The translations under genes and the position numbers were made by a program. 64,000 nt of DNA from contig CM060732.1 in the NCBI GenBank assembly GCA_030704615.1, positions 26,040,001 through 26,104,000 on the forward strand. The letters run 5' to 3'. How positions within the stretch are numbered: position 1 is the first letter of the stretch; every line of letters starts with the position of its first letter. This DNA comes from Takakia lepidozioides. Taxonomy: Eukaryota > Plantae > Bryophyta. Below, one piece after another: positions 1-64,000 of the stretch. The notes under the pieces are model-generated. The model ran no database searches. It was given only the letters and a program-made list of their open reading frames with translations, and was not told the origin of the DNA.

Positions 1-363
1 CCAGTGGGTTCAAAAGAAGAGACCATAGGAATTTTCTTGCAGAGAGCCAACAAAAAGGCAGATTTAACAAGTTCAATGTCACACAAATCAGCAACCCAAC
101 TCCTTTACTGAAACCAAGACGAGCAAACCTGCTTCCGACTTCAGTGGAGTGGGTGTGCAGGAGCGTATGCCTTGTGCAAATGTGTGAATTTTGCTTTGTT
201 TGCCCCTGTTTCTCATACGCAAGGCCCTGTCCTCTCGCTTGGCTCATACGAGAGGCCTCGCATCATGCCGAGTGGAAATGATTTCGCATAGGACGGATTT
301 CTTCATGCTCCGATTCTAGGGTTTGAGTCCCTGTCTGCCCCCTATCCCACCAGCTCTGCTCGT

Positions 364-510
364 CGTCTCTCATGATCAGACTTGACCCTAAAACAAAACA
401 AACATAGCTCCGCCCTGTTCAACGTCTCTCATGATCAGACTCGACACTAAAAGAAAGCAAACACAGCTCCGTCCTGATTGTTGTCTCTCACGATCAAACT
501 CGACACAAAG
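364..510. repeat. Degenerate ~60-bp tandem repeat (about 2.5 copies)
   Basis: GTCTCTCA(T/C)GATCA(G/A)ACT(T/C)GAC recurs at about 365, 424 and 484. Confidence 0.75.
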
Positions 511-675
511 AAAATGGCAAGGGAGACAAAAAAACGCTAAGTCCCCTCTACTCATGACTGGATGGATGAGAAGACATTACCTTTATCATGGTAATTCCAC
601 TGTGGAGCGATTGAGTTAAGAATCTAAGATCGTTATTTTTCAAATATGAGCGGCATGAGTCCAGGGAATTCTTAG

Positions 676-885
676 GGAACCAGGGAACAGGGAACCAAGA
701 CAAGTTATTGAAAATAGATTTTCCCTTGTATTTGTTTTTTTTTAAAAAAGGGTGTTATGTTTAAAGAGCCTGGTTGGTCATATCTTTGTCAAATGAGCTC
801 CGTTTGACGCAATTTTTGGGGGGCTAGCTGCAGAAAGGGGAAATCTACTTACCTAGACCTGACCAAAAATCTATAGAATTTTTTT
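676..885 (+). repeat. Dispersed repeat; inverted copy at about 55520-55790
   Basis: GGAACCAGGGAACAGGGAACCAAGACAAG...TTGGTCATATCTTTGTCAAATGAGCTCCGTTTGAC...CTAGACCTG matches the reverse complement of 55520-55790. Confidence 0.9.
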
Positions 886-904
886 AATGTAAATTAGATC
901 CTTG

Positions 905-1360
905 ATAGATGGATGGATTTTGGGTTTTCCATCAATACATCCATCCATTCATTTGTTTTTCCATTTTTTGGCCATTTTAATTTCATCCATTCATCCAAAA
1001 TAAATCTTTAAATGAGTTTCACTGTCAGTTCATCCAATTGCTGTTAGCTCAGTGTTTGCATTATCATTCGTTCATACGTTCATCCAGTGCACAAAAGTTA
1101 TGTTTGATACGTTCATCCAATAGTTGCCAGCAAGGCATTTGTGTATCATTCGTTGAGATAATACAGTTGTTTTGTTTCACTAACCTTAACCAGCAGTCGA
1201 TTAGTTTTACTGTTAATCTGCTGGGTCAGTGAAACAGTAGTTAAATATTTTTACTACTTATTATCCTCATACTTAACGCGACCTAACAACCCTAAATTCG
1301 AGCACATTCATCCTAATTCATCCTAATTCATCCTAATCATTCATTCATCCATTCATTCAT
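905..1360. repeat. TCATCC-rich low-complexity tract, possible subterminal region of a DNA transposon
   Basis: Many TTCATCC/CATCCATCC motifs and a (TCCTAATTCA)n run; GGATGA/TCATCC arrays also at 12030-12210. Confidence 0.5.
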
Positions 1361-1554
1361 TCACAGGGTATGGCTTAGTGCCCGCGAGCAATGATATGTT
1401 GACACGTCGTCATTTGCAATCACATCCTGCATATGTTTCATCCATTTATGTTTGCATCGTCCACGTAGACACTCCTTGGGCAACCGGCAATCGCCACGTG
1501 CAGTTGTGAATACTGGCAGTCATACATTCCCATGCCCACGTCATCCTGTTGCAG

Positions 1555-4500
1555 TTTTGGCCATGACTCCTAGTCGTATCTACCATCTTCCCCTATCTGG
1601 TCAAACACGTTTGACCGCAGATCCTGAGGTGGCGAAGGTACAAGGTGGCATATACGACTTCTGCTGGTCACAAATGGCAACCAGGACTGCCCCCTTGCAT
1701 TTTGTAGACATATATGCTACGACTGGGCAAATGTGGCAGACGTTAAAGCCGGAATCTGTTGTAGTGTTGGTTGAACATGGTGGATGGTTGGGACGAGGTT
1801 TAGTTGCCACTAAAACCCTGGCCCGCTGCCGAGTTCCCGAAGCAGGTTACTCATTTTGTGGAGATGTTGAGAGGGTGTACAAACCCCAAAGCGCAGCGCG
1901 TACCACGAGACGACGTGTCCCCTACTGATCGGTAGCAGCAGCCCAAAGGAGCGAGAAAATGGAAGCATGATGTGCCTGCACCGTCACAAGTGGCTGCCCC
2001 TCACAAGAGGAGTAGCCGTAGGGGGTCCGACACCGATTTTGAGCGCACCAAACCAAAGAAGGGGGAAAAAAAGGTTAAGATTGTTACTACTTTATCCTCC
2101 GCCCGTGAGTGACAAGCCAAAGTGCGGCCTGAACTCGCTATCACTTGGAGTAGAAAGCCAAAGAAAAAGTATCCCTACAGCCGTGAGCAACAGCAGCAGA
2201 AATGGGGGGATTGGACATGGGAGGGATCCGTCTCAAAGTTAGGGGGACCAGTCCGGAAAACAGCAAAGACAACGCAGATGTAGGGGAGCAGACTACTCAG
2301 GACGACGAGGGGGAGCAGACGGATCATCAGGACGAGGGGGAGCAGCCTGGGAGCTCGGGGCCTCTTGCAGGGGATGGGGCCATGGACATCGACCACGACA
2401 CACCGCACCCGATCACTCCTGCTGGAACATTTATACTCCTGCAACATGGACTTCTCCCTTCCAATTTTGCTGACCAGATTGATGAAAGATTATGGGATGC
2501 ATTTGTGGATTTCGCATGGAGTGGAGGGTTTGCAAAGCGAGTGGAGAGGGCTGAACGCCGCTGGAGAAGATGGCTTCTACAAGAACAAGTTTGCTTCACC
2601 CCCCAATCTTCTTTTGAGTTTATGGCCATCTGCTCCCCCCAATAGTTTCCCAATATTGCCCCCGGTTTGTAAATGCTCATTCTGTGTTGCATTTTTTCCT
2701 GTAGATCAATGCTTCCACGGGAGAAATTGAGGCTGTGCGGAAATCAGTGCGGGCATGGAGCACCTGCAAAGACGATGTTCCATATGCTCTATCCATTGGG
2801 CTGGAGTTGGAAGATTTTGAGAGCTACCTTGTGGGAAAGATGAGTACCCCTATCGTAATACCCTCCTGTCCGGTGAATGCTGTTCCCCCCATCATGCCTG
2901 TCTCTGCTCCCCCTTCATCGTCTACCCCTGCCCCCCCCCGCCTCTGCTGCAAACAGGTCTGCTCGCCCCATATCAGGTCCCCCCACATCATGTCCCCCTT
3001 ACACCGTTCCCCCTCTGCTGCTCCCTCCTCTTCTGCTGCCCCCTCATTTGTAGATCTCCAGTTTGATATTGTTGAACTATTGCTGGAGGAGCAGGACGTT
3101 TGAAGTCTGCTTCCTGAATTCCCTCTCCTAAGAACTGCCGAGGAATCTGATGCCATTGTCACCTGGCTGAAACGTCAATGTCCAGCCCGACTGCCTCCGG
3201 TCCTTGTTCCCCTCCAAGTTTTTTCTACCATGGACCCTCGACCCCCTGTTTCACACTTGTATCCTTTGGCCGATTTAAGACACGACATCTGCCCCAGTCA
3301 TATCATGATGCTTTTTACACCGCAGACTGCTCACAAACTGCCCTACCATGGATTTGGACTCTTCTTGCATGGAGGTTGGCGGACGTTTGGGAATTTTCAG
3401 AATCAGGAGACTATGTTGAAAGAAGTGCTCCTGGCAGAGGGTCAGCTTAGATATGGTACAATGCAGGACAAAATGCAGATCGTCGACTCCTACCGAGCAT
3501 TTCTTCGCATGGTGCGTGCCGGAGCGTTTCATGAATTTGCAGCAACGGAAACCGCCCACTTCCAAGTTTTGTGGTGCAAGGGCCGATGCCAAAGGGATAT
3601 GACGTGCAGCCAAGGCCTGGGAGGATCTATTGTTTAGGCGGGAGCACATTGATTTGGGACGTTATGTGCATCTTTTGAGTAGGTGCATGCTTTGCCTCTC
3701 CAACAGTCTGTCATTGTGAAGATCAGAATTGGAATAGATAAATGGGGGAGCAGACTTTACAGTCGGCGGATCGGGGGATCAGGGGAACACGGGGGTCAAA
3801 GCTAGGACACAAGCGCTTGTCTCTGTGATAGGTGAGGCTGAGGCAGCTGATGTTGGAGTTGAAAATGCCATGGAGGAGGTCTTACGAGCAAACAAGGTGT
3901 TGTTGGCGAGAAGACATGAACTATACGACTGACGAGTGTCACCATATGCCCCTCACCTTTCCCACATCAATGTGGACGCCTTCAATTCATCGCAGTTGTC
4001 CCACCATGCATTGCAGATGGCGTCGTCAACACCCTCACAGGTTGAGGACCTTCAAGCGCCTCATACAGAGACTTTTCAAGTGGAATCTCCGACGGCAGGT
4101 TTCTACACACCCATTGCGGAAGTTGATGTCAATCCCATCCCCTCTCATACTGTTCTGCCTCACAGTCTTCTTTTAGACTCCCCAAGGGAATATTCCACTG
4201 CCCCCGCTGTCTCTGCTGCCCCCACCTCTTCTCCCCATCCTATCTCTGATCGCTCCCAAGGAGCGGCCCTCCTCTCTGCTACCCTCTCTGTCTTTGTTGC
4301 CCCATCATATGATGTCCCCGCCGCTGCTCCCCTTCAAATCTGTGAACCCGCACCAGGTGCTACCCTCCTCTCCGCCCCCCCCCCCCCCCCCCCCCCCTGT
4401 GTCTGCCGCCCTCTCTGCCACTCCTCCCCAACCATGTGATCCCCCCGCCTCTGCACTTCTTCCATTATCTGCTCCCCTAGAAGTGGCTACCCTCGTCTCA

Positions 4501-5790
4501 CCGCATGCTATCCCATCGGACTCATCTCCCTCCTCGCATGAGTTTTCTTTTTGTGCTCCCCCCTCATCTGGTACTGCTTTAGTGTGTATCACTGCTCCCT
4601 CCCTTTCTGATCTCCCTTTAGCCCTGGCAGCCCCCACCTCTACTCCCGATTTTTTGTCTGCTCCCCCAGATCTGCCTTCTATGAAGCATGCATCCGTGTG
4701 TGACCCTGGTCCCCCCATGTCTGCCCCTGACTTCCACTCTTCTTCCCCACATCTGCCTGCTCTCTCACATGCTACTGTGACTCCCTCCGGTCCCCCCCTC
4801 AGTGCTCCATCACCCAAGGTGTCATCCCCCAACGTTGTTCCCGATGTCATGCCTGCTCCCCTCCATGTATATGCTCTGTCGCGGGCTGCTGTGTCTCTCT
4901 GTGGTCGTTCAGTCTCTGCCCTTGTCCAATCACCTCTTTCAACTCATCCCGAGTCTGTGTGTACTTCCCACGTGGAGAGGGAGGATGTGCCAAGAATGGT
5001 GGATCCAACTACCAAGTCCAGCAGATTTGCAGCCGTTTCCAGTCCTCTTCCGACGACACAGGTTGAGGTTATTTCAACGTTGGTGACCCCTGAACGCCAG
5101 TCATTGGCAGGGAACACCGAATTGGCAACGGAGGGGTTTGTTCCGCCCATGTCAGTTTTCCTAGGTGCACCCCCGTATCATGCATAGGCCATCCCGTTGT
5201 TATCCGCACTCGCAAATAGTCTGGTCTCCCCCACAGCAGAGCGCTTACTCCAGCCCCCTGGTACTGCTCCCATCGCTTCCACAGATCATTGGAATATTGA
5301 ATTGGGGGTCACCCCTGGCTCCACATTCACCACGGGTCTGACGGTGCCTGTGCCTATGGTTTCTGCGCCAATCCCCCTGCACATGGGTTTGACCTCCGAC
5401 AAACCATCATCTGGCCCAGTAGTAGGTTGAACACGGCATAGGGTTGCTGCAAAAACTTTGGGACGCCAATTGAACTTGCATGGAGCAGGTGGATCAGAAA
5501 GAAACAAAGGATAAGGGGAAGGGGAAGGAACACATGAAGGGCAAGGGGGAGCAGACCGGAGAGGGGATCGGCAAGGGGAAGCAAAGACCCCCGAAGGATG
5601 AAGGAGAGCCGAAGCGTGCGCAAAAAATACGGGTGACGATGTGGGGGAGGGAGGAGAACCGTGCAGCTGAGGGGGAAAGTAAAGCTATCACCAGAACAAG
5701 GAAGAAACGGAAGGCGAAATCTGGTCGGCCAGAAGTCACTAAGTAAGTGGGCCAGGGCTTCCAACGACCAAGGGGGGACCAAATTCATGG
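1555..5790 (+). pseudogene. Probable upstream exons of the Ulp1-domain gene (unknown domains, Pro/Ser-rich linker, Lys/Gly-rich segment), disrupted
   Basis: Chain of co-oriented coding-like ORFs (1452-1928, 2202-2645, 3230-3637, 3936-5430, 5480-5746) with GT..AG breaks, leading into the Ulp1 exons. Confidence 0.4.
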
Positions 5791-5904
5791 TGAGTACATT
5801 CAGCAGGGCTTATACGCATGATAGGGGGATGATATGGTTGCTTGAAAATACCCTTAACAGTTAATTGTCTGCCTGTGTGACTTCGTGAACTTGTGTACAA
5901 TGCA

Positions 5905-6887
5905 GAAACCAGAATAGACTGAGGGAAAAGCTCCCAGAGGACAAGGGCTGCCTTGTTTTCTTCAAAGGCACTCCACAGGAGTCCATTATGGGTTCATGGG
6001 ATTATCTACGGTTGTCAAAATTGTATGGGGAAGCGGGGGATGGAGGGGTGTTTTTGTATGCCAATATTTTGCAGCTGTCCCTGGAGGAGAGTAATCGTTG
6101 CTGGTGGGCTATGATGGACACACTGATATGGACGGCTTTGGAGGCATCATCCAAGGACGACCTTCACAGGATTTCCAAAGGGCTTGTAAATGATTGGGTA
6201 ACTGAGAAGTGCCTAGGGAAGGATCCAGATAAGGTTCAGACATGGTTCGTCCCCTTATGCTCTGGGTACGTCCCTCAATCCTCTTATTTTGCAGCTTTGA
6301 CTGACTTTGATTTGATTTGGAGAATGGAAAACATGAGTCTGGCCTCAAACACATGTGCGTTCTGCAGGGGCCATTGGAGTTTAATGGTTTTTGATAAGTC
6401 CAAGTTTGTTCATCTGAATTCCATGACATCATTCAAATCCCATAGCCGACTTGCCTTTGAAATACGTCTTCGCACTTTTAGAGCATACCTACACAACGCC
6501 GAACCGGACTCAATACTTTGGAATGAAATAATGGCATGGGAGTGGCTGGAACCTGAGGTGCCACAACAACCAAGCGGCTGGGAGTGTGGCTACTTTGTAA
6601 TGACTTTCATACAGAAATACTTGGAGACCAAAATCACAAAAAAATGGGGGGCAACTTTTACAACAGATTGGTTTACATTTGAGTACGCAGTATCAAAGCA
6701 GGATTTTCTTTGTGGATGGATAGTGGATAATTGGGATGATGCAGATTTGCAGCGTAGATTGTCGCATGTGCATGCCTCGGATGCCTCGGATGTAGCTATT
6801 GTATCTCCATTCCCCACGAAAAAAAATGAAGCTTGTCCTCCTCTTTGTAATCCCTTTGTGCCTTCTTTGGCGTCCACTGTGCTGTGA
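5905..6887 (+). CDS. Ulp1-like (peptidase C48, SUMO-protease-like) domain, probably transposon-borne
   Basis: WFVPLCSG|GHWSLMVFD...VHLNSM...VPQQPSGWECGYFV carries the His, Gln and Cys motifs. An in-frame 102-nt GT-AG intron at 6266-6367 joins PLCSG to GHW. The usual catalytic Asp position reads Asn (LNS). Confidence 0.8.
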
Positions 6888-6889
6888 AG

Positions 6890-7385
6890 GGGATGAAGGG
6901 GTGAGGGGATCCTTGAGGTGGGTCAGACAACCAGGGATGAGGGGGGGTCAGGGTGATCAGGGGGCTCAGGTTTAGGGCGGGATCAGGGGATCAGGGGATC
7001 AGGGGGGGATTAGGGGGCTCGGGTTCAGGGCGGTCGAGGGATGAGGGGATGAAGAAGACAAGGGATTGTATAAGGGGTTAGCGGGGATCGGGGAAGCAGG
7101 GGAACCAGGGGAGTGGCCGGGCAAATGAGGGAATCAGGGAACCAGGGGAATGGGTGGGGAGAACAGGGGATCAGGGAACCAGGGGAATGGTTGGGGAGAT
7201 CAAGGGATTAAGGAAGCAGGGGAACCGGCCAGGAGAAGAGGGGATCAAGGAACCAGGGGGACGGGTGGGGAGATCAGGGGATCATGGAGGGAATGTCGGG
7301 AGCTGGACGGGGGATAAGGGGATGAGGGGACCATGGGGTGAGGGGATGAGGGACGGCAGGTTTTGAATCGGGGGATCGGGGGATT
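6890..7385 (+). repeat. G-rich GGGGATCAGG / GGAACCAGGG minisatellite-like tract
   Basis: Direct inspection; related motif at 3770-3800 and 12660-12810, and on the opposite strand at 15605-16010. Confidence 0.75.
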
Positions 7386-8506
7386 ACTGGTGAAAAGTCG
7401 CGTGTGAAGGGGCAAGTTGTGAAAGGTAATGTCCGTGCTTTGCACTATGAAAGGTCACGTCCCTTGCATGTACGAGTGGTGCATAAGCATACAACAAAAA
7501 CTGAAAATAACCCCCAAAGCAAAATTTGAAATTTGCCCAACAATGGCGGAGACCCCAGAGTCGGAAGATGACCCAAAGCCCACAAACTTTCGCTTTAGTC
7601 CAAGACAGTGTCATTTGCTCTCTGAAAGGGACGATGATACTGAAGCATTGGTTTTATGGTGCAGTGCCTTGCAAATGCAATGGTATCCTCCTTTTCAAAT
7701 GGAGAACTTTGAACTGGTGGCTTCACGTTGGAAGCGAATGTATAATGGTTATGAGACAGAATGGCTTTCAAAACCACATATACGGTGTCCGATATGTTAT
7801 ATACACTATGGGAATCCAAATGGTTCCCACCGAGGTCACCACAAATGTCTCTCATACCACTACAACAGATGAGCGTTTTTATGACTGCACATATGACTAT
7901 TTTTTCAGTCCTATATGCGTTCATGACTACATCACTCTGTAGTGAAAAAAGCCCTGTCATAGCGACTAGTCTTTAGGACTGAGTTTTGCAAGTCATAGCC
8001 GTGACTGTGTGCGTGGCACCTGCAGTCATGCATAAGAGAGTGATGTAGTCACAACTCTATGACTTATATATAACTAACTATATGACTACATTGTCTGCTG
8101 AGCGTTGCCTACATGGAGAGGCTCTAGAGGAACACGTGCACCACTGCGCAAGCAACACGTCACAACACTTGTTGCACTCTAGATGTGACATGTGGCACTT
8201 AGACAGAATATATGACTAGCATATATGACTACTTATCTTTACACGTGGTGAAAATATGGATAAAAGAATGTCGTGTCATATAATGCCACGTATTCTAGTT
8301 CAAGCAGGGTTTATGCCACGTGTCATCAAGAATGTTCTTTGAAAATAACTTAATAGTTTATATTTATAATTTTAAATTATTAAATTATATTTTATTTTTA
8401 AAAACAGGGGATAGCAGCTTGGAAATTTTTATTAAATGGTATTATTGTTTAATTTAATAATGTTATATAAAATAAAATAGATTAAATGATTTAAATTCTT
8501 CATTAC

Positions 8507-8580
8507 ATGGACCCCTCTTGCATACTAGCAACCACAATGACAAAATGGACCCTTCTTGCATACTAGCAACCACAATGACA
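8507..8580. repeat. ~38-bp tandem duplication
   Basis: ATGGACCC(C/T)TCTTGCATACTAGCAACCACAATGACA x2. Confidence 0.9.
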
Positions 8581-9544
8581 GTCAAAATAGACAAGTACAG
8601 GGGAATACACGCCCTGTAAATTATATTACAAAAATCCAAATGAGACCATTGTCCCAATGGATACCTCAAATGCCACAAGGTCCAAAAATCCATGCCTGAA
8701 AAGGCCCAGTAAGCAAAAAATAAGCAAGCCCACACAATGGGTTGTAGTACTAGTTTGTTCTGGTGCTACTAGAATCAATGACCCTGTTAAACAGTGCAAT
8801 ACTTCTTTGATACGGTTGATTCTGATAAGAGAGAAAAACAGGGTGAAATGTGTTGAAGAAGTACCTTGATTAACTATGCCTGATTTGATCAATTGTGCCG
8901 TTGTTGCTGCGGCTTCCAATTGACCATCGACCCATGCAGGTTTATTGTACCTATCCTTCCACAGGGAATCATAGGTAATCTGGAGCTTGAAATCCGGCCC
9001 TCTTGGATGAATCTGGACCCACACTCTATCCCTGCTCCTTCAGTTATCCATGCCCCTGCACAAATCATGCATACATCCTCGCCTTGCTGCTAGCAGCTGA
9101 GAATGATAGCCTAGAATTGCTTGAGCAAACACCCCAACCCTACTTATCACACTAGTTCCTATGCTGACTTACGTCTGCTTCCAAAAAACATTCACCTTTT
9201 GCCTCGATTGTTCCACCATTGACTGAGGTCGGAAACGTATTCATTCTAGAGCTTCTCCTCGAGTCTCTATTATCTATTTTTTGATACTTTCCTGTCGACC
9301 ACATTGGCAGTAACATGTCAAAATCACTCCAAAACCACCATAGATCCACCAACAAGCTAACTTGCAGAACTCAACATGAAAATTTAGGGACGACTCTGAT
9401 AGCAGGGGAAAACAGGGTGAAATACGTTGAAGAAGGTACCTTCATTAGCAGCACCTTATTCTATGAATTGTGTTGTTTCCGCTGCTGTTTCCAGTTGACC
9501 ATCTACCCACTTGTAGCCACTGTGCTATTGAAGAACGAGCCTCA

Positions 9545-9715
9545 TTCCCCCATCATTTGCTCATAGGTCTCCGAAGCCTCCATCCCGCATCCCCTACCCT
9601 GCAAGCATCGCACTCCACGACACCACATCTCGTTCAGCCATAGTGTTGAACACTCCCTTGGCATCCTCGATGCACCCACATTTGGCATACATGTCCACCA
9701 GGGCAGGGGCAGTGT
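9545..9715 (-). pseudogene. PLS-class PPR gene fragment
   Basis: Reverse strand reads [36 protein letters not shown]. Confidence 0.85.
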
Positions 9716-9788
9716 TTAGAATCTAAACCGTGCACAAAGGTTGAGTATTGGAGGTTGGCAAAGTCTGAGTATAGGTAGGAACAATACT

Positions 9789-10182
9789 GTGGGCTCTGCC
9801 AGTCTTCTCGCACAAGAAAACGTCACCAATTTGATGGTACGTACAGGTTCTACCAGAGTACCAATGATCACCAGCATATAGGTCAGTCATGCTTTGGCTG
9901 CGCCACCATGCTGTCACTTGGTCTACAACCGATGTATCCACCACCACAAGATCATCATGTACCTGAGAACCGAAAAAATCCACAAAACCATCTAGGTCTT
10001 TAGCTCTGTTGACCAACAGAGGCAGCCGAGATCAGAAGCATAAATGCCATGATCACAGCCCTAGACAGCAAAACCAAGGGGACAAAATGCTTTGGAAGGA
10101 AAACTTACAGCCTGCACCAGAGGGCCTCATCAGATGCAATGCTTCGTAGGAACCGGCACACACTTGAACATGTAGAAAGATC
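9789..10182 (-). pseudogene. F-box protein SKIP31-like gene fragment (two exons)
   Basis: Exon 10182-10109 DLSTCSSVCRFLRSIASDEALWCRL|gtaag (F-box end). Exon from 9962 VHDDLVVVDTSVVDQVTAW...SGRTCTYHQIGDVFLCEKTGRAH resembles SKIP31 as I recall it. Confidence 0.7.
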
Positions 10183-13100
10183 TTGCACAAAGATGCAATC
10201 CCAACCAGATCACACAACCTCCAAAATATGAAAAGTTCATTACTTTTACAGCGGAAAGCCAGACTTTCAGCACTGCCCTGCATGTCAGCCCAAGACAACA
10301 GGGCCTCGGGTCGCAACGACTGGCGATAAAAATCATGACAGACATTCACCTTTTTGGCTCGGTTGTCCCACCATGACTGGGGTCAGAAAAGTATTCATTC
10401 CACAACTTCCCCTCATCTCTGTTACCTCTCTTTTGGATACTTTCATGTTGTCACCATTGGCAAGTATCATGTCAAAGTCATTCCAAACTATCCCATGTCC
10501 ACTCAACCAGCTAACTTGCAGAATTCAACATGAAAATTTAGGGCCGATTCTGATAAGAGGGAAAAAACAGGGTGAATGAATGGTTGAAGAAGGTGTGTCA
10601 TTAGCAGACCATCTTCTCATTAGCAGATGTCTTGTAGCTGTTGATCCACAGGGATTCAGAAGTAATCTTGTGTTTGAAATCCGGCCTTCTTGGATGAATC
10701 TGGACCTCTATCCCTGGTTCTTCAGCTATCCCTGCCTGTGTTACAAATCATGAATACTTGATGTAAGCAGCTGACACTGGACGGCGTGAAGTTCTTCCAG
10801 CAAAACACCCCAACCCTAATTATTACAATAGTTCCAATTCTGAATTGCATCTGCTTCTCTCTAGTATAGTCCAACAGGCATTCACCTTTTTTGTCTCCAT
10901 TGTCCCGCCATTGACTGGGGTCGGAAAAGTGTTCATCCAAGCTTCTCCTCATCTCTGTTACTTATTTTTGGATACTTTTCTGCTGCTACATCGGCAGCAA
11001 CTTGTCAAAGTCACTCTAAACCACCACAGATCCGCCAACAAGCTAACTTACAGGATTCAATATGCATCTCAGGGCCCGAGTCTGATGAGAGGGCAAAACA
11101 GGCTGAAATAGGTGAAGAAGAAGGTGCCCTCACCACATTGTTCTTGACCTTGTGTCATGACCCATGGAGGATTTGACCGACCATCAACCCAAAATGACCT
11201 CTTGTGTGTGCTGCTTGTGTCTTGTAGTCAGGTGATGTAGATTGGTATGTGAGATCGAACCACCACGGTGCAGATGAGCAGGCAGAGATTGAAACACGGC
11301 CTGCTAAGACCAAGCTGACTCTCCCAGAACGGCGAGCTTCTCCTCGTCTCGTCTCTCTCCCAAAAACGGCGAGTTCGCAAGAATATTGGGAGCTTCTCCT
11401 CCTCGACGAGATGACGAGAGATGTCGGATGATGTCGGAGTTGTATCGTCTCTCCTCCTCTTCTCCTTCATTGGCTCAAGAGTGGGTAGGTCTGCAAAGCC
11501 TCCATCCCGCTCCAGCATCATCACGTTCCATGACACAACATCTCTCGCAGGTGTAGGAGAAAAAAAAAAAGCCCAAAGTCCCAGGCCTTTGTTCAGGGAA
11601 ACCCTATAACCAACTCTTTAATTTTTTTAAACCTTTTGCAAAACCCTATAAGCAACTGTTTGAAAAAAAATTAAACTTTTTGCACTTTGACTAATTCTAG
11701 TGGTCATAGGCTAAAAATCCTACTACCATCATCATCCCCTTCTATTGTTGCATCTGCCAAACTTCTCAGCCCGGACTTAAGCAAATTTGCTCATGAAGTT
11801 CGATATACCTAATCTTAAACCGTTAGATCTTAAACAATCTAGACCGTTAGATCTTATACAATCTATCGATTCAAAAATAATTTCCATGTACAACCATGAC
11901 CATTGCGTATCTTAATCTCATATATCTTGGAGTGCTTGTTAAGCCACGTCCATCCAGGTTCCAATTTATTTGAACATACTATCAAATCCCACACATATTC
12001 AAGATGATAGGAATTTGTGGTTAAAACATGGATGGATGAGCTCATCCAATGGATGGATCCAAATGTATTGCCTTCAAAATGACACGTGTGTGATGTAGTC
12101 ATATCTATCGGGTTATGAAACAACTGTTAGGCATATTAAGTTTCTATGTCATGTCATGTTGTGGATGAACTCATCCAATGGATGAACTCATCCAATGGAT
12201 GAATACATTCGTGTATGTGGCTTCAAAATGACACATGTAGTGATGTAGTTCATATAATTAGAGCTGTGTGAAACCATCCTTCAGATCATGGAGTCATAAG
12301 ATTCCATGTGAAACGTCGTCCACGTGTAGTCAAACATATCACAATAGGCAGAATAAACCATCCCGTCATCGTGGTCACAATGATGTGACCAATGCTTACC
12401 TAACTTTCCAGAGTCAGGTATGATATCCATTACTACAGAGTGATAAAACTATGATTGCAACGCATTTCAGCGGTCTGTGTCGTAATACCTAGTGCAGTTT
12501 TATGACTCCGCCCAAAAGCCAGTGTCCTAAAAAACGCTCATATCTTGTAGTGTACCATGTGAATCGAACAAAACATCATGGGTCACTGAACACAAGGCGT
12601 TGGCTTCAATAATTGCCCCGCGGGATGACAGCCGCAACTGCCTGGTTGAGCGAACTCTTTGGGTGATACATGGGGGAGCAGTGCATGGGGATGTGGGGAT
12701 GAGGGGGAGCAGTGAATGGGAAGGGGATCACGGGGAGCTGAGCAAAACCTCGGGGGCAGCAGGTAGGGGGCCAGCTGTGAAGGAGAGGGGGAGGAGGGGA
12801 TTAGGGAACCTTGCCATTTCAGGAAGGGGAGAGAGGCCGAAACACTCCACAAAGAGGGGCATGATGGAGGAGGGGAAGCAGTGTGATTGCAATGACAAAA
12901 AAAAATTGGCAGGGACCGCACTAGAGACTGGTGGCAACTGTTTTTCAGTATTGGAATTCAGGACTGTTAATTTAAGTGGGCGGTAAATTTGTGTTTGAAC
13001 ATCACTGCAAATGCATGCATACAGACTCAAATTGCAATAAAGATCATCCACATCTCCTTCATTCCATTGTGAATCACAGAACACATGCGTCACTGAACAT

Positions 13101-13569
13101 AGCTTCAGCCCATTTTGAATAATGAGAAATTGTTTGATACCAAATGCTTCGAAGAGAATGCAATCTCAAGGGAAATAAGCAATCTGAATGGGAGCACGAG
13201 AGCATAAACCTGCTTGCTCTCAACCCTTCAATCTGGGACGCCCAACTTGACGAAGTGCATGCAAAATAGACGAAGATGGAGGGATTGCTGAGACTCTTTG
13301 GATCCAAGGACGTCTTGATTTCCGTGACATAGAAACCAGCTCTACCCAATCCTTTCTTCTATCAAACCATTCCCGATCATCCTGAACACGTTCAAACCTT
13401 CTACAAGATGTGGTGGAGAAAGACCCGCAGCCATGCGTGTGGCCATTTGCGCTAGCTTTCCTCTCGTGACACGAAGGTCACTCAAAAAAGATGGTTCTGA
13501 AGGGCCATGTTAACCTTTCACACAAACTTCCAAACAGCATCTAAGTCTACGATGCCTTCATGATAGTTT

Positions 13570-14541
13570 ACCTACGATTCATGCAATGGCTGTGCTCCCC
13601 CAAAGACATGCCAGCGGAACGTGTCTGGTGCAGGGGGATCAATGCACACATGGGATCTGTGTCACACGGGGGTATGGCGGCGGACAGGGGATCAAGGTCG
13701 AGCAGCTTGGCCAGCCCCCTTGAGTGTCCCAAGTCGTGTTCCACAAGTTCGGACAATAAACCCTTGGTACATGTGGCCGACCCGCAACATCTGAACACCT
13801 TCATTGGTGCTTGCATAGGTTCCTTCCATGGCGTTAGGGCAGTCAAAAAGGCCCCAACTCGTATGCTGGATTACATATAGGGTATACAGTGCCTGCAAAA
13901 GACATGTTTTTTTACTTCACAGGATCCCCCGGGTGCTCGGCAAGTCCACGTTGGATTCAGGTATCTGCCAACCATCCACACTGGGGTGGAACGAAAGGTT
14001 CCATCATAGAGTTTGCGAGAGGAAAACGGCAGGGGCAAGGGAAAAAGGGAACAGTAATGTGGAGGAGGCGAAGGGGGAGGAGGGATTAGGGAACCCCCCC
14101 CTTTCAGGGGAAAAGGCCCAAACACAAGACAAAACAAAAACAACTTTGAATGCAAAAAATGTGGCAGGGAACGCACTAAAAACCCAAAAAAAATTGGAAT
14201 GCAAAACTAAAAAACAAAAAACACAAAAATGCTTAAGACACCAACAAAAAAATGTAAAACAAATTCTTCATTCATTGAAATCACAAAACCTGTAAAAAAA
14301 AGGAAACAACTTGAACAAAAGAAAAAAAAAAAAAAAAACATTTCAAATCAAGGAAATAAGCAACAATGGGAGCCCGAAAGCAAAAACAACTCGTCAAAAC
14401 AACACAAACAAAGGGCATGCAAAAAAAAAAAAGATGGCAAAAAAGAAAACTTTGGATCTCTCAAAAAAAACACAAAAAAAAAAAAAAAAAACCTTGACCC
14501 AAAAACTGACCAAAACAAACAATTCCATAACCTGAAAAAAA

Positions 14542-14578
<37 letters not shown>

Positions 14579-17500
14579 CCGAGGCCTAAAAACAAAATCA
14601 AAATGCCAAACCGGTAAAAAAAAAAAAAAAAAATGATGTCAAAAAAATCACGGAATGCAAAACAAAAAAAAACAAAAACTCAATCTCCTCCTTGAAAAAA
14701 AAAAAAATCATTCCTCAAACCAAAGGCGGTGGGGGGGGGGCTGGTGGGGAAATTGCCGGGAACTGTGTCTGGGAGGGGGGGGGTGGGGTGGGTCTGTGGG
14801 GGGGTGGGGGTGCGGGGGGGGGGGTCAAGTGTGCGCAGGGGGCCACCCCAGGGGGGGGGCAAGGGTGGTGTTGGTAGTCTGGAATGTGGGTCACCTACAG
14901 GGTGGTGCTGGGGGGGCTTGGGGGGCGGGGCGTGTGTTGATTACATTTATTGTGTTTTTTGCTTTGACATGTTTTTTGTGGGATTGGTTTCCCCCGTGTG
15001 CTCGGGTTTCACGTTTTTTTTTGTTTTGCCCCCCCCCCATTTTTGTTTTTGTAAAAAAAAAAAAAGGGGACAACGAAATGAACAAAACAGGCTACAAAAT
15101 GAAGCCAACCAATCTAGTCGACGCCCGTCCATTTTCTATCTTGTTTGGGACAAGCGCCTCTTCAGGTTCGCATGGTACGCTTCAATTCAGCATTCGTATC
15201 TTGTCTGGCATGTGGGATATTTCGAGCTCCAACAACCCACATGTCCACTTTCGGATCCACCATTTGTGGATATACAAGAAGAACAGTTTAGCTGCGGGAT
15301 ACTTTGTTTGTAACTCATACAATCTAACACAGCCCAGGGCCTACGAAGAGTCACCAATGGGACCACCTTTATTGTACATGATGTCACCATACCTTGCAAG
15401 ACATCGGCCTTAACTGGGCATCCTTGATCTTCTCGATGGCATTCCTCAAACCAGGCCCTTCGAACATGCCAAGTCACAGGAAAACCGGCACCCTTGGGAC
15501 GTATGCCTGAACCATCACAAAACGGCATTAGCAAGGGCCACTACAACACCCAAACAGGACACCACAAAATCAGATACAAGTATGAATCTCGATAAGTGCT
15601 CCCTGCTCATGATCCCCTGATCCCCTTTAACTGAACCCCTGATCCCCTGATCCCTTTTGACTGAAACCCCTCAGGCAGATCGGTGAAGGCAATGAAAGGG
15701 GAATACATGAGCCCTCCTATGGCCAATGAAAGGCCGATAAAAATCACATTGTCGATCAAACATGTGCTGGTCCTGATCCCCTGGTACCTTGAATGGCCGA
15801 AGTCCCTGACACTGATCCCATAATTGATCCCTTTCAATGATCCCCCCATGCACCTGGACTCCTGGACCTCGATCATTGGCGGATGTGAGATCTGCTGCTC
15901 CTGATCCCTGCTACCCTCCCCTGGTCCCTGGTCCCTGATCCCATAATCGATCCCCTTTCACTGATCCCCCATGCACCCTACACTCTTGGTCCCCTCTACA
16001 CGGATCCCCCGGCAGGAAACATTGTGACTGTTCCCCTCTCAGTGCTCCCCTCATGCAGAAGCAGGCAAGGCAATGGAAGTTCTTGGTAGGGGGGGGGATT
16101 GAGAACAAACCGAATGGCGTTAATCTCAGCATCGGCATCGTCCACAATGAATGTGTTGGGACGCCAATCGGCTGATCGGCTGGAGCCTTTGACGAAGAGC
16201 CAACATCCAACTGACAAATCGTTGCATTGTTTCTTGAAGATATTATGTATGCAACATGGATGCCGTTCAGCCAAAGTCGAAGACCATAAGAGATACATGG
16301 CATACTGCACACAAAGACGAAAATGTGCAATGTAAGTACTTTGTTTGAAAAATAGGCGAAACATTTTACTGAAATTAATGACAAGAAATCACAGGAGGTG
16401 AACCCGAACCCTGCAACCCCTTTGGTCTCATTTTAGTATTATGTGATCCCCCCTGTGGGCTATGCCATGATCCCTGGAAGAGACCATCCCTCCATCATTC
16501 CTCTCTATAACCCCCAAGGCACGCATTTGCTAAACTGTCTTCCCTCCTGCCTGCGCACCCCTCACTACGAATCACACAAGTACACGTCATGGTCCCAAAA
16601 TGGTCCAAACATATACAGAGCAGTATACATAATGGAGTTTGGCCTATGTATCTAGTCCCCTAATGGGCTGAGGCAGCCGTGGTGTCGAATCCGATAGGGG
16701 GATTAATAGATCACTGGTGATGAGCCAATGTCGTGATCCCCTGCACATCGGATAAGGCTATGGTCCCCCTGTGCCCCTGTCCATTCGTTCCGAAGGTCGC
16801 ATCACAAGAGACGATACGTTTGTCACCCATTTGGAGCATTTTTTTTTTGAAATTCTGTTTGAATGCCAATGGCAAATTTGAGGTCGACATTGCCGCACCG
16901 TGTTCCTCCAGTAGGGGCATCGGGCGTGTCCTCTTGATAGAAGAAAACACTCTAGGGCTGGGCCTCCTTCCACATCTTCAGACTGGTCCTCTCGTCCTTA
17001 TGTCGCTTGAAAGTCTCACATGCCAGCTTGTCCATGATGTTTCTAATGTCATGCTCAAGCACAACATCATCACAACACCACTTCTCTCTATTGACCTTGC
17101 TGTCAAATACATGTTATTCATGTTGGGCCATGATTTTAGCAGGCGACAACCCAGCACGTATGCTATCCGTTATCCACATCTTAACCTCTTCACTAAGGTG
17201 AGGTGCGTGCGCGAAACGGGTGTTACTTGAAGTCGGGTCAATGTGGCCATGGCAGACCTTGTCACATCCATCAACATGGTTTTTGTTGTAGTATGTTATG
17301 ACAGCAAGAGAAGGATCCAGGTAGCATTATCCAATCCTAAACTGACAGAGGCAACCCCTCTTGATGGACTCTCCCTGAACGACTTTCTTCCGTCTCGGCC
17401 CTTTGTGGTTGTTGTAAGAAGGCGATGAAACATCCAACACACACCCTCTCCTGCCGTTCCTTCTCTTCAAAGAATGTTTATTGACAGGTATTGCATTTGT

Positions 17501-17900
17501 GCGTTTGTCCTCAGGTCCATAAGAACAATGGAACCTGAACAATGATGAGAACTATGTCGGCGGAGTGGAATACTCGGAGCAAGAGAGCATAGCATTTTGA
17601 CAAATAGAAGAGCAAACAATGCAAACAAACAACATGCCATTACAAAGAACACATAGAGACCATCCAGAAACCACAAAGGTGAAGGTGGACTTTATGACAA
17701 GAGAGCAACTATTGGCCCTTGGAGCTAAGAGCTCGCCCTCCTCATGCTTTCCCTTTTTAGGCACCGTTCTGTTGAAGTGAGTGGGCGCCTCTGCCCTTTG
17801 TTCTCCCCCTCTCACAAAATCGTCGATCCTGCTCCAAGGAATGACCGCAAAATCCGTATATACACGATGTCCACCTCCACTTGAAATAGTTGGAGTCCAT
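13570..17900 (-). pseudogene. Decayed Mutator-like (MULE) transposase with C-terminal SWIM finger, multi-exon
   Basis: In order on the - strand: IPWSRIDDFVRG; HCSYGPED; ESIKRGCLCQF; IVSCDATFGTN; DWRPNTFIVDDADAEINAIR; TWHVRRAW; NIPHARQDTNA..EAYHANLK..RRLDWL; SWIM remnant DCPNAMEG/NLCKHQ (about 13850-13805). Many stops and frameshifts. Confidence 0.8.
14020..15075. other. Low-quality homopolymer-rich segment, probable sequencing or assembly artefact
   Basis: Long A then G/T runs; 14030-14480 is a noisy copy of about 12770-13310. Confidence 0.7.
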
Positions 17901-18279
17901 ATAAGCGACCTGTGGTTGAAGGAACCATCCGGGGGATTTGCAACATGCCACGCAGTTGTGATAGAAGGAATGACGTGCGCAACTCCGAAGATCCAGTCAT
18001 GATGCCCGGCACCCCTGCAGGAACAGTACACATCCGCAGACTACACGCGTCATGCAGAAACAGTACACAGCAGCAAACTACACGCGCAAGTGCAGCATAC
18101 GCGCGCGCAAAGAGGATCAAATCGCCAAAAATCCTAAATTTCAATACATCCACTGCGTTCATCTCACAGACCAAAATGGCGGGGATGTGCATGGCCGTTG
18201 GATGGGGGAGGACGACATAGATGAACAGAATGATAGCCACGTGCAAACAGCCCTGCCATTTGACATGTGGAAAGGGATC

Positions 18280-19900
18280 GCTCCTGGGGGGGGGGGGGGC
18301 GGAAGGATGGGGGATCACTCCAGGTGGTGTGGGGGATCAACGGGAGAGGGGGACCGCCATGGGGGGGAACGATCACCTTTTCCACCATTGACGCGCGGCG
18401 GGGGGGGGGGGGGGGGGGGGGGGGGTGTCAAGGGTGGGAAGACACGCGGCATGGCGGCGGCGGGGGGGGATCAACCAGAGGCGGGGGGAGCGGTGGCTCG
18501 GGGGATCGGGTCTTGATGGGACGAGGGGATCGATGGCTACGGAGACCGCCACGTGGTGGTGGTAGAAGACGAGAGGGGGATCAATTCCGGGTTTGGACGG
18601 GGGATCAACCGAGGCGGGGGGTCGCGGCTCGAGGGATCGCCACGTGGATGGGGGACGGGATCGAATGCCGGGGGACTGCGGATGACCCAGTTTGAGGTTG
18701 GATGGATGCGAGGGGATCCTCGGTTCAGGGGAGCACCACGTGGCGGCCGTTGGCTGGAGGGGGATCAGTGACCGCATGGACGGGGGATCAAACGAGGGGG
18801 GGGGGGGGGGGGGCGGCGATGGCCCGGGGGATCGCGGCTCCGATGGGATGAGGGGATCGACGGCGGGGGGAGCGCCACGTGGCGGTGGGCGTGCCATGGG
18901 GTCTTCATCCGGCCGTCGTCCATCCATTGCGCGGGAGGATGGCGGGGGGATGAGGGGCGGATGACCAGAACATCCATTGTTTTGAGGTTGGATGGATGAG
19001 CAGGGGATCTACGGTTCGGCGGGGAGCAGCACGTGGCGGGCGATTAGGGGTGGGGATCACTCCGGCCGGGTCAGAGTGGGGATCAAGCCAGGTCGGGGGG
19101 AATGCGCCGTGGATGGGAAGAGGGGATCGGCGGCGGGGGAGCGCCATGTGCCGTCCGATGGGTGGAGGGGGATCAGTCACCGCATTGGACGGGGGGATCA
19201 ACCGAGGGAGGGGGGGGGGGGGGCGGCGACGTGTCGGGGGGATCGGGCCGTCGATGGGAAAGATGGGATCGACGGCGGGGGAGCGGCACGTGGCTTGTCA
19301 GTGTCATCGGGCCTTCATCCGGCCGTCGTCCATCCCTTACGCGGGAGGATGGCGGGGGATGAGGGGCGGATGACACACAACATCTATTGTTTGTGAGGTC
19401 GGATGGATGCGCAGGGGATCGACGGTCCGGGGGATCCGCACGTGGCGGGCGATTAAGGTTGGGGGATCACTCCCGGTCCGGAAGGGGATCAAGGCGCGTG
19501 GGGGGAGCGGCGACGTCTCGGGGGGGAGCGCGCCGTGGATGGGATCGACGGTGGCGGGAGCGCCACGTGGCAATGGGCGCGTCATGGGCCTTCATCCGGC
19601 CGTCATCCATTCAATTGAGGTTGGATGGATGGGGAGGGAATCGACGGTTCGGGTAGCGCCACGTGGCTGGAGATGGGGGTGGGTCACTCCGGCACTGGAA
19701 GGCAGTGAGGGGATCCACAGGGGGGGGGGGGGCCGCCACGTGGCTGGAGATCGGGGCGGTGCTGTGGGGCGCCGCGCGGCCAGCGGTTGGGGGGGGTCAG
19801 GGTCCGGGTGGGGGCGGGCGCAGGGGGGTAGGGGGGCGCGGCGAGCAGGGGGCGGGGGTGGGGCAACGGGCGGAGGGTCGGAGGGGGGTGGGGGGATGAT
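18280..19900. repeat. Very G-rich complex tandem repeat with GGGGATC and CACGTGG motifs
   Basis: Block 18905-19000 recurs at 19315-19410; (T)GAGGT(T/C)GGATGGATG at about 18693, 18983, 19394, 19616; about 10 CACGTG sites. Confidence 0.8.
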
Positions 19901-20499
19901 GACATAGGGCGTCCAGCTCGCAGTCGTCTCTCACAACAAACGCCATAGCCGCAGCCCGACGAGGCTGCTGGAGCGGGGTTCCCGGCTGTACCTCGCGGGC
20001 CGTACCCCTCAGCTCACACGCTTGCAATAAAATCAAGCCACATCCATATTGGGACCGCTGAGAAACTAGGGTACTCTCTTCTTAACCCAGCTAGATCATT
20101 TTTGTCAAAATGGTGCAGCAAATAGGGTCACCACCACACACAAAGCAACTGGGACAAAATATGGAAAGAAGTATGGAGAAAGGATCGGGCAGCCAAAATA
20201 TCAGGATTTCTTTGGAAACTAGCCAAGTTCTGCCTGTCAGATAGAGAACGCATGAAGACCAACCACAATGTACTCTTTGCAATTAAAAAACGGAGTCCAT
20301 TGAACATTCATTGCTGTTCTGCAATATGTCAACAAGGATCTGGAGGATGGTGCTTGGCTTCTACTCCCATTGGGGATCTTTTCCATCTCTACCTTCTCCC
20401 CTCCTTCTGCTTCTCAATTTCTTGCCTGGCCATGCTCAAAGTAACTGCCCTATCTGGGCACCTTTGAGAGCACATACTCTATGAAATTTATGGAAAGCC

Positions 20500-21220
20500 A
20501 GATGTGTTTGGGCTTATGAGGGTAAGCCCCGGCCCCCAGGGGCACTAGATGAGGACTAGATGATCTGTTTTGTTCAACACTTACCATGATCTGCTGACTG
20601 AGGGGAGGAAAACATGGGATCATGGATGTGGTTTGTGCAGCTATTTTCCCAGAACTTCAGAGCAACGGGGGAGGAAGCTATTACAGGATTTCCAGCAGTC
20701 CTGGGGCAAAGGCGACCTGCTCGGACCCTACACTGCCGACATGCATTTTGCTTGGAAAAACTCCATCCCCGGCCCTCATTGGGAAGTCACCTGGTGAAGG
20801 GGAAGAAGCAGAATCAACTGGCGCCACAAGAAAGCTCGAGACACGAAACTTAGAACTCAGCTGACGTTCTGATACCTGCAGCTCCTCTGTTGGTGCCTCC
20901 GCCGCTACCTTGGCCCTTCCAACCTCGCAGATAGTGATTTGCCTATCTGCATTATCTTCGCTGCAGCTCGGATCCCTCGTATCCTACTCACTTTAGAAAC
21001 CCACTATGCTTTTTATGCTCTCCGATGCTCACATCTCTCATTTGTTCTAGCATGCAACACGAGAATCCCTCTCTACCTTCATTAGCTAGATTGCTTAGGA
21101 TTCTGGGAAGTTCCCCCTCAGAAGCCTTCACGGCCCTGGCAGTGGTCACTGATGTGACTCTTTATTTTTATTAATTTGATTAACAGGGCTTCCATCCCCT
21201 TTTATTTAAAAAAAAAAAAA
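20500..21220 (+). mobile_element. 5'-truncated L1-type LINE (ORF2 C-terminus, 3' UTR, poly(A)), same family as the 37.5-42.8 kb copy
   Basis: DLLTEGRKTWD..PRTSEQRGRKLLQDF..SWGKG..WEVTW matches ORF 38007-38492; shared 3' motif TTAATTTGA.TAA.AGGGC; A-tail 21208-21221. Confidence 0.9.
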
Positions 21221-22094
21221 ACCAAGGCAGGCAAGAATTTTTTTGTGGACTTCAAAGGGATGACACGCGTGCAGAGAACAGCAAAGTATGTACTACAATG
21301 CTAATTTAGTAAGTCTTTTCCCCAACCCTAAACCATTAAACTTTCTTGTCTTTAAACGCTAAGTGATTTTTTTGATACTTGAGTTGACAGCTTGTGGGCA
21401 ATGATGATTCATGGGAGGGGAGCTGATCTGATGCCAAGTAGGACCCTCTCTGCGGTCCTGCAAGCAAGGAGTTTTTAAGAGTGATCTGGTTCCTGGTGCC
21501 TAGAAAGGGAGTGAGAAGCACTAAGCTACTTTCATAAGTGTTCATTGAAACTTTTTGACAGGTCTGGCTGGTTGCATCACATATGTGCTGCTCCTGGATC
21601 TCTCTGCTAGTCCTAGAACTTTCCATTGGAAAAAACAAGAAAACACTTTCAGAGCTTAAGAAAAGAAAACATATCCTCTGCTGTCATGAAAACACTCTTT
21701 GACGCTTCGAACATTTGTGCAGGGCTCATAACCTGTTAAGAAATCTGAAAGAGGACAATACTAGAATAGCAAAGGACAACGATCCAGGTATACAAGCTGC
21801 AAACACACACAGTTCTTACACAATGCTATGAGTTCTCTTCGTCTGTCAAACGTACAAAGAAAGTCTGAACACGAACTCCGGCCTGTACAGTAAGCCTAAA
21901 TACAAACGTAAACGTCGATAGCGCGCTGGCAGGAAGATGACGGATGCAAAATGATAGCCACATGTGGTGTCACTATCCACTCCAGCCTGGAAGAAGTCAG
22001 TAAAATCTAAAAACATAACTACAAACTCAACAACCACAAGCCACTGCATATGCCAGTCCATGATTTACTTGGACCTTTTTCTTTTCTTTCTGTT

Positions 22095-22755
22095 AGCTTC
22101 CTTGGTGTTGAGGTAGAAGCTGCAAAAGCCCATGATTTGGCTGCTTTGAAGCTGGGTTTCCATCGCCTACAGAAATCCTACCAGATAAATCTCCCCGTGC
22201 GTCACGCTTGCTTCGGCTCAATTTCTTTTATTTTCTTTTTCCCGTTTGCAATATTCCCTTTGTCTAATCATAAATCTAGCTGGGAGACCTTGACCAAATT
22301 TTGACATAATTCGATACTTACCTGTAAGCAGATACAAGTATACGAGAAGCAGTTAAGCGAGTTGGACGACATCAACACACTTCAGGACTTAGTGTGGTCC
22401 CTGCGGAGGTAAGTAACTCTGGCTGGAACTTGTAGCTTCAGCATTAATGAACAAGCTGTTCAATGTTGAACAGTCTCACTAACGGATCTAGGTTGACGGG
22501 ATTGACAGGAAAGCAACCAAAGGTGCCCTACAAATCAAAACTTCGTCCAAGTACAGAGGCGTTACCAAGTTAGTGATCATGAGATCCTAACACCTAACTT
22601 CATACTACATCATTTGCCTCCAGCTACATGTTTAGGATTCTGATTATTTAAAGAGATGTTCTATATTGGCAGGCTGAAGAACCGAGAGAAACGGGAATCG
22701 AAGATGAGTTATCACAACTCATCCGGACGCAAAGTGGATAAGAATTTTGGAACCT
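22095..22755 (+). pseudogene. Double-AP2 gene B, internal exons (second half of R1, linker, first half of R2)
   Basis: EAAKAHDLAALKLG..QINLP|gt; ag|IQVYEKQLSELDD..LVWSLRR|gt; SSKYRGVTK; LKNREK..KNFGT. Confidence 0.7.
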
Positions 22756-23229
22756 AACAGTACAGATCAGAAAGTGACTGACAGCTCAAAATCAAGCCAT
22801 ATACACCCTACAATCCTGTATATATTATGCAAGAGATCTTAGTATTTACTGACTAATGTGAGACACTGAATGGTTGTGTGCAAGACTTGTTTGCTACTGC
22901 ACATGATCCACATGTGCAGTTAATGAGGTCTATGTTTAAAGGTTGTAAGGACCCTCTCACCAAGATACTCTGTCGGCAGGCAATGCGACGTGGAATGCTT
23001 GTCAGGTTGTCACCACATTGCAAAAACCAAAACACAGTTCAGATGCATCAAATCGTTGAGAAACAATATGCATTGATAAGCATTCTCTAAGCATCGTTTA
23101 AAAGGAAGAACCATTAATACAAGCACCAATTGGAGAATAGGGCGTACCCGCTGTTCGTTCAAAATATATACATATTCAACAACATTTGGGAAATTAAAAC
23201 AAATCACAATGCTTATTTCATCTGGGGTT

Positions 23230-23834
23230 ACCTTGATGGCTCTCCTGGCCAGGGACAAACCCTTCCGGGATGTGAATATGAGCCTCAAAGAGCTTTGAGG
23301 TTTTGTGCTGTGTCACACCATGATACTGTGATGTTTTCGTTTTTGCACACGTTTTTGAGCGCGACCTTCTTGCGCGAGGTTTGGGTGCTGTATCTGAGAG
23401 TTGCCACATTATCGCTTGAGACATATGGTCAATAAACAAGTACTACAGTAACCTGATTCCGCAATGCCTGAAGGGAATAATACTGAACATGCATACAGCT
23501 CTAGATCCAATCGTGCATGAATGTCATTAATCAAAAGGTACCACAGTAACCTGATTCCTTGAGCAAAAGAATAATACTGAACCTACAGAGGTCTCACGGG
23601 GAGAACACTCAGAGTAAACTGACCTAGTAGGCTGCAGCTGCCATTATCGGCCTGGCCTCCCAGTGTCTCCAGTACTGTTGGGCCAGTGTCTCCTGACTCC
23701 AATCTGCAGAAAACTACTGGCATGTTCAAAACAGGACTCTGGACAAAAACCAGATCGTCTTCGGCCGCCGGGAGATCATTGAGACAATATTCACTGTCCA
23801 TCATGTACTCTTCGGCCAACGTGCCGACTTCCAT
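23230..23834 (-). pseudogene. Double-AP2 gene B, 5' part including the first half of AP2-R1
   Basis: TSQYHGVTQHKTSKLFEAHI..HQG|gtaa at about 23340-23232; acidic upstream ORF 23834-23583. Confidence 0.6.
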
Positions 23835-24859
23835 CTGTAGAAAGAGACTATACCTCTAGCTAAACTCCTTAAAGATCAGCTGGCCCTGTGAACTCTCTCA
23901 ACTGGCCAGCCAGCAATAGGCTTGAACCATGATCTGTAGAAATCAGAGACTACACAACCCTGGTGCGGATTAATGTATTGAGACCTGGTTGCAGGCCATA
24001 CCGCGCCGTGAGTTCACTTGACAAACTAGAGTAACCGCCCCACCATTCCGAAGGGCTGAATACCATGATATTTTTGCGCTCTTAATGACCTTGCCCTCTC
24101 TTGGAAACTGGTGTTGTCTTATTAGCACAATCTTCCAACAAAAGCAACTTCGCATCCATCAGGACTTCTCCAAAGACTATGGACCGCAGAGAGATTGAGG
24201 TTGTGAAATCCTAGTACCAGGCTTACCGGGCAGTCTGGTTGAATCCAAGTGCTCGCTAACCCACATGATGTTCCGATTTCGTCAGCTAATTATTGACATG
24301 CTGAGGAAGCGAAAGGGTTGCCTCGACCATATTACGTCTTCATTCTTAGAAATGAAGCAGATACGTCACGTCCTGCCCCAGACCCACCAATATAAAGTTG
24401 ATCTGGGCTCCTGGTGTCCCCGTACAGCTCATAATCTGGAACCCCTGCAATCACTTTCCCTACAAGGAATGCTTGGGGCTAGAAATAAAATTACTCCATC
24501 ACAGCTTATAATGTTAAGTCGTTCGGAATATATGCATGTGTTTTAGATCTTCAAACCTGAGACCATCTCCTGCTTACAATCATTCTAACAAGGTGTGCGT
24601 CTCCCACTTCTTTGAGCATCACTGCCACAAAATATGGGAGCGGGTGGAAATTAATATACTTCCAAATTACTTATAGGACCGCACTTGAGAGATGCAGATG
24701 TCGTCAGAGACGAGATCTTATGGACACGTCCGGAAAACCCGGAAACCAGCCAATCTTACATCAAAACTGCGTTTCTATCGCGGGAGACATTCTTGGTGAT
24801 GAAAGAAATCTCATGTGTATCTGCCCAATTTATTCCTGTCTACAGCTCTATCTCCCTCT

Positions 24860-25150
24860 CTCTTCTAATTAGGGCATTTTGGAGGTTTAGGATGGGCTCC
24901 CACAGTCTGTGGATAGAGACGTCTGGCCGTAGCTGGCGGCATGGGACAACCTGCACCGAGAGCCTGTTGCCCGCTTAGTGCGCTGGAAACCTCCTGGAAA
25001 TCGAAATTGAAGATCATTTCTTCTTTTTCTACGTACTATGAGATCTATGCAGGGAGATTACCCTGTCTATTCCAAGATAGAAAATATCGCACGAGTACAA
25101 AGGTCTTCCATCACGAGGAACCGAAATGTTTAGCTACCGCATGATATCTG
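24860..25150 (+). mobile_element. Non-LTR retrotransposon 3' fragment (post-RT Cys/His region)
   Basis: RFRMGSHSLWIET.GR...EDHF...YY motif; a related end (VFH.E..KCLA) lies on the - strand at about 34710-34830. Confidence 0.55.
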
Positions 25151-27759
25151 CATCAGCGTTGACTGCCTTGAGTAGTACGTAGCTGCAGTTTTTGGGCTGT
25201 TTGTGAAGCCCCTCTCTGGTTACTTGTTGTTTCATGCTTTCTCTTGTCCCAGAAGCTCTTTGATGGGAGTTTGATTGACGCGGTTTATAAAAAGTAGCAT
25301 AATTTCATGTTCTCTCTTTGCACAGTCATTATATTAATTATATGTATATATCATGGTTTTGTCAAGTTGTGATCATGAATGGAGCATGAATGTGATCATG
25401 GTCACCAAGGACCATTCACCGTTGATCTGTCCATACGGAAATTAATCGTGAGTTTCGGGAATGGTGGATATATGTAACCCTAATCATGGCATAGCAGGCC
25501 AAAGTTGAGTGAGGGCGTTGTCACAAATATGAAAGCGTTGCCCAAACACACGTAACTTATACGATTGAGCAAGTTGACAGTGGACACCTTGATGATGCAG
25601 TGTGGGGTAAACCCTGGCTCAAGCAGCCTCCCTCGCCCTCGGTCACTAAACCTACACACTAAAAAAGGATGAGGTTTTTTTCCTATGACATGCAACAGGT
25701 GATTTGGGTTTGAACCCATCACCACTAACGAGGCGGCTTGTGGGTTTTCAGCGTTATTACCACACTAATTAGGCGGCAAAGTCAGTGGTTTGTGGTCCGA
25801 CTAAGAATATGGGAAATGAGAGGCAAACAAGTTGACGGGCAGCGGCTGGCATCGCTTCGTTACCAGTCCATGGGCCTGCCTTCAGTGCCCGAGTCATTGG
25901 AACACGCGAGGATAACTGCCTCAAGCATTTGACATCACGAATCAAAACTTGCTCTACGTCGGAGAAACACTATTGCTACATTGATAGTACACTGCAAGTA
26001 TGAGTAATTCTCACTGCGCTAATCCATGGCCACCAAGCAATTATGCATGTAAGTAGTCTGAAATCATGCGTAGGTGATAAATCTCTAATTAGGTGCAATA
26101 CTAGGTCAGAACATAATTTGTACAACATGCTTTGAGGGCCCCCACACGGGTGAGTGTCGGTAGGGGCAGGGCTGTACTGCTGCTGTGAGCGGGCCAGTAC
26201 TCCACTTTGACACGCTCTCCCTCTTGAATGACTAGGGATGGGTAGAGGCTGCAAGGTTATCCCAGCACAGCAGTGACCTTGCGTGATCAGCCCCATGCAG
26301 ATGTGGTGCAGCCAAGGTAGCGGTGTCCATTGTCAGAATCTATAGTACTCCACAATCATGTTGTTTACAAATTCATCCAAAGTTCAAGCCTCCCATCAAC
26401 ATGTGATATATGGGACTCACGGTGTCATAGTTGATTTAAATTCAATTGTTCTTATGGCTGTGACGTCTAGTGTCAAAGCTCTGTCAATAGACGTTCCAGA
26501 AGCTCACATACACATGCAGATTTGTGCTTTTGTGCTCCCAAATACAGAATGTAACCTTTCATGTACAAATATCTTTTGGGCAAAATATCAGTTGCTGGCA
26601 GCAATCGGTCAGCACTCGGTCACCACATTAAAGTTTGCCCATCCAGCTACATGCACATGCCACCAATGTAATTTGTAAAGTCCTCGGAAAGCTCATACGA
26701 GCTTATGGCAAAGATAGAGAAGGGCCCTCCAAAAGCAGCCCAAAGCACTGCAAAAGCACCTTCGTCTGAAAATGTGTTTGTGCCAAGGGCTACCTAGTGT
26801 GGATTCTTGCCACTAAGAACACCTAGAAAACTGGTTTTCCACTAAGCATGTGTAAAGGGAGGTATGGAATCTGGGTAGAGGCAGTTTGATGGCACCTGCC
26901 TAAATTAGGCTGTCTGATGAAGTTAAAACCAAGTTCAGCCAACAGATAGAGCCTCCATGTCTTCCTGCCGCGCGCTTTTTGAGCACAGCTTCCTTCCTCG
27001 CCATCCCTGCCTACACGCACCTCGTGTGCAAAGCAAACAGCTCTTATAATAGAAAAGCCCTAACTTTACACTCTTTACAAATTATTGATGAAGCCAATAT
27101 TGTCACCATCTAGCAGGAACAAACCCGCAGCATGCCACCATCCTCTCCGTTAGTAAGTACTTACTGTGAGTGAGAGACCAAGAAAGACCAATGCAGTCAG
27201 AGGAACAAGTCCTGTGGTAATAACTTCCTTGTGAGAATTAATTACCATCACTCCCCCTGGGGCACTCGTTCAACTCATCAGAGGCATAGCATTCCAGCGA
27301 TCATTTTGTCGTCCCATCACTCCAGCAAATCTGCGAAATAGTGAGCTGTAAGTTCGTTTACATCACATTCTTGGGTGAACATAAATCCAAGTGTCTACAG
27401 AATCTGGAAAGTTCGTAGCGATGGGGTCACATGAGCCCCAAGCTACAGTTTCCTACTTCTTATCACATTAAGAAAGGAGGCCTAGTTGCAGGCGCAATCA
27501 ACATTAATGCATATGTAACCCTCATGAAGCCTATCCTCTGGAGATCTCCAGGTGAACACAATCTGCTGTCACGCATGGCAGGAGATGCGACTCAACAGTT
27601 CTAACGTTTCCATGTCAGTTTGATATCATTATGTGAAGGAAGAAATATACACAAGTACTACCACTGTTTGTCTCATCTCATGAGCTGGTAAAATGAATCA
27701 ACATTCATTCATGTGTCATTTCATATTATCAAATGCTTGCTGGCTGCACGTCACCTTAT

Positions 27760-30700
27760 AAATCTTGTAGATGAAGTAGATTTTGTGCGGTCTACTTCTT
27801 TGGCCAGCAGGGGCCCAGCACGTCTTGAGTTCTTAAGATATTCTATAGACATGCCCCTCTGGTGTTTCAGTGCAGCCTGGATTGAGTTTTATTGCTGCAT
27901 CAGATCATCATCTGCATTGGTGAATCCAAAGAAGGATGAGGTTTTCCATACTAATTACATGACCCATCCTAATTTTGCCCAAGTAGGCCCGTACAAGAAA
28001 ACTACAGTCATATCAACATTCCTCAAGGAATTTTAACTGCTGTAGCTCTCATTTCCCAAGGCTGTACTACTTCTGTGTCTCAACATCTCCAATACACGTC
28101 AGGACATAGTCCTCGTTGCAATGATAAGAGCTCGGTGGAAAGTTTTTGACTGCGCATATGTCCTTTTTGTAATGGACTACGGCCATGTCATAGGCTCGTG
28201 CTGCTTGAACTTGATCCTCTGTAGCACCAGTACGACCAGTATATATATTAATATTTGTACTGAATGGAGTGGAACTATGAAGCGCACTCAGATACATTAC
28301 TTTCCTTGTTCAAACAACAGCTCTTGAGCAACTAGACTTATGAGAGATCACTTACCTCATGAGTAACAACATTTGAACAATCGAAAGTGATGATATTAGT
28401 ACTCTTTATGTAATATTATACTCACCAAAGACTCCGAGATGCAAAGTCTTTCTTGATTTTGATCCTTCCAGAGTGTCCGAGTTAATCGTATAACTCAGTC
28501 GCGCAGCCCATTTCCGATTTCGCAACCTGCCAGAGGACATCCAGGTTCAATTAGTGGCCATCTTCACTAGACCAATATTGAGATAATAATAACAAGTAAT
28601 TAGGGTTGGTACCATCACGCACTTTTGGATGCCAATGTACTTGATGCTGCCTCCTTTGGTTCTCGGCCTGCAGTCATTGAGCTGGAAGTCAGTAAGAATT
28701 TTTTTAATCAAACAATCTATAATGTCGAGAGATCCTATGTCAAGTTGAACCCTCGCAACTCTTCTAGTCCCCAATAAATCGATTTCTCAATGAGAAATGT
28801 CTTACAAGTTCCCATAGTAAGATAGATGATCTGTAGATTGTTGTTGTAGTGGGCATTACTCTTTCTAGTGACTGTGTGTAAATTAAGTACTTTGTTTCTA
28901 AGTCCTTCTGAAATCAGATAGGCCAGGTATTGTGCTGTGCACAAGGTATATATAAAAACTGTTGGTCATAGTCACTCACCTCTTGCTGTACCATAGGGAG
29001 TCATCGAAATTGTACTTGAACTTCTCCAATTGCTCCGTGTAGTTATCTGTCTGCAAGGTAAGTATCAAATTACATGTCAGTGTGAGGTCAGTAGTGATCC
29101 ATCTAGTTTTCATTATAATTATCATATGCTATATAAAATTAATGAACTGACTCACCGGAAAATTGAACTTGTAGTTCTTCTTGAGGCGATCATACCCCAG
29201 CATCAAAGCTGCCAAGTCATGGACCTGGGCAGCCTCTAGCTCCAATTCGTAAGCACCTAACACACATCAGAAATGAGGTTACATGAAAATCAAGCTATAC
29301 ACCAGGCTAGCTGTACAGTGCTGTTGATTAGCTCTACTTAGGGTTGATATTGTTAACCAAGACTAATTTGCAGGAGAGTAAACAGTTCTGCAAGAAAGGA
29401 ACTATAATTGTGTGTAGCTGGGTGGTAAGAGTCTCACCAAGATACTATAAATTAGATCAGAGTTTGATGTTAGTACAACAGCGCGAGCAACGAGCGGTTC
29501 AAAGACATTGAAGGTAGGTTCCACACATGCATGCATCCAAACAACACAAATTGAAAAAATTTAGTCAGTAATTTGAGACTAGTACAACATACACTTCCCT
29601 ACCTGTCACTTTCCTATGTAAGGGGAAGCACTTGTTCAACGTAACTTAGCATTTGTATTAATCTAGGTTCGAGTATCGATAGTAAGAACTTTTCAGATGA
29701 TAAATGCAGGACTTGAAGATCATTACAATTTTGATCACCACCTATCTGATCCCACATAACAGCCTTTTTCAGTCAATATTAGTAGATATGCTGTACATAG
29801 ACTTTATGAACATTCCACCAATTTCCCTTCTTGTGAGAGTTAGGAGGGAAAAAAAATGATCTCTCCATAATTAATGCATCCCTAATCATAATCCTAGCCG
29901 GATCGCCTGCAAATACCTTGTTTCCGAATGCGGTGGTTGGTGGAAATTTGAGCCTCGTACAACTTGGAAATACTATGCTGATAGACCCCATGATACTCTG
30001 AGGATGGGGCCAGTTCCAATGGAGGGTTGTCGACCGAGTCTGCACGGGACAGTTGGGGATATACTCCAAGAGTAGTGTATGCTTCCCCTGCGACGTCCTG
30101 CAGTCACACAGTAATGAGACCAATATGGTTAGCTGGCATAAACTGCCAAATAATTACTATAACCTGCCAATATGAAGGGAATAGAACATGACTGGAAAAC
30201 ACCACAACCACCTAACTTGCTGCAAGCATGAGGGGATCGATATAGAACATGCCTGCTCACTAGAGTCATTGCAATCGATCATGATTTCGCTTATGGCTCT
30301 CCCCTCGATAGGGTGCAGTACCCGCAAGGGGTAGTGGCTCTCGTTGGCTTCCATGACTCCTAGTGTAGGAGTGACAAGGTCCGACACCTGCCTGATCTGA
30401 TCCTCCGAATAAAGACCTTGAGGGATTTTGGCTTGCATGAGCTCAGGCTCGAGTTGAGGCATCTGCACAAGGTCGGCAAGATGGTGAAATAGCTCTTTCT
30501 CGACAAGATCAATCTCTTCACCAGGGTGCAGCACCAGCAAGGGGGAGTGGCTCTTGTTGACTCTCGCATCCATAACTCCTAGTGTTGGAGTGACAAGGTC
30601 TGACATCTGCCTGATCACCTGATCGTCCAAATGAAGACCTTGATCAGGGATTTTGGCTTTCATGAGCTCAGGCTCTAGTTTAGGCATCTGCAGAAGGTCG

Positions 30701-30765
30701 GGGAGATATTCAAATAAAATGTCAATCTCTTTACCGTAGTCTCCAGCGCCATTCGTAGATTCCAT
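27760..30765 (-). CDS. Divergent double-AP2 transcription factor gene A (ANT/WRI-like exon pattern), possibly pseudogenised; 3' end approximate
   Basis: Exons: 30765-30215 N-terminus; SSEYHGVYQHSISKLYEAQI..KQG (about 30010-29917); candidate micro-exon 29444-29438; GAYELELEAAQVHDLAALMLG..KFNFP (29256-29156); linker TDNYTEQLEKF..YSKR; SIKYIGIQK; RKWAARLSY..LHLGVF; TEDQVQAARAYDMAVVHYK..KNFP. Confidence 0.75.
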
Positions 30766-30929
30766 GCTTCTAGTTCAAACCCAAACCTGCGGCCCATAAG
30801 TGCAGTGTCAGAGAAGATGAGATCATGCAGGAACCTAACACCAAATTAACCTATGAGCGACAAGTAATAATTCTGTGGTCAGCAAAGAAAACATTGAGTA
30901 CAGGCAGCACGTCCAACTAGGACCCAAAC

Positions 30930-31118
30930 CTGTGAGCGACAGATCTGTTGCAAAGAAAACATTCACATGCATGCAGCAACAACAACTAGCTGAACCCAAT
31001 GCAAACCTGTGAGAGGCCTGTGAGCGACAGATCTGTTGCAAGGAAAACATTCACATGCATGCAGCAACAACAACTAGCTGAACCCAATGCAAACCTGTGA
31101 GAGGCCTGTGAGCGACAG
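30930..31118. repeat. ~88-bp near-perfect tandem repeat (2+ copies)
   Basis: CTGTGAGCGACAGA starts at about 30930, 31018 and 31106. Confidence 0.9.
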
Positions 31119-32323
31119 AATTGTGGCCGCGAAGAAGACAAAGGCCCCAACTACTCAGACATAAACCTGCCCGCTGCAAGTTGAGTGGTGAGAGAGCGCA
31201 GCCTGCAGCTGCTTGCTTGCGCTTTGTAGCACTTGTCAGCCTCGTGAGGCTCGCCGATCTCGGGGGAAGAGCCATCGCTGATCTCCATGCTGATCTCGCG
31301 GGGCACGATCCTCCTTCTCCTCCGCGAAGCTAATATCTCATTACCATAACGCATGCTACATGCTATATTAAACCATAATCCCGACATACCGTATTAATTC
31401 CACAGAGATACCGACAATATCCATCTGTTGCTCTACTTCTGGAATCGAACCCTCGCTACCACGGGATGGCAGGGCCAAAACTATTTCAAAAAAGAAAACG
31501 AGTCTGCTGTGTCCAGAGTGGTACAACTCCATGAACAACGTACCTCCATGAAGGTAATTATTAGATACCAAGAAGAAGGAAGGAAAAGACAAACCCTAGG
31601 GCTTGAGATCCATGGCGCGATGGACGCTCTCAACGTCGAGACTGTGAGGCCGTCCGATCATCACGCGCGGAGCCGGCTTGTTTGCGCGGCGAGTGGCATT
31701 GTCTCGATCGTAAGTGGGCACCAAGGTGGGCAACGGGACGATTTTGCAAGATATGAAGGCAGCTACTAGTCTGGAGAACAAGGGCGGGAAGGGTACTGTG
31801 ATATGTGTAGCCCTGGCCAAAACGAAGGTTTTTCGCTTGGAGAGGTTTTCCTTTATCGGAAACCTCCTAACTTATTTGTGCGTGACTGTGGCTGACAGCA
31901 CACCAATCTTCAGATTCGTACTGTACCTTGGATTTGGAGTGGATTTTTTGCACCTTAAGCAACACATTTCTTTGTGTCATTGCAGGTGCAGGGAAAGCTG
32001 AATGCGTGCAGTTGCTGTGGGTATAGTCTGGACAACTGTTTGATCCTGCGCATCCCAAATTGAAGCCGCTTACGTGCAGCAGCGGAACAACAACAGCCGC
32101 ACGGCATACAAGTCTCGGCGTCAAGAATGTGATTCATGGCCTTCTTTTGGGAATGCGGGTACCGCGTGGCCAGTTTCATCTTAAGATGGAGAAGGGACTT
32201 TAGCTCTTACTTTTAGTAAATCGCTGCCGGCCTGAGGGATCCTATTCTTGAGCAGATTAACCGAGGCTTCTGGAGAGCGACACTTTAGCTCCGACCTGTC
32301 TTCTGGGATTTCAACAACGCACA

Positions 32324-32569
32324 ATGGACAATGCCCATGGATATAACCAGAGGAGGCGTTATGACTCTTTTAGGGGACACAACTATTCCACCGGTTTACA
32401 TATAAGGGATTCACCTGCGGATGTCTATACCGCCCGGGTGCAACCATATGTTCCGGAACCGGTTGATGATCCACCTCTGGCAGGAATGATATTTGGATGC
32501 ACGACTCAGACTTATCAAGAGTGCATGCGGCTGCAGCTGTTTGGACTGCCAGCCAAGAATAAAAGCCAG
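32324..32569 (+). CDS. First exon of a DCD (development and cell death) domain protein; rest of domain not found
   Basis: LAGMIFGCTTQTYQECMRLQLFGLPAKNKSQ followed by donor CAG|gtaat. Confidence 0.7.
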
Positions 32570-33188
32570 GTAATCATTTCAAGAAGTATTCCATTGTTCA
32601 TCATCCACTCAAGTCTCTTCCACCTCAGCTCTCAAATTTTGCAGTTTGCATGCGACCATCTCCAGGGATTGGAGCTTTCCAAGTTCAACTCTAGTTTTTG
32701 TTTGTAATATGTGTTTGGCCTTGTCAACTGTGCTTTATGCAGAAACAGATGAAAGGGTGCTGGTAGGATTTCATGTGCAATGATTTGAAATATTGCTGAT
32801 TCCAAATTTGCTCCTCCCTGTCGTTCAGACTGTTTTGGAGTTGGATGTGACTGTTTACCTTATATGTGTTGCAGATTCCAGCCAGTTGGTTGAGAGCTTG
32901 AAGCCGCCTCTTCTTTAAATGTACATTGTGTTTTTTCCTCCACTTCTCACACCCATTCTGTGACAGGAAAATGGAAGATGGACCCTAAGACATCAACCAA
33001 GGCACCCAGCTGACGCAAACTTGTTTGAGGTTTGAGACACTCTCCCCTTGTACAGGCCAAATCTGAGCTATTTAATTCTACGGGCTGTAGTATTGGACGG
33101 GATCATGCTGGTGGATGAAGAGAGGAAATTGATGATGTGCCAAATCGATCTGTCATTTGGTGAAAAAAACAGGCTTGCGCTGTGTTGA

Positions 33189-33611
33189 ATGTTCCGAGGA
33201 AGGAGTCTGGGCGGCTGCATTGAGGTCGACAACGAGGTGCATGCATTTGCTGTACAAGACAACTTACATCCACAAATCAAGGAAATCTATGCTGAGATAA
33301 AGAGATTGTCTGGGGAAATGGAGGAGGCGGGGTATGTGCCTGACACATGCTTTGTTTTGCATGATGTGGAGGAGGAGCGAAAGGAGATTTCTCTTGGCCA
33401 CCACAGTGAGAAACTGGCAATTGCATTCGGGCTCATCAGCACACCACCTGGGACACCTATCCGGGTTATCAAGAACCTTAGGGTGTGTGGTGACTGCCAT
33501 ACAGCTGCCAAGTTCATCTCAAAGCTAGTGGGTCGTGTTGTCATTGTACGGGATTCCAACCGCTTTCACCACTTCCAAGATGGTGTTTGTTCGTGTGGGG
33601 ACTATTGGTGA
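33189..33611 (+). CDS. E+/DYW cytidine-deaminase domain of a PPR RNA-editing factor, without an upstream PPR array
   Basis: [57 protein letters not shown]. Confidence 0.92.
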
Positions 33612-35809
33612 ACCAACATGCGTAAATCAAAGTGTGTATTTTCAGTTGTGAAGGCTGCAGTATTGTGTGCTGCCCCGGAGCTTCTGTTTTAAAGTTCAGC
33701 CAGGAACTTTTAGATGGGCAATTCACACCGAGGTTGCAGAATTGTACATGTCTTCACTCAACCATCTTTGTCCCTCCAAGCCTGGTGGTGTCAATCACGC
33801 CACAGCAGGTATGCTTTACTTAGAAGGCTTTGCCCTAGGTGCATGAGTGTGTTCTTCTGGCTGTAGCTTCAATGGGTCTGTTTCAATTAAAAGTGGCGAG
33901 TTGACAATTCAATTGCATAGTGCTTGACCAGTAGCTGTGTGAGTAGACTAGGCTTGTCAAGTCTACCACCCGATTGTTTTTGTGAGGACTTACTGGGACT
34001 GCCTGGCAAGCAGGACTCTCTTCTTGACTCTAGGTGCTCTGAATGCCTACAAGCTACCCATGGGAAGGTGTGGAAGAGTTGGAGGCATTGTATTCGATGG
34101 AGGGCATACGTGCATGCAAACAGGGAAAACGGAGTGCCAAAGCAATCCCATCTAGGTAAACATGTAGTCATGATTTACGAACCAGACTGATGAAACCTGG
34201 GGGGCTCATCATCTTGCAACTACCTAGCACAGTCCTTCGAAGTCAACTTCTAGCCACACTGGTAACTAGTGGAAGAGGTGGAGTCTGCCTGGCCAACACT
34301 AAAGTTTTGGTCCTGATGTTGTATGTATCCAGCAATTCATTTTTCCAAGTAATTATCTCCAGTCACTTTTAGAAGGCTCCATTTATAACCGGTAATAGTC
34401 TGTCACACCTCTTCTGTAGTCCTGGCATCAATTTATGTGCTTGCTTGTCTGAACTGGTTATAGCACTATTATTACTGTGCGATCTGAAAAAGCAACTTGT
34501 GGGGTCTCTGTCCATTTAGGGATAGGAGGGCAGACATTGTTGAATTAGATGAGGAGAGAGAAGGGAAATGAAATGAAATGAAATGGTACTTATAATGTCC
34601 ACGGAAAGCTCATAGAGCTTATGGGACAAAATGGAAGAAAACAACAAAACCAGAGCCAAAAATAAAAAACTATTGCTATAGTGATTGTCTGAGGGTGAAG
34701 GCCTCGCACAGGTAACTGCCAAGCATTTCTGATCCTCAAAGTGGAAGACTTCAGTGAGAGTGTAACATGGGATGTACCGCAAAGCATCCCTTGGAATTTT
34801 TTGCAACATGGACATCTGCCAAAAGGTGAAACTTCGCATGAAAATTGCAATGGCTGTAATTTTTGTTTTTTCATGCGAAGGCTGTAATTTTTGTTCATGT
34901 TTCATTATCTTCTGAACTGATGTGGTATCTGGAGTGGTTTGCCACCACAAATGGAAAGGTCTAATTTGTTGGTTCTGTCTGAGACCTAATTTTGCCCTTG
35001 ACAGGGCAGGGCAGTGTTGTTGGGGATCCAAATGCCAGGCTTAGGGTCTGTAGGGGTTGATGAGGTAAACGAAGTAAATGGCCGGATGATGCTAGAACAA
35101 CTGGTTGTGTCCCAAGAATGGGGAGTGGGAGTGTTTCGTGTGCAGAGAGATCTTCATTGATCTTAGCAGCATGCAAACAAAGTTGACTGTGAAGAAGTGG
35201 CTACATACAGAAAGAAATAGCTCTTAGCAATGTTTCCATGAAGATATGAATCCTTCCTTAAGATGGTTCGTCTTATAGTCATATTGGAAAAAGGTTGGTG
35301 AACTGGTGCGTGTTACATGTGAAAAGGCATGTGAAAGGGCACATATGATCATGGCGAATTCGTTCTTGAAAACATGTGGAGTGGTATCTTGGGGTGTGAT
35401 CATTCAAGTGAGCGCGTACACTTCTACATGGAGCGATGAACCTCAAGGTTCAAAATCTGGAGTTAAAAGGTTATGATTACTGTTTGCAGAAGTCACAAAG
35501 CTCCCAGCAAAGAGCCAAAAAGAAGCTTTAGAGTCTCCCCATTGTATCGCATCATCAAGAGCCTCACACTCACAGAGATGGTTTGATTCTTCTGGCCGAA
35601 GCAGGTGGAATTAAGAGCCACTTCACCTTGCGGCAATTGCTTCCTATGGGGCTTGGGCTTCTGGATGGAGGAATTTCTAAGATTGCTAGTCCTCTTGTTG
35701 GAAAGAGCCAAAAGAAGATTTGAGAGTGTTCGAGTGTGTTGCAATTATGGGTAGTGAGATGTTGAAAGGGGGATATTGTATGGATAGTTCTGTAAGGTAA
35801 AAGGAGGAT

Positions 35810-36283
35810 ATGGCTAGGCCCCCTAGAAGACGCAAAGTCCAACGCAAATGCCCAAAAGAACCTCGAGAGTTTCCATCTGACTTGCAGACATCGGAAGAGG
35901 CTGGTGCTGAGGTGGAGGCCTTGGCGGGTACGATGAAATGGATGGAGGAACTAGATTATCTAGAGTATTTCGCAGGTAGGCACAAAATCGAAGACCTGAA
36001 TGCGTTGCAAGAGCTGAGTAAGCATTCTGCGTTGGAATTTTTCTTGGGACTCTTTATCGTGCATGGCTTGCAAAATTACTACTCTCGCAACAGGAATGTA
36101 AGATGTCTCGTATGTGGGCAGAACGTCATGGATCTAAAAACCCTAATCCAGCACGGAGAAAGGATCAGATATGATGAAGCTGCTATTGACCCTATCGTTT
36201 TGGTGGGCTTGGTGGGCTATCACGCCGGGCTTAGTTGGGCACTTCGAATTCTTCAGACCCAAGGAATTTTAGAGATGAGATGA
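35810..36283 (+). CDS. Hypothetical 157-aa protein with possible CxxC..H..H zinc finger
   Basis: Intronless ATG-initiated ORF; FFLGLF..YY..RCLVCG..LIQH..YH pattern reminiscent of plant XS-type zinc fingers. Confidence 0.45.
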   Translation: MARPPRRRKVQRKCPKEPREFPSDLQTSEEAGAEVEALAGTMKWMEELDYLEYFAGRHKIEDLNALQELSKHSALEFFLGLFIVHGLQNYYSRNRNVRCLVCGQNVMDLKTLIQHGERIRYDEAAIDPIVLVGLVGYHAGLSWALRILQTQGILEMR

Positions 36284-37486
36284 AATACACGTAAACTCAT
36301 CTTTTAGATCGGCATTTCCATGTCATGTCTTATTAGTGTCCCATCAGAATTTTTTTCCGAAGACAAAAGATAACTTGCAACCATATATATATATAAAACC
36401 ACAATGAGAAGTTGTTCTCCAGGGCTTCAGTTCCCTGTTCTTAAAAGAAAAGAAAAAAGGAAAAAAAGAAAAAAAGAAGTTGACCCCACTACTTGTGTGT
36501 GGTGGTCTACCCACGTCATCGATAATCTTGTGCAGGCACATGCTTCCTGCAGAGGCATCTGTACCACAAGCCAAAGGTTTCAAGACTTGCAAGATGAAGA
36601 TTGTTCTTGCAACGGCTAATGGGGTGGGGTAGGGTGCCTGTTTGATCATTCTATCAAGTTGATCAAGCACCTGCAAAATCACTCTCCAATTCCGCTGCCA
36701 AGCACCAATAAAATGTTCAAGAAATGAGAATACTACAATTAATTTGTGGAACAGAAATGGCTTCCGAGAAGGCAATGAAGGTTAGCACTTTCCTGTGAAA
36801 CATGACAAACATGATCTTTAGACTAAACAGATGGCTTGATTTTTACTAATCTGAATTATTTGAATCTAGAACATTGTCTCCTTTATTGCTCTGCCCCAAG
36901 AGATATAATTTCTTGTTTTGTTTTGCTTCCAAGGAAACACCAGCCGGCCAAGCAACTACCAAGGCCTGGAGGGGGAGTACAAACGTTCCAACCCCAAAAA
37001 TCATCGTCATTGCAAGTTGCCATTTTCCCAGTCAGGTTGCTGGGTTTCTTTTTTAATAAATTATTTTCTAAAGGCATGTGGGGCCTGGGTCATTAACTTT
37101 TATTGATAAAGGGGGAAAAAAAAACCCCGCAAAGAGGCCATGAGGCAAAGAATACACCGAGGGACGAGCCCAGACAGAACAAGTGGGTTGTGTTCAGTTC
37201 CCAAGCGACCTGAATCGGGTCACTTTGAATTTGAGGTTCGACCTAATTTTTGCAGATCTAATCTGATGGGGCCCACTCCTGAAGCTTTAGTGACAAGGGA
37301 TTTGTCTCGAGTATGATGCAAAAAACAAAACTAAAAAAAAACAAAAGCTGCGACCTACAAAAAATATCTTAGATCTCATTTTTACGTTTTGGGCCTGAAA
37401 AGGACTTGTTTACCGCTGATGTGGCAGGTAAACAAGCCCAAAACAGATTGCACCCCAAAAGCCATTTTTGGCAGAAAATTAGCTAT

Positions 37487-40400
37487 TTTATTTTATTTTA
37501 TTTTTAATTTAATGAACGGGACATAGGCCCTTTTAGTCAAATTAATCAAAAAAGATGTCACAGCGGTGGAAAAAATAACCACCCAGAAGGCCGTGGAGGC
37601 TTACTAAAGGGTAACATCCCCGTGACCGTAGCGAACATGCTAACAGCAAAAAAAGAGAGAGTGAACAAAGGTAAAGCAGAGGTTGCGAAAGAGAGAACTT
37701 TTCTATTCTAGGGCTGGTAGAAAGAGCAGTAAGAAAGATCTTATACAAGAGAGACTTGTAGGCATTGTTCCGAGAATGGTTTAGATTGGAGAGGTAGCTG
37801 GCTACTTCGTAAGATAAGGGTACAAAAATGATGCGAAAATGAGGTGCTGAGCTGATCCGGAGTTGACGAGATGAGAAGACAAGGAGCTGGAGCAGATCTG
37901 CAGTGGCAATGTGAAGTCCGATTCAGTACTTTAGAACTTGAGCTGAGTTCTAAATTTAGGATCTCGACTTTTCTTATGCCGCCAATTGAAGTCTGCTTCA
38001 TCTCCATCACCAGGGGACTTCCCATTGAGGGGGGATTGATTGATTCCAGGTAAAGCGCATGTTGGGTAGACTGGTGCCGAGCAAGTTGCCTTTGCCCCAG
38101 GAGTCGGCGAAATCCTGAAGCAGCTTCCTCCCTCGTTGCTCCGAAGTTCTGGGAAGAGCTGCACAGACAGTGTCCCACGCTTTTCTCCCCTCAGTTAACA
38201 GATCAAAATAAATGTGAAAGAGGATTGATCTGCCCCAGGGGGCTTTTCCTTCATAAACCCAATTGCATCTGGCTCTCCATAGATTCCACAGGGTGTGGGC
38301 TCTAAGAGTGCTCCATACCGGGCAAACACTCATTGTTAGACCAGTCTGGAAATTTAAAAGCAGTAGAGATGGAGGAGAAGGGGTTGGGAAAGAAGCCCAA
38401 TGAGAGTAGAACGAGAGAACCCGCCTCCATATTCTACTTGCAAGATTGCAGGACAGCAGACAATGTTCTATGGTTTCCACGGGGAATGGCATAGAGTACA
38501 GGTAGGGTTGTCCTCATGCGTTCGCTGCCTGACAGGAATGATTATGTGAACGAGCTTCCATAGAAAGCCTGATATCTTTGCAGGTCTGTGTTTCCTCCAC
38601 ACATCTTTCCAAATCTTGTTCCAGATCCTTTGGGTAAGGCTGTTGCCCCATTTTGCAGACCATTTGCCTCTAAAGGATTGGGGTGGGCAGGCCAGGGAGT
38701 ACCCTTTCTTTACTGTGTATCCAAAGAAAGGGCTTTTCTTTTTGTCCATCCATTTCCACTCCCCTGGGTCAAACTGCAGATCTTCCAAGGGGCACATAAG
38801 AAACCAGGTGAGTGTTTCATGGCGGGCCCATTGAGCCTCCATCCCTTGAGGTGGCAAGGGGTTTGCATTTCCTTTGCCATCAAGCACCCGAATGTGGAGC
38901 AAGTTGGTTTTAGGAACCTCCATCATCCCTGTATAAGAGAGGTCACCCTCACAATTTGTGTGAAACCCCAGTCCAAATGCTATTGGTCCCTGAGTTTCCA
39001 TGACCAAAATGGCTGTCTTTTCATTGTCTCTGTTGCACGCCATCCAAACAGGCGCCATCCAATTCTGGGCTTGTTGCTCCAGCAGAGGGGTCATGTATTG
39101 TGGGATATTGGCCAGGAGAGCGGCCCAGGCCCTGGATCTCCTCCTGCCAAAGCTTGCAGATATGGCTTCTTCTGCAATGAAATTTTCCCCCGAGCGCAAT
39201 GCTGCAATGTGAGTGAAACCCTGCCTCTCCCATAAAGCCCAGCGAGGGGTTTGCGTGAGCAAGACAGTAGAGTCCATGTTGTAGTTTGCGAATAGGGGTT
39301 GCCGAAGACATTCTTGTCGGCTGGCTGGCATCCTTTGGGTAAGGTTACCTCTGATGCTTTGCCAGGCTCTCCAGATAGATTGCCAAGGCCTGGAGCCAAG
39401 AGCCACTGCCGCATTTTTGCCTTGAACAATCCATCTAAGCGATTGAGCCCAAAGTTTGGAAGTTTTTGGCACAGAGCCCATCAAGTAAGGTTGAATGAGC
39501 TTACTCCAAGGAGAGTTTCTATGGGTGATGGCTCTGGGAATCCATTTTGCTAGCAAGGCCCTTATTTGAGCTGAAGGATCGATGATTCCCATACCACCCT
39601 CAGTTTTTTTCTGGCATAGTTATCCCATGAGAGTAGTGCTCGTCTCACTTGTGTGACTTTGGTGGCTCCCCAAATGAAGTTGCGGGTAAGAGCTTTAATC
39701 TCCTTGAGCATCATTGAGTCTGGGTACCATACTGCCGCGAAGAACCACAGTGAAGCCTACAGAATCTGGTTGGCTACAAGGGCTCTCCCCACGACTGAGA
39801 GCATTGCCGAGCACTAGTATGCTAGTTTTTTTTTATACTTTGCCAGCACCTCTTTCATTCTGCTTTGCTGCGTCATATTTAAACCCATCTCATGCCCAAG
39901 CAGAGTGTGCGTTTCTCCCTCTTGCAACCACCTCAGCCCGATGTCGGCTCCCCAAGGTTGACTGTGTGTCACACCTGAGCCGTCTTGCAGCTGGGACAAG
40001 ATCCCTATTGACTTTTTCCAGTTTATCTTCAACCCGGAACCCAGACAAAAGATGCACAAAGTATGAAGAGCTCTATCAATGTTGCTTATGGTGGAATTGT
40101 CAAGCAACAAAATTGTGTCATCTGCGTACATAGATAATTTGAGCATCTCCGGAATGAGTGTTGGCAGGTGTAGCCCAATGATGTAGGAATGATGTCCGCC
40201 GGATGGTCAAGCAAGTGACCCAGGGAGTCTGCAACTATTAAAAATAGAAAAGGGGCCAAGGGGCACCCCTATCTGACCGATCTGGAGATAGGGAAACTCT
40301 TGGAGACCACACCGTTTACCATCACTCTGCTAGAGGGCGAGTGCAGCAAGATCTGAACCCAGGACAGAAAGGGGCCCCCAAGCCCTGTCTTCTCCAAGGC

Positions 40401-42780
40401 TCCTATCAGAAATGTCCAGTCTATGGAGTCGAAAGCCTTTTCAAAATCTAGCATAAGAAATGCCAAAGGTTGATTATTCACCTGAGCTCTGTGCAGGGCC
40501 TCATGTGCCAGAAGGATGTTGTCTAGAATCATGCGATCCTTGAGAAAGCCTGTTTGGTTTTTCCTTATCATTTTTGACAACAGAGGTTGCAGCCTCAATG
40601 CAAGGGCCTTTGCTATAATTTTGTAGGTGGAGTTCAACAAAGTAATAGGGCGGTAGTTGGCCATATCCTCCCTATGTCCCTTCTTGAAAATGAGAGTGAC
40701 AAGTCCTTCAGAAATCTGTGATGGCATAATCTTCTTTTGGAGAATGTCATTGGCCATGAGTAGGTATTCTTCCCCAAGGGTCTGCCACATTGCTTTGAAT
40801 AGCTCTACAGGGAGGCCATCAAGGCCTGGAGATTTCTGGGATGCCATGGATTCCACCGCTTTGCCGAGTTCCTCCATGGAGAATGGTTCAGCCAAAATTG
40901 CTTTGTCCCTTTGCGAGATTGCGTAGGGAATGTGCTGCAGCAGGGTTGTTGTGGCCTGGTCTTTTAGGAGAGATGGATTTTTTTTTTGAAAGAGGTTTTT
41001 GAAGTAACCAGCGGCCACAGAAGCCATTGTCCTGGGGTTGTCCACCAGCAGACCTGTGGCTGAATCCCGCAGGGCCGGAACAAGAGTTGTAGTTCGCCTT
41101 TGAGCTGTTTTGATGAAGAAGTATTTATTCATCTTTTCGCCTTTGAGTGACCAGTTGACTCATGCCTTGATCCTCATGAACTCTTCTTTGGCATGTAACA
41201 GTAGGGACAAATTTTGTTTGGCAGTTTTGTATGAAAACAATGTGTAGGGGCTCTCATGTCCAGTCTGCAATTGATACTGGCAAACCTCCAGGCACTTCGT
41301 AAGGGCTTTCTGCCTCCTGATGGTAGCCTCTGCTTTTTCCCTTGAGATTGCCTGGCATTTGTTCCTGAGGATTTGGAGCTTTGCCAGGGAGCGCACTGTT
41401 GGCGAGGTGAAAGGTGCTTCCGCAGTCGCCCATGTCTGTTGCAGAGTTTGAATGACGTCCCGGTCTTTGAGGAATGTGGGGTTGAGTTTGAAGAAGCCCC
41501 GACCCTTCACTCTGGAGCCGGGGGTGCTTAGCATCATGTGGACGGAGGCGTGATCAAAACCTGGCTGTATGGGCTGGAGTGGCACTTGCTTAGACCAAGA
41601 CACCAGAGTTGTTGTGTAGTAAAATCTGTCCAGACGTGCTTGGCAGAGGTTTGGCGGATCCCTGTTGTTTGTCCAAGTGAATTTGAGCTCTCTTTGTTTT
41701 GGCGTTGTGACATCCAATAGGCCCACAGTCATGCAAAGTGAGTCCCATGAGTTCATTTCTGCTGTCATTTCTGCTGTCAATATGCCATGTGCAGCTTGTC
41801 CCAGCCTGTCTGTATCCTCCTCCACCATGTTGAAATCTCCCCCCTGCTATCCAGTGTTGGATGTTAGTGTGCTGCAGCATCTTGTCCCTGATGTGATCCC
41901 ACACAGCCACCCTTTCTTCTTCCCCATTTGGTACATAGATGTTAATGACACCCACCAACCAGCATTTGTTGTAGAGAAGGGGAGAGCAAAATAGCAATGC
42001 CTCCTCTCGAGTCTATTATTGTAGGGTTCCAAAAAGCAATGGCAGAGGATTGTTAGCATGATCTGATGGCCATAGAGGATTGAAGAGAAATTTTGTGCGT
42101 CTATCTGTTGAAGGTAAAGCTGAGACCCATTTGAATCCTTTTGGGAGGGGAAGCAAGTGCGGAAGTTTCCAGGTGTACACTGTTCTAGACCTCTTCCTTT
42201 TGCTATTGTAGTTGATGGGGAGATATTGGTTTGCATTGTCCTTGTGGATGGAGAGGTTTGGGATTTTTAGACTAAGTATTTTTTTTGGCCTTAAAAGAGG
42301 ATTGATGGTGTAAAGGTAAAGGCATCAGTGGCTGTTAGGCTCTAAGGATGAGGAGGTCTGGTTTTTTGTAAAAGAAGACAGCCTGGTCCTAAGAAAGAAT
42401 CTGAGAAAAAAAAAAAAGTGCCGACGAGGATGATGGGAAAGGCTGTGGAGTCCCACCAGCCTGGCAGGAGTTTTTGGTGAGTTGGATGACTGTCCAGCAT
42501 GAGGGTCCAAACCCTTTTGTTGTCAGTAGCATGAGGGACACAGAAACAGAGAGGGGAGCAAGCATGGGAGGACATGCTTACCATTGGAGGCGATTCGATG
42601 GTCTCCTCTGGGGGGGATGCTAGAGTGTGAGCCCAGGAGCCTGGCGTGAGCCCAGGACATGTGGCATGATTTTGGGAAAGATGCGGCGTCTATTTCCGTG
42701 GAAGAGGACCCATTACCGCAGAAACACATCTTCATCCATATTTACCCTGCAACCCCAAACAGAAACCCCAACCCTTGTCA
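37487..42780 (-). mobile_element. L1-clade LINE: ORF2 (APE endonuclease, RT, zf-RVT), frameshifted, with 3' UTR and (AAAAT)n tail
   Basis: EN: INIYVPN, GG/DFN, FTW, ARLDRFY, FDH. RT: KSPGLDG, NYRPITLLN, LDFEKAFD, YADD. zf-RVT: PAKISGFLW..CTLC..ETIEHCLLSC. Tail at 37487-37506. Confidence 0.93.
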
Positions 42781-43219
42781 GTCGTAGGGACCCACCTCAA
42801 CCCCGACAGTGAACCTCGCCATCCCGCCCCTGTGCATGATACTGCGCACTGACATCATCCATGCATGCAACATTCATCCACAGGTCACATCCAATCTGGC
42901 TTCATCCATCCAAAAACATTCATCCTCCATCCATCCAACCAAATATTGGTGTGATGGCATATGTCGAATGACTGTCTACTGGACTATGTACATATTCATC
43001 TATGTTGAAAAACTTTTATTGAATGCACACGGTTGAATTGGAGAGCAATGTTTAGAAGGAAAACACTTTCAAATTTGCAGGACGCGGGGAAAGAATGTTT
43101 CAATGACGGGATGTGAATTTTATTGTAGTCTGTGCTCATTACAACGGATGGTGGGAAGAGAAATGGTGGTGCAACGGAAAACGGAGAGTGTGTCCCCTCA
43201 TGTTCCATAAATGAATGCC

Positions 43220-46018
43220 CTCAAGTACATCCGTAGGTGGTGTCAACACTGCTAATGCTACCACCTGAATCTGCTGAACTGCTAGGAGTACTGCTACCAC
43301 CTGAAACTGCGGCACTATCATCTATGAAGACCTTTGCGCGGAGGTGCCTGAGCGTCTTCCTGGAACTCCAACGCAAGGGTGGGGGAGAAAGCACAGCTGC
43401 ATGCACACGAGCAATGCCTTCCGCGTAGTCGGGAAGGACATAAATAGGAGGTGGGCTCCAGCACAAGTCCCTCAAGTATATGGAAGACAGGGGCAACGGG
43501 ATTGCGTTGACATTCCTGCAATCAGAAATGCACCATTTGGGTAATAATCAGACAACAGAAGGGGACGCGACAGAGAATATACACAGGGATGAAATAGACA
43601 GAAAATGAACTTACTCACATGAAAAGTCATTGTCCAGCTCCTTGTCGTCTCCGTCGAGGATATCAATTTGCGCAGTGACATCCTTCACACTGGAGGTAGA
43701 CGAGCCCCCTTGCAACTCGGCGAGTAGGCCAGTGAAAATATCTGCATCTCCTTCCATACCAAACAAGTGCCTGCCACCTGCCTTGCAAGCATGGTAAGAA
43801 GCGCCTGCAAGAGACAGAATGATGGAATTAGAGTTTTAGAATATTGAGTAAAGGACGTGCAGAAGAAAAGAAATCGATGACAAAGGCAAGAAGAGAAACA
43901 TGTGCCGAGAGTGAGATCTATGATGCGGGCCCTGGTCGAGAACAACTCTCAATGATCGTTTGGATAAAAGCCGGGTTTTTTTCACGGGCCCCTCTCCAAG
44001 GCGTTCCATTTGGCTTTCGCAAACATACGTTGGAGTCCACATAGTTGTAGTGCATGTCATCGACGACAGGATCGAACCTCTCGTTTATGAAACATCCTCC
44101 CCCATGAAGCTCGAACTCAACCACTGTGGTGGGAGTCAAGAGTGGATGTACCATCACGAGACAGACGGCCTCAAATAGACGGGTCTGCGATGAAGAGGTC
44201 AATAATTAGTGAGAAATGTTTCATAGCACATATGGGTGGGAGTGCAGACCCATTCCAGATGGAACGGGTTCAGAGTCATTGCTCATGCACCGCCAAAACT
44301 GAGTGCGCTGAAGCACTCAATTCAGGCAGTGCGAACAACATGACTTCATAACAGTCAGTACAGTGGAACTTCAACAGAGAAGGCATAAAAATAAAGTATT
44401 TGAAACGTACCTTCTGCCCTGGGCAATCCCCCTTCGTCAGATATAGGCTGTGACACAATTCCAGGTCTTGATAATCCGCATCCCCGACGCTTTCAAGTAG
44501 CTTGCCAGCTCCCGGCAACATCTCATCGTGACAGATTGTATGATAACAAGAACCCCTGCATCGGAAAGGAAAAACTTGCAAAATGAAAACACCCAACTCC
44601 AATACCTCTCGTCAAATTTGTTCCATGTTGGGCAGGTGTCAATGGGCAGAATATCCGGGACTGGATGCCCGTCCGGAATGTCCACAATAACCATCTCCGA
44701 AGCAAACGGTTTCAGTGCACCATTCACCCAAGATTCCTTTCCCCTCCATGCCTGCAAGCAATATAGCGTGTAAGAAGGGAAAGATGTTTTATAAGCGACC
44801 TTTCTAATCCGAGCAAAAATAAAACAAAGAAAACAAAACTCAAACACATGCATGATAATTGCTTACCGATTGGAGAAAAGCACAGAGCTTGTCCCACGTT
44901 TTGGAAGGATCACCACTGTAACTTGACTTCCTTGTCTCCATCATGGCCAGGAACCCGTCGTTTACCAGCTCGCACATGCCCGGAAAAATGATTCTAGATG
45001 GGTGCTCCATTGCATCGTAGGGCTCTTTAAGACCCTTTTTCTTTCGGTCAGGCTTTTTGGCTGGAGGTGGGGTCTGCAGTGGCCCCGGTTGCACCACGGA
45101 CTCCATCTCATTCTCATTCGGAGTGTTTTTCTGCCCCTTGTCCTTTCTAGGCTTGACTGGCGTATTTTGTGCAAGAGGCTCTTTCTCAGCCAATATCCTC
45201 AAGTTTCTCTTGTGCAACTACTTGTCCATCAGAGGGGCCAAGGCCTCTGCATTGTCGTTTTGATTTCGGGTCACAAGCTCAGACCAAGGGCATCCAGACC
45301 GTGGGATATCCATATACCAGCAGCAGTCTCGAAGATGCGAGGTCCCGTAATCCTTCAAAATCCCTGCAGTGTACATTGTCTGAGCGTTGGATGGATCACA
45401 CCATAGGTCAATAAAGTGCGGGTGTCGACTCAGGTTCTGGCCTGGAATGAGAACGTTTTTGATGTACCTACACAATCAAAACAAAGGGAATATTAGTGAG
45501 TGGGGAAAGTGTGAGATAATTGTTTAAGGACCCCTTGACTGAGTGCGCCAGCGCACTCAATTTTTGGTCTGTCCAATCAGGCCCTACTTACAAGCCAGGG
45601 CAGGTGTGGCTCAGTACAGGATCGAATATTCGTATGTACAATGAGAGCTTGGGAGACACAGAAGTGCCCACCCCTTTACTAAGTGTGTCAGCAACAACAG
45701 TTTTGGGCCTGTTTATTCAAAAGAGCAAGGCTGCAACAAAATCGAAACTTCGTGAGAAAAGAAAGAAGGGTGGGAAAAGAGTGTCAAGACGAACCTGTAT
45801 AGAACCCTCTTCATGGGCTGTTCTGATCCATGCTGTTGCTCGAAGTCGTTAGTGCGCGAGATGCCTCCCTCTTTGGCGAACTCCCTGAAGAAGCAAGTGC
45901 CGAAGCAAGCTGCTTTCCACTGGCGGACGTAGTCTTCTAGAGTATCCGTCGGTGGAGTCATAGTTATCTTGTAATCGTTCAGCTGTTTCTCCAGAACCAG
46001 CTGTGCCCGAGCCTCTAT
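43220..46018 (-). pseudogene. Multi-exon gene with a C-terminal beta-class amino (N4C/N6A) DNA methyltransferase-like domain; frameshifted
   Basis: Exon 44751-44411 MVIVDIPDG...FFLSDAGVLVII (motif IV/VI-like). Exon 44184-43900 PWRGAREKNPAFIQTIIESCSRPG/RIIDLTLGT. Exon from 43804 ASYHACKAGGRHLFGMEGDADIF (motifs I-II, SAM binding). Confidence 0.65.
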
Positions 46019-47074
46019 CTGCGCAAGAACAGTTCTACAATTCAGAGAAAAGATGTTGAAGAAGAGTAAGTGACTTTTCCCGGTGCAATGCAGATTTGCA
46101 GTGGAAATGGAAAGGGGAGAGGAAAAAACCTGTGCCCAGTAATTGAATTGTAGGAGTAGTCTAGTGGTAAGGACGTAGAATGTGTCGTGATGCACCGCGG
46201 GATCAAATCGCGATGCACTGTTGTTTTGCTTTTCTTTTTTTTCTTTTCTCCCTGCGATCTGTCTCCCGTGGGCTCTCTTTTCCCTCCTCCCGCGCCCTTC
46301 CGTGTCAGCTAGGTCTTAGCAGGCCATGTTTCAATCTCTGCTTTTTGGTGGGAAGCAGATGGTATTCAGAGAAATTTGTGAAGGGGCAATGGGAGAAGGA
46401 GGAATGCATGGTGGAATGGGAAGCATATTATGCCTGTGTCTCAGTACTCTCCCTCTCTAGTTCTCAAAGTTTTCATCTCTTGGTACCTTTATCACAATTT
46501 CTAGTGGTTTTTATGTACACTTTGTTGGTTTATTGCACTATGAAATGTAGGGGTTTCATGTAGTTAATGGTTCCAGTAGTTGTGCTTGTGGTTTCACATG
46601 GGTGCCTGACATGCGCAGACCGTCACCTCACCAGCAGATGTCCATGTGTGCTTGGTTGAGGTGAATGGTGACGATGGCATCAGTGGTGGCGGGGATGCGA
46701 TGGAGCGACAGTGAAGGTGTGGGGAGGCATAGGCAGCTTACTCCTTTTGTTGTTCTTTGGACCTACTTTAGCAGGCTTCAGATTTTGGTGATGTATTTGT
46801 CTGCATGAACTACACATCTCCTGATTGTGTGTGCAATCTTCAGGTGGGCGCCATACTTGCTCTTTGAGCAAGGATTGTAGTCAACGAAATTACTTTCAAA
46901 GTACAAGTCCTGCAAGCCTCAAGACACCATTTTATCTCTCTGTCTCAAGTGTCTCCTCTCCTGGATTCGAATATTCAATGAGAGATAATCTTAGAGCTAG
47001 TAGATAGATCAAGGTTGCTGTTTGTGGAAGCTTGAGGCCCCACCCCATAGCTGTGGCACACAAATGAGGAGGTA

Positions 47075-48300
47075 TTTCACATGGTCCTTCCAAGTTATGC
47101 TATCCCGACCCTCCAAGACCAAGACGCCTGAGGGCAAGACCTCTCGAACCCTCAAAAGAACACGTCCTGCAGTCACATCCAAGGTCGTAGGAGCAATCTG
47201 CTGCAGATAGACGTAGTCATTAGGGTTGAATCTCCGAACCCCAGGACAATAGCCCCCACCACGTATGGTAGCATACCTCAACGTATCACGGTGTTGTGCA
47301 ATGGCAAGGTTCTCAAAAGCCATTGGCATGACTTTCTTGAACAACTCTGCACGCTGCTCACATGCAATGCCCACACATCCGGATCGTCAAGGTTAAGAAG
47401 TGTAGCAGCTTCTCTGCGAATGGATGTAGGAAAATCCGGCTCTTGGCCAAAGAGAATAAAGTATGGTGAGAAGGAGGCAAGTGATGCTTGCTTGCTGAAC
47501 CTGTAGCCCATGGCTAACCAGGGTAACTGAAGGTCCCAATCTCCTAGGTGTCCCTTCTGCAAGCCATACTTGCGCAAACCCCTCTTTATTGTCTGAACAA
47601 CTCTCTCTCTGCCAAGCCATCGGCCTTAGGATGATCCCGAGAAGTGGTGCGGTGGTCTATCAAGGCCTTGTCACACAAAGCCTGAAACTCCCCCAAGAAC
47701 TCTCTCCCTTGGTCCGTGAGTACCTCAGCTGGAGCACCGAATCGGCTAAGCACACAATCCAAGAATGCATACGCAGCTCCCTCACTAGCCTTATCAGGCA
47801 ATGGAACCAATTCAATCCACTTAGAGAAGTGCTCCACCATCACCAACACGTACTTGTTGTGGCGCATGGTCAGTGGCAACGGCCCTGCGAAGTCAAGACT
47901 CCACCTGTAGCCCAATCCCATGATCGGAAGAGGGTGCAATTGTGGAGTAGGGACGTTGAATGAAGCACGCACCCTGTCACACACCATGTACCTAGCCACA
48001 AATTGTTGCACCTCTGTGTGCATACCATGCCACCAATATTGCCCCTGCAGTAGACTATGAGTGCGTCGCACCCCAAAATGCCCCAACTCCTCATGGGCAT
48101 GCCGCACTAACCGTGCCCGCTGTGTTGGGTGAGGCACAATCCTCACTCGACCATCCTCCCACACTCGGAGCAGGTGTGTCCCCTCCCACTTGAACCTCTT
48201 GGCTCGTTGTAGGATCCGATCCCTGTCCTTGGCAGTCACAGTGGCTGCAGTGTCTCCAGTGCGGAGGTAGTCCAACACAACTGAATCCTCATGTATATCT
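47075..48300 (-). pseudogene. Integrase (zinc-binding and DDE core), frameshifted and 3'-truncated
   Basis: ORFs 48416-47586, 47577-47278, 47374-47009: HEELGHFG, WSLDFAGP, VLTDQGREF, DGLAER, DWDLQLPW. Confidence 0.92.
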
Positions 48301-48379
48301 TTGGCGCCACCTTGCTCATTGCTGGCCTCAGGGTCCTCAGACACTTGATCATCTTTGTTGCAGGTCCAACCTGACCTTC

Positions 48380-49867
48380 CGCTGCCAAGATACACAGAAA
48401 TGCAGATGCATGCCATCCGGGCACCATCTCCTCGTCCGTCTCACCATGCCACCGAGCTCCAGTGTCATCCTGCTGGCTCGTGCATGGATTGCGACTCAAC
48501 CCATCTGCATTGCGATTGACCAAACCCGGTCGATGCACCACCTGAAAGTCATACTCTTGAAGGATGAGTGCCCACCGTGCAAGCTTCCCCGTAAGCTTGT
48601 CTGACTCCATCAACCACTTGAGTGGTTGGTGATCCGTGACAAGGGTGAAGAGATTGTCGTATAGATAGCACCTGAAGTGTGCCACGGCCCACACTGCAGC
48701 TAAGCATTCTCCCTCATATGAGCTATACTTAGACTCAGCAGCATTGTTCGAGCGGCTAGCGTAAGCCACTACGAACTCTCTTCCCTCATCATCCACCTGT
48801 GTGAGCACCGCTCCAAGCCCCAATATGCTCCAATCTGTATGCAGCTGAAAAGGACGCCCCCTAATAGGTCGTCTCAAGATGGGCGCCGAGGTCAACCTCG
48901 CCTTGAGCTCTTGAAAAGCTTGTTCTTGCTCATCTTCCCACTGCCACTCGTGGTCCACCTTGGTCAGCTTGGTTAGAGCCTTTGCAATGGCACTAAATCC
49001 CTTAACAAACCGTCTGTAATAGTTTGCTAACCCCATGAAAGCTCGAACTCGGCTCACCTCCGTGGGGCGTGGAACCTGTGCAATGGACTCTACCTTAGTC
49101 TGTTGTACCCCCAATCCTCCAGGATATATCATGTGACCCAGATACTCAATCTGGTTGTGGAAAAACTTGCACTTTCCCGGATGTAACTTCAATCCGTGCG
49201 TCCTCAAGCGCTCAAATACCCCCTGAAGGTGTCTCTCATGCTCCTCCACCGTAGCACTAAAGATGATGATGTCATCTATGTAGCACCGAGCAAACTCCAC
49301 CCCTCCTAGAATCCTGTCCATGACCCTTTGAAACTCAGCAGGAGCGTTTTTAAGCCCAAATGGTAAGAACTGCCACTGGTATAGGCAATCCTTCCCGTGC
49401 TCATTGATCCCCCAGAATGCCGTCTTTTGCTTATCCGCCTCCTTGATCGGCAACTGGTGATATCCGGATCGTAAATCCAACGTGCTAAAGACCTTAGAAT
49501 GCCCAATGGCATCAAAGATCTCCTCTGGTGTCGGCATGGCATACCTATCGGACTTGGTCTGACGATTTACAGGCCGGTAATCACCGCACATACGTCTCTC
49601 CGTCCAATTGCCATAGACATCCTTCTTGGCTGGCATCACTGTGGCTGAAGCATACTCTCCACCAAAGAGCTCCACCAAACCTGCCTCCCAAAGATCATGA
49701 GTTCTCATCTGAATCAAGGACCTCTCCATGTCACTGTATCTATAGGGTCTCCGAAAGATTGGCGTGTCAATGGCCAATTCAATGCGAATCTCTTGACCCT
49801 TCAGTGCTCCCAAGTCCTTCAAACTGAAGGCAAAGCAATTCCTATAAGCCCTCAGGAACCGCCGCAT
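48380..49867 (-). CDS. Reverse transcriptase and RNase H of the Ty3/gypsy element
   Basis: RMCGDYRPVN, FSTLDLRSGYHQ, PFGLKNAPAEFQR, CYIDDII, FMGLANYYRRF, LHTDWS, WALILQEYDF. Confidence 0.97.
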
Positions 49868-50279
49868 ACGTTGTCTCTCTCCTCCGGTGACAATGGGTCC
49901 AATGTCAGGCTCCCAATTGTCCTCCGTAACTGCAACCTTAAGTCCAGTGGGCTTAGAGGTAGAGGACGCGTCCCGTGGTTGCTATGCTGCAACCTCTTGA
50001 GCAGTACTCCCTTCCTGCTCAGTCAATGACAAGGCCTCATCCTACCCCATCATCTCATCATTGAGAACCTCCTCAACCCGAGAAGAATCCCCAACCTCAT
50101 CCATCACAGCTGCCTTGGCTGCCAACTCCCTCTGGACCTCGAGCACCTCCCACGTGTGCCATGGATGTCTACACCCCGTGGTCCTCACCGGCTCGCCCCC
50201 ACTCGCTGCCTGTACCGTCTCAGTAGGCAGAGAGACCGTCAAGGGAAGTGCACTCCGCACTCTACGTTGCTCAGCCATA

Positions 50280-51240
50280 GCCAAGCTGATAATCCAGGTC
50301 AAGCAATTGAGATCCATTGCTTGCCCTAACACCTGACGACGTAATGCCTCAGAAAGAGAAGGCACCGCCGTGGTCCCAGTGGAAAACCCCATAGCCCGCT
50401 CTCGCTCGTCGGCATTAGGCTCCACTAACTGTTGCAACTGAGCATCCCATAGGAGGCCAGGTCCACCATCCCGAAAAGCATGGGATCCTGGGAAGCTGAG
50501 CAGTGTAGGTAATGCTGCTTGTGGTTGACCCACCCTGTTGACCACTGCCAAAGGCGAACGGTCATCGTGTCTCACACGTTGAGACTGCCTCCCTGTGTCC
50601 AAAATACTGTCCACTATGAGGTGTGTTGGCTGCTGCACCCCATCAAATGCACGCTTGAGCAGTGCGGGTGGCATCAAGTTAGTCCACCATAGCCGTGGAC
50701 GATGAGCCCGTGATCCCACTGCAGCTCCATCCAGCAGCACTGCTGACCCAAGCCACGACCGGACTTGATGCACACTGGCCATCACCCTGGCCCGAGAATC
50801 GCCCATCAGTGGCACATTCTCCAAGATGTATGCTGGCGATACAACTTGATGAAGCTGCAAGTGGCGCAAAATCCGTACCATCTCCCAAAACAGACCCATC
50901 CTTGAGTCTCGCAATCCATTGCCATGCCCGGCTGATGAATGCCCTTGGCAGGGCCAACCTGCCACTACCAGATCAATGGAGCCAACCTGCTCCAAATCCG
51001 GCGCCCCCAGCAACGAAATGTCTGCTGGCAAGGCTTGTTGGTATCCACGAACTGCAGACACTGGCAACAAAGTAGGGTACTGCTGTACCAACTGAGCAAC
51101 ATGGCGCAGTGAGACGCGTCGTGCAGTCTCATCCCTCTCCACATACAGGTAACGCCTTACCCGCACACCTGCATGTAGCATAGCAGCCAATCCGGTGCTG
51201 ATCCCGCCAAACAAGTCCACAAGGCAAATGCCTTCATCCG
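50280..51240 (-). CDS. DNMT3-like C5-cytosine DNA methyltransferase domain within retrotransposon pol
   Basis: Motif I VDLFGGISTG, II YVERD, IV VAGWPCQG, VI ILENV, VIII AHRPRLWWTN, IX ERERAMGF, X RRQVLGQAM; no stops in the domain. Confidence 0.93.
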
Positions 51241-51579
51241 GATACTGCCACACAATAGGTGTGGTATCCAATGGTGACAACTGAGGTGGTCCTGGTGCAA
51301 TACCCGCACTCTCCTCCTCTCCTGATGGTACAAAAGCCTCTACCCAGGCTTGTTGCACCCATCGATCAGCAACCTGCTGCAAATCCTTGCTCGTACCCCA
51401 CAATGGAGTGTGAGCAACCATGGCAGACAACTCCGCCAAACCATGCATGTCATCCTGCTCTGCTAGAGGTGGCACATCCTCTGCATGGGCATTGCCTTCC
51501 AGCAACTCTCCAGGCCAACTAACTGCAGCTGTAAAGGTGGCTAGTGTTGGCATCTTGCCCCGTTGGGCAGCCGTAATAC

Positions 51580-51960
51580 CCCCAATGAATGTCACAGGGA
51601 GCTGTGCACGACGACCATCCCCTGACTGCCATCCGGGCCTGTAGAATGCTGACTCCTCCCAAAAGTCCAAGGTGAAGCCCATGGGGTATAACACTGCCCC
51701 ACCAACGAGGACATCGTAAGAGACCACGTCTGTCATAATGGCCTTGGCTCGCATTACTGAGCCATCGATAGGATGATCCGGCTGCAGTCTAATGGCCAAC
51801 TGATGCCGTGTCATGCCCCGAGCCTGCTCTGATCCTCCCAGAGATGTCTGTATCTGGAAAGGACAAGGCTCCATATCCGCCTCCATGATGCCCAAACCTG
51901 CAATAGCAGCTCTGCCCAACATCAGTGGCTAAGCTCCCGAGTCCAACAAGACCCGCAGTG
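51580..51960 (-). pseudogene. Retrotransposon aspartic protease
   Basis: LRVLLDSGA*PLMLG (Asp at 51943-51941, TAG at 51931-51929)...YDVLVGGAVL. Confidence 0.85.
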
Positions 51961-52139
51961 GCCGGTACTTCTTGCCTACCGGTCCACTCAAAGAGAAAAT
52001 GCCATCCTGGTTGTCTAACAAGACAACTCCAGGTGTCACCATGGCGCGCTCAAAGGCTGGCCCAGCTGGCAGCTCCGTCAACCTGGCAGCTGCAGCTTGC
52101 CATGGCGCAGCCGTCCCTCTGCCACTACACCTTCCAGTA

Positions 52140-54130
52140 ACTCCGCAGAAGATGAAGTGACCTCCCCACTCTCACAGAGTGTTGCTGCTAGTCTGAACAC
52201 TGCAACTGGTCTTATCCCTGGTGTCGCAATCATGGTTGCCGAGAACAGTGGGGCTTGACACACAGAGGTGGCTGCCCCCAACAACACACCGGCTGCACTA
52301 GCCTTGTCAGCAGGTGTCAGTGCTGCACGTGTAGCTCTCCCCAATGGCATAGAAACCTCCGCCTCGGTAACAGTCGGGCGAGAACTAGGTGCCATGGATG
52401 GCGTTGACACTGTCTCCGCCAAGGTGAATGACTGAGGCAGCCTCGCCTGACGGCTTGCCTCCCCACGTTGTGGATCCAACTCCACCTCTGCACCTCGTGG
52501 CTCAGGAACTCGTGCTGCTCCTCGAGTCACGGCTGCAGCAGACTCCAACTGCTCTAGTGGTAGTGCTGCTCTGCACATGAATCCCATGCCTCCCATATCT
52601 CCTCCCTCAGGAACAGGAGGTGGACCATCTCGCCTGGGAGCCGGTACCGCCTGAGCTGTAGCCATGGCAGCGAGCCTCTGCTCTAGCTGCTGAAGCCAGT
52701 TGGCCATGCCTTGGTCAACACCCTGACCTCCGCGTCCTTGGCCATGTTGAGCTTGCCCTTGGCCTGCACCTCGTGCCCGACCACCTCGTCCTCTCTGGGT
52801 TGGTCCACCTCACCCCCGGCCACCATTGTTCCCTTGGAACTGACCTGGGCGCAACTCAGGATGCAAGTCATAACACTGGGCATCTCCATGCCCATACTTG
52901 CCACAATGCCCACACTGCAACTGTGCAGGCTGTGTTTGTGCCGGCCTTTTGCCACTCTCTGGGCAATCTCTCTTGACATGGGGTCCTCCACATGTCCAAC
53001 ATATCACCCCTGGTTGCTGTTGGTCTGCAAAAGATGCCACGGGCCACTGCACCTGAGGTCCCCTGTAAGCTCCATAGAACTTGGGTTGGGAAACCTTGCC
53101 CCCCTGACCACGCTGTTGGGCAATCCCTTGTGCCTGTGGGCTGGCAGTTGCGCCTCGTGCAGGCATGTCCTTGCCAAACCCAATGGTAACAACTCAGTCC
53201 TCCACCATGTTGAGCTCAATCCGCTCAGCCAGCAGAAACACATCTGCTAATGTGGGTTGGGCTGCTTGTAACAGGGTTGCATCTCGCACCCTTCTCCTGA
53301 GCTCCTTGTCCAAAATTCCATACCAGAACTAGATTGCCAGAGCTTCAGTAACCCCTTGGGTCACACTTATCAAGCGCCTCATACGAGTGTAGGCCTCTCG
53401 CAAGCTCTCACTGGGTTTGCACTGTAAGTCTTGCAAACTTCCCAGCTTCTTTGTCCGTACACCTTGGTATTTCCTCCGCAACTCCTGGAAGAACTCCACC
53501 ACCGGGTTGAATCTAGGCACATGTGTTGTAGTCGTGGCAGGAGGAGTAGTAGCACCTTTTGAACTGGTACCACCTGCAGAAGTACCGGCACTACTTGTTC
53601 CACTACTAGTGCTGGCAGTGGGAGATATTGGTACTGATGCAGCTACTGGTCGCGTCGTGCCTCGAGTAATGGAGACGTAGTCAGGTGACCAATACATCCT
53701 CTACTCCTCAATCTCTGCTTCATGTCCTTGCCTGAACTCGTGGTAATCGTCCATAGGCGGGCCTTCCAAATGCTGGAACAGTCCCTTCCACGCCATGAAT
53801 GGTGTGAATAGCTGTGGATTGTGCATCTGCTGCAAATCACACCAGTTGTCGAACTCCTGGATAAAGTCATCCAACTCGATTGTGCCCACAGCTCCAGAGT
53901 ACCTACGAGGCCCCTTGATAGCTCCATACATCTCCTCCATGTCGTCCCACAACAATGGCGAATGAAACTGCACACCTGTTGATTAAGCCTCCGAGTCTGT
54001 GTCTGACTCTGCACTAGTTGAGGGTGGAGGTGAAGGTGGTCTGAAACAAACACCTCGTCTGGTGAACCCACTCTCACTACTACTGCCTGTAGCCGTACTC
54101 CCCTCAGAACCCCTGGATAACTCCGTGGTG
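52140..54130 (-). pseudogene. Gag-like protein with two CCHC-type knuckles and an RG/Q-rich region
   Basis: One reading frame from 53973 to about 52140 with four stops; CWTCGGPHVKRDC and CGHCGKYGHGDAQC; PSESLREAYTRMRRL. Confidence 0.85.
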
Positions 54131-54892
54131 ACACTCACAATGTGCACCTCCCCCACGTGACACTATAAGGCTCTATTACTAATTCTAATAGTGACACGGG
54201 TAGGCACCTGTTGCAGTTTAAGGGTCATATCCCAGTGGCTCAGGGCACCTGCACCTGCATCCACCGCAAGAACTCCTATGGTTGGCTGGTCATCAACCCA
54301 GTCTCACCATAGAAGAAACACTGGTGGTCTTGCTGGTCATCACTCCAGCCTCACCACCGACAACATACTCTAGGATTGACCGGTGATCAAATCCGGCCTA
54401 ATCCCTATGAAAGCAAGCGCCCACACAAAACCAACATGGCGCACAGTCAAGCATGTAGGTGTTGGGGGGGATCCAAACACAAGAAATCAAAACATCAACA
54501 CCCCCACACCAAAATCCAGCTGCAATGCTGATCCTGCAGAATAGCCCAGCCCAAAACCCCGGACTGACTGGCCTCCACCAAGAGAGGCTTTGGCAACTAC
54601 GAGTACAAGGTAATGAAAATAGTACAGAGATGGAGGGGAAGAATAGAAGCCCGCCCAAGCAAGATCTAATCCTGATCTATGCTATCAACTGCCAGACTTC
54701 TCTCAAAGTGCCTCGCTCTGCATGATGGTAAGGTGTAGGAGGTATATCTATGTCCAGAAACCTGCCACTAACCTTGTCCCAAGCTACAGTAGCTCGCTCT
54801 AACCAACCCTCCTCCTCTTTCTGCCAGGTAGAGACAAAGCAATACTCCCCTATCTCCCGCTCACTGAACACTAAAGAAAACAAAGGTAGGGT

Positions 54893-55426
54893 CTAATAGT
54901 CTCTCAACTCGAAAGCTTTGAGACGGTTGCGGGTGTCCTCATTGCGAATGACTGCATCTCCTTCAAGCAAAACAAACTTATCATTGCTAATGAACCCCCG
55001 CTCGTGGTTGCCTTGTGCAGAGCGTATCCGGCTGCAACCAAGTCTGATTGCACAAACTTGTGCAGCTCCTGCTCCTCTGCTCCAGTACACCACGGCCTTG
55101 TGGCTGAACACCTTGGTCCCTGGGGCTGTCTTTGGTTGTGTTCCAAGCCTAGCTTTCACCCACTTTGGTATTTCACCTACAGCTGCAGAACTGCTGGCTC
55201 CAACAGAGTTCTGACTATCCAAAGCAACATTGAGGCCCTCAACGCCAACTACAGCAGTTTGTTGTCTACTGCTAATGCCTGGCTCCCAGTATGCAATCAA
55301 CTCATCCAACTGTTCTCCACTCAAATCAGTCTGAGTTCCTTGGGAAACATAAATCATGTCCCCTTGTGTGCACAGGCTAAGAGACGAGACCTGCCCTTCA
55401 ATTACCTCCTCATTTCCCCCAGCCAT
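54893..55426 (-). CDS. Unknown 177-aa ORF upstream of gag, same orientation
   Basis: Intact ATG-to-stop ORF about 0.9 kb 5' of gag; no recognised domain. Confidence 0.45.
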   Translation of the reverse strand: MAGGNEEVIEGQVSSLSLCTQGDMIYVSQGTQTDLSGEQLDELIAYWEPGISSRQQTAVVGVEGLNVALDSQNSVGASSSAAVGEIPKWVKARLGTQPKTAPGTKVFSHKAVVYWSRGAGAAQVCAIRLGCSRIRSAQGNHERGFISNDKFVLLEGDAVIRNEDTRNRLKAFELRDY

Positions 55427-55519
55427 ACAAGGAGAACATCCACAAATTTGTCTCTCATATAGACCAGAACAGGTTCTAGAAACAGAATTGTGGATCTTTC
55501 ATGGCACACTCACACTCTA

Positions 55520-55790
55520 AAAATTCCATATATTTTTAGCAGAGTCCCAAAAACAAAAACCAGGTCTAGATAGGTAGATATCCCCTTTGTGCAGCTATCC
55601 CCTCAAGAACTGAGTCAAACGGAGCTCATTTGACAAAGATATGACCAACCAAGCTCTTTAAACATAACACATTTTATTATTATTATTATTTTTATTTTTA
55701 TATAAGACAAAACAAATACAAGGAAAACTCTATTTTCAATACTTGTCTTGGTTCCCTGTTCCCTGGTTTCTTGTTCCCTGGTTCCCAGTG
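55520..55790 (-). repeat. Dispersed repeat, inverted copy of 676-885; candidate 5' leader or LTR piece of the Ty3 element
   Basis: Reverse-complement match with an AT-rich indel. Confidence 0.85.
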
Positions 55791-55799
55791 ACTGGCTCT

Positions 55800-56620
55800 C
55801 CTCCAGTCGAGATCCGTAGCTATGCTGAGCCTTAATCCTTTGCACCAATATTCCCAACAAAAGCAGGAACACTTACAATGCAACCCCGGAAAGCACCAGA
55901 TCAGGCAGATCGGAAATATCTGATCGGCTCAGCACTATAGTGCCATGGGCACATAAACCAGATTGTAGGAGCAGCCAGAGGAAATGCAGGTTATGCCAGC
56001 ATCATCCAGACCATCCCTGCATCTTGGATATGCATCCTCCAGCAAGGGCCGTTGCCTCCATTGCCCGACACTTGGTTACATGCTCAGCCAAACCTAATCA
56101 GGTCATTTCCGTGACAGATTTCAGCGACATTCAAATCACTAGGCTCGCTATGCACTACTGCCCTCAATCAAACATCCTGCAAAGCTGGCTGTCTTTCTCT
56201 GGCAGATCGCAAATAGAATTCTAAAGGTAGGGTGTTGGCTTCAATTCACCCGTGCACTGCTCTGCACATGCTGCTCGCTTGGGGTTTCAGAATCCCTGGA
56301 ACACTGCCTACTACAATGCAACATACCTTCAAAAAATCTGACCCAAGATTCACTGGCTGCTCGGACACTGGCATGACCAAACCTCTTTAACTCCAATCAG
56401 CTGCTACTGAATTACGATCCCAATGCCTAGTTGAGCTGCCAGTCTCGCATTCACTGTCCCCACCAAGGCAGCTGCATGAATACTATGAATACCATCACAG
56501 CTCCCATCTTCCACTCTAACCGGTTGGATGAGTACGGCCTTGAGGTCTGGTCAAGGCCACCAACTACACCTGGGTTGTCCCAGTTCTCTGTTGCCCAGTT
56601 CGGGTCACCTTGCTGATGCA
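55800..56620 (+). mobile_element. Decayed L1 ORF2 3' fragment (zf-RVT)
   Basis: HPAKLAVFLWQIANRILKVG..LCTCCSLGVSESLEHCLLQC at about 56173-56320. Confidence 0.75.
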
Positions 56621-58499
56621 CCAATTAAATGAATGTGGTATCTCGCACTAAGACTCCCAGGACCAGCACCTGTGCAGAAGTAAGTACCCTTGACGCCGAA
56701 ATGACAGTAGAGGCAAGTAATCAGTTGGAAGTGTTCAATGATGAGACAAGTAGAGCTGGAGCTCCCTTGACCTGTATCGCCACAATCCTGCACCAAGGCA
56801 GGAGGACTTGTGAAGACTTGGTCTTAAAGGAAGAACTTATCTTTCAACAATCAGAACCATTGGCGGGACGGAGGAGCAGTGTCAAATATATGGTGACAAA
56901 CTTGGACTCGGGCAGTGTGCTGAGTTGAAAGCTGGGTTGTGAACCACCATTCGACTTTCCATCAGTTTCCACCTCAAAATGGTGGAACCAAGGTGCAAGG
57001 TAGCAACAGCTACTTGGCTTTGTACAAACCTGAAGCACTTAAAAACGACTTTGCACCTTGCACTCCCCGAAATCAACAATGCCCCCAACAACCCTTTTTG
57101 TCAGGAAGCTGGTTGCTTATGCAGATAATCGACCAGGTGAAAGCAGCTTTCCCAGCCACAATCACAAGTAGCATGAAGATTTGTGAGACTCCTGGTTTTG
57201 CAGTGTTGATGATATGCCAGCAATGGGCTCCCCGTTCTCCATCGCTTTGCTGCTAGGCTTTCTCTCTCGGGGCCTTCACCTTCAACCAGCTCGCTGCGTC
57301 GTGCTCTACCTGCTGGCGCTGCATTTACTGGAGGGGGCGGATTTGCAGCTCCTCCTTCAACTGGCTCCACTACACCAGCTCCACCTGCTCTTCCGCTGCC
57401 TTTCCTGACCGCTTCTGGTCTGTGCACATCGAACTAAGGCGAGCAGCCCGGCCATCTCCAGGCACGGAAGTTCTATCCATCTGCTCGATCACAGGTACCC
57501 CTTTAAGTCTCGCACTTGGTCAGTTTCCCAACGGCCAATCACTGCTACTCCATGATGTCTCCTCACTGACCAAAACGAAGGCTGCTTCCATGCAGTGTAG
57601 CTCCGTCCTGCCCGGCGGCCTCATGCCAGAACCAACGCTGATCGAAACCTGCATATTTTGTTTTTTTTTTTTTTTTTAAAGCTTATTAAACTAAGCACTA
57701 CTCTCACACAGGTAATCATACAAGTGCTAACCCTCAACTCCTACCTTGCACTCACAGGTAAGAGATCATCTCTCTCGAGTGATAAAACAAGCTAAGAGAC
57801 ACACTGTTCACACCAGAAACAACATGAAATCCATCGCTATCACTCGTTAAAACAGAAGTCGAGCCAGGGGCACCCCAAGCTATGGGGACTCCACCCCACA
57901 TCAACCTATACTCCCATCATAAGCACACTCAGTCCTAAACGATGCAGGAGCTCGGTCGCGCAGGCTCAACTCGAGAGAGATGAGCTGCACGACTGCCGCT
58001 CTCGTGAAGATAAGGCGGTTCAGGTGTCAAACTAAACTTGACACCTGATTTAACACTTGACCTAAATCCAAGTGTTAAATACAAATAACTAGCTTTATTC
58101 TAGTTGTTTTCACACTGTGCTTATTTAACTTGACAGCTTCTTTCTCACCGACGGTGGTGGTGTCGATGTCCATGTCATGCACAATGGTCTCCGGGGCAGT
58201 CTCCTCGCCTTCCATTCTTCCCTCCATTTCAGGCTGGACCGGCTCTGTGATCTGTTGTGATTCGTGGGTTGACGTATCCTGTGCAACTTGCTCATCAGCA
58301 TTTTGCAGATTGCGCAACTTTCTCATTCTGACTCGCGCATTTTTCCTCTCTCTCACACTCGTGAAGTAAAGGGACTGCCTTCTACGTCTTCTTACTATGT
58401 CTTCTCTCTCACTCCTGCAGCTCTCCAGCTTGACTAACAAACAATCGAGAAAGTAAGGAACCCTCTAAAGCCGTCAGTTATGCATGTGGTTAAGGACGT

Positions 58500-59355
58500 G
58501 CGTGTCTACCCTATAACCCCCCAAATGGATCGATCTCACTGGCTGCGGCTTATTGGGCGCCCCTAATGCCATCAATAAGGCCGAGTTCTTCAAATGTGGA
58601 TGTTTTCTGATTTGGATGAAATATTGCGCACATGAGGCATGCCATCGCCCTATCATACACGGATTTTGCCTTCTTCAAAACGAAAACATACATAACGTCA
58701 GGAACGCAATGTCCGCGTTCATCGGCGTTGGATATTTCCCGGGTTCGGCACTCAATGCACTGTCCGGGTTCATGTTGTGGAACGCCGCAAAATGCAAATT
58801 GGATTGCAATATCCAAGACGGCGCCGTCTTTTCCCGGTGGTGTGACACTGACAAAATAAACAGTTTTGTTCCCTTCTCCATCAATTTGGCAACTGCCCAA
58901 TTGTTTTGGCTGTGTGGTTCAATACCCTCACAAGTTATTGGTTAATGTGTGGGGCCAGTTGTACAACTGCCTCTTGCCTTAGCAAACACTTTTGGGATTT
59001 GGCAATCGCCTCCGGAAGGTTTTTACCTGGCCATGTCGCACAGTTGTATTGGTACTCACCATCGTATGTTCACCACATGGCTTCTCCTAATGACGTGGCC
59101 TTCGCCGAGTTTCAGTATACTGAAGAGCCTTGCCCTTTCAGTGCCTCAGTTGAAGATAATGGTTTTGTTGTGGTGGAGGAGCATGTTCTGGCAGCAAGGT
59201 TCAAGCTTGACATTGGTTGTGTTACTGTCGAGAAAGAGATCTATGACTTGGAGGGAAACGTTCAAAGAACTTGTTCCAGAAACTGCATGTTGCAGAGAAA
59301 CACAAGGAATGGAGAGTTCTTCCTGGAAAATATCGTGTGTTCCGAAGCAAAATGA
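58500..59355 (+). pseudogene. Cys/His-rich coding region upstream of the transposase, probably part of the MULE
   Basis: Overlapping ORFs 58553-58945 and 58906-59355 joined by a frameshift, co-oriented with the transposase. Confidence 0.4.
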
Positions 59356-59599
59356 GACAATCCGGTGGCTCCATTGTCACTCCTGGGACAGCTGCCTCTG
59401 TCGTTCAAGGAAAGCGGAATGTGACTGTGAAGCAGGAGGACACCACTTCAACAACTTTTGTGACACTGTCGGATTCCTCGGATGATGAATTGGCAGAAAT
59501 ACTGGCTCCCATGAACAGTCTTCCTGAAGGGGACGTCGATGTTCAAGAAATCGTTAGCGTCATCCCACATCTGAAAGCATTGTCAGGAAAACCATGATC

Positions 59600-62270
59600 C
59601 AAAAACGAGATCGCAGGGATACTGTGGGATTCATTCACAACAAAAAGGGTTCCTTTCCTTCCACCTTCCTTCGACAGTGACATCCTCTTTGATCTGAATC
59701 CAACAACTTGTGTTGGGGGCCTCTCAGGTCTCTTGCAAGGAATGGATAAAAAGCATGATGGACATCCATGGTGCAGAACCAAAACGTCCAATATCCACAA
59801 CGATGTAAACTTGACATTCAGAAGGAGCGTTTGTGTGGGGCATCTGAGATGTGTGAATGCAAGTTGTCAGCGTTTCATGAAGAGCGGTGCTAAAAATGAG
59901 AGTGAGTGGGAAGGACTCTCCGACAATCCTTTTATCCCAGGTTGTGCCCCACCGTCTGCCAGTACATTTGTTTGTAAGTTCTGCAAGGTGGCCCCCTCCT
60001 GCATTGCACATTGTCCTGCTCGCATGTACTACGTTACTCACCGTTGCAAAACCATGACTCGAGCCTACATTCAATTTGGGACTCACGACCATCCTGTGTC
60101 TCACGGCGATTGCAGAGATAGTGTGGAGTTGGCGCGTGGGCTTGTCGTGGAGGAGTTTGCAAAGTCCCCTTCAGCCAAACCATCTGCCATAGCGCTGGCT
60201 GCCAGCAAAAATTTCCTAGAGAGGCACATTCTTGGGCAGGGAAGCGAATGCAGCTCAAGACTTGAGGGGGCTTCTTTGGATGCAGTGATGGATCACTTCT
60301 CCGTGTTGAGCTCCCCCAATATTAGGAATCAGGTGAATGCATTGAGAGTGCGCGGTGGAAACACAGGGTCCATCAACAGCATTATGGAGCTCAAGCGCAT
60401 AAGTCAATATGACTTTATCCAATCTAGCATCTTCCCGGGTCAGGGGTCTTCAAAGGTTTACTTGTTCAAGATGTCTACGGTGGGCGAGGCCAGACGTATG
60501 CAACAAGGGGTGGATTTGGAGAAAGCCTGGATGATGTTCGATCATTGCAAACGAGTGAAGGGCTGGACAACCATGTCTTGCCATGTTTACGACCCAAACT
60601 ACCAAAGAATAATGACAATTGCCATCTGTGACATGCAGTTTGAAGATACAGAGTCCCAGATGATAATGTGGAATTGTTTGCTTTCAGTCATGGAGTCCAA
60701 TGGACATACAAGCATAAATTTCAACGGGTTTATGGCGGATAGTGCACAGGCTAACTTCAACGCTGTGCGCCGAGTTTTTGGATCTGGTGATCCAAAGGTA
60801 CCCATGCCTAATAGGGAACGCACATGTCTATTCCACTGGACTCAGTCCCTGCAGAAACATACGAAGAGGTGCATCAGAAGAGATCTGCAGGCGGAGCATA
60901 TAAGGCTCTGCTTCATGTACAAGAATGCGACTACAATGGAAGAGGCTGAGACCATGTACCAGACAGTGAGAGCATGGTGGTTCTCGTCAGGGGCTACTGA
61001 TCAGGACGGTGTCAAAGAATTGGAAGACTGGTTGGTCTTTTCGCACTTCAGATACATACAATGGGGGCTTTCATGACTACTGTAAGCTGTCTTTCACCTC
61101 TGCAATCCCTTGTATGTGCCCAATTTCTTTCCTTGTTCCCAGAACAGTCCGCGCTTGCATGAATGACGCTCTTTCATTTTCCTTTCACAGGACATGTCCC
61201 TTGAAACATTGCGGACATGCCGTCCTGCAATCTGGCAGAAAGCGTTCTCGCCGCCTGGAAGCAGCAATCTGGCAAAGCAGGAAGAGATCTGTAAATTGCT
61301 ACAACAGATGATCTGGTACGAGCTCTAACCCAGCAAACAAGATATCGTGACTTCCTCAGGGGGCGATGTGGGGGCAAGGGACCAAATACAGCAGAGTTGA
61401 TGCTGAGGGCTGCAAGAAGGTCCGGGGATCCAACGAAGATGGCAAAGGCAGTGAACAAGTGCACAATGGGCTCGCCTCTCCAATCAAGGGAGCCCCATCA
61501 AGAAGGAGAGGAAAGGTTCGGGACTTGCAAACGCAAGCTAAATACACCTCCAGGATCAGATGGGGATTCACATCGCCATGACAGAGACAACTTCTCTGTA
61601 CCCAAGATTTTTCCACTACAAAGCATGGCGTCTAGTAGGAAAGAGGCTGCTGGTGGCTTCCTCTTCCACAGTGCAACCCCTGTAATTGCGGGTTTCTAGC
61701 AGGACCACAGGGGGGCAGTGCAGGAGTCACCTTGTGCTGACTCCGAATGGCACATCGAGCGAACTACTCCAGGGTCTAGAGTTGGCTGCACTGCAGTGAG
61801 GGCCATTAGTTATGAAAAGTGTAAGTCCAAGATAGCCAAAGGCTTGGCGGGTACTCCAGCTCCGACGTTCATAGGTTTGATTCGGCCATATATGTCAAAG
61901 GAGTCGAAGATGCACAAATTCTGGTTCTGCCCGGACGATATGGCTCGCTGTGTGAATGGTACCGTCCGCGACTCCTGCATTGCTAAGCCTCCCCCACCAA
62001 CCATTTGGCTAGTGCGAGTGGGAACCTCCCTAACAGCACTGGAGTTTGGCAAGTTGGAGGACGCTGGCTTTCGTCTGCACCGATTTGTGGCGTCGACTCT
62101 TGGTGGCCTTGCTGCTATGGTGCCTCCTCTAGACGATACTTCGCATCCCACGAGAAGGAATGGCAAAACAGTGCATTGGGTGGCTTTGGGGCCTGATCAC
62201 GATGCGAAGGTGGAATCGGCCAGACTACTTCAGGCTCGGGTAACAGGAACTATGGAAGTACCTTCATCAT
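59600..62270 (+). mobile_element. Mutator-superfamily transposase with GCM/WRKY-like zinc DNA-binding domain, disrupted and 3'-truncated
   Basis: DGHPW..CVGHLRCVNASC..CKFC..CPAR..GTHDHP; catalytic region MFDHCKR, FMADSAQAN, CLFHW and, after an intron at about 61082-61189, PSCNLAES. Confidence 0.85.
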
Positions 62271-62274
62271 CTGG

Positions 62275-62720
62275 TTTTTTTTTCACCTCTTCTTCTATAA
62301 CAGAAACCTGAAGAAGTTTGACAATGATAGAGCTCAACTTTTTTTTCACCTCTTCTTCACAAACAAAGCCTAAATAAGCTTGAAGATGGTCATCTGTCAA
62401 ATTTTCACCTCATCTACATTAATAAAAACCATTGCCTGTTTCACAATGAATGGTCATATTTTGGGGCCTGTTCTTGCCCATCCTCATTATTTTAATCCTC
62501 TCCTTCAATATTTCATCCATCCATCATTCATCCAGCATGGATGAAATACTGGAAACGTCAGATAGCTTGACAATGAGCATCCAAACTTTTCTTGCCTCTT
62601 GTTCATGCAAGAATCCCTAAGTAAGATTCATGATGACTCACCCAACCTTTTATTTCACCTCTTCTTCAATAAGAAAACCTTAGTAACTTTCACAATGACC
62701 ATTCCATGTTTTCTATACCT
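62275..62720. repeat. Degenerate ~60-bp tandem repeat (TTTCACCTCTTCTTC core)
   Basis: Cores at about 62281, 62344, 62403 and 62653, variant near 62590. Confidence 0.7.
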
Positions 62721-62729
62721 CTTTTTTTA

Positions 62730-64000
62730 AGCGCTATAACTGCTTCCACGACAATAGGACCCTCTCTAAACAGAGGACTCGGATATGGGGCTTGCTTCTT
62801 CCTCCACTAAACCCCTGGGCTCACGCTTAGAGGGCAAAGCGTGAGCCGAGCTCCTGGGCTCACGCGGCTAGGCTCACACCGTAGCTGCGCTCGTCCTCTG
62901 GTAGCAGGAAAGTGATGGAGGTGTTAGCCACCGCATTGGAGGAGATGTTAAACTGATTTTCCCCCGCCAGTACTATCTCCCTGTTCGTGTTTGGCTGCAA
63001 CAGGGGCTGTTTTCCTTTCTCCTTCAGCATTTCGTAATGTTCGTCCACCCATTTAAGACCTTGCTCGAAGATCTGCTTGGTGCGAGCCTATTCATTTGGA
63101 TCCTTGACCCTGCAGGAGAGAAAGTACTTGTACACCCAAATCCACGAGTTATGGGCACCCGTGGTATCCAGACCTCTACTGTATATCACTGGCATGACAT
63201 GGACAATCGCTAAATCAGGATGAGAGTCATTGTTAACTACCATGATGCCAATGTGTTGAATGTGATTTAAAGTGAGGTTCAAATTAGGGAAGAACTCCTG
63301 GAGCACCTCTAAGGTGAGTGCGAGCATGATATCTCTTTCCTTTCCTACTCCAAATTGAAGGGCAATGGCCTCTGTAACCCATGCTGTCTGAAACCCTTCC
63401 TTGATATTTGAGAGGAAAAATTTGGTGTAGTCATCAATGAAGTTGTACAGAAGTGGGGTGACACAGATTGCCGCCTTCTCCCTTGCGTAGTTTGAACCCG
63501 GTGCCCATCCAAGTAGGGGCTTTCATTTGAAGGAGTGAAGTTCCAGGAAAGAGATTGCCAGGCTGCCACTGTCTAGTTGTTGGAGGTCGGATTCTGTGAA
63601 GGGAAAGGAGGCCCAAGCCTCCATGATTCTTACAGGGAAGAAGCCAGAGCTAGAGGGTCTTTTGGGCGAGGTGGGGGCCGACAATTCTACACTTCTTCTC
63701 CTTTTTTTGAGGTGTGCAGCTTGTCATTGACTGTGATGTATTCGTTGGTGTCCATTGCCATAGCCTCCGGCACTTGTAGATTTTGACATTGATTTGAGAT
63801 GCTTTGCAGAGGCTGCGAAGAGCCTTCATCTTTCCTTGTGAATTTTGCGCCTGGGCAGTCTGCCTTGACATGTCCTTCAGCATTGCACCGAAAGTAGATA
63901 ACAGCAAGTACCTCCTCCTTTATGGCCACTACTATGAACGAGTCATCCAGAGTTGGTAACTTGATGGAGCTGCCGATTTTGGCATTATCTGGCATGAGGA
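62730..64000 (-). mobile_element. L1-type ORF1 remnant (CCHC knuckle), running off the window
   Basis: IKLPTLDDSFIV..VI(Y)FRCNAEGHVKADC followed by a low-complexity basic tail. Confidence 0.6.

Follow-up and report, generated by a model that had tools for sequence, protein, structure and literature searches.

Amino-methyltransferases are believed to be few in land plants (PMC4738411), and the moss and Selaginella entries that we saw in that paper's supplement are of the MT-A70 type. The beta-class fold, in which catalytic motif IV lies ahead of the SAM-binding motif I, is found in bacterial amino-methyltransferases (M.CcrM, M.BceJIV, M1.HpyAVI, M.RsrI, M1.MboII and M.PvuII; PF01555), with [DS]PPY at motif IV. 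The eukaryotic members known so far, Marchantia MpDN4MT1a/b and bdelloid N4CMT, are enzymes of the host; both are active and are described as tandem or allelic gene pairs (10.1101/2021.02.12.428880, PMC8885841), with motif IV reading TSPPY in MpDN4MT1 (10.1101/2021.02.12.428880) and SPPY in N4CMT (PMC8885841). In the canonical mechanism, [DNSH]PP[YFW] has to supply its aromatic residue as well as the carbonyl of its Pro-Pro, and inactive copies have precedent in METTL14 and the DIRS1 methyltransferase (PMC4738411).

Mobile elements also carry such domains. The DIRS1 retrotransposon has an N6A-methyltransferase domain in a likely inactive form, PCIF1-like (group 2) and inside the retrotransposon polyprotein (PMC4738411), and KnitGypsy-Dnmt3 of Klebsormidium carries a domain for DNA methyltransfer on which purifying selection acts (PMC5890265). 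Mutator-like elements (MULEs) can have extra open reading frames whose products act as helpers or against silencing (PMC6446971, PMC10398659): VANC binds to noncoding regions of the VANDAL element that encodes it and removes silent marks (PMC10398659, PMC6446971), and mudrB of MuDR is apparently required for integration (PMC6446971). The word "methyl" has no match in the main text of that MULE survey (PMC6446971).

Here we describe a methyltransferase (MTase)-like gene in a 64,000-nucleotide stretch of the Takakia lepidozioides genome (the window). The gene lies on the minus strand and is a real intron-containing gene, with six exons and the stub of a seventh (46130..46141) separated by six GT-AG introns (46129-46035, 45794-45468, 44866-44752, 44410-44185, 43899-43805 and 43614-43516; the last five are numbered 1 to 5) in a consistent model. 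Exon A (45795..46034) encodes part of an N-terminal domain. Exon B (44867..45467) holds a conserved part of the same domain (HLR.CCWY block), a low-complexity linker and the start of the MTase-like domain. Motif IV, read as DIPD (44682-44671), lies in exon C (44411..44751) with TWN at 44628-44620, and the WRGAREK block (43998-43978) and the motif I strand DLTLGT (43918-43901) lie in exon D (43900..44184). Exon E (43615..43804) contains the end of motif I, the motif II acidic residue (GME, 43760-43752) and an acidic linker, and exon F (43221..43515) a C-terminal tail with an LPxYAEGIAR block, up to the stop TGA at 43223-43221. The peptides quoted in a preliminary description of this DNA are thus on the minus strand where it placed them, and its two junctions each enclose a GT..AG intron, of 226 nt at 44411/44184 and of 95 nt at 43900/43804.

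The splice model is upheld by its GT-AG sites, consistent phases and the recurrence of introns in relatives, the phases agreeing only if two exons are each granted one missing base. A GT-AG intron matching intron 4 in codon and phase occurs in four of six metagenome loci, and the donor is present in all six; intron 3 occupies the identical place in one of the six (L004) and is missing from the other loci spanning the site. Intron 1, at the 3' end of exon A, sits at the point where the two gene models of Ceratodon purpureus (see below) diverge. In contigs from two runs presumed to be RNA, no joint matches the predicted introns exactly, and one joint of run X6 ends at 44866, beside the intron 2 donor. 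Introns 1 and 3 each contain a palindrome, TGAGTG..CACTCA (45533..45564, core 45540-45559, and 44295..44326, core 44300-44319), which are candidate protein-binding sites; the pattern has two matches in the window against 0.05 expected, having been picked after it was seen.

The copy in the window is a pseudogene: it carries two frameshifts and one premature stop, and has lost its 5' end. Only a single frameshift had been described previously, and the stop had been missed. The MTase-like domain in fact carries two one-base frameshifts, near 44450 in exon C and near 43929 in exon D, and a premature TAG lies at 45220-45218 in exon B. Left uncorrected for the 44450 frameshift, the DIPD frame runs into a TGA (44439-44437) ahead of the donor. 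The 5' part of the gene is missing, since similarity to other copies stops at 46141, where contigs of four runs cease to match the window. The base missing near 43929 is present in six contigs of run X1 and that near 44450 in nine, one 1.9-kb contig of run X5 retains both, and in three runs none of the summed contig depth at 45220 has the TAG. The three point breaks, without counterpart in other copies, are therefore peculiar to the window copy.

To find relatives, we searched 1.84 billion representatives with phmmer using the X-read exon C-D stretch as query, and obtained 43 matches. Twenty were looked up by name, and only P0008 and its cluster mate P0046 name an organism, Ceratodon purpureus; no family match is named as Marchantia. 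The locus tags of the Ceratodon pair are on chromosomes 9 and 3, and the two proteins agree at every one of 758 aligned residues. Their layout is that of the window gene, in which an N-terminal domain is followed by a low-complexity linker, the MTase-like domain, an acidic linker and the LPxYAEGIAR tail. The X-read spliced domain of the window scored 165.7 bits against a profile of nine relatives that excluded it, as compared with a best score of -0.7 among 200 shuffles (84 of which gave any score). One of the 43 matches, P0036, was a repeat-rich chance match and was left out of alignment A2 and the motif counts.

The gene is found in many copies. Run X1 contains 1294 contigs on the 3.4-kb gene that fall into four identity bands (328, 401, 369 and 196 contigs), which indicates many divergent copies, and intact reading frames are present in other copies. 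Among three metagenome loci (L001-L003), dN/dS over 196 codons was 0.163, 0.109 and 0.139 (Fisher p 4e-8 or lower), values that argue strongly for purifying selection on these relatives; all three carry DIPE at motif IV, and L002 has an in-frame stop. With the Ceratodon pair as the only named relatives, the host range is likely that of seed-free plants (moss relatives). A profile search with alignment A1 returned only two proteins, both already found. A scan of GTDB with A3 gave two contigs, which we read as plant contaminants of MAGs, and IMG/VR held no relatives of the MTase-like gene or of the neighbouring transposase. Because tblastn against phages and plasmids gave a weak match to the SAM half (E 0.3) or nothing, and matches in BFVD were generic beta-class methyltransferases at 11-16% identity, these searches single out no donor. 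Full-text literature searches, judged by their result lists and the openings of abstracts, showed no account of the family; Repbase-type catalogues may list the element without its fold having been noticed.

The exon pieces of the window (seven in total) matched no Pfam family at a meaningful E-value, and a word-based search with exon C returned nothing. The fold assignment is drawn from relatives, mainly from P0026, the window protein itself being broken. The preliminary description had proposed a beta-class amino-methyltransferase, and profile A1 (nine sequences), onto which the window exons map colinearly, aligns with CcrM over positions 263-484 (E 0.0014). The alignment is colinear, with motif IV ahead of motif I as the same description had it, and sets DLiiadvP on DLIFADPPY, so that the family D-x-P-[ED] stands over DPPY. 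AlphaFold modelled the MTase-like part of P0026 (residues about 290-540) with pLDDT mostly 80-95, and ESM Atlas assigned PF01555 to residues 300-560 (0.95). With Foldseek, the top match was CcrM (E 9.7e-12) and the top matches were all beta-class methyltransferases, further ones being M.BceJIV, M1.HpyAVI, M.RsrI, M1.MboII, N4CMT and M.PvuII; VIA superposed P0026 on CcrM with Z 19.4 and an rmsd of 3.4 over 236 residues. We conclude that a Rossmann-type SAM-methyltransferase fold of the beta class, CcrM-like, is predicted for the family. In sequence the best relative reaches 20.8 bits against PF01555 (E 4e-4, under the gathering score of 26.7), four of the 43 proteins match it at E under 1, single family proteins found nothing significant in sequence searches of the PDB, and prokaryotic profiles pick up no more than the SAM half. 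The N-terminal domain is conserved, its models have low confidence and no fold can be assigned to it.

The family thus resembles the bacterial enzymes in its permuted motif order, its predicted fold (Z 16-19) and the sequence of its SAM half, and resembles N4CMT in being eukaryotic, intron-containing (PMC8885841) and predicted to adopt a beta-class fold (8s9m, Z 18.0). It differs from the bacterial enzymes in having spliceosomal introns, in its additional N-terminal domain and C-terminal tail, and in its motifs. In A2 (43 rows), after removal of the window peptide and one non-overlapping row, 34 rows have letters at all five columns of motif IV, one of them misaligned; the counts are biased to proteins found with a DIPD-bearing query. 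None of the 34 has proline at position 2 or an aromatic residue at position 4, which is E in 16 and D in 10. Position 1 is D in 26, E in 5 and Q in 2, the single S being in the misaligned row, and the family consensus reads [DEQ]-[ILVY]-P-[EDN]-G. The metagenome loci agree, with PPY in none of the five (of six) that reach motif IV. Motif I reads D-[LVW]-x-x-[GSNA]-T-G, with D in 14 of 14 rows, T in 13 and G in 11; the PF of DPF, from the consensus DPFxGSG quoted in the preliminary description, occurs in none. The odd motif IV, which that description had noted as DIPD in place of (D/S/N)PP(Y/F), is, across the aligned sequences, a family trait and not decay.

These counts do not support the framing of the gene as a 4mC enzyme, with motifs IV and I remodelled throughout the family and the serine of the 4mC-type SPPY in no properly aligned row. 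The family further departs from MpDN4MT1a/b (compared from its description) and N4CMT in being multi-copy and beside a transposase. An old, family-wide and selected motif suggests a working protein, probably not a standard methylase. It might nevertheless be catalytically active through a remodelled site, and so mark the DNA of its own element with 6mA, 4mC or another SAM-derived group. Consistent with this, motif IV position 1 is acidic or an amide in 33 of 34 rows and position 3 is proline in 30 of 34; the W of a WN found downstream of motif IV in 32 of 32 rows could stand in for the lost aromatic; the Asp and final Gly of motif I are retained, as is the motif II Glu where sequences cover it; and purifying selection is strong. 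Active retrotransposon DNMTs, proposed to mark their own DNA, also exist (PMC5890265). However, the aromatic that stacks on the target base and the PP are both absent from all 34 rows, DPF of motif I is absent from all 14, and the SAM half is the one part recognised by prokaryotic profiles. We consider an active enzyme unlikely. The loss of the base-stacking aromatic and of the first proline of [DNSH]PP[YFW] suggests instead that methyl transfer has been lost, although an altered catalytic site could also draw on the conserved D, WN and SAM-side residues.

The gene was also described as transposon-borne, and a neighbouring transposase, inverted end motifs, flanks that look like halves of one LINE and similar contig depths agree with this. 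Divergent from the MTase-like gene, on the plus strand at approximately 59100..62311, is a transposase gene that has decayed (stop at 59595, frame change near 59250, stop at 61697). It has 103 relatives, and the fold was predicted on one of them, P0068: Foldseek ranked ISCth4 (IS256/Mutator) first to fourth (E 3.6e-4) and found a GCM domain (1odh, prob 0.99). The sole Pfam match, to PF00872 (E 0.18), came from one of 44 transposase members. A WRKY-GCM1-fold DNA-binding domain has been linked to Mutator transposases (PMC1702500), and the modelled combination of an IS256/Mutator-type DDE domain with a GCM domain fits the Mutator superfamily (MULE).

To locate the ends of the putative DNA transposon, we scanned all 11-mers of the window with at least three base types, and only GTGAGCCCAGG was tandem-paired on both strands (four matches against 0.59 expected). 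Two tandem units, at 42627 and 42646, lie in an imperfect terminal repeat at the putative left end (42623..42657, plus strand) with TA before it, and two inverted units, at 62814 and 62853, lie with an imperfect terminal repeat at the putative right end (62813..62881, minus strand) with TA after it; the pairs bracket both genes. The terminal inverted repeats are short (about 35 bp), imperfect and made of repeated 11-bp units, their first two bases differ between the ends, and end-to-end local alignment is marginal (score 43 against 41 for the best shuffle). To the left, the minus strand encodes an endonuclease, a reverse transcriptase (RT) and zf-RVT, and to the right a zinc knuckle (E 0.002), so that the flanks, on one strand, look like two halves of a LINE; no long reading frame crosses the empty-site junction. 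We infer a single element of about 20.3 kb, nested insertions included, that inserted at a TA of the older LINE; its bounds would be 42623-62881, at base level, with a TA on each side within a GCTAGC site.

Some MULE groups have terminal inverted repeats of 20-40 bp, and MULEs make target-site duplications of 8-11 bp (PMC6446971). Such a duplication is absent at this one locus. With the left end set anywhere in 42612-42629 and the right end in 62868-62894, no duplication of 3-10 bp was found; there are only 2-bp options, of which TA is best, and decay is possible at one old insertion. This is one of three observations that would fit a passenger, either a captured copy of a host gene (in the style of Pack-MULEs) or a separate repeat that came by chance to lie near the transposase; the others are the 12 kb of further insertions between the genes and the absence of a bridging contig among those listed. 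The evidence for linkage includes contig depth, which is similar for gene and transposase in run X2 (28-69 and 22-33), X5 (8-12 and 5-9) and X4 (15-28 and 15-28), contig depth not being copy number. Two run X2 contigs exit the window at 46141 and 58136 with their unmatched ends facing each other. None of the eight fetched loci, seven of them under 4.2 kb, holds both genes, and no named member, hence no Ceratodon locus tag, was found among the transposase relatives. With no bridging contig listed and depth short of copy number, the linkage of gene and transposase is drawn from one locus. Yet the inverted GTGAGCCCAGG pair that brackets both genes is unique, the flanks read as halves of one LINE, the depths correspond, and the intact frames of other copies, with dN/dS near 0.13, are unlike decaying captured fragments. 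A passenger is thus, in our assessment, very unlikely.

A second gene within a Mutator-type element recalls MURB of MuDR and VANC of VANDAL, the likeness being one of proposed role only. In a MURB-like role, the protein would be a non-catalytic cofactor of transposition, its CcrM-type scaffold binding or opening the ends or the target for the transposase. The CcrM dimer makes a strand-separation bubble (PMC10406627), the element's ends are short and made of repeated units, the second gene is divergently placed within the element, a role in integration would have its parallel in mudrB, and such a cofactor might also account for the atypical TA target. Against this, the transposase has 103 matches and the MTase-like protein 43, in different databases, and two loci (L007 and L008) have the transposase and, in the available DNA, no MTase-like gene. 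A transposition cofactor seems to us improbable.

We favour, with an even measure of confidence, a catalytically dead, sequence-specific DNA-binding accessory of a likely Mutator-related element, acting most likely against host silencing. The intact protein would keep the CcrM-type DNA-gripping scaffold without methyl transfer; this scaffold would bind the element's own repeated motifs, namely the end units and the intronic palindromes; and the bound protein would keep the element expressible or mobile and shield it from silencing by the host, in the manner of VANC on VANDAL. By this analogy, anti-silencing would most plausibly be its role. CpG depletion is milder in the gene (0.63) and the transposase (0.56) than in the flanks (0.23-0.40), for which age or coding constraint would be equally explanatory, and we set it aside. 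A broader scenario, which we offer tentatively and regard as rather doubtful, is that a TA-targeting clade of GCM-Mutator elements in seed-free plants turned a bacterial-type beta-class methyltransferase either into an enzyme with non-canonical chemistry at a D-x-P-E/D...W site, marking the DNA of the element, or into a base-flipping pseudoenzyme that sequence-specifically blocks or reverses silencing by host 5mC.

The family would be a new kind of transposon cargo. Like DIRS1, it would carry an amino-methyltransferase domain in a likely inactive form; unlike DIRS1, its predicted fold is the permuted (group 1 type) one, and it is encoded by a spliced gene of its own within a likely DNA transposon. 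A multi-copy, selected and motif-remodelled methyltransferase on a DNA transposon would bear on how such elements contend with DNA methylation by the host. Should it prove to be an anti-silencing protein with sequence specificity, it would parallel VANC as a second independent route and might serve as an epigenome-targeting scaffold; if it is active, it would be an amino-methyltransferase functioning without the canonical aromatic motif. The family also cautions that fold alone is not enough to name 4mC or 6mA enzymes in plant genomes. With two annotated full-length copies, Ceratodon purpureus makes these proposals directly testable.

Between the two genes lies a Gypsy-type LTR retrotransposon (approximately 46400..55800, minus strand) with a C5 cytosine methyltransferase domain in pol (PF00145, E 3.6e-12). 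Its summed contig depth is about 100-fold above that of the gene and the transposase, and it appears to be an insertion into the element and not part of it. KnitGypsy-Dnmt3 resembles the MTase-like family as a methyltransferase borne by a mobile element; its own methyltransferase, a C5 enzyme with intact motifs in a retrotransposon pol, belongs to an unrelated fold class (PMC5890265). An element similar to KnitGypsy-Dnmt3 is nested inside the putative transposon.

The Gypsy element nested between the MTase-like gene and the transposase gene (~46400-55800, minus strand) carries a methyltransferase of its own. At 50045-51928 on the minus strand, the C5 cytosine MTase family PF00145 is matched with E 3.6e-12; the domain has the motifs DLFGG at 51217, GWPCQG at 50959 and ENV at 50821, and in the element's pol it precedes RT-RNaseH-integrase. 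Contig depth, which is not equivalent to copy number, is ~100-fold higher over the C5 MTase region than over its neighbours, and this MTase-bearing Gypsy appears to be very abundant in its host. A Gypsy-DNMT3 is already known from the alga Klebsormidium (PMC5890265). The element described here resides in a land plant, one that has a PPR-DYW gene: the window contains the C-terminus of a PPR E+/DYW deaminase (33189-33611, plus strand), the chief indication that the host belongs to the land plants.

Directly upstream of the broken 5' end of the MTase-like gene is a piece of a very abundant repeat, a 38-bp sequence (46304-46341) that recurs in inverted orientation at 11282-11319 with 95% identity and whose summed contig depth is extremely high. 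Within the gene, related TGAGTG..CACTCA palindromes occur in intron 3 (44300-44319) and in intron 1 (45540-45559); they are the sole two in the 64-kb window, where 0.05 would be expected for a pattern chosen after the palindromes had been seen. They are possible binding sites or hairpins. At the other end of the gene, exon F encodes an aromatic-hydrophobic-D-x-E/S-A block (about 43330-43300, minus strand) in the C-terminal tail, which is kept across relatives, including the Ceratodon purpureus protein P0046 and the proteins of metagenome loci L004 and L006. The block is reminiscent of F[FIL]DxEA, a motif that occurs in chromatin factors and replication factors.

The putative DNA transposon also contains a minus-strand ORF with a Cys/His-rich end (56867-57433), which may represent either another insertion or the transposon's third gene. 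A contig of depth 112, from a run guessed to be RNA, matches its positions 56867-57254. The plant-type transposase of the window is likewise encoded on two contigs, L007 and L008, filed under a cyanobacterial and an alphaproteobacterial MAG. The L007 transposase has an intron-like interruption at the same position as that of the window, and both contigs are probably plant contamination of the MAGs.

Ulp1 genes are frequent cargo of plant Mutator-like elements. An ORF for an Ulp1-type peptidase (PF02902, E 2.3e-6) was found at 5889-6887 on the plus strand, downstream of further plus-strand ORFs (1395-3637). Further upstream, at 678-861, there is a 200-bp segment with 79% identity to 55561-55768. 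Minus-strand ORF pieces at 17555-18336, for which a Pfam search returned no match, adjoin a GC-rich tandem-like region (18400-20000) and are possibly another transposon gene.

Follow-up and report, generated by a model that had tools for sequence, protein, structure and literature searches.

A DNMT3-like methyltransferase encoded upstream of a conserved, probably leaky stop codon in a Ty3/Gypsy retrotransposon family of land plants

Why a transposon should carry an enzyme of the class that silences it has been a puzzle since 2018, and the sole Gypsy enzyme assayed was inactive in yeast. The question is raised again by an element on the minus strand of the window, which is the whole 64,000-nucleotide stretch of Takakia lepidozioides DNA analysed here. 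The kind of element is already known from Klebsormidium (PMC5890265). The Klebsormidium nitens element KnitGypsy-Dnmt3 (de Mendoza et al., 2018; PMC5890265) shares with the family of the window element a Ty3/Gypsy domain set, DIRS-like split repeats, and a Dnmt3-like domain that is intronless, unpermuted, and subject to purifying selection. The window element differs in its land-plant host, in its far larger family, and in where its DNMT stands: the Klebsormidium domain lies in the Pol ORF (PMC5890265), whereas that of the land-plant element ends ORF1 before a conserved stop in a readthrough-type context.

Table 1. Features of the element, listed from its 5' side, in window coordinates
Feature	Position	Strand	Remarks
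5' non-coding region	53941..55506	-	candidate 5' terminus 55506; putative boundary
201-codon open frame	54896..55498	-	inside high-copy 5' region
Gag, decayed	52810..53940	-	four in-frame stops; two zinc knuckles; weak PF03732 match (E 0.049)
Gag zinc knuckles	53001-52963 and 52914-52873	-	
Aspartic protease (PR)	51620..52051	-	DSG at 51943; single stop at 51931
DNMT3-like C5 cytosine methyltransferase, open	50225..51259	-	motifs I-X in unpermuted order; FGGIS 51211, PCQ (Cys codon 50950-50948), ENV 50821, AHRPRLWWTN 50707, ERERAMGF 50407, RQVLGQ 50338
TAG in DNMT-RT linker	50042..50044	-	copy-specific, decay; other copies differ
TAG + CAR-YYA hexamer	49976..49984	-	conserved; end of ORF1 (Gag-PR-DNMT); likely readthrough site
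Reverse transcriptase (RT), open	49115..49861	-	YIDD at 49282; RVT_1 E 2.8e-32
RNase H (RH), open	48488..48946	-	RT_RNaseH PF17917 E 3e-35
Integrase (INT), zinc-binding domain and core	47078..48290	-	rve E 2e-14; core 47900-47601

Reading frames and Pfam matches confirmed the minus-strand order Gag (two CCHC knuckles)-PR (DSG)-DNMT-RT-RNase H-integrase given by a sequence-only reading of this DNA. The order Gag-PR-RT-RNase H-integrase (DDE) is that of Ty3/Gypsy elements, and the intronless, unpermuted Dnmt3-like domain is located between PR and RT, as in KnitGypsy-Dnmt3. PR, DNMT and RT share one frame, as that reading had stated, and RNase H also lies in it; the frame is interrupted by three TAG codons, at 51931, 50044 and 49984. 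Gag is in a different frame from PR in the window copy. Extra sequence at 52114 is present in other copies, as represented by read contigs, and the Gag/PR frame change near 52114 is specific to the window copy; in this comparison of the window with read contigs, 40 of about 990 differences were listed. The integrase contains three frameshifts (one in the interval 48290-48488, one close to 47601, and one close to 47366), and the copy is cut on its 3' side at 47078, with loss of the 3' repeats and of the integrase C-terminus, which ends in a PHD finger in relatives. In the protease, PF13650 was found in the intact relatives L045 and L081. The window copy is a decayed, 3'-truncated relative of KnitGypsy-Dnmt3 that belongs to a Ty3/Gypsy family of high copy number, and it cannot move autonomously.

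The putative 5' boundary (Table 1) is similar to the TG start of the A repeat of relatives, its distance to gag is 1545 nt compared to about 1610 nt in relatives, and high family cover extends to about 55400-55700. The Gag ATG at 53940 coincides with the start in Marchantia gene models. The open frame within the 5' region has no Pfam match at E ≤ 1 and no counterpart in related loci or fetched proteins, and may have arisen by chance. Split direct repeats of the form A1-internal-B1-A2-B2, a DIRS-like arrangement found in relatives only, are present in 4 of 10 long loci, and no further complete case was found in a set of 17 loci. Four relatives show the TG...CA ends and target duplication (4-5 bp) of Ty3/Gypsy elements; the duplication is 4 bp, exact in three relatives and with one mismatch in the fourth. 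An ordinary two-LTR structure with a tRNA primer site was not found: no terminal repeat pair of at least 40 nt surrounds the truncated element in the window, and no TGG primer-site start was seen by eye after A1 in relatives. A CACGACA-like motif near 46190 was rejected as the 3' end, as it has no family cover and its flanks show no target duplication.

Elsewhere in the window, a DYW domain with an E+ motif is encoded at 33189-33608, separate from the element. Its best single-domain matches (about 66-78% identity) are PPR-DYW proteins, including proteins of Sphagnum, Calypogeia, gymnosperms, and a lycophyte; the domain and these matches identify the host as a land plant. The element (0.48) and the window (0.51) are equally depleted in CG, which indicates no special methylation footprint.

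All six DNMT motifs that the sequence-only reading had called intact were located (Table 1), and PF00145, which it had named for this ORF, matched with E 3.6e-12 and 46.8 bits (Pfam cut-off 22). In a profile search of the PDB, DNMT3A ranked first (E 5.6e-21), followed by DRM (3e-10), and by DNMT2 and M.HhaI (about 1e-5). DNMT3A was likewise the best Foldseek match (E 4e-19) of a structure model with a pLDDT of 88.5, in agreement with the earlier description of a DNMT3-like, unpermuted enzyme. Motifs I, IV, VI, VIII, and X and the fold are those of the DNMT3 clade, and among 222 sequences the catalytic Cys is conserved in 216, the ENV Glu in 221, and both motif VIII Arg residues in 216. We conclude from the model and the motifs that the element enzyme is of DNMT3 fold and has all catalytic motifs. 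Host DNMT3 enzymes (animal DNMT3A/B; plant DNMT3, PMC6453930) have this fold and these motifs in common with it, and DNMT3A is the best solved match in both sequence and structure; by contrast, identity is only about 20%, and the element DNMT has neither PWWP nor ADD. It also differs from DRM in being unpermuted. Phage C5 methylases follow closely on a common profile (67 compared to 78 bits), so scores do not fix the donor of the DNMT.

In 14 comparisons of the window DNMT with relatives, dN/dS was 0.07-0.11 in nine, 0.25 in one, and saturated in four; values between intact relatives were 0.147 (an unsaturated pair) and 0.083, and those of decayed copies inside one family were 0.49-0.83. As judged from these codon comparisons, the DNMT is under purifying selection with dN/dS of about 0.1. 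This value bears out the earlier expectation of dN/dS below 1 and lies below the Ka/Ks of 0.2 that marks the KnitGypsy-Dnmt3 type.

The TAG codons of the window copy had all been attributed to decay. This attribution holds for 50044, where the letter differs from the window in 98% of the summed contig depth of run X1 and in all of that of runs X5 and X7 (summed depth is not copy number, and X7, which may be DNA, was unused as expression evidence). It fails for 49984, where a stop occupies the corresponding position in 56 of 56 located junctions of related loci (39 TAG, 17 TAA), which comprise many near-copies and about five independent lineages. Of 81 loci, 70 extend to the DNMT end; the junction could not be located in 14 of these, four of which stop within 60 nt of the DNMT. 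The highest stop frequency elsewhere at homologous codons is 17/51. Two related loci, L045 and L081, are open throughout except for the conserved stop, which interrupts both. Moreover, 22 of 68 long homologues, five of them from Marchantia, are Gag-PR-DNMT proteins that terminate shortly past the DNMT, and the C-termini of proteins from Marchantia and Calypogeia lie 92-94 residues past motif X, at the same place as judged by protein ends alone. The stop at every located junction, in a readthrough-type context, implies that the DNMT closes ORF1 (Gag-PR-DNMT) outside Pol. This arrangement contradicts the earlier placement of the DNMT inside a Pol polyprotein, and sets the element apart from KnitGypsy-Dnmt3, where DNMT and RT share a single uninterrupted Pol ORF.

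The type I leaky stop motif is UAG-CAR-YYA (PMC2754532). CAR-YY follows the stop in 54 of the 56 loci, and the window and 7 of the 56 have the full type I arrangement, with UAG, CAR-YYA, and an in-frame downstream ORF. In the dominant family, which supplies 49 of the 56 loci, the last letter of the hexamer is C instead of A and 17 rows have TAA, so that readthrough may be weaker. Representatives of the five lineages agree at only 9 of 96 flanking positions, and RT is in frame with the stop in all five at a spacing of 35-42 codons. Synonymous sites are near saturation (pS about 0.65-0.75). The first in-frame Met after the stop occurs at codons 39, 48, 3, 117, and 117, and this variation implies that reinitiation is not conserved. 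Variation in the 40 codons 3' of the stop falls chiefly at third positions (6/8/14 and 1/0/5); the upstream 40-codon comparison was confounded by indels and was unused. No consistent RNA structure was found 3' of the stop (z -0.4 to -3.4). The conserved stop and its hexamer suggest that the site is likely leaky and that RT-RH-INT-PHD is probably made by readthrough. The stop of TMV likewise places UAG-CAR-YYA between an abundant N-terminal product and a rarer polymerase-bearing extension; the present, putative case differs in its retrotransposon setting, in the position of the stop after protease and DNMT, and in the final C of the dominant hexamer. Readthrough into env of SIRE1 uses a CAR-YYA-type motif, and readthrough also takes place at gag-pol of MLV.

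We favor, as the probable course of events, a Gag-PR-DNMT3-like ORF1 whose conserved UAG likely permits a low level of readthrough, leaving DNMT in excess, likely packaged, and likely methylating new cDNA. A near-cognate tRNA would read the UAG, as in TMV. In plant reporters, the TMV context gives readthrough of about 6-32% (PMC2754532), which would correspond to roughly 3 to 15 DNMT per RT/integrase. With RT-RH-INT made by readthrough, DNMT would be produced at the level of capsid protein and be in excess in particles, where it would co-assemble with Gag and then be released by the protease of the element. It would place de novo 5mC on cDNA before or at integration, and this mark could shield the cDNA or determine which chromatin state the new copy adopts.

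The same two-ORF readthrough layout could serve a DNMT that acts outside the particle, on integrated copies, host chromatin, or RNA, or that is a SAM- and DNA-binding scaffold. The Klebsormidium domain produced no methylation in yeast, which its authors graded as inconclusive, and RNA methylation and host benefit are options in their discussion (PMC5890265); a Gag-level dose would also exceed the need of one cDNA. We nevertheless regard action outside the particle as rather unlikely, because fusion to Gag and protease would link the DNMT to particle assembly, the DNMT adjoins integrase in one clade of relatives, and the catalytic residues are conserved.

Bypass of a real stop by splicing, or expression of RT-RH-INT from its own transcript or start, is more doubtful still. 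In the plant Ty3 elements called Ogre the ORF break also comes after protease and before RT, and an intron separates GAG-PROT from RT-RH-INT (PMC6317226). Marchantia and Sphagnum gene models P0123, P0125, P0127, and P0151 span the site with a shortened linker, and in the dominant family the third codon past the stop is an ATG. However, Ogre, which has no DNMT, splices out a spacer of about 274 bp, compared to one in-frame stop here; frame is maintained despite varying linker length, as is the hexamer, and the downstream codons are under coding-like constraint. Furthermore, the early ATG is absent in the remaining four lineages, and the bridging gene models are predictions.

A single Gag-Pol or Pol polyprotein that encloses the DNMT, with every TAG due to decay, agrees with the decayed stop at 50044 and holds in deeper relatives, since DNMT continues into RT with no intervening stop in 14 of 68 long homologues, among them proteins of Klebsormidium and Closterium. 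For the present clade it is very improbable, given the stop at all 56 located junctions and in two otherwise intact elements. That the DNMT is a passenger (a piece of host gene, a nested insertion, a chimera, or a contaminant) can be practically dismissed, for although none of the contigs listed bridges the 3' junction at 47077/47078, the Gag-PR-DNMT-RT order is repeated in dozens of loci from many hosts, the intronless DNMT is under purifying selection, family cover is very high in runs of one organism (from four studies), and searches found one match among 185,579 prokaryote genomes (GTDB, 1 of 5 candidates) and no relative in IMG/VR (0/39 candidate stretches); the DNMT is integral to the family, as the sequence-only reading had supposed.

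Related elements occur in Marchantia, Calypogeia, Riccia, and Sphagnum, and homologues form 531 clusters (50% identity, E ≤ 1e-30), for part of which an element-borne nature is established. The K. nitens protein KFL_009030040 (P0176), which we take to be a KnitGypsy-Dnmt3 family member, has the order PR-DNMT-RT-RH-INT and a DNMT 45% identical to that of the window; K. nitens copies fall in a divergent Dnmt3 clade (PMC5890265). In a chlorophyte-associated clade the DNMT is placed between RNase H and integrase, which suggests that the capture goes back further, and is more widespread, than the single published charophyte case implies. An IQ-TREE analysis with phage enzymes as outgroup kept 52 of 74 element rows (the 22 removed were 20 near-copies, P0148, and P0170) and joined the stop-bearing elements in one group with support of 88/90. 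The base of the family was not resolved in this tree, which fits one capture followed by a move, or two captures. FastTree trees were weakly supported at depth, and the IQ-TREE result alone was used.

Retrotransposon-borne C5 methyltransferases are also carried by SymbioDIRS-Dnmt3 (PMC5890265) and EpiLTRs (bioRxiv 10.64898/2026.05.21.726589), which are different element classes. The SymbioDIRS-Dnmt3 enzyme performs de novo CG methylation in yeast (PMC5890265). EpiLTR DNMTs are DNMT4-like, stand at the pol 3' end, and are accompanied by DAM and a chromodomain (bioRxiv 10.64898/2026.05.21.726589).

The conserved stop predicts that the DNMT is dosed as Gag is, and not as RT. Many family copies are annotated as 'DNA methyltransferase' genes in bryophyte gene sets, where they can distort any tally of host DNMT3. 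As the family is present in Marchantia polymorpha, a genetic model, the question can be tested in a plant. A broader proposal, which we offer tentatively, is that a green-plant retrotransposon lineage of chlorophytes, charophytes, and bryophytes may have kept a single DNMT3-like enzyme from close to the green-plant root onward and moved it between two slots. The land-plant clade would then have gained a leaky stop, and with it capsid-level amounts of the enzyme, so that every particle would be loaded and its cDNA pre-methylated, and the family would be, where abundant, an unrecognised source of 5mC beside host DNMT3.

The element reads Gag (two zinc knuckles), protease (PR), C5 methyltransferase (DNMT), reverse transcriptase (RT), RNase H (RH), and integrase (INT), the order proposed by the sequence-only reading, and its DNMT (PF00145), RT, RNase H, and integrase all exceed curated Pfam cut-offs. 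A single frame spans PR to RNase H, with TAG interruptions; that reading had claimed one shared frame for PR, DNMT, and RT. This copy is dead, because Gag contains four stops, the frame changes, the integrase region carries three frameshifts, and the copy is cut off at a point beyond which other copies extend; it retains just a candidate 5' end. The family is highly repeated: 81,566 contig pieces of sequencing run X1, which may come from the source sample itself, were placed on the window, with a summed depth (a figure not equal to copy number) of ~6e5-1.2e6 over the coding part versus 5e2-4e4 in the flanks. By its sequence, the host is a land plant, because the DYW domain with E+ motif in the window matches moss, liverwort, gymnosperm, and lycophyte PPR-DYW proteins.

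Features of the window (S, strand; run X7 is another sequencing run)
Feature	Position	S	Remark
~200-nt repeat	678-861; 55561-55768		two inverted copies, 79% alike; one adjoins candidate 5' end of element
Ulp1 (Peptidase_C48) domain	5889-6884	+	typical of Mutator/CACTA-type transposons
37-nt tandem array	7100-7290
~100-nt repeat	8800-11120		three to four copies
Imperfect tandem repeats	18300-19900		GC-rich, ~70% GC
DCD/DYW region	32261-33611		DCD exon ~600 nt ahead of E+/DYW domain, which lacks upstream PPR repeats in its own frame; possibly DCD-DYW gene fusion or PPR-DYW fragment
DYW domain, E+ motif	33189-33608
Decayed LINE	38010-42266	-	pieces of endonuclease, RT, zf-RVT; flanks match 20646-20870 inverted
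Higher cover	46234-46600
Turn-back of X7 contig	46358-46733		376 nt, tandem or circular unit; just outside 3' cut
Element, Gag to integrase	47078-53940	-	cut off at 47078
TAG codons	49984; 50044; 51931	-
Frame change	near 52114	-
Candidate 5' end	55506	-
Long open frames	59598-62308; 63091-63522	+; -	492, 134, 203, 144 codons; no Pfam match at cut-off; possibly transposon proteins

The TAG codons had been read as decay, which stands for 50044, specific to this copy, but fails for 49984, between DNMT and RT. Among 81 related loci examined, 70 extend to the DNMT end; of these, 56 yielded a locatable junction and 14 did not. At the junction codon, every one of the 56 has a stop (39 TAG, 17 TAA); other homologous codons are stops in at most 17 of 51. 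The junction anchor contains the stop letters and allows up to seven mismatches, so that a sense codon would have been detected. These 56 rows are mostly near-copies; the independent evidence comes from about five lineages, with synonymous sites near saturation and flanks agreeing at 9 of 96 positions. Loci L045 and L081, outside the window, each consist of ORF1 (Gag-PR-DNMT), a single TAG, and a 1047-codon ORF2 (RT-RH-INT-PHD) with no further break, ORF1 of L081 starting at the contig edge. Thus, the layout around the stop comprises two ORFs.

The stop is followed by CAR-YY-N in 54 of 56 loci. The full CAR-YYA, which after UAG forms the TMV readthrough signal (plant reporters showed 6-10% readthrough when stable and 32% when transient, according to the text available of PMC2754532), occurs in seven of the 56 and in the window; the dominant family (49 rows) has CAACCC in 45 and CAACTC in two. 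The first Met past the stop lies at codon 39, 48, 3, 117, and 117 in the five lineages, and proteins in Marchantia and Calypogeia end at the matching place. Readthrough of the conserved stop is very probable: most ribosomes would terminate after DNMT and some would read through, giving abundant Gag-PR-DNMT and scarce RT-RH-INT.

DNMT3A leads the solved matches of the DNMT profile (E 5.6e-21), followed by DNMT3C/B, DRM (3e-10), and DNMT2 and M.HhaI (about 1e-5). It is also the first structural match of the predicted model (pLDDT 88.5; E 4e-19, TM 0.82 by target, ~20% identity), so the label DNMT3-like, given in the sequence-only reading, holds by profile and prediction. Because five phage methylases score nearly as high on this profile (at most 67 bits, versus 78 for DNMT3A), the donor may have been a host gene or a phage-like relative. 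The catalytic Cys is retained by 216 of 222 homologous domains, as is each Arg of motif VIII, and the ENV Glu by 221; in 85 of the domains, Glu replaces the Pro before the Cys. Between the window and 14 loci, DNMT dN/dS was 0.07-0.11 in nine and 0.25 in one, four being saturated without a value; it was 0.147 in an unsaturated pair of relatives and 0.49-0.83 among decayed copies of one family.

Given readthrough, we consider it reasonably likely that the element's protease would free the DNMT within the particle, where it would methylate cDNA. Against this mechanism stand the dominant family's imperfect hexamer, CG depletion equal in element (0.48) and window (0.51), and the inactivity in yeast of the Klebsormidium domain, a result its authors call inconclusive (available text of PMC5890265). 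That the DNMT instead works outside the particle, or non-catalytically, is unlikely, though the likeliest rival. Ogre-like splicing around the stop (PMC6317226, text available) is rather improbable. A single polyprotein holding the DNMT, claimed earlier, is very improbable given the stop at every located junction and the otherwise unbroken L045 and L081; 14 of 68 long homologues do run from DNMT to RT without a stop. A passenger or artefact is less credible still.

Of the other long homologues, 22 are Gag-PR-DNMT and end soon past DNMT, 26 (proteins P0152, P0156-P0187) carry DNMT between RNase H and integrase, five, all gene models, have a shortened bridge, and one is of uncertain layout. The RH-DNMT-INT order also appears in most long matches of the DNMT profile search (531 clusters at E<=1e-30). 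In a DNMT tree of 52 of 74 element rows, with basal branching not settled, a single branch (96/97) separates RH-DNMT-INT proteins, including the chlorophytes Hariotina and Cymbomonas, from the rest; stop-bearing elements group together (88/90), one Marchantia gene model falling among them; and the window DNMT joins Marchantia and Sphagnum elements (99/89). Among the matches listed (120 + 68), named land-plant sources are Marchantia polymorpha, M. paleacea, Riccia, Calypogeia, and three Sphagnum species, named algae are Closterium, Klebsormidium, and Cymbomonas, with Hariotina in addition, and no vascular plant is named. The L081 contig (1-9285), whose ends overlap by 127 nt, is taken up entirely by one element that is undamaged but for the conserved stop; the contig sits in a genome bin labelled cyanobacterium and is most likely mis-binned green-plant DNA. 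Protein P0024, labelled Obscuribacterales, ends as ORF1 of locus L046 does and appears likewise mis-binned; one MAG-labelled homologue record is probably mis-binned.

Four relatives (9.1-11.0 kb) are arranged A1-internal-polypurine tract-B1-(2 nt)-A2-B2. Each begins with TG, ends with CA, and is flanked by a 4-bp target duplication, which is exact in three and carries a mismatch in the fourth. Their split repeats agree with the DIRS-like repeats of KnitGypsy-Dnmt3, the Klebsormidium nitens element (PMC5890265, Fig. 4 legend). In the available main text and three word-searched supplement files of PMC5890265, this kind is described for K. nitens alone; the available text of PMC12344493 (one supplement file word-searched, no match) and bioRxiv 10.64898/2026.05.21.726589 mentions it just as a streptophyte element, and that of PMC6317226, PMC9940879, PMC11982613, and PMC6453930 contains nothing on it. 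In literature searches of open-access text, nothing was found on land-plant copies, the readthrough site, or the RH-DNMT-INT clade. We conclude that the feature is genuine and extends the range of a known element kind into land plants, and that the conserved, probable recoding site would alter the expected dose of its methyltransferase.
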